Positions 1 through 64,000 of a stretch of DNA of 64,000 nt are shown here, in pieces; position 1 is the stretch's first letter; each line of letters starts with the position of its first letter. The notes under the pieces were generated by a model, which was not told the DNA's origin, did no database searches, and saw only the letters and a program-made list of their open reading frames with translations. This stretch comes from Acidobacteriota bacterium (GTDB lineage: Bacteria > Acidobacteriota > CAIWXX01). The stretch covers positions 71,985 to 135,984 of the forward strand of contig JBFMAF010000033.1 of assembly GCA_040755995.1 (NCBI GenBank), written 5' to 3'. The position numbers were made by a program, and so were the translations under genes.

Positions 1-171
1 CTCTCGCAGAGGCTGGATTCAAGAGTGAAGCGGCCACCCGGCCACCACGGCATCAGATCTCTGACAGCGACGCCATCCATATCCTATTCTCACCTGGGAG
101 CATTGTGGGCCGTCAACTGCGCCGTCCGATCGACGCCGAGCGAGGCAATTCATTTATTCGTTGCGAAGTAC

Positions 172-200
172 TTGACTGCGATCGCGGAATGTGGTTTTAT
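172..200 (+). promoter_or_regulatory. Putative sigma70 promoter of the vapBC operon (probably leaderless)
   Basis: TTGACT (172-177), 17 bp spacer, TTTTAT (195-200) with TG at the extended -10 position; ATG at 207; tandem TATGC repeats overlap the -10/start region. Confidence 0.5.
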
Positions 201-206
201 GCATTT

Positions 207-485
207 ATGCGCACATCAATTGAAATGCCAGACGACCTCCTGCGGGAGGCCAAGGCCCGCGCTGCTCGCGCAGGCGAATCGCTCAAGACCCTGTTCAGGA
301 GAGCAGTCGCAGCGGAGCTCGGCCGGACATCGGGCAGGCACGGTGGGGGAGCAGACGCGGGCGGCCTCCCCGTATTCGGCAATCCCAGGGGCCGGCGGGT
401 GCGTCTCTCGAATAGGGACCTGGAGCGGATTTTGGCAGAGCAGGACGCCGCAGCCGCGCGAGGCAATTCCGGCCAGACGCGATGA
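207..485 (+). CDS. vapB: Ribbon-helix-helix antitoxin (VapB/CopG-like)
   Basis: MRTSIEMPDDLLREAKARAA... is a typical RHH antitoxin N-terminus; stop overlaps the PIN gene start (ATGA). Start moved from the ORF-track 105 to the ATG at 207. Confidence 0.8.
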   Translation: MRTSIEMPDDLLREAKARAARAGESLKTLFRRAVAAELGRTSGRHGGGADAGGLPVFGNPRGRRVRLSNRDLERILAEQDAAAARGNSGQTR

Positions 486-904
486 AGCTGCCCGACGTGA
501 ATGTCTGGCTGGCCGGCGTCTGGGCCAGGCACGCACTCCACGCCATTGCCAGGGCGTGGTTGACGAATGAACGGGACGAAATCGCGTTCTGCCGAGTGAC
601 CCAGATGGCCCTGCTGCGACTTGTGTCGAACCCGGCCGTGACGGGAGACGACTCTCTCACCCGCCGACAGGCCTGGGAGCTGATCGATCGGCTGATGGCG
701 GACCGGCGAATCCCTTTTCTAGCTGAACCTGAGCGACTCGTACCACTATGGGTGGCCTTCTCCAAGCGCGACGACCGCAGCCATCTGCTCTGGACAGACG
801 ACTACCTCGCCGCTTTCGCTTCCGCCGCCGGGGCAGAGCTGGTGACGCTCGACCGGGCATTTCCCAAACGCTATCCATCCGTGCAGGTGAGATGCCTGGT
901 TTGA
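482..904 (+). CDS. vapC: PIN-domain ribonuclease toxin (VapC)
   Basis: LPDVNVWLA, WTDDYLAAFA and LVTLDRAF acidic PIN motifs; 140 aa; coupled to the antitoxin. Confidence 0.88.
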   Translation: MKLPDVNVWLAGVWARHALHAIARAWLTNERDEIAFCRVTQMALLRLVSNPAVTGDDSLTRRQAWELIDRLMADRRIPFLAEPERLVPLWVAFSKRDDRSHLLWTDDYLAAFASAAGAELVTLDRAFPKRYPSVQVRCLV

Positions 905-943
905 GAGGCCTGGCTCTCGCCATTCTACCGTGCCTGTCCGGGT

Positions 944-1558
944 GTGGAGGTCGGTCTGGGTACCAACTTCGAGATGGGGACATCGTCTTCCATACGGTCG
1001 GTGCCATTGGGGGCGGTTCGTGAAGCCGTGACCAACGCCGTCGTTCACGCCGATTATGCCCAGCGCGGTGCACCGACACGCCTTTCAATATTCGACGATC
1101 GCATCGAAATCGAGAATCCCGGGCTACTGCCCTTTGGCCTCACGGTGCCGGATATCCGCCGCGGTATCTCCAAGCTCCGCAACAGGGTCCTCGGGCGTGT
1201 CTTCAAGGAGCTCGGGTTGATCGAGCAGTGGGGAAGCGGGATCGGACGGATGACGAGGTTTTGCCGGGATGCCGGTCTGCCCGAACCGCAGTTCGAGGAG
1301 ATCGGCTTCCACTTTCGGACAACCATCATCAAGCGCCGGATCGGGGCTCTTCGAGTCGACCCCGTGGAGCAGCGAATTCTGGAGCTCCTCGCGGATGGCG
1401 CCGGCAGGACGACTTCGGAGATCAGCAAGATGGTGGGACGCAGCGCCCGTGCGACCCGTACGCGCTTGGCCGCACTCGTGTCGCGCGGGATCATCGTCGA
1501 GCTCGGGAGCGGACCTCGGGACCCGCGGCGCACCTACCACCTCATGAGGCAGCCGTAG
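944..1558 (+). pseudogene. C-terminal part of an AlbA_2/Schlafen-HATPase-HTH 'ATP-binding protein'; N-terminal domain missing
   Basis: AVREAVTNAVVHADY, RIEIENPGLL and LGLIEQWGSGIGRM motifs plus a C-terminal winged helix; similarity starts abruptly near residue 20. Confidence 0.65.
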
Positions 1559-1663
1559 GAGCCTGGATAATCGTACCCGTGCGATGCAGGATCGTCGTGT
1601 CCGCGCCGCATCACACCACGTGGCCCCGGTTCGTTGTGGCCAGCCGCTCCGGCATCCAGGCGC

Positions 1664-2125
1664 TCAGGCGACATCGATCAGCGAGGCCGCGATCCGTGCG
1701 GCCTCCTGCGTGATCTCCCGGCACTTCGTTTCACAGTCGTGTTCCATGAAGAACCGCTGTCCCTCGGAGGTGTTCAAGTCGCAGCCGATCAGCTCGCGAC
1801 AGTTGGTCGTGCCAAAGCGCTCGCGGAAACGAGCCAGCAGCAGCTGGACCTTCGCATAGATCGGCTCGAGATCGCCGTCGGGAGTTGAACGCCCGTACCT
1901 GAGCCCGAGCGCCAGGATGGCCCCGCTGAGCGCTCCGCACATGCCGCACGTCCGCGAGACGCCGCTGCAGAAGCCGCTCGCCATACGCGGGATCAGCTCG
2001 CTCTTGATCCCCATCTGCTCGGAGATCGCGAGGAGCACGCTCTCTGCGCAGTAGAACCCGGACCTGAACAGATCACCCGCCCTGCCCGATGCGGAGCATC
2101 CGCCACGAAGCTCGTCCTCAGACAT
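1664..2125 (-). CDS. C-GCAxxG-C-C family putative redox protein
   Basis: GFYCAESV, CGMCGALSG, FGTTNCRELIG and a terminal Cys; start overlaps the stop of the metH fragment. Confidence 0.85.
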   Translation of the reverse strand: MSEDELRGGCSASGRAGDLFRSGFYCAESVLLAISEQMGIKSELIPRMASGFCSGVSRTCGMCGALSGAILALGLRYGRSTPDGDLEPIYAKVQLLLARFRERFGTTNCRELIGCDLNTSEGQRFFMEHDCETKCREITQEAARIAASLIDVA

Positions 2126-3251
2126 CTGCTCCCTCCTTCACGTTGAAGTACCTTGCCTGTGGGTGGTGAAAGACCAGTGCGCTGACGCTTGCCTCCGGGT
2201 CCATCGTGAAGCCTTCGGTGACGCGCACGCCGATGTCTTCGGGCTTCAGCAGCATCCACAGAGTGTCCTCGTCCGAGAGATTCGGGCATGCAGGATAGCC
2301 GAAGCTCACGCGAAGCCCGGTGTAGCTCGCCTGGAACAGCTCCCGCTGCGTGATGTCCGGCTTGTCGGCGATGCCCCACTCGGAGCGAAGTTGCTGGTGG
2401 AGCTTTTCGGCAAATGCCTCGGTCGTCTCCAGCGCCAGTGACTGGAGCGCGTGCGAAAGCACGTACTCGCCGCGCTCCTTGAGCTGCAAAGCCAGCGGCC
2501 GGATCCCCAGACCGCAGCTCACGACGAACATCGCTACGCTGTCGCGGCCGGCCGCCGCGGGCCCGACGTAGTCGGAGATGCAGAGCCCGTCTGGCTCGGC
2601 CTGCCGTGGGAACGTGAACCGCGTGAGCTCCTGATCGGCTTCGTCATATAGGATCAGATCGTTGCCTTCGGAATTCGCAAAGAAGAACTGGACAACACCG
2701 CGGGCCTTCATCCATCCCTGCTCGGCGCGGCTCTTGACATCGCGCACCACGGCATCCAGCTCGCGGTACTTCGCGTCGCCGCTTTCGGCCAGGCGTTCGA
2801 CGCTCCCACGGAGCCCGAGGTGCTTGCCGTAGAGCATCTGATGATTCAGATAGGGCCAGAGCTCGGTGACATCCGCTTTGATGATGCGCCGGGCAAGGGT
2901 CGGGGGGCGCCGCGGTGGCACCTCCGCTATCTTCCGCGAGCGAGCTGCGCCGACTGCGATCGAAGGCGCTGCAGTCGCCCGCGACGCCTGCTCCAGGGAC
3001 GTGGTCTCGGCGGCAATCGACCGCTCCATCCCCGCGCGCTGATCCGGATCGATCAGCCGATTGGCGATGTCCAGACCGCTCATCGCATCCTTGGCATAGA
3101 CCACGGTCGAACCGTACGCGGGGCGGATGCGCGCGTACGTGAACTTCTTGGTAAGCGCGGCGCCGCCGACGACAACCGGTGTCGTGATCCCGGCTGCGCG
3201 AAGATCCTCAACGGTCGTCACCATCTGCTGCGCGGACTTCACTAGAAGCCC
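2118..3251 (-). pseudogene. metH: 5'-truncated second copy of metH (end of B12-binding domain plus AdoMet reactivation domain)
   Basis: Open 374-codon frame, about 89% amino-acid identical (hand count) to the C-terminus of MetH at 18422-21862; homology starts abruptly at GLLVKSAQQM (3251 matches 19555). Confidence 0.85.
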
Positions 3252-3359
3252 CTAAAGGCACCGTTCAACCCGACGGAGATCATGCCCGAATGCTCGACGG
3301 AAGCGTAGAACGCGTAGGTATTCTGCCAGACCGGCATGGTTCCTGTTGGTGATGAGGGC

Positions 3360-3419
3360 CAGCGCGCCGACGCTCGTTTCGGGATCCATCATGAATCCTT
3401 CGATCAGGCTGAGGCCCAT
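3360..3419 (-). repeat. Third, short copy of the metH 3' end (att-like direct repeat)
   Basis: Translates MGLSLIEGFMMDPETSVGAL versus MetH IGVRLTEGFMMDPEASVSAL; 21 bp at 3378-3398 are identical to 18497-18517. Confidence 0.8.
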
Positions 3420-3420
3420 C

Positions 3421-4722
3421 TCATGAGAGCAGGTCGACCGTCGTGAGGATGGCATTGATCAGGTGTCGCCGAATGCTCAGGAACTCTTCACCCAGGACCA
3501 GCATCTGCTCGATCCGATGCGCGCCGAAGTTCCTCAATGTTGACGCGACAAGCATCGATTCCTCGGCGGGACTTGGCCCCGCGCCCGATGAGTAGGCGTA
3601 CTTGTGCGAGAGCAGCAGACGAAGCATGCCGTCGAAATCTGCCTGGCATTTCTTCTTCAGCACTTCGATCTCGTCATGTGTCAACTGCTTCCAACCAACC
3701 CGCGCTTCGCTGGCCAGAAGAGGCAGGAGACCCCCCAGCATGTTCGTGCGCCCGAGTTCCTCCTGGAGCAGACACTCAAGCACGCGGCAGATCTGGAAGT
3801 AGAGGTCTGAGAGGTAGATGGACCTGAACACGGTCTCGAGTCCGGCCGGGCGATCATCCTCGAAGGCTTTCAGTCGATATAGCGCAAACACGAAGGCAAA
3901 CGCCTCGTCCACCATCTGTGGCTGCGCAAGGAATCTGGCTCTGAAATCTGCGAGCGTGAATGCGCGACCTGTAGCCTTGTTGTACTCCTCGATCCTGGAC
4001 CTGAGGTACTCTGCCACCTCATCGACCTTTCCCTTGAAGAACTGGTCCTGCGCCTCTGAGTTGAGCGTGACGAAGAGGTACGCCGGCAGTTTGAGGTAGT
4101 CACCTTCCTTGGAAGCGTCTTGTGTGGCCCTGGCAATCGTCTCGCAGGTCACCCGGTCCTCTTCGACCGCCTGATGCATCAGCAGAAACCCCCTGTCGAG
4201 ATTCCCGTTCAGAATAGCCGTGACGCCCGCGAAATAGTACGGGGTTCCCTTGTGGAGCCGCCTTCCCGCGTGCATGCTCTCCCAGGCAAGAGCATGCCGG
4301 ATGACAGCTGTCCACCACTTCTCCGCCTCTCCAGGCATGGCACAAGCCATGAATATCTGCCACAATGCAGTTGCGTGCCAGAAGGTTTCATCGTGCCCCT
4401 CCATCCCGTCTGCGGGCAGCTGGTCCCATGCTTGCGTGAGGTCACCGAGAACCGACTGCATGCGCTGTCTCGACTGGCTGAGCACACTTGCGCAGATGTC
4501 GACGGAATGGGTTGCCGGAGTCGAATGATCCTGTAGCCCCGTTTGTGAATTCCCGGGGATCACCTCGGATTGATGCCACTCCCATTCGCCGCAGTCAATT
4601 CGGAAAACCGATGCCGAACTGGTCGAGCACACATTTGTGAAGAGCCCGAGACCAGACTCCGCCTCTGGTTTGACACCAGAAGCCGCAACTGGGAGCTCAG
4701 GCAAATCCTCTTTCTTAGTCAT
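3421..4722 (-). CDS. Hypothetical helical protein with C-terminal RxxxxH (HEPN-like) motif
   Basis: Strong RBS (GAGGAGG); TPR-like segment LHKGTPYYFAGVTAILNGNLDRGFLLM; RVLECLL followed by LRNFGAH near the C-terminus. Confidence 0.6.
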   Translation of the reverse strand: MTKKEDLPELPVAASGVKPEAESGLGLFTNVCSTSSASVFRIDCGEWEWHQSEVIPGNSQTGLQDHSTPATHSVDICASVLSQSRQRMQSVLGDLTQAWDQLPADGMEGHDETFWHATALWQIFMACAMPGEAEKWWTAVIRHALAWESMHAGRRLHKGTPYYFAGVTAILNGNLDRGFLLMHQAVEEDRVTCETIARATQDASKEGDYLKLPAYLFVTLNSEAQDQFFKGKVDEVAEYLRSRIEEYNKATGRAFTLADFRARFLAQPQMVDEAFAFVFALYRLKAFEDDRPAGLETVFRSIYLSDLYFQICRVLECLLQEELGRTNMLGGLLPLLASEARVGWKQLTHDEIEVLKKKCQADFDGMLRLLLSHKYAYSSGAGPSPAEESMLVASTLRNFGAHRIEQMLVLGEEFLSIRRHLINAILTTVDLLS

Positions 4723-4794
4723 CTGAGCACCTCCTCAATCGTGACGGCCCTCCCTCCTTGGTGCCGAGGGTACCGGGCCGTGCGATCCTTAGAC

Positions 4795-6849
4795 CTAGGT
4801 CTGCACCGCCTTGAAGAAAGCATCTGGGGCGTCGGCGTAGAACTCGATGCTGATCCGGGTGGCCATGTCATCGGACAGGTTGAAGAGTTGTTTGCGGGCG
4901 GAGATGGGCATCAGCAGCGCCGTTGCGCCCTTCTCGACGGCAAGCTCGGCGATGGCCACCGGATTGGGGATCAGTTCGACTGAGCCCCCAAGGTTCAACG
5001 CACCAACCACGATAAGCCCGCCTTTGAGGCTACGCTCGAGGAGTGCCCCGCAGAGAGCGAATAGAACTCCCAGACCCAGTCCAGCCCCTGAACGATCCGC
5101 ATCGATAGCTCTCAGTTGGACCGAGAACTCGTGTGACCTCGGATCGCGCTCGCCGACGAGCTCCTTCGCACGCATGTATAGATTCTGTTCACCATAGCGA
5201 ACACTTTCCCTGAATGCGGGGGGCACGGGCGCGTTGAGAATCCTGACGCCGCTGCCAGGTCCGACCGCTGCCTCTATTCGATACAGGCCCTGAGTTGCAC
5301 CTTCGCCGCCCGGACTGATCGTCCAGATCTGACCCGGCGGGAGGGGGTCAGTTTCGATACGGTCTTCGCTATGCAGCTCCGGGGTCGAAACGAACTGCTC
5401 GACGCCTTCAACTCCCATGAAGTAGCTCAGGTGCGTGTTGCGGAACTCGGTCTTGAGGATACGCTTCTGCTGTTCCTTGATGCGCCTCCGGGATTCCAAA
5501 GCTACCCTGACGATTGCGTCCAGCTCATCATCGGGGATCGGCAGAGAAGGATCCGGAAAGAGCAGCTTCAAGAGCCCATTTATGGTCTTGGTCACCGCCT
5601 CGATGTCACGGCCGCTGAGCGCACCACCCCAATTCACGCGACCCTGGAGCGCCGACATGCGTGTCTGCTCGCGCAGTCTCGCCCAGCATTCCGACAGGAA
5701 GTCGCTGACCAGTCCGAAGTGGCAGGTGAGGTGTTCGTGTGGGTTGAGCTTCGGGAACTCCCAGCCCGGCACGTAGCCGTGGAGGCGGTCCATGAATGCC
5801 GTGTCGTACCTCATCTCGGGGGGCAGCGGTGCCAGAAGGTGGCCGATCCGTTGCTGCTGTTCCACATCGACATCGAGGTTGCCCACTATCACGATGCTGC
5901 CGGATGCCCGGATACTCTCCTTGCCACGCGAGAATTCACCGGAGGCCATGTAGCCCTTCATGATGTTCACGCCGTCTTTCTGGTCAAACGAGATCCCCGA
6001 CACCTCGTCGAAGCAGACCACGTCGTAGTGGCAGACGAGGCCGCGCTGACCCGTCGCGTTGTTCACGAACATCTTGGCCACTGTAGCCTTTCCGCCGGAA
6101 ATCAGATGCGAGTTGGGAGATACCTGCTGGAAGAGATGGCTCTTGCCGGTGCCCCTCGGGCCAAGCTCCACCATGTTGTAGTTCCGCTCGACAAACGGCA
6201 CCATGCGGAGCAATGTCACTAGTCTTGCCCGCTCGGAGAGCACCGCGGGTTCGAGCCCGATCGAGCGGATGAGAAGCTGTTTCCACTCCTCAGTCGTGAA
6301 CTGCGCTCTGCCCCTGGCGAGGACGTTCAACACATCCGGCTTTGACAGCTGGATCGCGCGCAGGCTGTCGATCGCGAATGGCCGTCCGCTCTGTTCCTGC
6401 GCGATCGCCGCGTCGTACGAGAGCGCTACCTCGGCGTAGAAGCCGTCCGTGAGCATCCGTTCGTGCTCTCGGACGAGCCTGTCTTCGATCCGCACATCGC
6501 GGAGCTGTAGGCTGGGCAGCTCGACCAGAAAGCAGTCGTTGCGGGAGTCAAGGCGAGCCTTCACGATGTCTATCAGCTTCACCGAGCCTCTCTCGCGCGC
6601 CCGTGCCTTGAACAACTCCTCCTGGCCTGTTCGCACGGTCCGATCCGTGAGCTGCCGCTCAACCACTTCCAGACCCTCCGCGATCTCCTGCTCATTCACT
6701 GTTGCGCAATATCGTCCGAGCAGGAACTCGACCACGTAGGTGGGCACGGGAAACTGCCGGCTGTAACGCCGGACCAGATCCTTGCGCACCAGGTATCCCT
6801 CGAACGCAGATGCTGCAAGCCTGTCCAGTCCGTCAAGTTCCATTATCAT
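4795..6849 (-). CDS. brxL: BREX Lon-like AAA+ protein BrxL
   Basis: VPTYVVEFLLGRYC N-terminus, Walker A GPRGTGKS, Walker B VCFDE, AFMDRLHGYVPGWE, C-terminal Lon-like domain; last gene of the BREX operon. Confidence 0.92.
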   Translation of the reverse strand: MIMELDGLDRLAASAFEGYLVRKDLVRRYSRQFPVPTYVVEFLLGRYCATVNEQEIAEGLEVVERQLTDRTVRTGQEELFKARARERGSVKLIDIVKARLDSRNDCFLVELPSLQLRDVRIEDRLVREHERMLTDGFYAEVALSYDAAIAQEQSGRPFAIDSLRAIQLSKPDVLNVLARGRAQFTTEEWKQLLIRSIGLEPAVLSERARLVTLLRMVPFVERNYNMVELGPRGTGKSHLFQQVSPNSHLISGGKATVAKMFVNNATGQRGLVCHYDVVCFDEVSGISFDQKDGVNIMKGYMASGEFSRGKESIRASGSIVIVGNLDVDVEQQQRIGHLLAPLPPEMRYDTAFMDRLHGYVPGWEFPKLNPHEHLTCHFGLVSDFLSECWARLREQTRMSALQGRVNWGGALSGRDIEAVTKTINGLLKLLFPDPSLPIPDDELDAIVRVALESRRRIKEQQKRILKTEFRNTHLSYFMGVEGVEQFVSTPELHSEDRIETDPLPPGQIWTISPGGEGATQGLYRIEAAVGPGSGVRILNAPVPPAFRESVRYGEQNLYMRAKELVGERDPRSHEFSVQLRAIDADRSGAGLGLGVLFALCGALLERSLKGGLIVVGALNLGGSVELIPNPVAIAELAVEKGATALLMPISARKQLFNLSDDMATRISIEFYADAPDAFFKAVQT

Positions 6850-9188
6850 TCCTCGCCGCCGACCGTCGTGGCTTTCTTCGCCACGACGCGGCCCGAATCG
6901 TCCAGTAGCACGACGCTCGCCGCTGTGCCGATGAGCGCGTCATCTTCGACGAGCAGTGCGGCCTTCCCCTGTTGATCTGTCTGTTTGCGCGAAGCGATAC
7001 TCGAGCCCGGGTCTCCGATTCTGGTCCTGATGTCGACCACCAATGCGGCGTGCGGAGGCTCGATCGCTACGCGGCACCTCATGGCTACCCACTCTACATC
7101 CACGATGCTGGGCGTTGGGCCTGCTCCGGTCTCGCCAGAACTGAACGCGAGATCCGGTACCAGGCATTCCTGGAGGCTGATCCCGCCGTGAGCGTACTCG
7201 TGGCCGCTTCCGAAACAGTGGACTCCCGTCCCGTAGGCAAAGACCTCGCTCGGGTTCCAGTACCAGGAAGAGGTTGGCACTGACACGTGTGCGGTCACCT
7301 TGAGTGTCGCGCAGCGAGACCAGCGGCTCTCAGTGAGGTACTTCGGGAGGCTCATCGCCGGCAGCCCGCCAGGGACGAGCAGCCAGCCGTGGTCTGTCAC
7401 CACACGAACTCGTTTCCAGCCAGCCGAAAGCAGCGACTCCACGCGATCCACCAGGGACACCAGAAGATCCTCGATCCCCGCCGCCACTCCGGCCTGCAAG
7501 TCATGACCGCGCCTGTCGAAGTCTCCGATCTCAGTCCAGCCGCGAGCATCATCCTCCTGCGGCCGACCGACCTCCATCGGCGCCAGGACTTGATATCCCG
7601 CCAGTGCGATCGCCTTGCGAAGTCGTTCCGACGTGAGGCGTTGACCTGCGTGCTCCAGCTCGGGCGCGAAGTCAGCTCCCAGCTCATGCCCGACGATCTG
7701 CGTAGCGATCGGCGAGACGGCAGGTTTCGTGGTCGCCGTCACAGTCGGCACCGGGCACAAGCGCCTTCCCACGACAACTCGCAGCTTGCGCTCGTGCGCC
7801 AGACCCACTAGCCGCTGCGCCACGTCGTATCTCAAAGCATCCACAAAGAGCAGACACGTGCCCGGTTCGCAGCTCGCGACCGACTGAGTATCATCGCGTC
7901 TTGTGGGTAGGGGGTTGCCAGCAACGAGTCTCTGGAAGTGCTCGGCCGAGTCCTGCATCCATGGCAGGTAGACGGACCTCGCTGCGACGGAGAGCGCATC
8001 GAGATCCTCCCGAGACTTCACTTCCGCCAATGCCCGCAGCAGAGCATCGTCGGCCAGCCATCCGGCCTGAGCGTATCGCTCCGCCATGGCTTGCACCGAA
8101 TCGCCGCCGAAGGCGCTACCGGTGTGCTTCGCGAGGGCGGCGAGGTGCGAGATCGCCTTTGCGAGGGGACTTCGCCCGAGCGCCGCCCAGACCCACTGCC
8201 TCCGCTCCGCATGCTGGCTCTCCAGCTCGCCTAGCCGCGCTCGCGCATCCACGGCGCTGGCCCCCTGAAGCTGCCGGAGTGCCTGGCGGAGGTCCTTCTC
8301 CATGTCGTCGTTCTCATCGGGCCAGGTCTCCTTCACGAACAACAGGCCGCCGGGCTTGGCCCGCCGGAGCAGCTCGGTGATGCCGGGATAGAGCTTCGGC
8401 GCTTCGACAAACCTGTCCCACACGGGCCGCCACGCATCGGCCTGCGTGCCCAGACGCTCGCCCGCCACGATTTCCCCGTCGCCCTCAGGGTCGAAACTGT
8501 ATTCGGCTCTGCAGCGTGACCGGAAGGCCGACCAGCGCGCTTGGTCCCACTGCTCGCGAACGCCAGTGGGATCGCTCATCCATTCCAGCAAGTTGCGCGG
8601 CGTGTCTTCGATCATCAGCTTATCGAAATCCTCGGCCTCCAGTCGCTTGCTCCGGAGGCGGGGAAGGGGTGTCACTGCGAGACGCGGAAGAGCACCGCGC
8701 AACGCCTGCTTTGTGTGCTCATCCCTCGCGACATCCAGTCCGAGACCGGCGTCCTCAGAGAGGAGAAATGCCTCGATGGTCCAATCGCGTCCGTTTCGCT
8801 GGCACCACACTGTCCCCCGATACTGCAGCTCGACCATCGGCTTCAGAATGTCAGGACACTCCTCTGCTGCCCGCAGTGTTTGCCGGCTGATCCCGGGCAT
8901 GTACACCACCGGGACTGTCCGTCCAGGCATGGCGACATCGGGCAAGGTTTTCTCCACGATGCACCGGATCCAGATGGCCGGCCCTCGCCGTTGATCGGGT
9001 GCGTAGTCGCCGAGCACGAGCAGCTCCGGCACCATGCTATGCAGCGGTGGAATCAGAGGCTGCCACTGTGCGTCCGCGTCTGTCCAGAGGAGGGCCGCTG
9101 GCGGGACTTCGCCTGGAGCGTGTTTGACGGCCGCACGGAGCGATGCCTGGAGCGCGTCCAGAAGAGTCTTTGGCTCGTCGGCTGCCAT
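6846..9188 (-). CDS. pglZ: BREX phosphatase PglZ (type B-like)
   Basis: LFVDALRYD, PTVTATTK, DRRGH, VVTDHGW and YAHGGISLQE alkaline-phosphatase-fold motifs. Confidence 0.93.
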   Translation of the reverse strand: MAADEPKTLLDALQASLRAAVKHAPGEVPPAALLWTDADAQWQPLIPPLHSMVPELLVLGDYAPDQRRGPAIWIRCIVEKTLPDVAMPGRTVPVVYMPGISRQTLRAAEECPDILKPMVELQYRGTVWCQRNGRDWTIEAFLLSEDAGLGLDVARDEHTKQALRGALPRLAVTPLPRLRSKRLEAEDFDKLMIEDTPRNLLEWMSDPTGVREQWDQARWSAFRSRCRAEYSFDPEGDGEIVAGERLGTQADAWRPVWDRFVEAPKLYPGITELLRRAKPGGLLFVKETWPDENDDMEKDLRQALRQLQGASAVDARARLGELESQHAERRQWVWAALGRSPLAKAISHLAALAKHTGSAFGGDSVQAMAERYAQAGWLADDALLRALAEVKSREDLDALSVAARSVYLPWMQDSAEHFQRLVAGNPLPTRRDDTQSVASCEPGTCLLFVDALRYDVAQRLVGLAHERKLRVVVGRRLCPVPTVTATTKPAVSPIATQIVGHELGADFAPELEHAGQRLTSERLRKAIALAGYQVLAPMEVGRPQEDDARGWTEIGDFDRRGHDLQAGVAAGIEDLLVSLVDRVESLLSAGWKRVRVVTDHGWLLVPGGLPAMSLPKYLTESRWSRCATLKVTAHVSVPTSSWYWNPSEVFAYGTGVHCFGSGHEYAHGGISLQECLVPDLAFSSGETGAGPTPSIVDVEWVAMRCRVAIEPPHAALVVDIRTRIGDPGSSIASRKQTDQQGKAALLVEDDALIGTAASVVLLDDSGRVVAKKATTVGGEE

Positions 9189-9192
9189 GATC

Positions 9193-9489
9193 CTATCCCG
9201 CCACCCCGGAGCTTCTTGGACCGGCCCGCCTCGTCTTCGATCCTGCTGAGTGCCTGTACAACACCTTCAGGACGCTCTGGACGTCGCCGGGCACAGCCGA
9301 CATCCGTTCAATCACCAACGCCTCGGAGAGTCGGGCGTGAATCTTCCGGTTCTGCAGCTCAGTCCGAACGCGTGCAAGGAGTTTCTTGGCATCACAAAGC
9401 TCGAAGCCGTCGCCCCACTCGGCATTCAGGATGCTCGTGGCTTCCCGCGTTGCCTTCACATAGTCACCGCGATACTTCGGGTCGTCCAA
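9193..9489 (-). CDS. Small hypothetical protein or gene remnant between pglX and pglZ
   Basis: TTG start preceded by GGGAGG; 98 aa; fills the pglX-pglZ gap. Confidence 0.45.
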   Translation of the reverse strand: MDDPKYRGDYVKATREATSILNAEWGDGFELCDAKKLLARVRTELQNRKIHARLSEALVIERMSAVPGDVQSVLKVLYRHSAGSKTRRAGPRSSGVAG

Positions 9490-9504
9490 CTGACAGCCTC
9501 CCTT

Positions 9505-12500
9505 TCATCCGGTGCTCTCAGCAGCCCTCTCCCGAGCCTGTCGCTTGGTTGCGACCGTGTAGTGACAGCCGTTGAACCGCTCTCCGGTGAACATCTTCCC
9601 ACCCATGAAATCGAGCATTCGACCATCCCACCCCCAGAACCAGGGGAAATCCGACTGCTTTCGTTCGGGCTCCTTGCCCCGGTCCTTGTCCCACTTGATG
9701 TTTGGTTTCCAGCGCAGCACGCCCGCCCCGGCGCGCCCGTTTGGCAGGTCGGCGGCGAGGAACGGGCGGATGTTCAGCCGCACACCGTCGTTGACGTCAG
9801 GCTCCCAGCCGATCGGCTGCTGATGGAGCGGCTTCCAGCGAACGAAGATGTCGAACGGTGGCTCGCCATCAAGGATTGCCACGAGGCGCTTCTGCAGCTC
9901 CATGGCCGCGACCAGCCGATCCTCGGCTCCTTCCTCGCCTCTCTTCACACCATCATGCTGCCGGGAGATCCAGTCGCCGAGATAGCTGTACGTCAGGCTC
10001 TCCAGGAGCTTCCGGCCCACGCCGTCACCTTCAGCAAGCTTGTGGTAGTTCACCAGCGCCTGGAATCCATCCCGTTTGCGGCCGTCCCAGATGTGCCAGA
10101 TGAATGGCCGGTGATGGAACAGCTTGCAGTGCTCCTCGAAGAAACTGTTCCGCAGCCACTCGTCCAGGTCGCGGTCCGGCTTGATACCGCATGCATGAAG
10201 CACGGCGGCCACCCGGTCTGCCGCCCTATCCTCGCCGCGCAGAGACGGGACACACACGATGCCGTCGGCATCGGCGAACCTGACAAGCTCATCACATCGT
10301 TTCGCCAGCTCGCGCGCACGGGTGCTCAACCGCATGTTCTCATCCAGCTCGGCCGGCCACCTGTAGCCCAGCATCCGCGCGACAGCGACCTGCAACGGCG
10401 CCGCCGACTGCTCCGGCCTCCCATGGAACAACCACTGCGTCGGATCATCACTCTCGGGCTCCGGCAGGCCATGGGGATACTTCTCCGCCGCAACCTTCTG
10501 CCAGTGCGCGATGTCGAACGGGATCTTCACCAGTGTTGCATTCGTAACGTTGGTCTTCTGGTCCACGAGCCTGACGGATGATGCGAAAACCTCGGACGAG
10601 CAGAAGGCCCAGACTGCGGGCAGGCAATCAGGGTCACGGGGGAGGAGCACAGCCACGTTCGTATCGAATGGCTCGCCCGTGTACAGCGAGCTTGGCAGAT
10701 GGCGCATCTGGCGCACCACAACTCCCGTGCGGCCCCACGCCTGTCGTCCGCGAATCGCTGCCCCGATTTCGTCCTTTGCGCTTTCCAACTCTGCGAGCGC
10801 GAGCTTCATCTCGCGCCCTCCAAAGAGCACGGTGAGATCGAATGAGCACTGAAACGGCCTCCAGTCAGGATCGGACCACGCAAGCTCCCAAAACGCCCTT
10901 GTGAAACGGGGCGAATCGGCGGTGGAGATTCCCTGCAGACCTACTGCATACCGCTGCAGCAGGATGCCCACTTCGCCCGTCTCCAAGACGATCCTGGCAT
11001 CGGGATTCCGCAGCTGGGATTCCTGCGGCACGACGAAGAGAGGGGCGGCAGACGCTCCTCGAAGCAATGTGGCCTTCCGTTCCTGGTCCTTGGTGACGGA
11101 GACATCAATGCCAGCATAGCAGTGCTCGCTCCCAGGCTTGCCCATGCTGATGATGGTCAGGGCGGTTGTGGCTGCCCACCAGTTCATGCCGCGGAATGCG
11201 TTTGCCCCCAGGCGAACCACGAAGTTCCAGGTGCATTCCCTCAGCAGGCGAGTTCGGAGGTGTCTGTACGTGGTCAAGAAAAGGCAGTTCTGTGGAGTCA
11301 CTATACCGACCGTGCCGGCGGCCGATACGTGCCGAAGAGCCGTGGACAGGAAAACGGTGGACAGATCCGCCTTGGCGTCAGGCTCATGGTCCGAAGCCCA
11401 CTGCCGCAGAGCGGAGCCATGCTTGAGTCTCGCCAGATAGGGCACGTTGGTGATCACAAGGGTGTACTTAGAGGTCAGAATGGCTGCTGCCCTTGCCATG
11501 CCGTGGGCCGCGACAGCCAGCTCGTGCTCTGTGTCGCCGGCGGACTCTGCACGCAACGCCAAATCGAGGAGTGGCTCGAGTTCGCGGTAGTCCGCAGCAT
11601 ACAAGCCACCGCTGGCGCGCCGCGGGTCGATCAAGCTTCCGAGCTCGGGGGCCTGCTGGAAGAGGTCGTAGAGGTTCTCGAGCCCGTTCTTGATCGCGTC
11701 AGACAGCAGTGACTCCCGGGTCTCGAAGAGGTCCTCGCGAACCACGGGCATTCCGCCCTCGCTCGCCGCGCGCTCGGCGATCTCGAGCCACTCTTGCTTC
11801 GTGGCGCGCGGCGCGAGGCCAGTGCACGCGATGTTGAGCGACGGGAGCGGCCGGAAGCCTGCGAGCTTCCACGCGGTGAAGGCGAGGTTGAACGCTGCGA
11901 TTTGCGTGCATCGCGGATCGATCTCGAGACCGTGCAGATTCTGGCGCAGGACAGCGTCGACTGCATCGGAGAGCGAGAGCCCTTCTTCGTGCATCCTCAG
12001 TCGCACCAGCAGATCGAAGCCCGCGACCAGGAAGTGGCCAGAGCCGCAACAAGGGTCGAGCACCTTCAACTCGGCCGCGCGCTTGGGCCATCCCTCGAAC
12101 GCGCCGGCCGCAGGCCTCCATGAGCCGCCTTTGCCATCCGGCCCGCGGACGAACCGCAGGTAGTCGAATGAGTACCCGCCCGCTGCGGTTAGCGCGACGG
12201 CTTTGCGAAGATTTTCCTCGCTGCCTGCGCTGTCGGCCAGTGCCGGGTTCGTTGCAAGAACCTCTCCCGCATGCCATGCGCCAACGGTGTTGTGCAGGAG
12301 GAACAGCACCATGTAGTGCTCGGTGAAAAGCTGCGTCACGGCCGGCAGCGTCTCGCCCGTGATCTTCTGACCACTCTTGTTGACCTCGTCCTTCCTCTTG
12401 CTCTGCCAGAATTGATAGACCCAGCCGAGCGCATCGTCCGCCTTGAAGACCGACGGGGTGAGACCGGCGAGCAGTTGCTCCAGCTTGACTCGATGCTCGC

Positions 12501-12966
12501 GCGCCAGCGCCACCTGGAGCACCGGGTCATCGGGCCGGAAGATCTGGGGCAGCATCTTCTGGGCGTATCGGCTGGCGTGCGTCCAGAGGTCGGTGCCTGC
12601 CTCCTTCGCCAACTCCTCGCACTCCTGCAGGCTGATGGCCACGCCGCTGGAAGGCTCGATGAGTAGATCGTTCTCTGCGAGGAACCGGGCGAAGAGCATC
12701 CGATGCCACTGTTCGTATGCGCATTCGTGGACGAGATGGTCGATCCCGAGGCTCCCTCGACGATCCTGCTCGTCTCCGAGCTGCCTAGCATGCGCGCGCA
12801 ATTGATTCCGCAGCCGGCGCTCTTCGGCTGTTTGATGCGGGTAGGGTTCGTGGTGGTGAACCGCCAATGTCTCGAGAGCGGCCCGCGCCCCTGCCTCGGC
12901 CACGTCGCGCGCCTGAACGACAGTTCGCTCAAGCTTGCTCCGGAGGTCAGCCGCAAGAGGTGGCAT
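9505..12966 (-). CDS. pglX: BREX adenine DNA methyltransferase PglX (BrxX)
   Basis: LGWVYQFW, PAVTQLFTEHYMV, motif I VLDPCCGSGHFL, motif IV TNVPY, C-terminal DVNDGVRLNIRPF; position in the operon. Confidence 0.92.
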   Translation of the reverse strand: MPPLAADLRSKLERTVVQARDVAEAGARAALETLAVHHHEPYPHQTAEERRLRNQLRAHARQLGDEQDRRGSLGIDHLVHECAYEQWHRMLFARFLAENDLLIEPSSGVAISLQECEELAKEAGTDLWTHASRYAQKMLPQIFRPDDPVLQVALAREHRVKLEQLLAGLTPSVFKADDALGWVYQFWQSKRKDEVNKSGQKITGETLPAVTQLFTEHYMVLFLLHNTVGAWHAGEVLATNPALADSAGSEENLRKAVALTAAGGYSFDYLRFVRGPDGKGGSWRPAAGAFEGWPKRAAELKVLDPCCGSGHFLVAGFDLLVRLRMHEEGLSLSDAVDAVLRQNLHGLEIDPRCTQIAAFNLAFTAWKLAGFRPLPSLNIACTGLAPRATKQEWLEIAERAASEGGMPVVREDLFETRESLLSDAIKNGLENLYDLFQQAPELGSLIDPRRASGGLYAADYRELEPLLDLALRAESAGDTEHELAVAAHGMARAAAILTSKYTLVITNVPYLARLKHGSALRQWASDHEPDAKADLSTVFLSTALRHVSAAGTVGIVTPQNCLFLTTYRHLRTRLLRECTWNFVVRLGANAFRGMNWWAATTALTIISMGKPGSEHCYAGIDVSVTKDQERKATLLRGASAAPLFVVPQESQLRNPDARIVLETGEVGILLQRYAVGLQGISTADSPRFTRAFWELAWSDPDWRPFQCSFDLTVLFGGREMKLALAELESAKDEIGAAIRGRQAWGRTGVVVRQMRHLPSSLYTGEPFDTNVAVLLPRDPDCLPAVWAFCSSEVFASSVRLVDQKTNVTNATLVKIPFDIAHWQKVAAEKYPHGLPEPESDDPTQWLFHGRPEQSAAPLQVAVARMLGYRWPAELDENMRLSTRARELAKRCDELVRFADADGIVCVPSLRGEDRAADRVAAVLHACGIKPDRDLDEWLRNSFFEEHCKLFHHRPFIWHIWDGRKRDGFQALVNYHKLAEGDGVGRKLLESLTYSYLGDWISRQHDGVKRGEEGAEDRLVAAMELQKRLVAILDGEPPFDIFVRWKPLHQQPIGWEPDVNDGVRLNIRPFLAADLPNGRAGAGVLRWKPNIKWDKDRGKEPERKQSDFPWFWGWDGRMLDFMGGKMFTGERFNGCHYTVATKRQARERAAESTG

Positions 12967-13179
12967 CGATGAGTCTCCTCAGTTGGGACCTACCGCAGTG
13001 ATATGGCGCTTCATGTCGGTGCTCCCCATATCTCCAAAGGCCGCGGATCCAGCTGGCGTCCCCGAACCGATGAGGGTCACAATTGCTCTTCTTTGGATAT
13101 CAATCATTTGAGGGCCGTTGGCATCCTGGTACGACCATCCCAGTCACATATCAACTGCTGAGAGGTCATCGCGCGCATC

Positions 13180-16100
13180 TCACGAAATGACGATGGGACC
13201 GTCCGCCACTTTGTCGAGCAGGTCGCGCTCGATGTTCGTGACCCAATCTTTCACCTCTGCAGGGGTCTTGAGCGTCCCACTGGTGAGATGCACTCGCTGT
13301 GTCTTCGGCTCGAGCGATTTCGCTGCTGCAAGAGCCGCATCTATGAATTGCTGGGGCAATGCGCTTGTTCGCATCTTCCATGAGCCCAGCGAGCACTCAT
13401 CGAGGGACCTCAGCAGGCTTACGTCGTCGCTCACATCGAGCGTCGGGGCCTCCGCAATCCCCACGGCCGCGAGTATCTCTTCTCGTTGAGCCGGCGATAG
13501 CCTCTGCCAACTCTCGCTCGCGTCCAGCCTGCGCTTCTCTGTGCTGAACAGGGTCTCGTATTCATTGTGCGCCTTGTTCAGAGCGGGGCGCAGAATGGAA
13601 GCGACTCCCTTCTGGATGGCGGGCACTGGGTCGCTGGCATCGAGCAGACGCCGGTCGGCGCGTACGGCGTCCGTCTGTTTCAGGAGGTCAAACGAATCGG
13701 GTAATCCGGAGGCGTGGCGGAGCAATCTACAAAGCATTTCCCAGGCCGGCCTCCTCTTCGCGGCATGTTCGGCTGCAGCGCTCCAGGCTTTGACGTGCTG
13801 TTCCAGGCCGTCGCCCTGCCTGACCATCGCCGCGAGCTGTTCGTTACCTGTGAGGCCTCGAAGGGCCTCGATGTGCGTCGTCGAGGGTCTGGGTGGCATC
13901 GGCGGATCCCCGCCGGCCTGATCCGCGAGGTCGAGCAGCACCGCGAGGAATCGATCGGCTTGTGTCGACTCCTCGCCGGGCTTGCACGCGACTGAAGCGC
14001 TCTGGAACAGTTTGCGCAGTTTGATGCGTTGGCCAACATCCAATGTGGCCGCCTCGACGCGGAGCTCACTCATCGCGATCTTGGCCTGGTCGAGCTGGCC
14101 CGGCTTGAGTTGCACGCCACCGTGACCCACGCGCACTTGACCCGCAGTGTGGAGCACTATGAGCGCGCCGTCCACTGCGTCCCGTGGCCAACCGTACGGG
14201 CTGTTTTCGAAGAAAGAACGGACCTCTTTGCCCCTCTTGCCGGCCCCGATGGCCGAGCGAATCGCAGAGCACACAGGGTGCTTCTCCGGCTTGTCGTGCC
14301 AATCCACTACCTGCAGCGCGCTCTCGTCGCCGCTCCTCGCTCGGCTGATGACACCGTCCCACTTGTCGTGATCTGCGACACGGAAGTGGGGAAAGAGGCG
14401 ATCAAGAGATGCCTCTGCAGCGGTTCTCACTTTCTCCACGAAACTGAGCTCCAGACGTTCGGCACCACCACCCTGCAGGACCTTGCTGTTCTCTATTACC
14501 TCACGGAGGATAGCATTCCGTCGGACCTCAGCCTCCCCCCTCCGCGTGGTCATTGCATTGAACGCCTCACGTCCCTCGTCCGTGTTCGGCGTCCCCTTGA
14601 AATCGATCGTTGACCTCGCAGCCTCTGCGTCTACGATCGCCTGCTTCAGGTCTTCGGCTCGGGACTTGGACACGAAGACGTAAACGATAGGGCTCTCGGT
14701 TCCGGCGGCTCGCGCATCATTAAGGACTCGGCTCTCGCTCTCGCCCCAGCCGTCTCGGACCCAGACCGGGATCTCGTGCCCTTCTCCTGTAGGTGCGTCC
14801 CCGCCGAACTGCAGGACGAGCTTGCGCGGGGCCTTGCTCCTCCCATGCACCAGCCTGATGCCCCCGATGGCGTCACTGATCGCCGCGGCTATCAGCGCCG
14901 AACGTTTGTTGGAGATACCCGACTCGTCGCCGGCCAGTCGCGACTGGCGGTTGTGGAACTCACGGTCCCACTCGCTGCCCTCGCGCGTCTGAAGACTGTA
15001 GCCATCGTCAAGCTTGATCAGCTTCCCGTCGCGAACCAGCTGTTCGAGGACGAGAGGCACATCCTTGCGGAGCAGCGTGCCATCACTGCCCAGGTCGCTG
15101 ACAAGCAAGTCCGAGAGCATCTCGGGGGTGGCGCTCACGCCGACGGCACCGGCCTGTCCTCGGGGCAGCTTGCGGATCAAGAAGATTAATCCGCAGAGCC
15201 GGCGCGCCAGCTTCCCGGATGGCGTGCCGTCATCGAGCTTTTGGATGGTCTGGTCGCTCTCGCGCAGAAGAACGCCAGTGCGGAGAAGGTCCGTTTGTAG
15301 TTGCCCAAAAATGAAGTCGCCAGGTACGACCGTTCCGAGCGGTTGCTCGGCTGTGTCCCGCACGGCGTCATGCACGATGCGCAGCTGCGTGCGGAGTTGT
15401 GCCGTAGTGCCGGGGACGTCGACTGCCCTCAGTGAATGCTCCCAGAACCGCCGGCGCACGGGGAGAAGCGGGTAGTCATCGACCAGGATTGTCTGATCGT
15501 CGACTCGCGATGCTATGGCAGTCCCGGCCAGCTGTCGATCGATCTCACCTGCATGGTGATCAAGACACTCCTTGACCGCCTTGACCCGATCAGCCTTCTT
15601 CGCCAAAACAACCCGGCGTGTGACGGTCTCCACATCGAGGTCAGACAGCTCAACCGAGATGGTGAAGCGTCCCCGGAGTCGCTGCAGCATCGGCACGCTC
15701 CCGGCGAGGGCCGTCTGGCCCGCGCCGATGAGCATCACGCGACTGTCGAGCTGCTTGCAGAGCGCCTCGGCCACCTCCTGGACCTCCGCCGAACGCTGGG
15801 CGCTATCGCCGATGAAGAGCTGTACTTCGTCCAGCACCACCACGGTGCAGGGTACACGACCATCGACCGACAGGATCTCGCGCGTCAGTCGAGTGAACTC
15901 CATAGTCGAGATCTCGTGGACATCCCGGAACTGCGCCTCCAGTGTGGCGTGCACCTGGTTGATGTCGGGGGCAAAGGTGGGGTCGGCATCCAGGATCGCC
16001 CTCGCGAGCACCGGACTGACATACAGGTCACTGAGCTCCCGAAGGAAGTCTCTGCCCTCGGCCTCAACTGCTCTCCGAACCTTCTCGTAGTTGCCGTTTC

Positions 16101-16623
16101 TCATCAGCCAGAGGCAAAAGCGAGTCTCAGGCAGGGTTTCCGGGAGGCCCTTCGATCGCGAGATGATGCTGAGGATGGTCAGCCGCACGTTGCTGCCCTC
16201 GCCAGAAGGTAGCTTCCCCGAAACGGCGTGGAGGCCACCGCACCTCTTGCCGAGAGTTCCCAGCTCCCTTAGCAGGTCTTGCACTTCCAACGGTAGCTGT
16301 GCGAGCCCACGTGCGGTGGCTCCGTCCGCGAACATCGTGTCCACCCACAGGTGGCGCAGCATCTTTAGCAAGTGGGACTTCCCGCAGCCGTAAAAGCCGC
16401 TGATCCATGCCGCCGGCTGGACAGTCGAGTCCACGCTGCCGATATAGGACTCGAGGATGCGAATCATACCCTCCTTGTACTGGCCCTCGCACACGAAGTG
16501 CTCCAGCTCGTAGCGGAGCGTATCGATCTCGTTTGGCGTCCGTGTCTCCTCGACGGTGGCCACACCGTCGTTCAACAGCCTGCTGGTGGAGGGGTCGCGC
16601 TGGAATATCTCTCTGTTCTTCAT
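13180..16623 (-). CDS. brxC: BREX P-loop ATPase BrxC
   Basis: RYELEHFVCEGQY, Walker A WISGFYGCGKSH, Walker B VVLDEVQ, SPYGWPRD; 1147 aa. Confidence 0.93.
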   Translation of the reverse strand: MKNREIFQRDPSTSRLLNDGVATVEETRTPNEIDTLRYELEHFVCEGQYKEGMIRILESYIGSVDSTVQPAAWISGFYGCGKSHLLKMLRHLWVDTMFADGATARGLAQLPLEVQDLLRELGTLGKRCGGLHAVSGKLPSGEGSNVRLTILSIISRSKGLPETLPETRFCLWLMRNGNYEKVRRAVEAEGRDFLRELSDLYVSPVLARAILDADPTFAPDINQVHATLEAQFRDVHEISTMEFTRLTREILSVDGRVPCTVVVLDEVQLFIGDSAQRSAEVQEVAEALCKQLDSRVMLIGAGQTALAGSVPMLQRLRGRFTISVELSDLDVETVTRRVVLAKKADRVKAVKECLDHHAGEIDRQLAGTAIASRVDDQTILVDDYPLLPVRRRFWEHSLRAVDVPGTTAQLRTQLRIVHDAVRDTAEQPLGTVVPGDFIFGQLQTDLLRTGVLLRESDQTIQKLDDGTPSGKLARRLCGLIFLIRKLPRGQAGAVGVSATPEMLSDLLVSDLGSDGTLLRKDVPLVLEQLVRDGKLIKLDDGYSLQTREGSEWDREFHNRQSRLAGDESGISNKRSALIAAAISDAIGGIRLVHGRSKAPRKLVLQFGGDAPTGEGHEIPVWVRDGWGESESRVLNDARAAGTESPIVYVFVSKSRAEDLKQAIVDAEAARSTIDFKGTPNTDEGREAFNAMTTRRGEAEVRRNAILREVIENSKVLQGGGAERLELSFVEKVRTAAEASLDRLFPHFRVADHDKWDGVISRARSGDESALQVVDWHDKPEKHPVCSAIRSAIGAGKRGKEVRSFFENSPYGWPRDAVDGALIVLHTAGQVRVGHGGVQLKPGQLDQAKIAMSELRVEAATLDVGQRIKLRKLFQSASVACKPGEESTQADRFLAVLLDLADQAGGDPPMPPRPSTTHIEALRGLTGNEQLAAMVRQGDGLEQHVKAWSAAAEHAAKRRPAWEMLCRLLRHASGLPDSFDLLKQTDAVRADRRLLDASDPVPAIQKGVASILRPALNKAHNEYETLFSTEKRRLDASESWQRLSPAQREEILAAVGIAEAPTLDVSDDVSLLRSLDECSLGSWKMRTSALPQQFIDAALAAAKSLEPKTQRVHLTSGTLKTPAEVKDWVTNIERDLLDKVADGPIVIS

Positions 16624-17189
16624 CGCTCAACAGTCCCGCCGCGGAGGGTGATCGGGACGGCCAGGTAGTTCCAACCATCCCGAGCATCGAGCAGCCGATA
16701 ATTGTTGTTGTCGAATTCGCCGGGAAAGAACAGGACGAGCCTGCCCCGGATGTCACGGTCAGTCTCCTTGAGCACGAGTGATACCTTCGTGAACCCGTAT
16801 AGGCATCCTACACCATAAGCGGCAACTACGGTGTTCTCGTCCACCTCAGGCGCGATGAGTGCGTCGCGAAGCTCCGCGGCCGCGGCGCGCACGAAGTCGC
16901 TCTTCAGCTTCAGACCAAGGGCGGCGGGCTTCCGGAAGTACGGGTCGCGATACTCCATCGAAGCCATCCATCGCGCGAAGGTCCCGGTGAAGTCGACAAG
17001 CTTCCAGCCGTGCCCAGACTGCCGCGTCGCCATCTCGTAGAGCTCCAGCTTCGCACGCAGTTTTCGCTCGTCCGTTTTGTCGTATACGACGAAGATGGTC
17101 TTTTGTGCACCCGCAAGGTCCCTCTGCCAAGGCGCGGAGACGTGGCTCTGGTAACGGTTGGCCAGCTCTTCAATTCGTCCCATGGACAT
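16620..17189 (-). CDS. brxB: BREX protein BrxB (DUF1788-like)
   Basis: GVGCLYGF and LVLFFPGEF...YRLLD motifs; directly upstream of and overlapping brxC. Confidence 0.85.
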   Translation of the reverse strand: MSMGRIEELANRYQSHVSAPWQRDLAGAQKTIFVVYDKTDERKLRAKLELYEMATRQSGHGWKLVDFTGTFARWMASMEYRDPYFRKPAALGLKLKSDFVRAAAAELRDALIAPEVDENTVVAAYGVGCLYGFTKVSLVLKETDRDIRGRLVLFFPGEFDNNNYRLLDARDGWNYLAVPITLRGGTVER

Positions 17190-17994
17190 GCTTCCTTTCT
17201 TGCTCGGTCAGCATCCTGAGGGGTGCCACATCCACAATCCCGCCCGAAACCCTGAGGTCTATGAGGCCGATGCGTTTGGCATCCGTTGCCAGGGCGATGA
17301 GCTCGTCGCCGGTCGAATCGAGGCTCTTCGTCCAGAGAGTCTCGAATAGGAGTGCACCCCGCACGCCGAGGGCGTATCCGAGCAGCAGAGCAAAGGCAAC
17401 GACGGTGGGGGTAGGGCTCACGGTGCGGCGCACCTTGTGACTTCGACCTTCGAGATGCCCTGACTGGCTCCAGGACGATGCCGCGTTGCGCACGACCTTG
17501 TCCAGTACCGCTTCGTTGAAACGGTCGTGCGTTCCTTGGCCCACGGCTTCAGCGAACGCGCGGCGGGCAAGCTCCTCGCCGGGACGCAGGTGGGCGATGA
17601 CCGGGGCTGTAAGCCGCAGGAGGGGGTCGCGCGCCAGGGCAAGCAGGAGCGCCATCAGCGGCTGCCCCTGTTCCTCGTTTTGCCAAAGCTCCCGCATGAC
17701 GCGGAACAGGGGCACACTCGGATCGAGCGCATACAGCTCACCCAGACGCTGATCGGTCAGCCTGCGTGTAGCGAGCGTAGTCTTGCCGAGGCAGTTATGC
17801 TCGACGATCAGCTCGCGGTATTCCGCACGACTAGCCGTCGGCGCAGCAACTCGCAATAGTGTCGAGAGCTCACTCAGCATCATCGTGCGACTAGTGTGCG
17901 TGCCCTTTTCGCCCGAACGGAATCCGAGAAGAACGGCGGTAGGAGCATCGAGCTCGGCTGCGGCAATCGCGTCGAAGGGCGGCAACCGTGTCAC
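17170..17994 (-). CDS. brxA: BrxA-like first gene of the BREX operon
   Basis: Helical protein with IVEHNCLGKTTLATRR and SWSQSGHL; occupies the brxA position. Confidence 0.65.
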   Translation of the reverse strand: MTRLPPFDAIAAAELDAPTAVLLGFRSGEKGTHTSRTMMLSELSTLLRVAAPTASRAEYRELIVEHNCLGKTTLATRRLTDQRLGELYALDPSVPLFRVMRELWQNEEQGQPLMALLLALARDPLLRLTAPVIAHLRPGEELARRAFAEAVGQGTHDRFNEAVLDKVVRNAASSWSQSGHLEGRSHKVRRTVSPTPTVVAFALLLGYALGVRGALLFETLWTKSLDSTGDELIALATDAKRIGLIDLRVSGGIVDVAPLRMLTEQERKHVHGTN

Positions 17995-18027
17995 CTCGAG
18001 AGTAGACCACCAACCACGCTAGCGATG

Positions 18028-18055
18028 ATCCTACGGAACCAGTCGGCCATGTCAA
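18028..18055 (-). promoter_or_regulatory. Putative sigma70 promoter of the BREX operon
   Basis: TTGACA-16 bp-TAGGAT, ending 33 bp upstream of the brxA GTG. Confidence 0.5.
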
Positions 18056-18421
18056 TCCTCCAGGAGAAGCAGCCACCCCGCCGGCTAGTTTGCCGGCGCC
18101 ATGCATATCCTATGGCGCAACCATGTTTTGGTCAAGTAGTTATCTTCATTCATTTACGTTCTTTACTCATTAGCAGTAGTCTCGTCGGTTCCGGAGGGGC
18201 TAGGCAGATGGCACGAGGCCCCAGCCGTTCACCGAGCGTGTCCTCAAGGAGCTCAAGGAGTCGTGCCGGACGAGAGGTACCCAAACGCTGCCAGCCAGTG
18301 GACCTGCTCGCCCGCCGCTTCAGTAGCCTGCGAGCCTAGCACATCGCTGTTCTCGGTGTCTGGTGACAGTCGGACATCATTCGCAGGATGTGGTCCAGGG
18401 CGACAGTTTCAGGATTCGTGC

Positions 18422-21862
<3,441 letters not shown>

Positions 21863-22064
21863 CAGGGACTTACTCTAACTGTGAGGCAGGAGCTTTACAA
21901 CCTCGCCGCATGGTGGTCGGGTCCGTTCCCTTGCCCGTTCCCGACCCTGATCGAGTACGGGCAAGCGTACGGGTACCGGCCTTCGGACTTGGTACGGTGA
22001 TGGGGTCATGCGAGAGCGCGCCTAGCGAAATGTTGTCCGGCGGACTCGGAGGTGCGAGAATACG

Positions 22065-22673
22065 TTGGTGGACGCGACGGTGAGAATGGACGACCTGCGG
22101 CGGGTGCTCGCGCGACCGGGGCAGCTGGGTGATCCGGGGTCAGCTGAGGTGACGGCGGCGGTGGCGGCGGTGTTTCGGGACCGGCCCGCCGGTCCGGAGC
22201 TTCTGTTCATCCGCAGGGCCGAGCATCCGCGCGATCCGTGGTCGGGCGACATGGGGTTCCCGGGCGGTCGCGTGGACCCCACCGACGCCAGTCCACTTGC
22301 CGCAGCGATACGTGAAACGCGCGAGGAGCTCGCGCTTGATCTTGATCGTTGCGGCGTGCTTCTCGGGGCGATGCCGTCCGTTCGAACGCACTTGCGCGTG
22401 GGGCGAGGTCCTCTGTGGGTCGCTCCGTTCGTCTTCGAGCTGCAGGGCGAACCCGACCTGGTTCCGAATCACGAGGTGCAGGAGGCCTTGTGGGTGCCCC
22501 TCTCGTTCCTGATGGACAAGGGCAACCGTCACAGCTTCGTCTGGACGGGCCGCGGCTTCCCGCTACCCATGCCCTGCTACCGATTCCACGGGCGCGTCAT
22601 CTGGGGGTTGACGCTTCGGATGCTCGACGGTTTGTTCGGGTTGCTCGCGGGCGACAGCCCGGCTCGCCTTTGA
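22065..22673 (+). CDS. Nudix hydrolase, CoA pyrophosphatase family
   Basis: WSGDMGFPGGRVDPTDASPLAAAIRETREE (NuCoA motif plus Nudix box); IWGLT. Confidence 0.9.
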   Translation: MVDATVRMDDLRRVLARPGQLGDPGSAEVTAAVAAVFRDRPAGPELLFIRRAEHPRDPWSGDMGFPGGRVDPTDASPLAAAIRETREELALDLDRCGVLLGAMPSVRTHLRVGRGPLWVAPFVFELQGEPDLVPNHEVQEALWVPLSFLMDKGNRHSFVWTGRGFPLPMPCYRFHGRVIWGLTLRMLDGLFGLLAGDSPARL

Positions 22674-22695
22674 CCTCACCGATCGCGCCGGGGGC

Positions 22696-23166
22696 TCAGA
22701 GCTCGATGATCTCGACCTTCCGCGAGGCTGTGTCGTAGACGGCGCAGGTCTTGGCCGGCGCCAGGACTCCCGACACCGTGCCGGGGTTGAGCATCAGCAT
22801 TCTGCCTTTCTCTTCGACCGACACCTGGTGTGTGTGCCCGTAGATCAGCAGGTTCACGCGCTGGGGGTCGACGTAGTCGTTGATGAACGGCTCGTGAAAG
22901 ACGACGATGCTGGTGTTGCCGGCCTGCACCTGGCGCGGGGCGGGGCGTATGTCGATGAGGCTGGAGAGGAGCACGCGGTCTCCGTCGTTGTTCCCGAAGA
23001 CGGCTGCGTGCGGCAGGCCGGAGTCCTTGATGAGGCGCGCGATGAACGGCGAGCACAGGTCGCCGGCGTGGATCAGGAGCTCGCATGAGTGCGCGCGGAT
23101 AAGCTCCAGCGCCTTCGTGGTGGCGGCAACGTCGTCATGCGTGTCCGACAGGATTCCGATCTTCAT
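22696..23166 (-). CDS. Metallophosphoesterase (YfcE/MJ0936 family)
   Basis: SDTH, HAGD, GNND, GHTH and NPG motifs. Confidence 0.92.
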   Translation of the reverse strand: MKIGILSDTHDDVAATTKALELIRAHSCELLIHAGDLCSPFIARLIKDSGLPHAAVFGNNDGDRVLLSSLIDIRPAPRQVQAGNTSIVVFHEPFINDYVDPQRVNLLIYGHTHQVSVEEKGRMLMLNPGTVSGVLAPAKTCAVYDTASRKVEIIEL

Positions 23167-23200
23167 TTGGATCTCCTTGACCCCGGCCTCCGCTGCGCTC

Positions 23201-24409
23201 TCACGCGCCGTACTTCGCGAGTCTCTCGGCGTGTGCCATGGCGAGAGGCATGATGTCCACGTGCCGCATATGACCCAATCCGCCCTGCATGCACGCGCGC
23301 TCGCCGAAGCTCATGCACCCGTCGGCGATGATGTTCTTCGCGTTGAGCAGGAGCGGTAGTTCGTGCCATGAGTGAGATTTGAGCGCGCAGGGCGTCGAGT
23401 GGTCGCCGGTGATTATGAATACGTCAGGCTTGAGACCCACCATGTCGGGGATGATCCTGTCCGTTTCCTCGATCACCTTCACCTTGGCGTCGAAATTGCC
23501 GTCTTCGCCTGCCGAGTCCGTCTTCTTGACATGGAAGAAGAAGAAGTCGTAGTTGGCCCAATTGGCCTTGAGCGTAGCGAGCTCTGTCTCGATCGTCTCA
23601 CCGGCCTCCAGCACGTCCATGCCGACCAGGCGCGCGAGTCCCTTGTACATCGGATACGTTGCGATGGCGCACGCCTTCAGGCCGTAGACCTCGGCAAACG
23701 TGGGCAGCCCCGGGTCCTTCGCGATGCCTCTCAGCGTGCATGCATTGGCTCTCGGCTCGTCCCTGAGTATGGCGAATGCCTTCTTGACCCACGTGTTGAG
23801 GATGCGCGCGCTTTTCTGAGCGCCGTCATGGTGAGGCATGACATCGAGCGGAGCGTGACCGGTCTTCTGCGGGTCAGTCTCGCTCAGGCCGTCGGCAAGT
23901 CCATCGCCTTCGAGCACCAGGGCGAAGCGGTAGTCCTTGACGGGACGGATGATCACGTCGGCGTCTTCGATTCGTTCGATCACCGAGAGTTTCTTCACGA
24001 GGCGCTCGCACTCGGACGTCGGGATGCGTCCGGCCCTGCGGTCGGTGATGAGGCCGGTGGCGGTGTCGACGGTGCAGAAATTGCCGCGGACGGCGAGGCT
24101 CGTCGACTTGAGGTGCAGGCCTATGCCGAGGGACTCGAGCACTCCGCGACCGATCTGGTATGCAAGCGGGTCGTATCCGAAGAGGCCGAGATGGCCGGGG
24201 CCGCTCCCCGGCGTGATCCCTCGAGAGATCGGCGCGGACAGCCCCAGCACCGATTGCTTCGCCAGACCGTCCATGTTAGGGGTGTTCGCCGCTTCGAGCT
24301 CCGTGAGCCCGTTCGGTCCAGGCAGGCCTCCGAGTCCGTCCATCACCAGCAGCACGATCTTCTTGTCCGACGGGACGTGCAGTTCCTTCATCAGGTCTAT
24401 TTGGGTCAT
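23201..24409 (-). CDS. apgM: 2,3-bisphosphoglycerate-independent phosphoglycerate mutase (archaeal type)
   Basis: MDGLGG, PGSGPGHL, DRRAGRI, KTDSAGEDG and TGDHSTP motifs. Confidence 0.9.
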   Translation of the reverse strand: MTQIDLMKELHVPSDKKIVLLVMDGLGGLPGPNGLTELEAANTPNMDGLAKQSVLGLSAPISRGITPGSGPGHLGLFGYDPLAYQIGRGVLESLGIGLHLKSTSLAVRGNFCTVDTATGLITDRRAGRIPTSECERLVKKLSVIERIEDADVIIRPVKDYRFALVLEGDGLADGLSETDPQKTGHAPLDVMPHHDGAQKSARILNTWVKKAFAILRDEPRANACTLRGIAKDPGLPTFAEVYGLKACAIATYPMYKGLARLVGMDVLEAGETIETELATLKANWANYDFFFFHVKKTDSAGEDGNFDAKVKVIEETDRIIPDMVGLKPDVFIITGDHSTPCALKSHSWHELPLLLNAKNIIADGCMSFGERACMQGGLGHMRHVDIMPLAMAHAERLAKYGA

Positions 24410-24574
24410 CTCGCCCCTCCTCTCGTTGATCGCTCAGACTCGATCATCATATCCGTTCACGCTCCAACTTCAAGCGACGCGATGTGCGAGTCGCAGCCCG
24501 TATTGAAACAGATGAGCCGATTCCCCGTATAGAACTCTCCGGGTGAGCAGAATCAGCATAGGGGGAGCGACACC

Positions 24575-26194
24575 ATGAGGAAGACACTCGTGATTCTCTG
24601 CCTGTTCGGGGCGACCGAGCTTGGCTTCGGCTGCACCAACATCCTCGTAACCAAGGGTGCATCGGCGGATGGCTCCGTCATCATCACCTACTCGGTGGAT
24701 GGTGAATACCACCCGATCCTGCGGTTCACACCCGCAAAGGACCACGCCCCGGGCGAGGTCTACGAGGTGAGGGGCTGGGACGGCAAGGCCGGCGCGCGGA
24801 TACCCGAGCCCGCACACACGTACTCCGTCGCCGGCATCATGAACGAGCACCAGCTGGCCATCGGGGAAACCACGTTCGACGGGCGGCCTGAGCTGGAGAA
24901 TCCCAAGGGCGGGATCCACTACTGGGCTCTGATCCAGCTCGGCCTGCAGCGCGCGCGAACCGCGCGCGAGGCCATCCAGGTCATGACGAAGCTCGTCGAC
25001 GAGTTCGGCTATTCATCCACGGGTGAGTCGTTCTCCATCGCCGACCCGAATGAGGCCTGGATCCTGGAGATGATCGGTCCCGGCGACGGCGGCCAGGGCG
25101 CGATCTGGGTGGCCGTCAAGGTGTCCGACGGCCAGATCTCGGCCCACGCGAACAAGGCCCGGATCGGCACTTTCCCGCTCGATGACCCTGACAACTGCCT
25201 CTGTTCGCCGCGCGTAATCGATTTCGCCATTCAGAAGGGGTACTACAATCCCAAGACTGACGGGCCGTTCAGATTCTGTGAGGTCTACTGCCCGGCGACG
25301 GCACAGAAGCTTCGCTACACTGAAACCCGCGTCTGGTCCATCTTCCGGCGCGCGGCGCCTTCTCTCAATCTCTCTTCTGACCACAGCCGCGGATTGCGTG
25401 GCACGAAATCCTATCCGTTGTGGATCAAGCCGGACAGAAAACTCTCCGTCCAGGATGTCATCGCCCTGATGCGCGACCACTACGAGGGGACGCCCTACGA
25501 CATGACCCGGGGAATCGATGCCGGGCCGTACGGATCGCCTCTCCGGGCGCGGCCCATGACCTTCAAGGTTGGCGATGACACTTACTCGTGGGAGCGCCCC
25601 ATATCCACTCAGCAGACCGGCTGTTCGTTCGTGGCCCACTGCCGGAGCTTTCTGCCCGACGAAGTCGGCGGCGTGCTCTGGTACGGGGTTGATGACACTT
25701 ACACCACGTGCTACTTCCCGCTCTACGCCGGCATCACAGCGGTGCCGAGCTCATTCACGCGAGGCAGCCTGCAGAAATTCTCGTGGGATTCGGCCTGGTG
25801 GACCTTCAACATCGTGGCCAACTACGCGCAGTTGAAGTACTCGTACATGGTCAAGGACATCCAGCAGGTCCAGCAGGAGCTCGAAGGCAACTTCTTCGTG
25901 ATGCAGCCGGCAGTGGAACAGACTGCGCTGGGAATGCTGAAGAGCGATCCGGCCCGGGCTCGGCGGTTTCTGACCGACTACTCCGTCTCCGCCGGTGAGC
26001 AGGTTATGCGCCGTTGGCGCGAGCTGGCCGAGTTTCTGTTCAGCAAGTACAATGACGGCTATGTTAAGGACGAGAAGGGCGAGCCACAGGAGCTGGGCTA
26101 CCCCGATGCGTGGCTGCGGGAGGTCATCAGGGCTCGCCCACAGGACTTCAAGCTGCCGCCGGGCGAGGAGGTCATCAGCCCGGAGAACTACTGA
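24575..26194 (+). CDS. Secreted C69 family dipeptidase
   Basis: Signal peptide followed by N-terminal nucleophile CTNILVTKGASADGS; MNEHQLAIGETT; GESFSIADPNEAW. Confidence 0.9.
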   Translation: MRKTLVILCLFGATELGFGCTNILVTKGASADGSVIITYSVDGEYHPILRFTPAKDHAPGEVYEVRGWDGKAGARIPEPAHTYSVAGIMNEHQLAIGETTFDGRPELENPKGGIHYWALIQLGLQRARTAREAIQVMTKLVDEFGYSSTGESFSIADPNEAWILEMIGPGDGGQGAIWVAVKVSDGQISAHANKARIGTFPLDDPDNCLCSPRVIDFAIQKGYYNPKTDGPFRFCEVYCPATAQKLRYTETRVWSIFRRAAPSLNLSSDHSRGLRGTKSYPLWIKPDRKLSVQDVIALMRDHYEGTPYDMTRGIDAGPYGSPLRARPMTFKVGDDTYSWERPISTQQTGCSFVAHCRSFLPDEVGGVLWYGVDDTYTTCYFPLYAGITAVPSSFTRGSLQKFSWDSAWWTFNIVANYAQLKYSYMVKDIQQVQQELEGNFFVMQPAVEQTALGMLKSDPARARRFLTDYSVSAGEQVMRRWRELAEFLFSKYNDGYVKDEKGEPQELGYPDAWLREVIRARPQDFKLPPGEEVISPENY

Positions 26195-26231
26195 GGCGCA
26201 AAGGCATCATACCGAAAGATGAGTAGACCTG

Positions 26232-26612
26232 ATGAGCAAGCCGTTCGAGGTAACCGGAAGGATCAGTAGCTTCAAGAATGCATTCCGTGGTATCTGGGCG
26301 ATGATCCGGTCTCAGCACAACGCGTGGATCCACGCCGTCGCCACGGTCGTCGTTGTTCTCGCGGGGGTCTACTGGAGAATCGACCGACGTGAATGGACCT
26401 GGCTTGTCCTCGCGATCGTGTCCGTCTGGACCGCCGAGGCACTGAACACCGCGTTCGAGTTCCTGGCCGACGCCACCAGTCCGACGTTTCACCCGTTGAT
26501 CGGAAAGGCCAAGGACGTTGCAGCGGGCGCGGTGCTGATCGCTGCGATTGGATCGGTCGTCACCGGGGTCCTTGTATTTGGCCCGCATCTGGTGCACTCA
26601 TTCAGGAGATAG
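26232..26612 (+). CDS. dgkA: Diacylglycerol/undecaprenol kinase family membrane protein
   Basis: SFKNAFRGI, EALNTAFE and KAKDVAAGAV motifs; three hydrophobic helices. Confidence 0.88.
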   Translation: MSKPFEVTGRISSFKNAFRGIWAMIRSQHNAWIHAVATVVVVLAGVYWRIDRREWTWLVLAIVSVWTAEALNTAFEFLADATSPTFHPLIGKAKDVAAGAVLIAAIGSVVTGVLVFGPHLVHSFRR

Positions 26613-26650
26613 GAGCGCAAAGGTCCCGCGGGCCCGTGGAGCGCGACATA

Positions 26651-29614
26651 TCACGGAGCCGGTCGTAGCGGCGAGGTGAGCCCCCCGGCGCTCTGCTGGC
26701 GGATCTCCGCCTCTATAGCTTCCGCCTGCGTCTGATCGCCCTCGAACAGCTCCGACCTCGCGGTCGCGCCGTCAGGCGCGTGCTTCATCTCGATGAAGAG
26801 CGGGAGCTTCTCCAGCAGGAAGACGGCGGCCAGCCCCATGGAATCGAAGCATCCTTCGCGGATCAGCGCTTCCATCGGACGCCGGTGGACCACTTCGTGA
26901 TCCACGGCGAGGACGAAGTCCGTGAATCCCTTGAAGCGATTCACTCGGTCGCGCGCCCGCATGACCTCTTCGATCACATGCTCGCCGATGCCAGGCACGG
27001 TCTCGAAGCCGAGTTGGATCTCGCCGTCCCTCGCCTCACAACGAGCCGAGCTCAGGTTGATGTCCGGTGGGTTGACACGGATGCCTTTCCTTTCGCACTC
27101 CAGGATCAGCGATTCGAGGCCGAGTCCCTCGCCGGCCGTTGAGGCCCTCAAGGCTGCTCGGAAGGGTGCGGGCAGATGGGTCTTCATAGCCGAGATGCGC
27201 GAGGGCAGCAGCGCCGCGCCTTCCTCGGCGCGGAAGCTCAGCGATGCCGCCATGAATCGCACGGGGTGGTGCGCTTTCAGATAGGCCAGCCAGTACACGA
27301 GCAAGGCGCCCGCGGTCACCGAGGCCTTGCTGAGAAGCCTCGGCGCCGCATCGAGGAGCATCTCGAGCAGAGCGTCCGAGTGCCTTTTCAACCTGCTGCC
27401 CAGGACGGCCCTCTTGAAGCCCGCCGCCAGCCGGTCGGGCCGGCCCCCAGTCTCGCCACCACTCAGGTGCACATCTCTCTCCTCTTCCCTCCGCGCCAGC
27501 GCGGCCTTCACGATCTCGCTCCTCCGGACGCTCCGATTCGTAAACGCCTCCAGCATCGCCTCCACCTGTTCGTGGAAGACCACGAACCCGCCGGTCTCGG
27601 CCAGGATCGAAGCGAGCTCGGGGAGCTTTTCCGGCGCCTGCTGCCCCGCAAGTATTGCCGCCTCGATGTCAGCGGCGAGATTCGGAGTCGACGCCGGCCT
27701 GAGCGTGGCGATCCGTCCGAGTGCTTTCAGCGCAATGAGCTGCTCGAAGGACTGTGGTCTGACCCGGAGAGCTCTGAACGGCGGCCCGTCAAGCGGCGTG
27801 AGCCCGGCGGTTTCACCGTTCGCGATCAACGAGTAGGCCGCCGGATCGTCGGTGCGGTCGGGCGCTGGTTCGCGCATTATGTGGAGCACCCCCAGGGCAT
27901 TGCTTCCGGGGAATTCGATCCGCAGAAAGCCGAGGCGGTCGAGCGTCTGAGGGGCGAAGTGAGACACAAGTCTTCCGTCCGGGCCGGGGCTGGAAGGGAG
28001 CGCCTCGTGCAGCGGGCCGGCAGACACCACCACCGAGTGATGGGGCATCGCATGGTGCGGAACCGATTCTACCTTCAGCGCGGCATCGAGCACCTCTCTC
28101 GCCTTCGACCCGGCCGGAGCGAGCTCGGCGGCGCGCGACGCAAGGGATCGAAGAGGAGCCTTGGGAGGAAGCGCCTTCAGAAGCGGCTCGACCTCGCGAA
28201 TCTTCACGCCCAGAGCCCTGGCGCATTCTCGGATGGCCGTGTGTGCGTGAAACGGCACGAGCTCCTCGACCATCGCCACCCGGTCCGTCCCGTGCCGTGC
28301 GGCCAGGTGGTCGACGAGCGCGCGTCGTCCGACGTTGGACACGTCGATCGCCATGTGAATGAGATGATCGCCGGAGGTGGCGGGGATGTCGAAGTACAGG
28401 CCGCACTCGACCGGGTCGACGTCGGTTATTCTCAGCGCGTGCGCCACGAGGCTGGAAGAGGCGATCCCCCTGCCGGCCGCATATGGGATGCCGAGCGCGC
28501 GAGCGTGCTCCGCCGCGTCATGCAGGATGAGAAAGTAGCTCTCCATGCGACGCTCGGTGATGGAGTCGAGCTCGGAGTCGAGCCGCCGGACGTACTTCAA
28601 GGATGCCTTGCCTCGGGCTTGCAGACCGGCGCGGGCCAGTTGCACCAGCAGCGCGGCCTCGGTTGTGCCAGGAGGTGTCGGGAAATGGGGCCTCGAACGC
28701 GGCGCGCTCTCCAAACGGAAATTGCATCGCTCCGAAATTCGCACCGTCGCGGCCAGGGCGTCCGGGAAATCGGCGAAAAGCTCCGCCATCTCCTCGTACG
28801 GGCGGAGGTAATAGTTGGAGTTGTAGTGATTGAGCTCGCGAATCTCCTGCAGAGGCGAAGTGCCCTGCCGCCGCAAGACCAGCTCAGTCTCGTCCGGCTC
28901 ATCGGCCGCGATAGGCCCGGCCCGCTCCTGGGCGATGGCCAGGAGCAGCTCCTGCCGGTAGAAATCCGAAAAACCTGCGAAGTGGGAGTCGTTGGTCACG
29001 ACGAGCTGCAGGCCGAGTCTCCGCGCGAGAGCGATGACCTCCGGCGCATAAACCCGCTCCTCGGTCTTCCCATGATCGTGAAGCTCGACGTAGAAATTGT
29101 CTCTGCCGAAGATCTGCGCGTAGGCGTCGGCGACGGCCGCGACAGCGTCCCCGCGTCCCTCGATTATGAGCCTCGGGATGTGCCCGCGGAGGCACCCGCT
29201 CAGGGCTATCAGGCCTTCCGTGTGCGAGTGGAGCCTCTCCCAGGGCACGTAGCGGACGCGAGTGCCGGGGAGTGGGGTCGAGGTGGCAAGCAGGCGGCAG
29301 AGGTTCGCGTAGCCCTGCTGGTTCTTGATGAGCACCGGGAGATGATAGAGATTGAACTGCTCGGCACCGCCGGGGATGCCCTCGGCAGGCTCGTTTGCGC
29401 GGACATAGAGCTCGCACCCGAGGACCGGCTTGATCCCTGATGCCAGCGCTTTCTCGAAAAAGGCCACGGCCGCGTGCATGTTGCCGTGGTCGGTGAGCGC
29501 GAGCGCACCGAAACGCAGGCGGACCGCCTGCTCGATCAGCTCGTTCACCCGCGCAGCGCCGTCATACCACGAGTACGTCGAGTGATTGTGCAGGTGAACA
29601 AACGGGACGCGCAC
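26651..29614 (-). CDS. DNA polymerase III alpha (DnaE)-like protein with intact PHP domain, degenerate polymerase active site, no OB/C-terminal domain
   Basis: PHP motifs HLHNH, DG, TDH, GCE, YHL, SGC, TNDSH; PDIDID position reads IHMAID, KxD position reads RIE; PPDINLS and HhH (VPGIG) retained. Confidence 0.85.
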   Translation of the reverse strand: MRVPFVHLHNHSTYSWYDGAARVNELIEQAVRLRFGALALTDHGNMHAAVAFFEKALASGIKPVLGCELYVRANEPAEGIPGGAEQFNLYHLPVLIKNQQGYANLCRLLATSTPLPGTRVRYVPWERLHSHTEGLIALSGCLRGHIPRLIIEGRGDAVAAVADAYAQIFGRDNFYVELHDHGKTEERVYAPEVIALARRLGLQLVVTNDSHFAGFSDFYRQELLLAIAQERAGPIAADEPDETELVLRRQGTSPLQEIRELNHYNSNYYLRPYEEMAELFADFPDALAATVRISERCNFRLESAPRSRPHFPTPPGTTEAALLVQLARAGLQARGKASLKYVRRLDSELDSITERRMESYFLILHDAAEHARALGIPYAAGRGIASSSLVAHALRITDVDPVECGLYFDIPATSGDHLIHMAIDVSNVGRRALVDHLAARHGTDRVAMVEELVPFHAHTAIRECARALGVKIREVEPLLKALPPKAPLRSLASRAAELAPAGSKAREVLDAALKVESVPHHAMPHHSVVVSAGPLHEALPSSPGPDGRLVSHFAPQTLDRLGFLRIEFPGSNALGVLHIMREPAPDRTDDPAAYSLIANGETAGLTPLDGPPFRALRVRPQSFEQLIALKALGRIATLRPASTPNLAADIEAAILAGQQAPEKLPELASILAETGGFVVFHEQVEAMLEAFTNRSVRRSEIVKAALARREEERDVHLSGGETGGRPDRLAAGFKRAVLGSRLKRHSDALLEMLLDAAPRLLSKASVTAGALLVYWLAYLKAHHPVRFMAASLSFRAEEGAALLPSRISAMKTHLPAPFRAALRASTAGEGLGLESLILECERKGIRVNPPDINLSSARCEARDGEIQLGFETVPGIGEHVIEEVMRARDRVNRFKGFTDFVLAVDHEVVHRRPMEALIREGCFDSMGLAAVFLLEKLPLFIEMKHAPDGATARSELFEGDQTQAEAIEAEIRQQSAGGLTSPLRPAP

Positions 29615-29674
29615 TCGATGCCTCCCTCACGAAGTCCTGGCGAGGGGTGGCCCCGTACCGTGGATCGCGTAGAG

Positions 29675-29700
29675 AGTAGAGAGTGGAGAGTAGAGAGTGG
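29675..29700 (+). repeat. Heptamer tandem repeat AGAGT(A/G)G, 26 bp shared with 41466-41491
   Basis: AGTAGAGAGTGGAGAGTAGAGAGTGG; exact reverse complement at 41466-41491. Confidence 0.85.
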
Positions 29701-29760
29701 AGAGGCGTGGTTGGCATGGCCCCGGTCGCATGATAGAACCTCAGCTCTTCCTCTGTAGTC

Positions 29761-31296
29761 CTACTCCCATTCAATAGTAGAGGGCGGCTTCGGGGTGACG
29801 TCGTAGACGATGCGGTTGACGCCTCTGACTTCGTTGACGATCCGCGTCGAGATTCGATTGAGCAGCGCATGGTCGATTCGTACCCAGTCTGCGGTCATCC
29901 CGTCGAGGCTCTCGACGGCTCGGATCGCGACGACGTTTTCGTGTGTGCGTTCGTCGCCCATGACACCGACGGTCTTGACCGGGAGAAGCACGGCGAATGC
30001 CTGCCAGATCGATCCGTAGAGCCCCGCAGCCTTGATCTCATCGGTGACGATCGCGTCGGCCTCCCGCAGCAGGCGCAGCCGCTCGCTGGTCACCTCGCCA
30101 ATGATCCGCACGGCCAGACCCGGCCCCGGGAACGGCTGCCGGTCGACGATCGAGGAGTCGATCCCGAGAAGGCGGCCGACCTGGCGGACCTCGTCCTTGA
30201 ACAGCTCCCGGAGCGGCTCGACCAGTCTCAGCTTCATCCGTCTCGGCAGACCGCCGACGTTGTGATGGCTCTTGATCATGGATGAAGGCCCGGCTATCGG
30301 TACACTCTCGATGACGTCAGGATAGGTCGTGCCCTGGGCGAGGCAACGGACGTCCCGTATCTCCGCCGCCGTCCGCTCGAACAACCGTATGAACTCGCGC
30401 CCGATGATCCTTCGCTTTCGCTCGGGGTCCTTCACCCCTTTGAGTTTGCGCAGGAAGCCCTCGGACGCATCCACCATCTTTACGGGAATACGGAGCTTGC
30501 CGACGAACACGTCGCGCAGCCTCGCCGCCTCGTTCTTGCGAAGGAGCCCGTTGTCGACGAAGACGCACCTGAGCCTGCTCCCGATCGCGCCGTGAATGAG
30601 CACGGCGGCGACAGAGGAGTCGACGCCGCCGGAAAGCGCGCAGATCACCTTGCCCTCGGCTACGTCGCTGCGGATACGATCGCTGGCCTGTCTGATGAAA
30701 TCTCCCATTGTCCATCGACTCTTGATCCCGCAGATCTTGCGCACGAAGTTTTCCAGAATCTTCCTCCCGTTCGGCGTGTGCACGACTTCGGGGTGGAACT
30801 GCACTCCGTAGAGTCTGTCCAAGCGGTTCTCGAACGCGGCGAAGCGCGTGCTCGTCGTCGTAGCCACTGCGCGAAAGCCGCAGGGAAGCGCCAGAATGGA
30901 GTCGCCGTGACTCATCCAGACGTTTTGCGTGGGAGGCAGATCAACGAAGAGAGACGAAGCACTGTCGCCGACGTGGAGCTGAGCCGGGCCGTATTCGCGG
31001 CGGTGTGCCCTGGCGACCTTCCCGCCGAGCTCATGCGCCATGAGCTGCGCTCCGTAGCAAATCCCGAGAATCGGGATGCCCAGCTCGAAAAGCCCCGCAT
31101 CCACCTGCGGCGCACCCTCTCCGTAGACGCTGCTGGGCGAGCCGGACAGGATCAGCCCGCCGGGATTTTCAGCACGGATCCGCTCCGGCGCGCACGAGCA
31201 GGGCAGAATCCTGCTGAACACCTCCAGCTCTCGAATCTTGCGCGCGATGAGCTGCGTGTACTGAGATCCGAAATCGAGGATGAGGATGCTGTCCAT
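29761..31296 (-). CDS. guaA: GMP synthase (glutamine-hydrolysing)
   Basis: [45 protein letters not shown]; true start at MDSILIL (31296). Confidence 0.98.
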
Positions 31297-31302
31297 TGCT
31301 GG

Positions 31303-31331
31303 ATTATAGGTGCGGCGACGGCTGCGTGCAA
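31303..31331 (-). promoter_or_regulatory. sigma70 promoter of guaA, leaderless
   Basis: TTGCAC-17 bp-TATAAT ending 6 nt before the ATG; no Shine-Dalgarno. Confidence 0.7.
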
Positions 31332-31814
31332 AGGCATTCGGGCCAACGGCATCGCCTGTGCGTTCGTGGACGTAGACGTCGACGTAAACGTGAACGAATC
31401 CTCGTCCGGGGCACCGTAGACGTCTTCGTGCACATTGACGTTCACGTTCACGATCAGCAGCCAATCGGACAGGACGGTGTGAGTGGTATCAATGCGGCCC
31501 GGCATCCCTGCGGAATCGGGCCTGCCTACGCAGGTAGGGACTCCCCGATGGGCCCGGGTCTGGAGGGCGAAGGGCTCAACGGCCCGAGAAGCTCAGTAAG
31601 TTCGCTGGCCGTTGAGCCCTGAGGGGATATTGGAGGGATAGTAGAGGAAGGAGAGTCGGAATATGGGACTCGTCTTAAGTCTCGTTGAGGACGCATAGTG
31701 ACACGAGAGGCGAGCGGAGACCTCTTCGATCCCCCCTCGCCTCTCGTTCTTCATCACCGCACCCACGTTACAGTACCTACTCACTCCTGTTAGACACTCG
31801 TTCCTTCGCGAAAG

Positions 31815-32681
31815 TTACAAACTCTTCTTCTCGGCGACCAACGCGATCGTCAATACCGTCTCACGATCTTCGGTAACAGAAATCTCCTGATGGCTCGCCT
31901 GATACCCCGGCTTGACGACGTCGACTCTGTGTGTTCCCACCGAGAGCCTGAACTCGACTTCACCGGCTTCCTGGACGACCCCCCAGAAGTTGCCGTCGAC
32001 GTAGACTGATGCACCCGGGGGATTCACATTCAACTGGACCAGTCCCTGGCCCGCGATCTTTCGCTCCACTGGCGCCTGAGGAGCGGGCGTAGTAGGGGCA
32101 GTCTCAGGCGGCCTGTACTGGCTCGGTTGCTGCGACTCCGGCGGCTGCATACCCGGCGCCTGCTCACGCGGGACCACCTGGCCTGTCCCGCCCGATTGGC
32201 GCAGCCGCTGGTCCTCGGCCATCCTGTCCTCGCCTGCAACCATGGCGTACTTGACGTGAAGATCCTGCCCTTGCACAGCGTACAAGCTGATGCTGTAGGG
32301 CTGGAATCCGGGGTGCCTGAAGGTGATCGTGTGCTTGCCGGGAGTCACCCGCAAGCGCTGGAAGAACCCGTCGAAGTCGTCAACCACACCAGCGTAGTAT
32401 CCGTCCACCAGAACGGATGTCTCCTTCGGTTTCACCTCGCAACGGATCTCTACCATGGGGTCGTAGTAGCCGTAGGCCGGGTATGCCGGATACCACCAGT
32501 AATAGCCCGGCCAGTGGCGGTAGTACGGGTAGTATGGGGAGTAGCGGTACCAGCCGTGGTACCTTGGGTAGCTCTTGTAGCCTATAGAAACGCCGAACCC
32601 GACGCCGGCGGCGGCATATACGGACGTTCCCAGTGCAATCAGTATCGCGGCGACTATCGCTTTTCTCATCGCTGCCTCCAT
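31815..32681 (-). CDS. Exported PEGA-domain protein
   Basis: Signal peptide, Tyr/Pro-rich region, two PEGA-like repeats (VKPKETSVLVDGYYAG; VNPPGASVYVDGNFWG). Confidence 0.85.
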   Translation of the reverse strand: MEAAMRKAIVAAILIALGTSVYAAAGVGFGVSIGYKSYPRYHGWYRYSPYYPYYRHWPGYYWWYPAYPAYGYYDPMVEIRCEVKPKETSVLVDGYYAGVVDDFDGFFQRLRVTPGKHTITFRHPGFQPYSISLYAVQGQDLHVKYAMVAGEDRMAEDQRLRQSGGTGQVVPREQAPGMQPPESQQPSQYRPPETAPTTPAPQAPVERKIAGQGLVQLNVNPPGASVYVDGNFWGVVQEAGEVEFRLSVGTHRVDVVKPGYQASHQEISVTEDRETVLTIALVAEKKSL

Positions 32682-32704
32682 CGTTCACTTCCACTCGTCT
32701 AGAA

Positions 32705-32720
32705 TGCAAACCGTATGCCA
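32705..32720 (-). promoter_or_regulatory. sigma54 (-24/-12) promoter of the PEGA gene
   Basis: TGGCATA-cggt-TTGCA with correct GG-N10-GC spacing, 23 bp upstream of the ATG. Confidence 0.6.
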
Positions 32721-32810
32721 CGGTCCAAGGATAGAAGAATCAACAACATGCGGCTCGCCCCTGTGGAGTCTGTCTGCAAAAGCAGACAGTCTCGCCCGAT
32801 TTGGTACACT

Positions 32811-32942
32811 GGCAGTTGTCAGTCGTCGGTTGTCAGTTGGTGAGCAACCACCGTCCGTCGGCCGGTCACCCTGGTGTCGGTTGGCACTTGTTACCGGGCA
32901 GGCAACCACCGTCAGTGGCTTGGCATCGAACTGACAACTGCC
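32811..32942. repeat. 132 bp segment with perfect 13 bp terminal inverted repeats and heptamer repeats
   Basis: GGCAGTTGTCAGT (32811-32823) and ACTGACAACTGCC (32930-32942). Confidence 0.7.
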
Positions 32943-32953
32943 TGCTGCTTTCC

Positions 32954-32982
32954 TTGACATGCCGAAGGGGGTGTAGTAGCTT
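32954..32982 (+). promoter_or_regulatory. Putative sigma70 promoter of the gcv operon
   Basis: TTGACA-17 bp-TAGCTT, 11 nt before the gcvT ATG. Confidence 0.6.
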
Positions 32983-32993
32983 TCGACGCTATT

Positions 32994-34094
<1,101 letters not shown>

Positions 34095-34153
34095 TACCTG
34101 GAGAGCTCCAGCGAGCTCACGAACGTAAACACTTTCTCGCGAGGTGATCTTCC

Positions 34154-34543
34154 ATGACGTATCCCGCAGATTTCCGCTATACGAAAGACCACGAGTGGAT
34201 CAAGGTCGAGGGCGGGGTCGGCACCATCGGGTTGACCGACCACGCGCAGCACGAGCTCGGCGACATCGTGCTGGTGGACCTGCCAAAGGTGGGAACATCG
34301 CTCGCCGCCCAGCAGACGCTCGGCACAGTCGAATCCGTCAAGGCCGTGTCCGAGATCTTTTCGCCAGTGTCCGGCGAGGTAACCGAGGTGAACGAGGCGG
34401 TCGGATCGGCGCCGGAGAAAGTCAATCAGGACCCGCACGGCGACGGATGGCTGCTCAAGCTGCGGCTGGCGAACCCGGCCGAAGTCGACGGACTGATGAA
34501 CGCCGATCAGTACACCGACTACATCCAGCAGAAGGCAGGTTAG
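34154..34543 (+). CDS. gcvH: Glycine cleavage system H protein
   Basis: YTKDHEW; lipoyl-lysine motif VESVKA. Confidence 0.97.
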   Translation: MTYPADFRYTKDHEWIKVEGGVGTIGLTDHAQHELGDIVLVDLPKVGTSLAAQQTLGTVESVKAVSEIFSPVSGEVTEVNEAVGSAPEKVNQDPHGDGWLLKLRLANPAEVDGLMNADQYTDYIQQKAG

Positions 34544-34545
34544 GA

Positions 34546-35892
34546 GTGCATCGCTACATCCCCCTGACCGAGACCGAGAAGCAGCAGATGCTGCGCGCGG
34601 TCGGGGTGTCGTCGATGGAGGACCTGTTCGCATCGATTCCTGCGAGCCTTCGGCTGAAGCGCCCGCTGTGCCTGCCCGAGCCGCTCGGCGAGCTGGATGT
34701 CGAACGGCGAATGACGGAGCTCGAACGGCAGAACGTGGAGCCGCGCCTGTGCTTCCTCGGGGCGGGCGCGTACTATCACCACATACCGGCACACGTCGGG
34801 CAGCTCGCTTCTCGCAGCGAGTTTCTCACTGCCTATACACCCTACCAGCCCGAAGTCAGCCAGGGGACGCTGCAGGCGATTTTCGAGTTTCAGACGATGA
34901 TCTGCCAGCTCACGGGGCTCGACGTCGCCAACGCCTCGATGTACGACGGGGCCTCGGCCACGGCCGAAGCGATGCTCATGGCAAATCGTGCCAATGGGCG
35001 AGGGACCTTCCTGCTGGCTCGATCGCTCCACCCCGAATACCGGCAGGTTTGCCGCACGTACGCGGCCAATCTCGGCTTCAAGCTCGTCGAGACCGGCTCG
35101 ACTCCTCAAGGGACCACGGATCTGGATGCGGCCGCCGCCACAGCCGGCCCGGACCTCGCCGCGATCATCATGCAGAGCCCCAATTTTTTCGGCTGCCTGG
35201 AAGACTGGTCCGCTGCCTCGGCGCTGGCCAAGAAGCACGGGGCTCTGTCGATTGCGGTCGTCGCCGAGCCGCTGTCGCTCGCGATCGCGAAGAGCCCCGG
35301 TGAATGCGGGTGCGACATCGCGGTCGGTGAAGCGCAGTCGTTCGGCGTGCCGATCAGCTTTGGGGGGCCGTACCTGGGCTTCATGGCGGCGCTGGACAAG
35401 CACGTGCGCAACATGCCTGGGCGTCTCGTCGGGCAGACGGTCGATCGCAACGGGCGGCGCGGTTTCGTGTTGACGCTGGCCACTCGCGAGCAGCACATAC
35501 GGCGCGAGAAGGCCACGTCCAACATCTGCACCAACGAAGGGCTCTGCGCGTTGATGGCCACGATCTATCTCGCCACACTCGGCCGGCACGGGCTGCGCGA
35601 CCTCGCCGTGCTCAACCTCTCCCTCGCCTCGTACGCGCGCAAGACGATCGCGGCATCGAAGACGCTGCGACTTCGGTTCCATGCCGCCGGCTTCAACGAG
35701 CTGGTTGTGGAATTGAGAGGACCCGCCGCCCCGGCGCACCGGAAGCTGCTCGACAAGGGCATCGTCGCCGGTCTGCCGCTCGGTGGCTTCTATCCCGAGC
35801 TGTCGAGATGCCTTCTTCTGTACGTCCAGGAGACGACGCGCAAGGAGGATATCGACGAGCTGGTGCACGAGCTTGACGGCCTGGACTCCTGA
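34546..35892 (+). CDS. gcvPA: Glycine dehydrogenase subunit 1
   Basis: TAYTPYQPEVSQG, ANASMYDG, TREQHIRREKATSNIC; GTG start at 34546. Confidence 0.96.
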   Translation: MHRYIPLTETEKQQMLRAVGVSSMEDLFASIPASLRLKRPLCLPEPLGELDVERRMTELERQNVEPRLCFLGAGAYYHHIPAHVGQLASRSEFLTAYTPYQPEVSQGTLQAIFEFQTMICQLTGLDVANASMYDGASATAEAMLMANRANGRGTFLLARSLHPEYRQVCRTYAANLGFKLVETGSTPQGTTDLDAAAATAGPDLAAIIMQSPNFFGCLEDWSAASALAKKHGALSIAVVAEPLSLAIAKSPGECGCDIAVGEAQSFGVPISFGGPYLGFMAALDKHVRNMPGRLVGQTVDRNGRRGFVLTLATREQHIRREKATSNICTNEGLCALMATIYLATLGRHGLRDLAVLNLSLASYARKTIAASKTLRLRFHAAGFNELVVELRGPAAPAHRKLLDKGIVAGLPLGGFYPELSRCLLLYVQETTRKEDIDELVHELDGLDS

Positions 35893-35900
35893 GGATCAAG

Positions 35901-37358
35901 ATGAGGATTGAAGAGAAGCTCATATTCGAGAAGAGCCGCGCCGGGCGCGTCGGCTACGCGGTACCATCCACGACCGTGGATCCGGTCGATCCATCCGCCG
36001 CCCTCGGCCCATACTATCGCGAAGACATTCCCGGTTTCCCGGAGTTGAGCGAGCCCGAGGTGATAAGGCATTTCGTCAATCTCTCGAAGCTCAACTACTC
36101 GATCGACGAGGGGATGTACCCACTGGGTTCGTGCACGATGAAGTACAACCCCAAGATCAACGAGAAGATGGCGGCAAAGGAAGGGTTCGCGGGTGCGCAC
36201 CCGTACTGGCCGCCGGAGCTGGTGCAGGGATGCCTGCGGGTGATGAAGGAGGTCGAGTACGGACTGTGCGACATCAGCGGCCTGGATGCCTTCTCGCTGC
36301 AGCCGGCCGCGGGGGCGCACGGCGAGCTCACCGGGATGCTGATGATCCGCGCCTATCACAAGTCGCGCGACGAGAACCGCGACATCGTGCTCATCCCGGA
36401 CTCGGCCCACGGCACCAACCCGAGCAGCGCACACATCGGCGGGCTGAAGGTGCAGCAGATCGCGAGCAACGCGCGCGGCAGGCTGGACGTCGAATCGCTC
36501 CGCAAGCATCTCTCGCCGAAGGTCGCGGCGTTGATGATCACCAATCCCAACACGCTCGGCCTCTTCGAAGACGAGATCGGCCGGATCGCCGAGCTGCTGC
36601 ATGCGGCGGGCGCTCAGCTTTACATGGACGGCGCCAACATGAACGCGCTCCTCGGCAAGGTGCGCCCGGGCGACTTCGGCGTCGATGTGCTGCACATCAA
36701 CCTGCACAAGACGTTCTCGACGCCTCACGGCGGCGGCGGTCCGGGCTCGGGGCCGGTCGGAGTCAAGACACACCTGGAGCCCTTCCTGCCCGTGCCGGTG
36801 ATCGTTGATGAAGCCGGGCGCCTGCGCCTAGATTACAGCCGGCCGGAATCGATCGGGCGCGTGCGCGCCTTCTACGGGAACTTCGGCATGGTTGTCCGCG
36901 CATACACGTACATCTTGAGCCTCGGGAGCGAGGGGATGAGCGCCATATCGGAGGCGGCCGTGCTCAACGCCAACTACCTCCGGGTGAAGCTCATGGAACG
37001 CTACCACCTGGCTTACGAGGGCCTCTGCATGCACGAGTCTGTGTTCACGGACAAGCGGCAGGCCGCCTCAGGCGTCACGACGATGAACATCGCCAAGCGC
37101 CTGATGGACTACGGTTTCCACCCGCCCACCGTCTACTTTCCGCTCATCGTTTCGGGCGCGCTGATGATCGAGCCCACCGAGAGCGAGCCGCTGGAGGAGC
37201 TCGACCGGTTCGTCGCTGTGATGAACACGATCGCCGATGAGGCCCAGACCAATCCCGACATCGTCAAGAACGCGCCTCACACGACACCGATCCTGCGGCT
37301 CGACGAGACGCGCGCCGCCCGCACACCCGTGCTGCGCTGGAGGCCGGAGAACCGTTGA
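35901..37358 (+). CDS. gcvPB: Glycine dehydrogenase subunit 2
   Basis: PLGSCTMKYN, SAHGTNP, NLHKTF (PLP lysine), PHGGGGPG. Confidence 0.97.
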   Translation: MRIEEKLIFEKSRAGRVGYAVPSTTVDPVDPSAALGPYYREDIPGFPELSEPEVIRHFVNLSKLNYSIDEGMYPLGSCTMKYNPKINEKMAAKEGFAGAHPYWPPELVQGCLRVMKEVEYGLCDISGLDAFSLQPAAGAHGELTGMLMIRAYHKSRDENRDIVLIPDSAHGTNPSSAHIGGLKVQQIASNARGRLDVESLRKHLSPKVAALMITNPNTLGLFEDEIGRIAELLHAAGAQLYMDGANMNALLGKVRPGDFGVDVLHINLHKTFSTPHGGGGPGSGPVGVKTHLEPFLPVPVIVDEAGRLRLDYSRPESIGRVRAFYGNFGMVVRAYTYILSLGSEGMSAISEAAVLNANYLRVKLMERYHLAYEGLCMHESVFTDKRQAASGVTTMNIAKRLMDYGFHPPTVYFPLIVSGALMIEPTESEPLEELDRFVAVMNTIADEAQTNPDIVKNAPHTTPILRLDETRAARTPVLRWRPENR

Positions 37359-37445
37359 AACGCGCGCCGGCATGGATAGTGCGCAGCCAGTGTTCCGGAG
37401 GCCGCGTGCAGGCACTCGAGTGCCCTGTCGCGTGCGCCCTGCAGC

Positions 37446-39110
37446 CTAGCGCTCTCTAATGCAGACGGCAGCAACGTTGTTTGACTCGTCTCCCTCCGCC
37501 ACCGCATTTAGGGCATCGGTGACGGCAAGGAGGTACCAGCCTTGCAGGCTGCTGGCGCCGACATGAGAAACAGCCACGCGAAACCGGTCACCGCTGGGCA
37601 GCCAACTGACCCGATGCGTTGAGACACGGATGTCGTCGTCGCTCGGTGAGGCATCGCCGGAAAGGTAGACGAACAGCTGTGTGGCTCTCGATCGGGCACC
37701 TCCGAGATTCCACACACTGCACACTGCGGAGACGGTGTTTCCAGTTAGAACAGGATCATCCCAATGCGCGGCGAGGTCCGCCTGTTCGCATGCGTGGAAA
37801 ACGAGGGGAGTTGGGGATCCCAGCTTTCGCGATTCTTTCAGGCTGACGGCCGGACATCGGAGACGCACGGCGGAGGCTGCGACTGGAACGGCCGAGGTGC
37901 TCTCCACCCAGCCTTCCCAGTCCTCGCCGCGCGAGCGGCAAGGTTGCTCGGCCCAGCCGTCGGCCGTGAGTTTGACGAGCAGCCCTCCGTCCTGGTCCCC
38001 CGATTCCGGAGGTCTCCATATGCCCGCCAGAATCCAACCGCCATCTCCAGCTCTGCCTGTGGCAAGGTACTCGTCACGGTAATGCCCATCGCCTGGGACA
38101 GGGAAGGTCCGGTGCCAGATCCCCCGGCACTGAGCGTCAACGTGCGCTACCCAGTGTTTCGTCTCATCGTGGTCAAACACAATCCCCGCGATGATCATGC
38201 TGGCATCGTTCATGATTTCGAGAGCTGTTGGCCTGCTGTAACTGGCAATCCCTAGCTTCCTCTGATCGAGGATGTGACCTTGGTCATCCAAGCGCAAGAA
38301 CCAGGCCGATTCCTGCACCACTTCGTTCCTGCTCGCAGCCACCACGATCTGCCTTGATTTCGTCCCACGGATAGCCAGACTGTCGAACCCCAGATAGGCA
38401 AGGGCATCCTCGTACTGCTTCTGCCATTTGATCCGCCCGTTCGCGTCGAGCCTGATGACCGCGATACTATCCTCTCCCCCAGTAAGGGCCAGAGCGAACC
38501 CTCCATCGGCCACCTCTGAGACGGCAAAGCGCCAAATACGAGATGGGACCTGATACTTCCATGTCCAGCGCAGATTCCCATCCGAGTCAAGCTTCGCACA
38601 GAAGAGGGCATTCTCATCTTCAACGGTACCGGACATCGTGCTAGCGACCAGGATGCCGCCATTCGTGATTGGACACGTCGCGATCGTGTCACCAGTGGCA
38701 ATCTCCGCTTTGACCGTGCGTTGCCACACGCCATTCCCATCAGAGTCGAGTTTGACGAAGTATATTCCACCGGTAACAAGTCCACCCGCAATGATGTAGT
38801 GGTCAGTCGTCTCCTCAATCGCCTCAATACGAAAAGCACCAGAAGGATTAGGGTGGCCCACAACTCTCAGCCAACGAAGCTCGCCGTCAGCCGAAGTCTT
38901 GACAACAAGTCCGCGCAATCTCCATCTGTCCTCCTTCTTCAACGCGGCTCCACCCGCAATCGCACCACCGTCGGCTGTCGCCCTTCCGCATAGGAACACT
39001 GAATCATCGTTCACCACTGCCGCAGTGACCCAGCTGGAGGCTGCCACTGCTGTGCCCGCATTAACCCATGAGTAGAACCCGACAAGCCAGAGCGCGGCTA
39101 TTCTCGGCAT
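37446..39110 (-). CDS. Secreted beta-propeller-repeat protein with C-terminal CARDB-like domain
   Basis: Signal peptide from MPRIAALW; repeated KLDSDGNxxW units; C-terminal YLSGD...DALNAVAEGDESNN. Confidence 0.72.
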   Translation of the reverse strand: MPRIAALWLVGFYSWVNAGTAVAASSWVTAAVVNDDSVFLCGRATADGGAIAGGAALKKEDRWRLRGLVVKTSADGELRWLRVVGHPNPSGAFRIEAIEETTDHYIIAGGLVTGGIYFVKLDSDGNGVWQRTVKAEIATGDTIATCPITNGGILVASTMSGTVEDENALFCAKLDSDGNLRWTWKYQVPSRIWRFAVSEVADGGFALALTGGEDSIAVIRLDANGRIKWQKQYEDALAYLGFDSLAIRGTKSRQIVVAASRNEVVQESAWFLRLDDQGHILDQRKLGIASYSRPTALEIMNDASMIIAGIVFDHDETKHWVAHVDAQCRGIWHRTFPVPGDGHYRDEYLATGRAGDGGWILAGIWRPPESGDQDGGLLVKLTADGWAEQPCRSRGEDWEGWVESTSAVPVAASAVRLRCPAVSLKESRKLGSPTPLVFHACEQADLAAHWDDPVLTGNTVSAVCSVWNLGGARSRATQLFVYLSGDASPSDDDIRVSTHRVSWLPSGDRFRVAVSHVGASSLQGWYLLAVTDALNAVAEGDESNNVAAVCIRER

Positions 39111-39215
39111 GACTGAGCCTCCCTTAACCTTGGTGTGCTGCTTTCCGAAGTCATCCTCTCTCCATTCGAGCATTGCCATCTGCTCGGATCTCAAGCGACG
39201 TGTCCCGGGGACAGA

Positions 39216-40877
39216 TCACGGTATCTCTCTCGCGATCACGTTGTTGCCTTCATTGCTCTCGACGACTTTCTTGGTGTGATCAACGGATGCAATGAGGTAC
39301 TTGCCCTGCAGCGGGCCTGTCCGCGAGAAGGAGATGTCCAGGGGCGGGCTCGATTCGCCCACGCGGAGCGGAGACACGTAGTACGTTCGGACTAGCTCGT
39401 CTGCGTCGTCGAGTGCATCATCCTCAGACAAGTAGATGGCGACGTCAAACCCAGTGCGTGTCCACCTGGTGCCATCATTCGTGCAGACGACCCTGCCCGA
39501 TACGGTCGAGCCCTGACGATCAAGGTAATCCCATCTTGCCACGAGGTCAGCGAAGAGACAGAGATCGGCGCTCGCGGCCTCACTCAGGACGGCCTTGCCT
39601 GTCAGAGGCGCGGCGCCATTGTCTATTTGGCCCCGTTGTGTGTTGGTTTCCGTGATCCGGACCGAGATCGGCGAGGAGACGATCGCCATATCCTCGGTCA
39701 GGATGTCACAGGCGATTGGGAGCTTGCCGGCTGAGGACATCCGGCAAAGTCCTAGGGGACCGGGGCTGACATTGGATGAAAGATACACGCCGCCGTTGGG
39801 CGCCGCTGCGATTCCTGACGAGTAGCTCCCAGGAAACGGTTTCATCCAGTTCACGATCCCCGACGAGGTCAAGCTCAGCACCCGAACATCAGGAGTGTGG
39901 GCGCCGGCGAAGTGCCCCGCAAGAACCGGACCATCACCGGGTACGCGGCTCAAGGATGGAAGGTAGGAAGACAGAAGACCGGTATCCGCTTCGTAGGTCT
40001 TCTGCCATCCAACCCGTCCTGACGATGAAAGCGACATCAGGATGAGCTGCAAGTCGCCTTTCCCAAACGAGGAGCTCACGCCCGCGATCACACAGCCGTT
40101 GTCCGAATCCAGGATCATGTCCGCCGGCAGATCATCGAGCGCACCACCATAGGAGTTCTGCCATACCACGTTGCCCGAAGAATCCAGTTTGATGACCCAG
40201 ATGTCGTTGGCCCCTGATCCGTAGGATCTGGTGCGGCACAAGAGGAGATATCCGCCATCGGAGGTCGGGAGAATCCTCCGGCCTGCATCGTTGCCTGGGC
40301 CACCGTAGCGGTACTGCCACAGAATCTTTCCTGATCCATCCGTCTTCACCACCCACGCATCCGGTCTCGTTGTCCCGGAGACGATCGTCGACCCGGCAAT
40401 GATGTATCCGGCATCTGCCGTCTGACGGATGTCGTTTGCGGAGTCGCCACCGGGACCGCCATACAACCATTGCCACTCTATGTCCCCATCTGGCGACAAC
40501 TTGCGCACCCACGCATCTTGTTCTTGCGGGCTGTATCGGTCGTTCATGAAGCCGCACGTGATGTACCCGCCATCCGATGTCTGGCTAAGACCATACGAAC
40601 CCGCACGCCTCCGTACATAGGGGAATCGGCACTTCCAGGATGTACTTCCATACTCGTCAAACTTCACGAGCTGCCCTCCGTGTTCAACCGACAGAAGAAC
40701 AATCCCTCCATTGTCATCGGTCGAAACCATCCTGATGGCCTCGGCGGAAGGCGTTCCGGCTGCTACGCCACGAGCCCAGGTTGGCGTGTCACTAGCACTG
40801 GCGCAGCTCAACGGGGCGCCCTGCCACATTGCGAAACCCCAAGCCAACAACGCTCTGGCAGTCATGCTAGCCTCCAT
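39216..40877 (-). CDS. Secreted beta-propeller-repeat protein with C-terminal CARDB-like domain (paralogue of 37446-39110)
   Basis: QTSDGGY and KLDSSGNVVWQxxYGG repeats; YLSEDD...VVESNEGNN. Confidence 0.78.
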   Translation of the reverse strand: MEASMTARALLAWGFAMWQGAPLSCASASDTPTWARGVAAGTPSAEAIRMVSTDDNGGIVLLSVEHGGQLVKFDEYGSTSWKCRFPYVRRRAGSYGLSQTSDGGYITCGFMNDRYSPQEQDAWVRKLSPDGDIEWQWLYGGPGGDSANDIRQTADAGYIIAGSTIVSGTTRPDAWVVKTDGSGKILWQYRYGGPGNDAGRRILPTSDGGYLLLCRTRSYGSGANDIWVIKLDSSGNVVWQNSYGGALDDLPADMILDSDNGCVIAGVSSSFGKGDLQLILMSLSSSGRVGWQKTYEADTGLLSSYLPSLSRVPGDGPVLAGHFAGAHTPDVRVLSLTSSGIVNWMKPFPGSYSSGIAAAPNGGVYLSSNVSPGPLGLCRMSSAGKLPIACDILTEDMAIVSSPISVRITETNTQRGQIDNGAAPLTGKAVLSEAASADLCLFADLVARWDYLDRQGSTVSGRVVCTNDGTRWTRTGFDVAIYLSEDDALDDADELVRTYYVSPLRVGESSPPLDISFSRTGPLQGKYLIASVDHTKKVVESNEGNNVIAREIP

Positions 40878-40934
40878 TCACCATTCCCTATATCCCTTTC
40901 CATCATTTTCCTTTGGGGTGTCTACCTGGTCAAG

Positions 40935-41231
40935 CTATTGCTCGGCCTGACTCGATGTGAATGTGACCAGCAGCGTCACGTCCACGACCGTCGGGACATT
41001 CATGTACCAATAGCTTGTGCCGCCATTCGTGCTCTTGAAGACCCCGCCATAGTCGATCGCCGCATAGACGGTCGCGGGGTTCGACGGGTTGACAACCGCA
41101 AGCAGGACATTTCCACCATACGGGCCGTTGCTGGTCCAGACGTTGTTCCCTCCATACGCTCCGACCGCCGCGCTGATGAAGATGCCCATCACGAAAAGGG
41201 ACACTCTCGAAAGAGCTTCACCTCTGGCCAT
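40935..41231 (-). pseudogene. N-terminal remnant of a secreted BNR/Asp-box repeat protein
   Basis: Signal peptide then NVWTSNGPYGG...PSNPATVYA...GGVFKSTNGG, ending after one repeat. Confidence 0.6.
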
Positions 41232-41465
41232 GACAGCCTCCTTCGCTTTCTGTGAGGTAGCCTGCGTATCCGCAATCCATTCTGGCCCGACTTGGACGCA
41301 TAGACTTGCTCATTTTCGACTCCTTCTTGTGACGGTCAATCGCTGATTCGACTCCTTCCCACTCCAATACGCGCAGAATCCGGGCAAAACCGCTGCTAGT
41401 CTGCCAGACGGCTTGAGGCGAAGACTGTCGCTATTGGGGCGGGTTTTCCGAGCGGTGCGTCACTG

Positions 41466-41491
41466 CCACTCTCTACTCTCCACTCTCTACT
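41466..41491 (-). repeat. Second copy of the 26 bp heptamer repeat
   Basis: CCACTCTCTACTCTCCACTCTCTACT, reverse complement of 29675-29700. Confidence 0.85.
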
Positions 41492-41621
41492 CGAGGCGTG
41501 GCCGAGGCAGCCTCGGACAGTTCATCGGTCCGAAGCCGCGCCTCGCAGCTTCTAGCGTTCGCCCGCCCGCTCGCGAGGTGCTATACTGAGTCGAGCGGAG
41601 ACTGGGAACTGATGAGGCACC

Positions 41622-44264
41622 ATGCCTGAGACGGCCTATCCGATCCTGCTCGTCGAGGACAGCCGGGTACACGTGATGCTGGTGCGGCGCGCCCTGCACA
41701 AGCACGTGCTCACCTATCCGCTCCACGTGGTGACCGACGGTTCGGATGCTATTCGATACCTGGCTGGCGAGGGGGAGTACGCCGATCGCAACCGCCATCC
41801 ATTCCCGTCGCTCGTGATCCTGGATCTGGTGCTGCCGGGCCGCTCGGGCCTCGACGTGCTCCGTTGGATGCGGCTGCAGCGGCCTACAGGAGACCTGCCG
41901 GTCATCGTGCTGACGGGGTCCCGCGAAGCCGAAGTGATCCGGCACGCGTACGAGCTCGGAGCCAATGCCTACCTGGTCAAGCCGGTGACCTCCGAAGGCC
42001 TGCTCAACACCATCTACTCGCTGGGGCTGTTCCCGGAGGAGCCTCAAAGGGCGTTGCTGGTCGAAGACAATCCAGGCGACCGCGATCTGATCGCGCGCAC
42101 TCTCACACGTGAATTCCCCAACATCGACCTGGTGGTCGCCTCTTCCGAGGCCGAGTTCGCCAAGGCGCTAGAAAAAGGCGATGTCGACCTCGTGATCACC
42201 GACTACCGGCTCGGCTGGACCGACGGCATCACTGTCATGTACTCCTTCAAGGCCGTCTGGCCCGAGTGCCCCGTCATCATGCTCGCGGGCGCGGGACACG
42301 AGGAAACAGCATCCGCGGCAATGCGCGTCGGATTGGACGACTACGTCGTCAAGACCGCCACGCACCCCGGGCGCCTGTCGGCCTCCGTACGCCTCGTCAT
42401 GGGCCGCGCCCGGTTCCGGCGCATGGTCAGAGCCGCAGAGGCGCGCTACAGGAAGCTCGTCGAGGAGGTCCCGGTCGGGCTCTACACTTCAACACCCGAG
42501 GGGTACATCCTGGAAGTCAACCCCACCCTGATCCGCATGCTCGGGTATCCGACCCGTGAGGCCCTGCTGGCCGTGAACGCGGAGGACCTGTACTTGAGTC
42601 CCGCGGATCGGCGGCGCCACGTCTCGATCCTCCAACGCGAAGGCGTCCTGCGCGGCTGCGAGATTCAGCTCCGATGTTACGACGGCCGCGTGATCTGGGT
42701 CGAGGACAACGTCACTGCGATACCCGACGGCTCGGGACGAATCTACCAGTACGAAGGATGCATGATCGACATCACGGCGCGCAAGCGCGCCGAACAGGCG
42801 CTCCGTGACAACGAAGAGCGCTATCGTTTGCTGTTTCATCGATCCCCCGTCGGCGTATTCCAGTACGATGACGAGCTGCGTCTCACGGAGTTCAACGATC
42901 GGTTCATCGCGATACTGCAATCCACGCGCGAAAAGCTCTCGGGCCTCGATCTCAACCGGCTGAAGGACCAGTCCGTGGTTCCCGCGCTGCGTAGGCCGCT
43001 GGATCGGGAAGAGGGATACTACGAAGGTCTCTACCGGGCGACGACCAGCAATGCGGAGATCCATGTCTCGATGCGCACGGCGCCGCTCATCGGGCCCGTG
43101 GGAGAAGTCGTCGGAGGCATCGGCATCGCGGAGGACATTACCGAGCGCGTCCAGCTGACGGAACAGCTGCGGCAGGCGCAGAGGCTGGAGGCCATCGGGG
43201 CGCTGGCCGGAGGTGTCGCGCACGATTTCAACAACATTCTGCAGGCGATGCTTTCGGTCACCCAGATGCTCCAGCGTCAGAGCGGCGATGACGGGCGGCG
43301 GGCGGCCATGATGCAGGAGCTCGAGGCGCACATCCGCCGGGGCGCCGCGTTGACGCGCCAGCTTCTCGTGCTCTCTCGTCGCGACGTCGGCACGCGCGAG
43401 CACCTGGATCTGAACACGGTGCTGATGACCAGCAGCGGGTTCCTCCGCCGGCTCGTCCGCGAAGACATCCGCTTCACGTTGAACCTGGCGTCTGAGGAGC
43501 TCCCGGTGGAATCAGACCGGGGCCAGATGGAACAGGTCTTGGTGAACCTGGTCGTGAACGCATGCGAGGCCATGCCGAGGGGCGGAGAGTTGACGATTCG
43601 GAGCGGCTCGGAGGCACCGGACCGGGTCTGGTTCGAGGTGCAGGACACAGGCTCGGGAATCCCTCCCGAGGTGAGCCGGCGCATGTTCGAGCCGTTCTTC
43701 ACAACCAAGGGGCCAGGCAAGGGCACAGGCCTCGGGCTCTCCGTGGTGCACAATATTGTGACGCAGCACAGAGGCCGTGTGGATGTAACAAGCGAGGTGG
43801 GTCGAGGGAGTGTATTTCGCATCACTTTGCCGCGGCACGCGGTTGCCGCCGCGCGCACCGCCGAGAAGGCGGCTCCGTCGACGGCCCTGCCCATGGCGCG
43901 CGGAGAGCGGATACTGATGGTGGAGGACGAGGAGGGGGCCAGGGAGGGGTTGAAGGACGCCCTCTCGATTCTCGGCTATTCGGTCGTCGCAGTGGGGAGC
44001 GGCGAGCAGGCGGAGGCGGCGCCTGCGACTCCGCCTTTCGACCTGCTCCTCACGGATCTCCTGCTTCCCGGAGTGCACGGTGTCGAGCTGGCGCGCTCGC
44101 TGACTGGACGATGGCCGCGGCTCAAGATCATCATCATGTCCGGGTATCCGGAGGACGAGGCCGTGCGGCGCGGTGCGATGGACGGGAGCATTCGCTTCCT
44201 GCAGAAACCTTTCGACCTGGCCACACTTGCGCGGGAGATTCGGTCGGTCCTCGACGGCGCGTGA
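41622..44264 (+). CDS. Hybrid sensor kinase REC-REC-PAS-PAS-HisKA-HATPase-REC
   Basis: Receiver motifs ILLVED, LLVED, ILMVED; PAS/PAC DITARK; H-box GVAHDFNN; G-boxes DTGSG and GTGLGL. Confidence 0.92.
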   Translation: MPETAYPILLVEDSRVHVMLVRRALHKHVLTYPLHVVTDGSDAIRYLAGEGEYADRNRHPFPSLVILDLVLPGRSGLDVLRWMRLQRPTGDLPVIVLTGSREAEVIRHAYELGANAYLVKPVTSEGLLNTIYSLGLFPEEPQRALLVEDNPGDRDLIARTLTREFPNIDLVVASSEAEFAKALEKGDVDLVITDYRLGWTDGITVMYSFKAVWPECPVIMLAGAGHEETASAAMRVGLDDYVVKTATHPGRLSASVRLVMGRARFRRMVRAAEARYRKLVEEVPVGLYTSTPEGYILEVNPTLIRMLGYPTREALLAVNAEDLYLSPADRRRHVSILQREGVLRGCEIQLRCYDGRVIWVEDNVTAIPDGSGRIYQYEGCMIDITARKRAEQALRDNEERYRLLFHRSPVGVFQYDDELRLTEFNDRFIAILQSTREKLSGLDLNRLKDQSVVPALRRPLDREEGYYEGLYRATTSNAEIHVSMRTAPLIGPVGEVVGGIGIAEDITERVQLTEQLRQAQRLEAIGALAGGVAHDFNNILQAMLSVTQMLQRQSGDDGRRAAMMQELEAHIRRGAALTRQLLVLSRRDVGTREHLDLNTVLMTSSGFLRRLVREDIRFTLNLASEELPVESDRGQMEQVLVNLVVNACEAMPRGGELTIRSGSEAPDRVWFEVQDTGSGIPPEVSRRMFEPFFTTKGPGKGTGLGLSVVHNIVTQHRGRVDVTSEVGRGSVFRITLPRHAVAAARTAEKAAPSTALPMARGERILMVEDEEGAREGLKDALSILGYSVVAVGSGEQAEAAPATPPFDLLLTDLLLPGVHGVELARSLTGRWPRLKIIIMSGYPEDEAVRRGAMDGSIRFLQKPFDLATLAREIRSVLDGA

Positions 44265-44269
44265 TTGCC

Positions 44270-45928
44270 ATGGAACCCGGCCGCGACGAACTCGCCGCGC
44301 AGCTCGACCAGAAGACGGCGCAGTTGCGTGCAGTCGGCCAGATCGGCGCGGCGCTGGCGGCTGCGTGGGAGTTGGATGCCACGCTCGAAGCGATCACCCG
44401 GATCACCTCCGAGGTGATGCGTGTGGACTCGTGCTCGATCTACCTTCAGGACAGAAGCGCCGGCCGGCTGGTGCTCAAGGCAACCACCGGGTTGGCGCGC
44501 GAGGCGATCGGGCACGCTTCGCTCAGGGCGGGCGAGGGACTGACGGGGTGGGCGGTTACCCACGGCGAACCTGTCTCGGCGCCGCTGGCCAGCGGTGACC
44601 CGCGGTTCAAGCTCCTGCCCGAAACGCACGAAGAGGGGCTGAAGTCCCTGCTGGCCGTGCCGCTGGTGGTACAGGGCCGCACCATCGGCGCGATCAACGT
44701 TCAGACTGCCGAGGCGCATTGGTACACGGCGGACGAGGTCGATCTGCTGACGCTGATCGCGAATCTCGCGGCGGGCGCGCTCGAAAAGGCCTCGCTTTAC
44801 GAGAAGATGCGGAAGCGGATCGAGGAGCTGTCGACGCTGGCCGAGGTCAGCCGGACGGTGACATCGCCGCTGTACCTGGACGAGATGCTCGGTGTCGTCA
44901 CCGAAATGGCGGCGCGAGTGACCGGAGCCAAGGCGACCTCGTTGCACCTTCTCGACGAGTCCAGCGGGCAGCTGGTGCTGCATGCGACCCACAACACGGA
45001 CCCTGGGGCTCGTGAATACACCAGCATGGCGGTCGGGCAGGGGGTCGTCGGGCAGGTGGCCGCCGGCGGCGTGCCGGTTGCGATTCTGGACGCGCGCACG
45101 GACGAGCGGTTCATGAACCGCGCCTGGGCCGAGCGCGAGGGGCTCGTGTCGGTCATGAGCGTCCCGCTGGTCGTGCGCGACCGCACTGTCGGTGTCTTCA
45201 CGTGCTACACGGACGTCGCGCACGAATTCACGGCCAAGGAGACTGAGCTCTTCCAGACCCTCGCCAACCAGACTGCGCTTGCGATCGAGAACGCGAGGCT
45301 CGTGATCAACGCGGCCGTCGTGCGCGAGATGCACCACCGCATAAAGAACAATCTGCAGACCGTGGCCATGCTCTTGCGGCTGCAGAAGAGCGCCGCGCGG
45401 AACCTGACGGCGGAGGACGTGCTGGCCGAGACGATCAACCGCATTCTGAGCATCGCCGCAGTCCACGAGACGCTGAGCGAAAAGGGGTTGCGCGTCGTCG
45501 ACGTGAGGGAGGTGCTCGAGCGCGTGGCGCGATCCGTCGGGGACACGATGCTGGTGCCCGGCCAGAGCATCGAGGTGACGGTAAGCGGCGACACGCTTGT
45601 GCTGCCGTCGCGCGAGGCCACCTCACTGGCGCTCGCCGCCAGCGAGTTGCTCCAGAACGCCGTCAAGCACGCCTTCGTCGGGCGATCGAGCGGACGGATC
45701 GAGCTGCGAATAGAGAACTCGCCGGATGAGAACCGTGTGGTTGTCGAAGACAACGGGGTCGGGACCGCTCGGCGGTCCACCACGGGCGGCGGCATCGGGC
45801 ACCAGATCGTGGACGCCCTGGTGAAGGACGACTTGAAGGGGAGCTTCGATCTGTCGTCGGGGCCGGCCGGGACGCGGGCCACCATCCGGTTCGCACCGGC
45901 GCTGAGCGGACCGGTGGATCGCAATTGA
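44270..45928 (+). CDS. GAF-GAF HisKA_2 histidine kinase (PdtaS/EutW-like)
   Basis: Two GAF domains; H-box REMHHRIKNNLQ; ELLQNAVKHAF; DNGVG; start at MEPGRDEL. Confidence 0.88.
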   Translation: MEPGRDELAAQLDQKTAQLRAVGQIGAALAAAWELDATLEAITRITSEVMRVDSCSIYLQDRSAGRLVLKATTGLAREAIGHASLRAGEGLTGWAVTHGEPVSAPLASGDPRFKLLPETHEEGLKSLLAVPLVVQGRTIGAINVQTAEAHWYTADEVDLLTLIANLAAGALEKASLYEKMRKRIEELSTLAEVSRTVTSPLYLDEMLGVVTEMAARVTGAKATSLHLLDESSGQLVLHATHNTDPGAREYTSMAVGQGVVGQVAAGGVPVAILDARTDERFMNRAWAEREGLVSVMSVPLVVRDRTVGVFTCYTDVAHEFTAKETELFQTLANQTALAIENARLVINAAVVREMHHRIKNNLQTVAMLLRLQKSAARNLTAEDVLAETINRILSIAAVHETLSEKGLRVVDVREVLERVARSVGDTMLVPGQSIEVTVSGDTLVLPSREATSLALAASELLQNAVKHAFVGRSSGRIELRIENSPDENRVVVEDNGVGTARRSTTGGGIGHQIVDALVKDDLKGSFDLSSGPAGTRATIRFAPALSGPVDRN

Positions 45929-45940
45929 TCGGCATCGGAG

Positions 45941-46492
45941 GTGGCTCGGTGGAGCCGCCGCAATAAGGAGTATGGCGTGGAAGGTTGCGTCTTGAGGATC
46001 GTGGAGAAGGGTGACATTGGGCTGATCAAGAAGTGGGTCGACAGTCCGCAGGTGCTGGAGTTCATCCAGCCGAGGACGCCGCTGAGCGAGGAAGAGGTGA
46101 GCGACAAGTTCCTCAGCAAACCATCGGAGCTCAAGTCCATACACTTCATGATCCTATCGAACGGCGTGCCGGCCGGCGTGGTCTCGCTCAAGAATCTCCA
46201 CTTCGTGAACCGGCGGGCGGAGATGTCGATATTCATCGGCGAAGACGAGCACCGGGGAAAGGGAATCGGCAAGGCCGCGACCGTGGAAGCACTGCGCTTC
46301 GCGTTCCGCCAGCTCAACCTGCACAAGGTCGCGCTCGAGGTCTACGATTTCAACACGCGCGCCATCGAGCTCTACAAGAGACTCGGCTTCAAGATCGAGG
46401 GAGTCCTTCGATCACACTCGTTCAAGAACGGCCGGTACCGGGACCTTGTGCTGATGGGTTTGCTGAGAGAGGAATTCGAGGCACCCGCGTAG
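45941..46492 (+). CDS. GNAT N-acetyltransferase (RimJ/RimL/SpeG-like)
   Basis: HRGKGIG acetyl-CoA motif; FRQLNLHKV; NTRAIELYKRLGF. Confidence 0.88.
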   Translation: MARWSRRNKEYGVEGCVLRIVEKGDIGLIKKWVDSPQVLEFIQPRTPLSEEEVSDKFLSKPSELKSIHFMILSNGVPAGVVSLKNLHFVNRRAEMSIFIGEDEHRGKGIGKAATVEALRFAFRQLNLHKVALEVYDFNTRAIELYKRLGFKIEGVLRSHSFKNGRYRDLVLMGLLREEFEAPA

Positions 46493-46584
46493 AGTGGCCA
46501 GGCAGACGGGGGGCGGACCGCCTGATCCGCCGGCAAGGATCATTGACGCGAACGGCACCGGTGGCCGATCAAGGCCACCTGCCT

Positions 46585-46872
46585 CTATTCCTCCAGTGTC
46601 GAGAGATCTCCCTCGGCCATCCCCAGCGCCCTCGCCTTGAGGACGCGGCGCATGATCTTTCCGGACCGGGTCTTGGGCAGGGCGTTCACGAAATCTATGC
46701 GGGCCGGGCGCGCGATCGGACCCATCTCGTGCCCTACGTGTTGGATCAGCTCCTCGGCGAGCTCGTGGGTCGGCTGGAAGCCGGCCCTCAGGATCACGAA
46801 GCCGTGGATGACGTTTCCCTTGAGCTCGTCGGGGAGGCCGATGGCGGCGGCCTCCGACACGGCGCGGTGGCT
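46585..46872 (-). pseudogene. acs: 3' remnant of an acetyl-CoA synthetase (AMP-binding C-terminal domain)
   Basis: SHRAVSEAAAIGLPDELKG...LPKTRSGKIMRRVL...GDLSTLEE; no upstream acs sequence. Confidence 0.85.
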
Positions 46873-46946
46873 GAACGTCAGACCCAGGTTCCTTGTCAGC
46901 GCAGTGCGCGAGCCTCGGCCGCCGATCGCGGATTTGGGGGCTGCAT

Positions 46947-49900
46947 TCAGACCGTCTGCCTGGGCGCTCCGTCGCCGGCAGGGCCGGTGCCGCATCGCCG
47001 AAGCGCCGCCACGAGCTCGTCGACGCGGATCGGCTTGCTCAAGTAGTCGTCCATGCCCGCCGCCAGGCAGATCCCCCGGTCCTCCACTGTGGCATTCGCT
47101 GTCATCGCTATGATGCGAGGCCGCGGACTGACGGACGATCCGATGGCCCTGGTCGCTTCCAGCCCGTCCATCTCCGGCATCTGCACGTCCATCAAGATCA
47201 GGTCGTAGTCCTGGCGCTTGAGTGACTGCAGCACCTCCAGACCGTTGGCTGCCACGTCGGCCCTGTATCCCAGGCGCTCGAGCAGGCGGAGCACCAGCTT
47301 CTGGTTGATGACGTTGTCTTCGGCGAGAAGGATGCGGAGAGGGAGCTCCGATGCCATACCGGAGTCGAAGCGCACTCGCCCCGGCGGCTCTGCGCGCCTG
47401 GCCTGAGGCGCCTCTTCCACGAAGATCTTCCTCAAGGCCTCGCAAAGCAGCGAGAGCCTTACAGGTTTGGTGAACACCGCCGACACCTCCGCCCGCGCGC
47501 TCACAGCATCGCGACGGCCGACGAGCGTCAAGGCCACGATCGGCAGCGCCTCCGGCCCCCGACGCTCCCGCACCTCTCCGATCAGACGCAGGCCGTCCAC
47601 CGACGGCGACTGCAGATCGAGGATGGCCACGTCAAAATGCACGCGCTTGTCCAGCCAGGCCAGGACTTCCGCGGACTGCGACGTGGCATGAGGTATCATT
47701 CCCCATGCCTGTGCCTGCCTGGCCAGGTGGTCCCTCGCGGTCTCGTTGTCGTCGAGAATGAGCACGTGCTTTCCGAGGAGGTACGGGACGGTCCCGGACA
47801 GGTGGGAACGCGGCGAAGAGACCACCGCCTCGGCGACAATCGTGAAGTGAAATGTGCTCCCCGCGCCCGGCTTGCTTTCGACCCACACGTCGCCGCCCAT
47901 GAGCTCGCACAGGCGTCTCGATATGGAGAGGCCGAGGCCGGTGCCACCGTATCTTCGCGTGGTCGACGCATCCACCTGGCTGAAGGGCTTGAAAAGACGG
48001 TCTATGCGATCCTCGGGTATGCCGATCCCCGTGTCGCGCACCGCGAAGTGAATCTCGTTCACCTCGGGCGAGCCCGATGCGTGCGCATCGGAGGGCAGAA
48101 CGCGGCTGCTCACCGACAATACAACCTCGCCTGCGTCCGTGAACTTCACGGCGTTTCCGACGAGGTTTACGATGATCTGGCGCAAGCGCGCGGCATCACC
48201 CCGGATGGTCGCCGGCACCTGGCGGTCCGCCATGGCGACCAGCTCGAGCCCCTTCTCGGCCGCCTTCGGCGCCAGCAGCTCGACGGCGCCGTTCACGCAA
48301 TCTCGCAGGTCGAACGGCTGCTGCTCCAGTTCCATCCTCGCCGTCTCGATCTTCGACAGATCCAAAATGTCGTTGAGGATCGTCAGCAAGCTGTCACCGC
48401 TGTGCCGTATCGTCTCGACGCAGTCCCGCTGCTCGGCCGTCAACGGCGTATCCAGCAGAAGGCTGGTCATGCCGATCACCGCATTCATCGGCGTCCGGAT
48501 CTCGTGGCTCATCGTCGCGAGGAACTCGCTCTTCGCGTTGCTCGCGTCTTCGAGCTGCCGCGTGCGTTCCTCGACCTTCGCCTCCAACGTGCGATTGCTG
48601 TCCTCTATCCCCTCGTAGAGCCGTCCATTCTCGATCGCCACCGCCACGGCGTTGGCGAGGGTCACGACGACGTCCTGATCCTCCTTCTCGATCGGCGCCT
48701 TCGAAATCGCATTGTCCACCCACAGCACGCCCATCGGCTTGCCCTTGGCCTTGAGCGGCACCACCATGAAGGCATCGGCCTGAAGAGCCCTTATCAACTC
48801 TCGCCCGGCCTCGGTCGTCTGCTCCGGCGATGTGACGTAGATCGGCTCACCCGTCAGAAGCGCCCGGATGGATGCCCACCCTTCGTCGTCGAGCGGGATC
48901 TCGAGGTCGCGGACTAGCGCCTGCATCTCGGCCGGCCCGCCGATCGAGCGCCCGCGCGAGAGAACGCGGCGCCGCTCGTCCACGAGCAAGATCATTGCGC
49001 GGTCATAGTGCAGCTCTTCGCGGACCACGCGAAGCGTCCGGTCAACGAGCGCCTCGATGTTCAAGGTGGATGAGATGGTGAGGCCCATGTCGTGGAGCAC
49101 CGTGAGCTCCGTGACCTTCTTCTCGAGTCCGGCGTTCGCGTTCTGCAGCTCCCGGTAGGCCTTGAGGAGCTCGCCGTGCTGCTCGTCGGAGCGCTCCTGC
49201 TGTTCGATCAGCTGCGCGGCCTTCGACGCCTCTGCTCTACGGGCCTGTTGCAGCAGGCTGTGGTACCAGCCCAGCAGAAGCGGAACGGGAATCAACGGCA
49301 GAGCATAAAGGCCCGCGGGCAGGCTGGCGATGCAACTGGCAAGCACGAGCAGCGAACCGAGGAATCCGAGCCACGGGGAGCGGTCGCGAGCGACCGGGGG
49401 TGGGGTCCAGACGAACTCCCACTCGCAGCATTCGGCTCCCTCCAGCACGCACTTGGTGTCGCGGACCGTGGCGATCGGCAAGCCCGAGGTCGCTCGCGGG
49501 ATCGCGGCGAATATGCCCTTGTAGGTCTCGCAGCCCATGCGAACATATGCCTCACGATGCTGCTCCGGCAGCCTCCCCTCCTCGTGCGTAGGTCTCCATT
49601 GCAGCACGGCGCTCTGCTTCGTAACCTGGCTGATCCTGAGGTCTGTCTTCACGAACCGGGGAGCGAGCCGGGGGAGCATCCTGTAGACTTCCGGGATGGA
49701 CAGCGGCCGGCAGATCCAGACGAGCGCCGAGGGAATCGTCCGCGTGCCGCGATTGAAGTGGAATCTCGGGTCGCCGGTGATTGCCTTGCAGTACTCGCTC
49801 ACGACCAGGCTGAACTCGAAGGAGTATGAATTCCTCGGATTGAGCAGATACTCCGGGGTAACCTTGTGCCGCTGACTGCGGAAGGAAGCGTTGAGCATAC

Positions 49901-50144
49901 CGGCCAGGTCATCGAGCGCGGCGCGTGCGTTTTCATCGGCGCGCTCGGCGGGGGGCGGGCCGGAGGGTGTGGGTGTCGAGAGCATGGCCTTTCCGCGCAC
50001 CACCTCCATCATGTACACCACGGTGCTGCGGATGGAGCCGGTCACGTCCTGGATTTGGCTCCCGGAGTCATCAGCGCCGTAGGGCGCCCCCAGGATAGGG
50101 ATAGGCTGCACGCGGTACTTCTCGAAAGGCGTCCGATGGATCAC
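46947..50144 (-). CDS. Hybrid sensor kinase: V4R-like N-terminal domain, 2 TM, GAF, HisKA, HATPase, REC-REC
   Basis: [17 protein letters not shown]-box [24 protein letters not shown]...MDVQMP. Confidence 0.88.
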
Positions 50145-50178
50145 TCGTCCCGCTCCGATTCGATGCGTGTGGATTTAT

Positions 50179-50568
50179 CTAGGCGAGCTCGCGCGCCTCC
50201 TTCTCCCAATCGGTCTCTGCGAGTGCTCTCTTCAGCGCTTCGAACTCGGCGTCGAATCGAGCGATCGTCTCCCGGCAGACCTCGACCTGCCCCTCCTTTG
50301 CCGCCAGTTCCACATGACGCGCAAGGTCGGACAGTCGTTCTCCGCCGAGCTGTCCCGCGGACCCCTTGAAGGCGTGCGCGATCCGCGACATGCTCTCGAC
50401 GTCGCCTGCTGCCGCGGCATCTCGCAGCTTCTCGATCTGCAGGCTGAGCTCGTGCAGGAAGATCCCCACCATCCGGTTGGTGGCATCCTGGTCTCCACCC
50501 ACCGCCTCCGCAAGATAGGTCGGATCCAGAATCCTCAGGTCTCGGCCATCAGTGTCGGCATCTGCCAC
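50179..50568 (-). CDS. Hpt phosphotransfer protein
   Basis: AHAFKGSAGQLG Hpt histidine motif. Confidence 0.9.
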   Translation of the reverse strand: MADADTDGRDLRILDPTYLAEAVGGDQDATNRMVGIFLHELSLQIEKLRDAAAAGDVESMSRIAHAFKGSAGQLGGERLSDLARHVELAAKEGQVEVCRETIARFDAEFEALKRALAETDWEKEARELA

Positions 50569-50906
50569 AGAGTCTCCTCCTCAGCGTGATCATCGTATCG
50601 AGATTCGGCTGCATTGACGCCGCGGACGTCGTATCGAGGGAATCCGTTGCATGGCACTGGCGCACTACCTACCCTCACAGCGCAGATTTACTCGCATGAT
50701 CATCGCGTGTCAAGCGACTTGGTCCTTCTCGAATCCGGCGGCAGCTTCACGGCCACGACAGGCAGTCAACGGAGAACGGGATGTGTGGATGGTATCAGCG
50801 TCGTGTGAGATACCCGCAGAACCGGCCTGCCACCAGGTCCGTGTTCCGGGTTCATTCGAAGTTGGAAGACAAGGTGACGGCGTGAGCGCTCCTGGTCCCG
50901 CGACGG

Positions 50907-53510
50907 TTAGGAATCGTCCTTCGATGGGGGCTTCTGCCGGTCGCCTTCCGAGAGACCCTTGGACGGGGTCACGCCGGGGAAGTATTTCTGGAGGCAATCT
51001 GGACAGATGCCGTGGCTGAAGGTTGCCTCCGAATGTTCTCGAATGTAGGTCTCGAGCTGGTTCCAATACCCCTTATCATCGCGGACCTTTCGGCACCAGG
51101 CGCATATGGGCAGCAATCCGTTCAAGATCTTGATCTTGGCGAGGGCTTGCTGGATACGCGCTTGCATCTCCTTCTCCCTGCGTATCATCTGTCTCAACCG
51201 CAGTCGATGGCCGACCAGGACGAGCCCCACGAGGATGAATCCGGCCAGGGCCTTGAACCAATAGGTCTGATGAATGCGCGGGCGGACGCGTATCGGAATC
51301 CTGGTGCCCGTGGTATTCCAAACGGCATCCTGGTTACATGCGATGACGTGGAAGACATAGCGACCGGGTGGAATGTTGGTGTAGTGCGCCTCGCGTCGCG
51401 TTCCCGCCTCGATCCAATCGCTGTCGAATCCCTCGAGCATGTATCTGGAGAACACCCGTTCTGGCGCTACGAAGCTCAGGCATGCATACGCCAATTCCAG
51501 TCGTCCGCGCCCGGGCGGAACATCGATGGCCGCAGGCCTGCCGATGGGCTCTCCGTCGAGCACGGCCTCCTCGATCGCGACCGGAGGCGGACGCCTGTTC
51601 GTGGGGATGGCACGTGGGTCGATTCGTACAGCCCCGCGGAGCGTAGGGAACCAGAGCTCACCTGGACGCGTTCTGATCCCGGAGGGCAGGGACATGCCAC
51701 TGCACTCGGCAGTCCTCAACCCGTCGGCCTTGTCGTATGAGATCGAGGTTACCTTCTGCCTTGATCCATTCAGGTGGCCTCTTAGATCGTCGAGGGAGAC
51801 GCGAAAGATGCCTCTATTGCATGTCATCCAGAGGTATCCGCACCCGTCATCAACCACGCAAAAGATGGTGTCGTCAAACAGGCCGTCCTTCATAGTGCAA
51901 GCACGGAATTGCCCATTCCGGTGACGGTTCAGGCCGCCGCCCTCGGTGGCAATCCACAGGCCGTTTTCGGCGTCCTCGAAGAAGGCGTAAGCAGCGTTGC
52001 TCGTAAGGCCGTCCTTCATCCCGTACGTCATGAGCTTCCCTTCTCGAAGACAGGCGATCCCCGCATCTGGCGTCCCTATCCACAGATTCCGCTGGTGATC
52101 TTCAAAAAGGGCGACAACGTGGGAGCTCGGGATGCCATCCTGCACCGTGTAGACAGTCCATCGACCGTCGCTCAGATGGAAGAGCCCACGGCCGAAGACG
52201 CTCACCCAGAGGCTGCCGTCGCTCGCGGCACAAACCGCCCCTACGTACGCGGTGTCGCGGGCGCCCTCGATCTTGACGGCGGTGGCTTTCCCGTCATTGA
52301 ACTTGTGGAGCCCCGCTGGAGTGCCAACCCACAGGCCGCCGTCGGCACTCCCCGCCAGGCAGACGATGTTGTCGCTCCGAAGGCCGGCTCCTTTCCCGTA
52401 CGATTGGAACTTCCCATCTGCATAACGGTTCAGTCCGCCTCCGTTGGTTCCGATCCAGAGGCCACCGTGGAGGTCTTCGAGAATGACAGACGTGTCGTCA
52501 CTCGGAAGGCCCTCGGGCGCGCCATATGTCCTGAACTTCACATCCGCGAACTGGTGCAGGCCGCCGTCTGTTGTCCCCACCCACACACTGCCTTCAGCAT
52601 CCTCTAGAATCGATGAGGCGATTCCACCCAACAGGCCCCTGTCAATGGTATCCTTCACGGACATCTGGTCGGAAAGCCGCGTGATGCCGCTCTCGGTCCC
52701 AATCCATATGCCGCCTCCTCGATCTACAAAGAGGCTTTTCACGGTCCCACTCAGAAGTCCGCCCGCAAGCGTGAGGGGCTGTGCACCCCCATCCGAGGGC
52801 AGGTGGACGACGCTGCGCGTAGAATGGACCCAGAGGCCTCCATTGCGGTCCGAAAGAATGGTTCTCACGGGGCCGCTCGATGCGGAAGCGGTCCATTGGC
52901 GCTCGACAAAGGTCTCTCCGTGAAACCAGAACACCCGCCCTTCTGACGTCCCAATCCAGATTCCGTCCTTTGGATCTGCGCAGATGGTCGTCGTGAATCC
53001 AGGCAATGCGCCGTCCCCACCGTAGGTGTTGAAGGCGCCGCCTTTCCAACGTGTGATGCCTCTAGTGTTTGTCGCTATCCAGAGACATCCGTCTGCATCT
53101 TCGACAACTGTTGCGATGAAATCTGAAGGAAGCCCGTCAGAACTCGCGAAGCATCTTTCCTGGCCGGCCTCCATGCGGAGCAGACCCTGTCGCGTACCTA
53201 CCCACAAGGCGCCATTTCGATCCTCGATCAACGATGTTATGAAGTTGCTGCGCAGAGAAGGGGTATTGATCCTGCTAAGAACTCTGAACCTGATACCATC
53301 AAAGCGAACCAAACCCTCCTGAGTCCCCGCCCATACGTAGCCATCTCGCGTCTGTAGCAGAGCCTGGACGGAGTTCTGCGGAAGTCCCTGCTCGTCTCTC
53401 CAGACTCTGTGTATGTATTGTGAGAGTCCGACGTTCGGATTCAGTGCTTCGGCCTTCTTTACGTGTCCGTATGTGTGAAGAAGCAGGACAACGCACAAAG
53501 GCAACATCAT
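50907..53510 (-). CDS. Two-component regulator propeller + Y_Y_Y sensor with C-terminal Cys/His-rich domain
   Basis: Many DxxGxLWxGTxxGL repeats; YMLEGFDSDW...YTNIPPGRY; one TM; LPICAWCRKVRDDKGYW...SHGICPDC. Start uncertain. Confidence 0.85.
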   Translation of the reverse strand: MMLPLCVVLLLHTYGHVKKAEALNPNVGLSQYIHRVWRDEQGLPQNSVQALLQTRDGYVWAGTQEGLVRFDGIRFRVLSRINTPSLRSNFITSLIEDRNGALWVGTRQGLLRMEAGQERCFASSDGLPSDFIATVVEDADGCLWIATNTRGITRWKGGAFNTYGGDGALPGFTTTICADPKDGIWIGTSEGRVFWFHGETFVERQWTASASSGPVRTILSDRNGGLWVHSTRSVVHLPSDGGAQPLTLAGGLLSGTVKSLFVDRGGGIWIGTESGITRLSDQMSVKDTIDRGLLGGIASSILEDAEGSVWVGTTDGGLHQFADVKFRTYGAPEGLPSDDTSVILEDLHGGLWIGTNGGGLNRYADGKFQSYGKGAGLRSDNIVCLAGSADGGLWVGTPAGLHKFNDGKATAVKIEGARDTAYVGAVCAASDGSLWVSVFGRGLFHLSDGRWTVYTVQDGIPSSHVVALFEDHQRNLWIGTPDAGIACLREGKLMTYGMKDGLTSNAAYAFFEDAENGLWIATEGGGLNRHRNGQFRACTMKDGLFDDTIFCVVDDGCGYLWMTCNRGIFRVSLDDLRGHLNGSRQKVTSISYDKADGLRTAECSGMSLPSGIRTRPGELWFPTLRGAVRIDPRAIPTNRRPPPVAIEEAVLDGEPIGRPAAIDVPPGRGRLELAYACLSFVAPERVFSRYMLEGFDSDWIEAGTRREAHYTNIPPGRYVFHVIACNQDAVWNTTGTRIPIRVRPRIHQTYWFKALAGFILVGLVLVGHRLRLRQMIRREKEMQARIQQALAKIKILNGLLPICAWCRKVRDDKGYWNQLETYIREHSEATFSHGICPDCLQKYFPGVTPSKGLSEGDRQKPPSKDDS

Positions 53511-53808
53511 CCTGCATGGATTGCCACCCACGCGAATACCGCCTCCGGCTCTTCCTGCGCCTAATCTTAACACATTGTACAACCGCTTGTGGACCGTGGC
53601 AAAGTGCGGGTTGAATCGAACGGAACCGGGTGAAGCACCAGGCCCGAAAGAAAGGTGGAGCGCGATCGCCGACCACGCCCGCACTGATGTCCAGGTGCAC
53701 AGCGGAGCGGGGAGCATTGGAAGCGACGAGTAGCGGGGATGCGCACGCCTGTCGAGGATGAGCCGTCGCGAGGACGGCACCGAGGCGACCTCCAGTTCGG
53801 AGACGTAC

Positions 53809-54465
53809 TCAGCGTCCCGTGGGCAGGACGTAGAGCAGCACGCTGAAGTAGTGGCAGGCGCTGCCGCTCAGTACAAACACGTGCCAGACAGCGTGCCCGT
53901 AAGGCAGACGCTTCCAGATGTAGAACAGGACGCCGCAGGTGTAGCAGAGACCTCCAGCGACGATCAGCCTGATCCCTCCTGAGGACAGGCTCGCCACCAG
54001 AGGCTTGAAGGCAATGACAGCCAGCCACCCCATTGCAAGGTACACCAGCACGGAGAGGATCCTGAACCGGTTAACGTAGAAGCACTTCAGGACTATGCCC
54101 ACGATCGTCAGGCCCCAGATGATGCCGAACAGGGCCCAGCCCCATCCACCGCGTATGCTCACGAGTGTGAATGGGGTGTATGTCCCGGCGATGAGCAGGT
54201 AGATTGCGGAGTGGTCGAGTATCTTGAACAGGCGCTTGAGCCGAGGCGACCGGGAGCTGTGATAGAAGGTCGACGCGAGGAAAAGCAATACGAGCGTCGT
54301 TCCGTAGATGCTGAAGCTCACGATCCGCCACACGTCACCGTAGATGGCGGCGAGCGTCACCAGAATGCTCAGTCCTGCTATGCTCAGCGCAGCGCCGATC
54401 GCATGGGTGACGCCGTTGGCGATCTCCTCGCGCAGCGTGTACTCATCCGATCGCGACTCCGCCAC
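53809..54465 (-). CDS. Hemolysin III / PAQR family membrane protein
   Basis: EEIANGVTH, STFYH, DHSAIYLLIAGTYTP and HAVWHVFV motifs. Confidence 0.92.
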   Translation of the reverse strand: MAESRSDEYTLREEIANGVTHAIGAALSIAGLSILVTLAAIYGDVWRIVSFSIYGTTLVLLFLASTFYHSSRSPRLKRLFKILDHSAIYLLIAGTYTPFTLVSIRGGWGWALFGIIWGLTIVGIVLKCFYVNRFRILSVLVYLAMGWLAVIAFKPLVASLSSGGIRLIVAGGLCYTCGVLFYIWKRLPYGHAVWHVFVLSGSACHYFSVLLYVLPTGR

Positions 54466-54681
54466 TGCCTCTCTTCCTCCGGGATCAAGTATGCCATACT
54501 GCATCGCTGCCGGAGAAGAGCCTCAATCCCTCCCTCCGCCATGCGCTGCCGCGCTGAGCGGCGGCATCGCGCACTAGTTCGGAAAGAGGAGTGCCGGGAT
54601 TGGGAGGGAACCGTGACGCGCAACCCGGTCGGGGTGGAGACTGCGGTGGTGCGCGGAAAGGGCTCGGGCGGTCGAGTCGCG

Positions 54682-55368
54682 TTACTCGACGCGAACAAAA
54701 AAGGTCGGCGATCTGATTCTGCTTCCGTCTGGCAAAACGGCCTCGACCTGCCACGCCACCTGCGTTCCTGAGGGCAGGTCTGCGAGGGTCGAGGGCGGGA
54801 CGCGATATTCTGCGGTGGCGATCCCCGAGACGGCGTCGAGAATGGTCAGATCGGTCGTCGCGACCCTCAATGTGTATCGCGATCCCGCGGGACCGGGAGT
54901 CCATCGCAGGATGAACTGATCGCGACGCAGCACAGCGTCCTCGGCGAGCAACGAACGGATCGTCTGTCCAGGAGAGCCACGATACGAGGGCTCCTCAGCA
55001 ATTGATCCGCCCCGCCGACGAATGTACTGATCGAGGCCGACCGCTACAACGAGGACGGCGGCAGCCGCCAGCAGAGCCATGCGGTACCAGGGCCAGTGAG
55101 CCACACGCTGTGGCTCGATTTGGGGCACGCACCCTTCAATCTCGGTGAGATCCTCTGTGAGTCGCCGTGCGAGTCGCCAGGCCTCGGCGCACACAGGGCA
55201 CACAATAGTGTGCTCGATGACCTCGCTCGTGACCTGCCGCTCGATCTTCCCGCTGACCGCATCCCAGATCTGATCTGGCTGCGGACAATCCTCCCGAGGG
55301 GCTGCGCGGGACGAGAGTTCTGCGAACGCGCGCCTCAGCCGATCGGTCTCTTCGCTCTCAAGACTCAC
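54682..55368 (-). CDS. Zinc-binding (HxxxCxxC) membrane anti-sigma factor
   Basis: HTIVCPVC, one TM helix; GTG start overlaps the sigma factor stop. Confidence 0.75.
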   Translation of the reverse strand: MSLESEETDRLRRAFAELSSRAAPREDCPQPDQIWDAVSGKIERQVTSEVIEHTIVCPVCAEAWRLARRLTEDLTEIEGCVPQIEPQRVAHWPWYRMALLAAAAVLVVAVGLDQYIRRRGGSIAEEPSYRGSPGQTIRSLLAEDAVLRRDQFILRWTPGPAGSRYTLRVATTDLTILDAVSGIATAEYRVPPSTLADLPSGTQVAWQVEAVLPDGSRIRSPTFFVRVE

Positions 55369-55901
55369 GGTTTCAGTCCTTTCGAGGCTAAACACTTGCG
55401 GAGGTCCGCGAGGCCGCGGCAGGTGAGATTCTCGACGCGCTTGGAGTCCCAACGGAGAATCTGTGCAATCTCCGGCACAGTATGCCCTTGAATGTGCAGA
55501 GCTAGAGCCAATCGTCTCGGCTGGAGCAGTCGCTGGAGACAGTCGCGAATGCCCTCGCCGATCTCCACGCCGGCAGCTTCACGCTCAGGATCTGATCGGT
55601 CCATCGCTTCAGGGCGGCTGTCAATCGCGTCATCCATTGGGACTTCGCGCTTGCGCCTGATGCGCCGGATCTCGTCAATCATAACGCTGTACGCCACCTT
55701 CCATAGGTAAGACGTTCCGAGCTCCCTCTTGCCCTCACCCCTCCCATCAAGCTCCATCACGCGCAGCAGGGACACCTGGACCAGGTCTTCGCGCCGGTCC
55801 GCCAGCCAGGAGGGACAGATCGTGGCGATCGCCTTGGCCAGCTTCTCGCGGAGCGTCGAGTAGCGATCGTCCGCCTCAGGCGGGAACCGATTTTCAACCA
55901 T
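55365..55901 (-). CDS. ECF RNA polymerase sigma factor
   Basis: EDLVQ, YLWKVAYSVMIDEIRR (region 2); EIAQIL...RGLADLR (region 4). Confidence 0.9.
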   Translation of the reverse strand: MVENRFPPEADDRYSTLREKLAKAIATICPSWLADRREDLVQVSLLRVMELDGRGEGKRELGTSYLWKVAYSVMIDEIRRIRRKREVPMDDAIDSRPEAMDRSDPEREAAGVEIGEGIRDCLQRLLQPRRLALALHIQGHTVPEIAQILRWDSKRVENLTCRGLADLRKCLASKGLKP

Positions 55902-56387
55902 GGGATAAGATGTTAGAGTTCACTACCAGTTGCGCGCCCACGAAAGCCGGCACACCATCACGACGACGCCATCAAATGCCCTGCAACACCCTGCATCGGA
56001 GAGTATCAGCACCAAGGACCGCGGTCAATACGGCAAGGCTGGAAACGATGTATCCGGCGTGCGGGCTGCATGGACCAGGGCGCCAGCAATAGTGAGAACG
56101 CAGGACGAGCATACAGAACCATCCTTGCCCGGCGCCTGGCAGGCTGGAGTACGATCGGCTTGGGACAGAAGGAGGCGCGCAATGCCATGAGGTGCCGCGG
56201 GGAAGGTACCTCAGAGTTCTCCTGGCTGCCTCTGGAGGCGATCTACAAGGTGGCCGTCGGGTCGCGGACAGAGCCCCGCGAGTAACAGATGTCCCGGCGC
56301 ATCATCCTCCGCTGCGTTCCTCCTGACTTGGTGCAGCACTTCTTCTACTACGGGCATTGCCCTCGCTCGGCCGCAACACGCGGCCTT

Positions 56388-57590
56388 TCACTTCACGACG
56401 AACGGCCAGAGATCGCTCGACTGCGTGCCTATGACGACGCGAACGTACACCTGTCCCTTCGGACACTTCCTGGGTATTGTGACCTTGAGGCTCGTGGTGG
56501 TCGCCTTGGAGATATCCGCCTTCTTCGATCCGAAGTAGACGGTGTCCTTCTTTGGATTCGTCGAGAACCCGACGCCGCGAATCGTTGCTCTCGTGCCCGC
56601 CTTGCTCGTCTTGGATTTGATCGCGTTGATCCAAAAGGCACTGACCGTCCTCACGAGGCGAAACCCGATGCCGGGGTAGCGGGTCTGGGGTACGGCGCGG
56701 TCGCGAGTGGCGGAACGAATATGCGATGCGTCATTGTACCAGAAGGTACCCCGAAGGACTCGGTATGCTCCCACATCCCATGTCGGGCCAGCAAAGTCTG
56801 TTGCAGCTCCGGCCGGGTACGTCCCGTACACGTCCCAGCACCATTCGTTGAGATGTCCATGGACGTCTTTCAGACTCCACGGATTCGCTGCCTTGGTTCC
56901 CACGGGATGGCTGGTGAAGCCACCATGGTTGCAGAACCACGCGACGCTATCGAGCGACGGGAGCAAGCCCCAACTGCAGTCGCTACAGGTTGTACTGGAG
57001 TAGTTCGGTTCGCTGACGGAAAAGGGTCCCGTCGTCCCTGCTCGCGCGAAGTACTCCCGTTCCCCTTCCGTCGGAAGGCGGTACCCGTTGGCCGTGAAAT
57101 CACAGAAGAGTGAGTCGGCGATGTAGTTCGTCGAATCGACCGGGACGGTCTTACTGCTGTCCGTGTAGTAGCACCGAGTCAAGCCCTGCTGCGCCGAGAG
57201 GAGGTTCGCCAACAACACCGCCTCGTACCATGTGTTGTTCTGGACCGGATCCGTCATGCTTCCAGAGCTATAGAACAGTGCTGTCGGGTCCGCAGGGAGG
57301 GTAGGCTGTGCGGCACGGAGGTCCGCCCACATCTGGCGCGTCACACCCGTTTCCATGACGGCCAAGTTCCGGGTCAGAACGTGAGTGAACTGAGCCTCAT
57401 CGCCGCCTCGGCAAGATTCACCCACAGGTGAGCCCTGTACGAAGCCGCCGGCTCCCGTTGCGGGTGCGTACCTCAGGGTACCCACAATCGAATCGGGCGG
57501 GTAGAGATCGCCCGCACTCTGGGCGAGGGCCACGGCTGGAACCCCTGCGAGGAGGATAACTGAAATCGTGAAACTTGCTAGTGGCCTCAT
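56388..57590 (-). CDS. Secreted FGE-sulfatase (SUMF1-like) domain protein with C-terminal IPT/TIG-like domain
   Basis: GYRLPTEGE, NPWSLKDVHGHLNEW, RVLRG, GFRLVR; C-terminal TIRGVGFS...SLKVTIP. Confidence 0.85.
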   Translation of the reverse strand: MRPLASFTISVILLAGVPAVALAQSAGDLYPPDSIVGTLRYAPATGAGGFVQGSPVGESCRGGDEAQFTHVLTRNLAVMETGVTRQMWADLRAAQPTLPADPTALFYSSGSMTDPVQNNTWYEAVLLANLLSAQQGLTRCYYTDSSKTVPVDSTNYIADSLFCDFTANGYRLPTEGEREYFARAGTTGPFSVSEPNYSSTTCSDCSWGLLPSLDSVAWFCNHGGFTSHPVGTKAANPWSLKDVHGHLNEWCWDVYGTYPAGAATDFAGPTWDVGAYRVLRGTFWYNDASHIRSATRDRAVPQTRYPGIGFRLVRTVSAFWINAIKSKTSKAGTRATIRGVGFSTNPKKDTVYFGSKKADISKATTTSLKVTIPRKCPKGQVYVRVVIGTQSSDLWPFVVK

Positions 57591-57846
57591 GAATGACTCC
57601 TTCCGTCAAAGAAGACGCTCATTCACCTGCGTGCGAACGCAAACGTCTATTCCATCGGTCGTCCGAAACACGTTGCCGGTTGGCCGGCTCCTCTTGACCT
57701 TTCCGTCGGGAATCGGCACCCCGCTCCGACGCACAGTGACGAGCGCCGGAACATGGGACTCATCCATCCCCACGCCTATCAAACGTCGGACGATGGCGGT
57801 TCCCCTCAGTCGATTCACGACAACTTCTCGACCGTCGACATTAGCC

Positions 57847-57910
57847 CGTCAACGTGGGGCCCAGCCCGGCGATCAGCGCTAATCGCCGGGCGTTGGCGTT
57901 GATGTTGGGC
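57847..57910 (-). repeat. attC-like site 5
   Basis: GCCCAAC...CCCGGCGAT/ATCGCCGGG stem...GTTGACG, 64 bp. Confidence 0.6.
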
Positions 57911-58035
57911 TCGTTGGTGCCATAATCATCGACGTCGTCGTGGTAAAGTGCCTCGTCGGACTGAAAGGCCGCATCAGCGAACCACCGCGTCGTTGCATTT
58001 CAATTCAGAGGCCCTTCAAGACGTTTATGCCACGA

Positions 58036-60255
<2,220 letters not shown>

Positions 60256-60270
60256 CTATCCACCGTGGTG

Positions 60271-60450
60271 CTACGAATACGGTGCTTCCTTGCCCATCGT
60301 GCTAACCTTCGCATAGGCCGGGTCGGCCTTTTCGAAGAGCTGCCAGTCCTGCACGAGCAACGGCCCGCGCGGGCCGGCGGTCAGAGCATTCTGGTTGTCG
60401 CCGACAGGGATGCCGGCAGAGGTCGTCAGTTGTTTCTTCTTCTCGGCGGT
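60271..60450 (-). pseudogene. katA: Deletion scar of a monofunctional catalase (N-terminus fused to a C-terminal-like segment)
   Basis: Manual translation: [49 protein letters not shown]...stop; no start codon; absent from the ORF track. Confidence 0.85.
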
Positions 60451-60459
60451 AATCTCTTT

Positions 60460-60492
60460 TATAAAATGGTTCTAGTTCTGGAAACCGTCTAA
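60460..60492 (-). promoter_or_regulatory. Putative Per/Fur boxes upstream of the catalase genes
   Basis: CTAGAAC-C-ATTTTAT and TTAGACG-G-TTTCCAG resemble the 7-1-7 box upstream of the fur-family gene. Confidence 0.45.
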
Positions 60493-60537
60493 CATCTCTC
60501 GCCCGAAAAAAGAACCCCGCTCGGATGTTGCGCCCCG

Positions 60538-60936
60538 TCATGATCTCCGCCTCCGCCCTCTCAGCACCACTTGGTACTCACGCACCTCGAAGCCTTGGAT
60601 CCGCCCGTCGCCGCTCACCGTCAGGGCCTCCCACGGGATATCGTAAATCGTCATGGTCTCTTCGTCGACGAAATGATGGTGGCGTCCGACATTGGGATCG
60701 AACACCACGACGCCCTCGACCAGGGTCCGGCTCTTCAGCAACCCCCGCTCGGTGAAAAGGTTGAGCGTGTTGTAGACCGTGGCTCGCGAAAGCGTCGGAC
60801 AGCGCCTCCGGACACGCTTCCAGACCTCTTCGGCCGTCGGATGGTCCGTCGTCTTCAGCACATACTCCGCGATCGCGAGGCGCTGCGGTGTCGCCTGCAC
60901 CGCGCTGGCGCGGAGCCGCTCGATCAGTTCCCGCAT
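60538..60936 (-). CDS. Fur family regulator (PerR/Irr-like, no CxxC motifs)
   Basis: TPQRLAI, HPTAEEV, SRATVYNTL, HHHFVD; directly upstream of the catalase genes. Confidence 0.9.
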   Translation of the reverse strand: MRELIERLRASAVQATPQRLAIAEYVLKTTDHPTAEEVWKRVRRRCPTLSRATVYNTLNLFTERGLLKSRTLVEGVVVFDPNVGRHHHFVDEETMTIYDIPWEALTVSGDGRIQGFEVREYQVVLRGRRRRS

Positions 60937-60940
60937 GCCT

Positions 60941-60971
60941 CTAGACTAATTCCAAACAGAGAGTTTGTCAA
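60941..60971 (-). promoter_or_regulatory. Leaderless sigma70 promoter of the fur-family gene, overlapped by a 7-1-7 operator
   Basis: TTGACA-17 bp-TAGTCT, 6 nt before the ATG; TTGGAAT-T-AGTCTAG at 60941-60955. Confidence 0.65.
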
Positions 60972-61107
60972 GAGATCCGAAGCTTGCGGCCCACTGCCTC
61001 AATGTCGCCAGTGATATCCAGCACCTCGATCGAAGTGTTCCGATGCTCAGGAGGTGTCTCAGATGCGCCTCCATTCCTGGTCATCTGAGTCATGTCGTCG
61101 CGGCGAT

Positions 61108-61163
61108 GCCCAACGCAAAGGTCAGGTGCGCTGTGAAGCGTCGCCTGCACCCTCTTGCTGGCG
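61108..61163 (-). repeat. attC-like site 4
   Basis: CGCCAGC...GCAGGCGACGCT/AGCGCACCTG stem...GTTGGGC, 56 bp; R'' deviates from AAC. Confidence 0.65.
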
Positions 61164-61670
61164 ATCCGCCTTGAATCCTTCGTGGAAAGTGACTGTCCCC
61201 TGCGGGACATGCCCATCAAAGGACAAAACGAAGAAGACCTCTTCCGGCACTCCCTCATGCACAAGGCCCCGGATGTTCTCGAACCCGAAGCGCGTGTAGT
61301 ACTCCGGATGTCCCACGAGGCAGCACCCCCGAGCGCCAAGGCGTTTCAGACGCGACAGCCCCTCCTGTATCAAGGCTCCTCCGATGCCCCGCCGCTGATA
61401 GTCGGGCAATACCGACACGGGCCCCAGACCATACCAGCTCGAGGAACCGTCCGAGATGGTCACCGGAGAGAATGCGATATGTCCCACCACGCGCTCATCC
61501 ACTTCCGCCACGAGCGAGACAGTGAGGGCATTGGCGGCACGGAGCGCGGCAATGATGAATTGTTCCGTGTGGTTGCTGATCGCCAGAGTCTTGAACGCTG
61601 CGACCGTGACTTGGGCAATGACGGCGACATCGGCCTCTGCCTCGCTCCTGATAACGATATCCGGCTTCAT
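61122..61670 (-). CDS. GNAT acetyltransferase (YhbS-like), cassette gene
   Basis: VVGHIAFSPV, LGPVSVLPDYQRRGIG, LVGHPEYYTRFGF; stop lies inside attC4. Confidence 0.9.
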   Translation of the reverse strand: MKPDIVIRSEAEADVAVIAQVTVAAFKTLAISNHTEQFIIAALRAANALTVSLVAEVDERVVGHIAFSPVTISDGSSSWYGLGPVSVLPDYQRRGIGGALIQEGLSRLKRLGARGCCLVGHPEYYTRFGFENIRGLVHEGVPEEVFFVLSFDGHVPQGTVTFHEGFKADRQQEGAGDASQRT

Positions 61671-61695
61671 GCCTTTATATTCCTCTTCCTAAATT

Positions 61696-61791
61696 GGCTA
61701 ACGTTTGAGTTCAGCGGCGGCCGACGAGCGAAGCGAGGAGGGCACCTGGACGCGTAGCTTGCAGGCCGTCCCCTGGAACGAGGGGTTGGGC
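61696..61791 (-). repeat. attC site 3
   Basis: GCCCAAC...TTCCAGGGGACGGCC/GGCCGCCGCTGAA...GTTAGCC, 96 bp. Confidence 0.82.
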
Positions 61792-61802
61792 GGCACGTGT
61801 GT

Positions 61803-62174
61803 TCAAGCACGAGCGATTGCTCTCCGGTGGCAAAACGCCGTGATAATGCCGGCTACGGCTGTGGCAAACGCAAACAGATGGAATTGACGGTGAACTGTTG
61901 CAGCAAAGGCACCCACGGCGATACCAATTGCGGTCATTAGGGCGGACAGTGGAACGACAGGAAACTCGATAAGGCGAAGGGTACCGCCCAGCATCAGTAA
62001 GCCCAAAGCAATAAAGAGAAGGCCGGCTGCATGCCATCCGAGGGTACCGCCAAACAACGAAGGCCCCCACTCGAACAGGACTTGCCCCACGAACTCATGG
62101 CAGAGGCCGATAAACGCGATGAGAGCAGCACCACACGATGCCAACGATTGATAGACCGCCCCTTCTCTTGACAT
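61803..62174 (-). CDS. Hypothetical four-helix membrane protein, cassette gene
   Basis: Four hydrophobic segments; fills the space between attC2 and attC3; start at MSREGAV. Confidence 0.65.
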   Translation of the reverse strand: MSREGAVYQSLASCGAALIAFIGLCHEFVGQVLFEWGPSLFGGTLGWHAAGLLFIALGLLMLGGTLRLIEFPVVPLSALMTAIGIAVGAFAATVHRQFHLFAFATAVAGIITAFCHRRAIARA

Positions 62175-62198
62175 TGCGTTGCCCCTATCCCTCACGAC

Positions 62199-62260
62199 GC
62201 CCAACGCCTTGCCGATCAGCGGCCGGCCGAAGGCCGGACCGCTGACTGGGCTTGTTGGGC
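62199..62260 (-). repeat. attC site 2
   Basis: GCCCAAC...TCAGCGGTCCGGCC-TTC-GGCCGGCCGCTGA...GTTGGGC, 62 bp. Confidence 0.85.
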
Positions 62261-62422
62261 AGCCCTTTCTCGAAGCCGCCTCAAGAAGGGATCCTTGATC
62301 TCCTGCGATGCGAGCCACGCAAGCTCCTGGTCTAGCGTCATGCCTTCGATCTCGGCCGAGATTCTGTCTCGAGCCGACCGCATCATGGCAACAGCGTCGA
62401 ACTTCTTCTCGGTGCTACTCAT
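62216..62422 (-). CDS. Small putative antitoxin of the PIN cassette
   Basis: KKFDAVAMMRSARDRIS-type small protein overlapping the PIN 3' end. Confidence 0.65.
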   Translation of the reverse strand: MSSTEKKFDAVAMMRSARDRISAEIEGMTLDQELAWLASQEIKDPFLRRLRERAAQQAQSAVRPSAGR

Positions 62423-62818
62423 CGGGCAATACCTCCCAGGGCGCTCGAATCTCGAGCGTAGGATATCCTCTCCGCAGATTCACGGAGTTGAACCCGTGGA
62501 TCCGGAAGTGGCCATTGCAATGTGCTGGGCATCGGCCCGCATCGCGGTCGTGATCACCCCTGCGGCGATGTTGGCATCGGCGAGTTCACTTGCCTCGGCG
62601 TTGAGCTGGAGGGTCTCGATATTCTCCTCGGGCACTGACGACAGGTGCCTTCGCACCTCGTCCGGAGCGCCGGCCAGCTCCTGTATGGTGAGAGTGGACA
62701 CGACGAGGTCGAACTTCCCCTTGGCAAAGCACTCCATCAGCCGCCTGGAATGCTCGGAAAACCCGTCGTCTTCGCACCCGCCGACAACTGACGCGTCGAC
62801 GTAGATCCTGGGCTTCAT
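62415..62818 (-). pseudogene. PIN-domain toxin with internal deletion/frameshift
   Basis: YVDASV...DAQHIAMAT, then the family C-terminus RIHGFNSVNLRRGYPTLEIRAPWEV continues in another frame; the usual SWN segment is absent. Confidence 0.75.
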
Positions 62819-62898
62819 TCCCTCATCTTAGCTCCACAACCGGTGCGGACGCTATAGCTCCCCTTATATTCACACGCGGCGACCCGGGAAGCGTGTCT

Positions 62899-62964
62899 GC
62901 GCAACGCTGGCCTTCAGCCGCGGCGCGTCTTTGTGCGCCGTCGGCTGGAAGGCCGTTGTTCGGC
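62899..62964 (-). repeat. attC site 1
   Basis: GCCGAAC...GGCCTTCCAGCCG/CGGCTGAAGGCC...GTTGCGC, 66 bp, with an extra-helical base in the L box. Confidence 0.85.
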
Positions 62965-63231
62965 TCGACCGACGGCACGACGTCTCGCTACCAGCTTCCA
63001 GAACTCCTCGTGAGGGATCGGGTTACCGCTGCGGCGCGACTCCTCGATGATACTGCGGAAGATTGGGTTGTGTGCCAGCAGAAAACGCTCGTGGTCGTCG
63101 GGATCTTGCGGCACCGGCACGACCGCAACGACCGGCTCACCGTGCCGCGTCACGATCACGGGCTCGCCACCGCGCGCGGCCTCGATCATCTCGCTGAAGC
63201 GCGCCTTGGCCTGAGCGACGCTAGCTCTCAT
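62914..63231 (-). CDS. Phd/YefM family antitoxin
   Basis: SVAQAKARFSEMIEAARGGEPVIVTRHGEPV; stop lies inside attC1. Confidence 0.88.
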   Translation of the reverse strand: MRASVAQAKARFSEMIEAARGGEPVIVTRHGEPVVAVVPVPQDPDDHERFLLAHNPIFRSIIEESRRSGNPIPHEEFWKLVARRRAVGRAEQRPSSRRRTKTRRG

Positions 63232-63559
63232 ACTTCACCTCCTGGCCGCCGACCATGAGCCGGTTTCGATCCTTGACTCCGATTGCCTCAACGAGCACCC
63301 GGTGAAGCACATCCTGATCCGAACAGTAGAACACCCGCAACCGATTCTGCGGGCCGAAGCGAATTTCCCAGATGTTCTCTCCGAATGGAGACTGCCGAAG
63401 GAGCGGCTTCCGATTGGTCGTTTCGTTGAACGGCTCATGTGACAACTGTTCCTCGATCGTTTCCCGGATCAGGCTGAGATGCTTCGCTGGGATCGCGTCT
63501 AGATGGCGTACCGTCTCCGGCCGGTAGACAATCTCGAACGTCGGCTTCCTCTTCGCCAT
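63221..63559 (-). CDS. RelE/ParE family toxin
   Basis: WEIRFGPQNRLRVFY...VEAIGVK; overlaps the antitoxin start. Confidence 0.8.
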   Translation of the reverse strand: MAKRKPTFEIVYRPETVRHLDAIPAKHLSLIRETIEEQLSHEPFNETTNRKPLLRQSPFGENIWEIRFGPQNRLRVFYCSDQDVLHRVLVEAIGVKDRNRLMVGGQEVKYES

Positions 63560-63567
63560 CCAGCAGC

Positions 63568-63596
63568 ATTATGACCATAAGTGTGGTCAGAATCAA
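63568..63596 (-). promoter_or_regulatory. Cassette-internal TA promoter with palindromic operator
   Basis: TTGATT-17 bp-CATAAT; TGACCA-N6-TGGTCA at 63572-63589. Confidence 0.7.
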
Positions 63597-63638
63597 GGCA
63601 CAGGCGGTCTCTCGATATCACTTGCGGCAGTTCTCGTA

Positions 63639-63804
63639 GCCGAACAATAATTAGACTGATCCGCATAAGCTGCGGAACGCCAGCTTTCTGTCGGCATAAG
63701 ACGCCGCTGATCCGTCCGGCGGAATTCCGATAACCCTTTCTGCCTCACGCACTTGCGCCCGATGCTTTCCCCAATCCTCGCATCTTATGCGGATCGGCAT
63801 AAGA
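63639..63804 (-). other. attI-like site and flanking repeats
   Basis: GTTCGGC core with no attC hairpin upstream, complementary to attC1 R'' GCCGAAC; 12 bp inverted repeat GATCCGCATAAG (63658-63669 and 63784-63795); CGGCATAAGA direct repeats. Confidence 0.6.
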
Positions 63805-64000
63805 ACCTCCTGATTGGCTCAAAGCCCGTCAACCAGGCTGCGTACGCCGACCGGCCCACGGTTGAGGACATGGGTGTACACCAAATGTGCTGCAGCACAT
63901 TTGATCTATTATGCGCAGACACCTGATATGTGCAGTCAGGGGTCTAACTCAATGATTGCAGGGCGGTGCGCCCTTGTTGGACTCAACATAATATCCCGCT

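Follow-up and report, generated by a model that had tools for sequence, protein, structure and literature searches.

An apparently polymerase-dead DnaE1 and a family B polymerase suggest a rewired replisome in uncultured Acidobacteria

The gene at positions 26,651 to 29,614 of a 64,000-nucleotide stretch of an acidobacterial contig (the window) raises the question of what a DnaE1 does when its polymerase motifs have eroded, and of which enzyme then replicates the chromosome. The open reading frame of this gene, which we call dnaE1*, has 987 codons, a GTG start, and zero internal stops. The features used below are the following.

26651..29614, minus strand: dnaE1*, predicted polymerase-dead, PHP-intact DnaE1 of 987 aa, without OB fold and tau-binding C-terminal domain (CTD)
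29621..29625, minus strand: GGAGG ribosome-binding site, 6 nt ahead of the GTG start, read directly from the sequence
28715..29602, minus strand: PHP domain, residues 5–300, with nine metal ligands (HHDHEHCDH), the same in 5/5 orthologues
28343..28360, minus strand: eroded palm motif IHMAID (PDIDID in DnaE1), with the first catalytic Asp replaced by His420 and the second by Ala422
27905..27922, minus strand: RIEFPG (KMDFLG in DnaE1), with the third catalytic Asp, D587, replaced by Glu567; D or E across orthologues
26834..27085, minus strand: tandem HhH DNA-binding motif, residues 844–927 (Pfam)
26744..26758, minus strand: internal beta-clamp-type motif RSELF, residues 953–957, followed by a short helix at the would-be start of the OB fold
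29761..31296, minus strand: guaA (GMP synthase), directly upstream of dnaE1*, the ancestral neighbour that marks the dnaE1 locus

The two halves of the protein have had different fates. The PHP ligands (H9, H11, D18, H43, E68, H91, C141, D209, and H211) match the published "active" pattern HHDHEH[C/H]DH (PMC12926913), and this is the best-conserved domain among the five orthologues (60–63% identity). The catalytic residues of DnaE1 are D421, D423, and D587 (PMC5636811). Alignment to the solved DnaE1 structures 7pu7 and 5lew shows that MPDIDIDF has become LIHMAIDV, with D421 replaced by H420, D423 by A422, and only the non-catalytic D424 retained, such that three catalytic acidic residues are not recovered. 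Elsewhere, FERFLNPER reads FDIPATSGD, GRGS reads GRGI, and [YF]GFNKSH reads RLLSKAS. The Pfam matches are to PHP, the NTPase and finger domains of Pol III alpha, and HhH, with none to an OB fold. The OB fold and the tau-binding CTD are missing in 5/5 orthologues, and a search of the genome of the window (G000) with an OB/CTD profile matched only the OB of another gene, dnaE2, leaving no separate OB/CTD gene. The clamp-type motif is QSQLF or QSELF in the four other orthologues, and G000 alone has R for Q; clamp binding is predicted from this motif. The best NCBIfam match is DnaE1, at 550 bits against a cut-off of 1002. The structural evidence consists of these alignments and of an AlphaFold model (mean pLDDT 82) in which the secondary structure elements of palm, thumb, and fingers persist; the loop at 412–417 has low confidence and variable length. 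Together, these data support a polymerase-dead DnaE1. A previous sequence-only reading of the window had described the nine ligands, the eroded motifs, the HhH and RSELF motifs ahead of a missing OB fold, and the unbroken frame with its ribosome-binding site; alignment, Pfam, and the frame itself agree with it throughout.

That reading had also proposed a maintained gene rather than a decaying copy. We found four orthologues of dnaE1* (45–49% identity), all with open frames. Both DxD aspartates are lost in 5/5 dead proteins, and the remaining 115/115 listed DnaE matches keep PDxD, a partition due neither to chance nor to assembly error. A crude estimate of dN/dS between G000 and G001, with dS near saturation, is ~0.24 in PHP and 0.28–0.38 in the other domains. 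A recent pseudogene would be expected to show no orthologues, a broken frame, or neutral divergence; open-frame orthologues and dN/dS of 0.24–0.38 instead support selection on dnaE1*, and the proposal stands. When 1.84 billion representatives were searched with a profile, a single member emerged (P0006, 1633 bits), the next matches, at 638 bits, being DnaEs of ordinary length. A metagenome scan with generic PHP motifs, covering 3/64 parts, gave canonical DnaEs only (both motifs in 59/59 that were long enough), and a first scan of genome contigs for a wider dead-DnaE1 family gave no match. In a FastTree phylogeny of DnaE, from which G043, G022, and G031 were omitted as partial or intein-bearing, the dead clade lies on the DnaE1 side, on a long branch whose closest kin are not resolved. 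Its clade, polymerase, PHP, and lexA/imuB linkage are all the opposite of those of the DnaE2/ImuC class.

The genomic context places dnaE1* in the slot of the ancestral gene. The order is guaA-dnaE*-accA in G001, guaA-dnaE* in G000, and dnaE*-accA in G002, and guaA and accA both flank the canonical DnaE1 gene in 5/10 loci fetched from relatives. Judging from descent and ancestral locus, dnaE1* is the lineage's own DnaE1. The three family genomes are uncultured Acidobacteria from three genera and are 99.84% (G000), 100% (G001), and 98% (G002) complete; all the genomes are fragmented assemblies (56–350 contigs). Each of the three has exactly two matches to PF07733, DnaE2 and dnaE1*, and none of the three yielded a further DnaE1 or a PolC. 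The full DnaE1 profile against the six-frame translation of G000 likewise matched only these two. As controls, a canonical DnaE1 match was found in 37/38 other relatives (G032 shows only DnaE2) and in 377/401 phylum genomes of at least 95% completeness. Outside the family, 21/398 phylum genomes (~5%) miss the strict threshold; we traced five, and 5/5 have a DnaE1 with intact PDIDID, missed owing to sequence divergence, a split frame, or a contig break. Genus g128, with 10 listed misses, was considered as a second DnaE1-less lineage and rejected, since the three genomes checked have a divergent, catalytically intact DnaE1. The sequence-only reading had implied a duplicate alongside a functional DnaE1 and suggested confirming that the genome encodes a canonical dnaE at another locus. 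None was found, and this premise has to be given up: dnaE1* occupies the dnaE1 slot and has no second DnaE1 or PolC beside it in 3/3 genomes, so that the idea of a spare paralogue fails, and the real finding is a rewired replisome. Since these three genomes are nearly complete and gave no active DnaE1 or PolC, replication of the chromosome would have to fall to one of two other enzymes, a family B polymerase (PolB) or DnaE2.

Other components of the replisome are altered too. The DnaX of the family is of the gamma-only kind, ending just past domain III at ~378–385 aa, against 555–645 aa in 6/6 relatives. The missing tau domains, IV and V, bind DnaB and alpha (PMC12593628). A split or frameshifted tau was rejected: in the two loci read on that side (G001 and G002) dnaX adjoins ybaB with a gap of ~170–290 nt, which is too small, and a tau C-terminal profile that recovers 6/6 in leave-one-out trials has no match in G000. 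The polymerase domain of PolA was found in 0/3 family genomes and in 0/4 PolB-bearing genomes of Lindowbacteria type (see below); it is present in 5/5 phylum controls and 15/17 Lindowbacteria relatives. What remains of Pol I is a solo 5'-3' exonuclease (flap nuclease). DnaB, DnaG, and the beta clamp are still present. G000 also encodes a PolX-PHP with intact DxD, as a separate gene, and a tblastn search of this genome with ImuB gave no second Y-family match. DEDDh matches were dismissed as replication candidates, being generic and unlinked to replication genes.

PolB is found in 3/401 phylum genomes, which are exactly those of the dead-DnaE1 family. There is one copy per genome, and that of G000 shares a contig with dnaX and dnaN. 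ExoI–III are intact, as are polymerase motifs A and C; motif B differs from NSxYG (NAHFG in 6/6 family members, NAHYG in the other 10 of the clade). In 16/16 members the C-terminus is a clamp-type motif, Q[LM]xLF, which is QLSLF in the family, and 7/16 have an added acidic thumb loop. The crude dN/dS is 0.12. The best PDB matches are Pol delta and the PolB of Thermococcales (~1e-51), whereas E. coli Pol II reaches 7e-22. The PolB of Thermoplasmatota forms the sister group of the clade (support 0.995), which is not nested within it in the sampled set; Thermoplasmatota are therefore a candidate donor.

A second lineage carries the same PolB: 4/21 genomes around G041, of Lindowbacteria type. These four have a single low-scoring DnaE (151–185 bits), compared with 284–370 bits in 16/17 others, the 17th being a partial match, and DnaE2 is missing from all four. 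Their DnaE1 retains the three aspartates, the OB fold, and the CTD, and their DnaX is long. Identity in palm and thumb (45–54%) is below that in PHP (62–69%), as in the dead family (43–49% below 60–63%), and 5/5 control pairs show the reverse (65–82% against 48–74%). PolB identity in the same comparison is 79–82%. On these identities, the polymerase domain of the Lindowbacteria DnaE1 is drifting with its aspartates kept. In the DnaE tree, the dead clade and that of Lindowbacteria do not group together. The source of P0133 is a candidate for a third lineage.

The only intact C-family gene of the dead-DnaE1 family is dnaE2, in a lexA-imuB-dnaE2 cassette; in G000 it is a separate gene, on contig C42. 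DnaE2 keeps PDIDVD, KIDLLG, the OB fold, and a QxGLF motif, lacks the tau-binding CTD, and has a ruined PHP (NHETER-RR). The ImuB-like protein of the cassette has eroded catalytic motifs. The gene lies behind lexA, and a CTTACGC direct repeat spans its -35/-10 promoter in 3/3 genomes and in none of the other 276 loci; no repeat of this type was found upstream of polB. The palm of DnaE2 is 88–89% identical, compared with 69–85% in control pairs, and its crude dN/dS is 0.17 against 0.12 for PolB.

We think it somewhat probable (roughly 0.55) that PolB became the replicase and that DnaE1 survives as a clamp-bound PHP exonuclease. This free-living family, with genomes of 5–8 Mb, would have abandoned Pol III: an archaeal-type, Pol delta-related PolB, newly equipped with a beta-clamp motif, would stand in for Pol III as well as for Pol I in a replisome lacking tau, with DnaE1 as proofreading subunit. 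An ancestor would have acquired a Thermoplasmata-related PolB, whose C-terminus now reads QL[SGRN]LF. This may have rendered the Pol I polymerase domain redundant, the flap nuclease being kept; the domain is absent from 7/7 PolB-bearing genomes. As PolB took over bulk synthesis, the DnaE1 polymerase would have drifted, the stage of the Lindowbacteria, and then died. Both sides of the alpha–tau contact are gone, whichever went first. With no tau tether, PolB would operate on beta, beside the remaining DnaB, DnaG, beta clamp, and gamma-only loader. The dead DnaE1 may hold the primer end with its thumb, HhH, and clamp motif, its PHP domain trimming 3' ends that are mismatched or blocked, either for PolB or for DnaE2, which lacks proofreading; a trans-acting exonuclease is its likeliest role. 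E. coli Pol II provides an in vitro precedent, as this B-family polymerase can run, if slowly, with DnaB on beta; as a counterpoint, E. coli forks without tau coupling are ~20-fold slower (both PMC12593628), and G000 has 7.7 Mb to copy. PolB also has its own exonuclease, and the need for a PHP proofreader is therefore weaker.

Since PolB occurs in Lindowbacteria beside a DnaE1 with three aspartates, OB fold, and CTD, it may be a substitute for Pol I only. DnaE2, being intact and strongly conserved, could then be a replicase, with the dead DnaE1 proofreading in trans on the other beta-clamp pocket. This is the main rival reading, and we regard it as a tentative possibility. The ruined PHP of DnaE2 is complemented exactly by dead DnaE1, its polymerase motifs are intact in a gene present in 3/3 genomes, its palm identity lies above all five control pairs, its lack of a tau-binding CTD fits a gamma-only DnaX, and trans proofreading of B. 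subtilis DnaE3 by PolC has been described (PMC12926913). Against this, the gene belongs to a lexA-imuB-dnaE2 cassette and its promoter is overlain by a conserved repeat resembling an operator, dnaE2 was non-essential in all genetic studies to 2013 (PMC3919608), the Lindowbacteria DnaE1 drifts likewise without any DnaE2, and the high identity partly tracks a lower dS (0.96 versus 1.2–1.55). PolB could also be the replicase while dead DnaE1 is not a nuclease, its PHP metals being structural or serving another phosphoesterase activity (e.g., pyrophosphate removal) in an accessory that binds clamp and DNA. Roles as pyrophosphatase or stabiliser have been suggested for PHP domains (PMC5636811), only 42/67 PHP columns invariant in eight canonical DnaE1s are kept in all five dead proteins, and the wedge hairpin and lid region are unlike the canonical ones. 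We hold this unlikely: the nine ligands are invariant though the polymerase to be stabilised is dead, PHP ligands that are not needed are readily lost (as in the DnaE1 of G005 and G023), and polymerase-dead PolX with intact PHP are efficient exonucleases (PMC9226535).

Another explanation is that all three assemblies miss an existing normal DnaE1, such as a foreign copy on an unbinned replicon, the dead gene being an accessory paralogue. The fragmentation of the assemblies, the ~5% of other phylum genomes below the strict threshold, and G032 leave room for this; we find it improbable, given an absence repeated in three genera, a dead gene at the ancestral locus, a DnaX without the domain for binding a normal DnaE1, and the causes traced for the misses elsewhere. 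It is very improbable that dnaE1* is still a polymerase with an active site re-wired around D/E424 and D/E567. These two positions are D or E in 5/5, and the predicted structure retains the palm fold. Against this, variation at the DxD positions is free (H or R at one, A or S at the other); the protein has lost the GS motif, the arginines of FERF, the RR/RK pair of the fingers, and NKSH; only 20/83 invariant palm/thumb columns survive; and the loop at 412–417 has low confidence and variable length.

Surveys of ~2000 and >3000 complete genomes report a C-family Pol III alpha in every bacterium, specified as replicative in the later one, and describe bacterial PolB and DnaE2 as non-essential (PMC3919608, PMC12926913). 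Either enzyme as replicase would place the family outside this universal rule. Our literature search, mostly without subscription papers, gave no report of a bacterium with a dead DnaE1 or a PolB replicase, and the accessible part of the PMC12926913 supplement has no match to "Lindow". If replication by PolB is true, no earlier bacterial replicase from outside the C family would precede it, and the family would exemplify, in living cells, the replicase exchange between domains long invoked to explain the unrelated polymerases of bacteria and of archaea and eukaryotes. Such inter-domain replacement is central to models of early evolution and has so far only been inferred. The dead-DnaE1 family would represent its late stage and Lindowbacteria an intermediate, a takeover half-way, and the idea is testable because the proteins can be expressed and reconstituted. 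Together they would further provide a replisome that naturally lacks tau, a PHP proofreader acting on its own, and a group of B-family polymerases with proofreading that is so far uncharacterised.

Known systems resemble the parts of this replisome. DnaE1s with active PHP (M. tuberculosis 5lew/7pu7, T. aquaticus 2hpi; E ~1e-92 to the solved structures) share with dnaE1* the order PHP-palm-thumb-fingers-HhH-clamp motif, the nine ligands, and the locus; unlike them, dnaE1* has lost two catalytic aspartates, the nucleotide-binding motifs, the OB fold, and the CTD, and is the sole DnaE1 found in its genome. Noncanonical PolX, which is polymerase-dead and keeps a PHP 3'-5' exonuclease, is our working analogy (PMC9226535); PolX is a dispensable family X repair enzyme, whereas here the essential replicase is the casualty. 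The family PolB is 40–43% identical to its sister, group B4 of Thermoplasmatota, followed by Pol delta and other archaeal PolBs. It differs from B4 in lying on a bacterial chromosome and in having lost the long tail with an LxDF-type end, ending instead in Q[LM]xLF; the accessible part of that survey names bacterial groups G1–G3 and no bacterial B4 (PMC7544198). Like PolB, E. coli Pol II and the remaining PolBs of bacteria are B-family enzymes with an exonuclease and a C-terminal clamp motif, and can form slow alternative replisomes with DnaB (PMC12593628); Pol II is distant in sequence, and bacterial PolBs are described as non-essential accessories (PMC12926913). Finally, the second C-family gene matches the lexA-imuB-dnaE2 mutasome cassette in its lexA, eroded ImuB-like protein, and dead-PHP DnaE2. 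A mutasome DnaE2 normally stands beside an active DnaE1 (PMC12926913), whereas in the dead-DnaE1 family it is the only intact C-family gene.

The frame dnaE1* (window 26651..29614) is genuine: it lies on the minus strand, runs through 987 codons and has a GGAGG site 6 nt upstream of its start, in line with the unbroken frame and RBS of the sequence-only reading. The product has Pfam matches to PHP, Pol III alpha NTPase, finger and HhH domains and none to an OB fold, in agreement with the claim that it ends before that fold. Alignment with a solved DnaE1, whose catalytic aspartates are D421, D423 and D587 (PMC5636811), places H420 and A422 at the first two and E567 at the third, which bears out the erosion of the polymerase site. 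The nine PHP ligands read HHDHEHCDH, the pattern termed 'active' in PMC12926913, so the PHP site is intact as proposed. An AlphaFold model (mean pLDDT 82, pTM 0.77) still shows the strands and helices expected of palm, thumb and fingers; the loop directly ahead of the eroded motif has low confidence. Judged by its sequence, the protein descends from DnaE1 but no longer qualifies as a polymerase. Short tandem repeats (AGAGTAG/AGAGTGG) lie at 29660-29700 of the window, between guaA and the dnaE1* start, and comparable small repeats precede the orthologue in a related genome (G001). Elsewhere, the window carries a defence locus flanked by metH sequences:

2118-3242, minus strand, near-copy of the 3' part of metH
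4795-17994, minus strand, complete BREX type 1-like defence locus (brxA, brxB, brxC, pglX, pglZ, brxL)
18422-21862, minus strand, metH

Because the near-copy lies across BREX from metH, it looks as if the island had been inserted with a partial metH duplication.

The gene had been proposed to be maintained rather than decaying, and its homologues agree. The best are four orthologues (914-940 aa, 45-49% identity), after which the next matches are full-length DnaE1 at no more than 33% identity. All five dead DnaE1 proteins keep the nine PHP ligands and terminate soon past the clamp motif without OB/CTD. Orthologues with matching losses exist: both DxD aspartates are gone in 5/5 (HxA, HxA, HxS, RxA, HxS); PDxD is kept in the other 115 of 115 matches listed in this search. 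Of the columns that do not vary across 10 canonical DnaE1s, those retained in the dead proteins number 23/32 in PHP, 20/83 in palm/thumb and 13/55 in fingers. Crude dN/dS, which rests on the pair G000-G001 as the other pairs are saturated, is 0.24 for PHP, 0.28 for palm/thumb, 0.38 for fingers and 0.34 for HhH, against 0.12 for the archaeal-type family B polymerase (PolB) discussed below. When all 50%-identity representatives were searched with a profile, a single dead DnaE1 cluster came back; the group is therefore small.

The source genome (G000, 99.84% complete) has two PF07733 matches, dnaE1* and DnaE2 in a lexA-imuB-dnaE2 cassette; a canonical dnaE, which the earlier reading had looked to find elsewhere in the genome, is not among them. 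The two further genomes of this uncultured Acidobacteriota family returned by search (G001 and G002, 100% and 98% complete, from different genera) carry the same pair, and none of the three has a PF07733 match to a canonical DnaE1 besides it. Such a match is present in 37/38 other relatives and in 377/401 phylum genomes (tallies that include the unpublished G025, G052 and G155, which carry no individual claim). Five of the 21 non-family misses were examined, and all five have a DnaE1 with intact PDIDID. In G032, DnaE2 alone was detected, and the lack of DnaE1 is probably an assembly gap. The dead gene follows guaA, precedes accA or does both; canonical dnaE1 has one or both neighbours in 6/10 fetched loci (both in five), and guaA adjoins it in 14/30 short loci. 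In the tree, a long branch leads to dead DnaE1 on the DnaE1 side, with its nearest kin not resolved. Genus g128 (G189, G239, G384; L273-L275) has longer DnaE1 open frames (1270-1315 aa), divergent ahead of the catalytic motif (TDPDRSEYPDIDID); at least 10 genomes of the genus score under the strict threshold. In family f4 (G005, G023; L137, L138), canonical DnaE1 has a ruined PHP site, so those Acidobacteriota would need another proofreader.

The rest of the family's replisome is altered too. DnaX (~378-385 aa, against 555-645 aa in 6/6 relatives) terminates directly past domain III, and no tau C-terminal domain was found in G000 by a search whose leave-one-out control recovers 6/6. Tau contacts DnaB and the alpha C-terminus through its domains IV and V (PMC12593628), so both sides of the tau-alpha contact are lost. 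The PolA polymerase domain is absent from all three genomes; a stand-alone 5'-3' exonuclease is kept (frames of 306-366 aa vs 854-1297 aa in 10 relatives), and the two copies read have QGDLF or QSGLF at the C-terminus. DnaB, DnaG and DnaN are all present, the beta clamp retaining its TDGHR, FPxY and C-terminal MP motifs. This clamp (dnaN of contig C23, L080; L078, L079) diverges fast, with 50-56% identity at 62-68% for DnaG; values elsewhere are 53-74% in control pairs and 73-80% in Lindowbacteria. This is possibly adaptation to a new polymerase.

The candidate replacement is PolB, present once per family genome (~812 aa) and encoded in G000 on the same contig (C23) as dnaX and dnaN. Its ExoI-III are intact, as are motifs A and C, and motif B reads KILANAH[FY]G. 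All 16 members of its clade end in Q[LM]xLF, close to the clamp motif consensus QL[S/D]LF (PMC3919608). Among named non-bacterial sequences, Thermoplasmatota PolBs are closest to it (40-43%), and the bacterial clade is sister to them (support 0.995); among solved structures, Pol delta and Thermococcales PolB match best. Going by the description in PMC7544198, it would fit group B4. Full-length matches occur in 3/401 phylum genomes, exactly the family, and 36 others have weak matches to other PolBs. An acidic thumb-loop insertion with an SLF/TLF-like core (residues 700-726) occurs in family PolBs P0122-P0127 and in P0133, which may mark a third lineage, and is missing from Lindowbacteria copies; it may form another contact with the clamp or with a partner.

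DnaE2 is a serious rival for the replicase, with dead DnaE1 proofreading in trans, which would neatly account for the retained PHP. By sequence, family DnaE2 is an intact polymerase with a dead PHP, and its palm identity is high (88-89% vs 69-85% in control DnaE2s); this comes, however, with a lower dS. Its cassette has TTGACT..TATATT-type boxes overlapped in 3/3 family genomes by CTTACGC-N4-CTTACGC, a repeat found in 3/279 loci that would be a LexA operator; a looser form occurs three times in G000, and not before polB or dnaE1*. Between imuB and dnaE2, G001 and G002 have a ~150-aa frame (L037:10538-11002, L036:4703-5161) that is not in G000 and has no Pfam match in the G002 copy scanned.

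We consider DnaE2 the less likely replicase and rank PolB over it, mainly because of a second lineage. Four genomes (G041-G044, completeness not given), two labelled Ca. Lindowbacteria, carry the same PolB clade, and all four lack both the PolA domain and DnaE2; among 17 of their relatives, PolA occurs in 15 and this PolB in none. Their single DnaE1 retains aspartates and PHP (the third aspartate lies outside the partial G043 copy), OB/CTD is seen in G041 and G044, and G041 DnaX has 511 aa. Their DnaE1 polymerase domain scores 151-185 bits vs 284-370 in 16/17 relatives, and pairwise identity, in pairs whose DnaG identity is 66-71%, is lower in the palm (45-54%) than in PHP (62-69%), whereas palm exceeds PHP in 5/5 control pairs. 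PolB is the most conserved replication protein measured there (79-82%). DnaE1 polymerase relaxation thus tracks this PolB even where DnaE2 is absent. PolB can nevertheless coexist with a possibly active DnaE1, which counts against its takeover. An additional DnaE-like PHP domain occurs in G041, G044 and G043 (L117:4542-7055, L118:5002-7584, L119:4667-6862), in a protein without a polymerase domain: its ligands are apparently intact, and what follows it are remnants resembling a thumb, joined with a C-terminal region of unrelated sequence.

Taken on its own, the reading of dead DnaE1 as a clamp-bound 3'-5' editing nuclease has, in our estimate, about three chances in four. For Mtb DnaE1 bound to the clamp, it has been proposed that the primer comes into the PHP site from the side of the clamp (PMC5636811), which would account for thumb, HhH and clamp motif being kept round a dead palm. 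That primer path and a PolX precedent together lead us to infer this role. The sequences, the absences from the assemblies, the synteny and the patterns of conservation are shown directly, whereas every activity, which enzyme is the replicase, and the direction and order of the changes are inferred. Surveys that give every bacterium a C-family Pol III alpha (PMC3919608, PMC12926913) are based on complete genomes, and our literature search found no published exception. On its gene content, the family would be a bacterial group that lacks an active Pol III alpha of DnaE1/PolC type. A likeness for dead DnaE1 is found in the noncanonical PolX enzymes of PMC9226535, in which the polymerase is likewise lost with PHP intact and which are efficient exonucleases.
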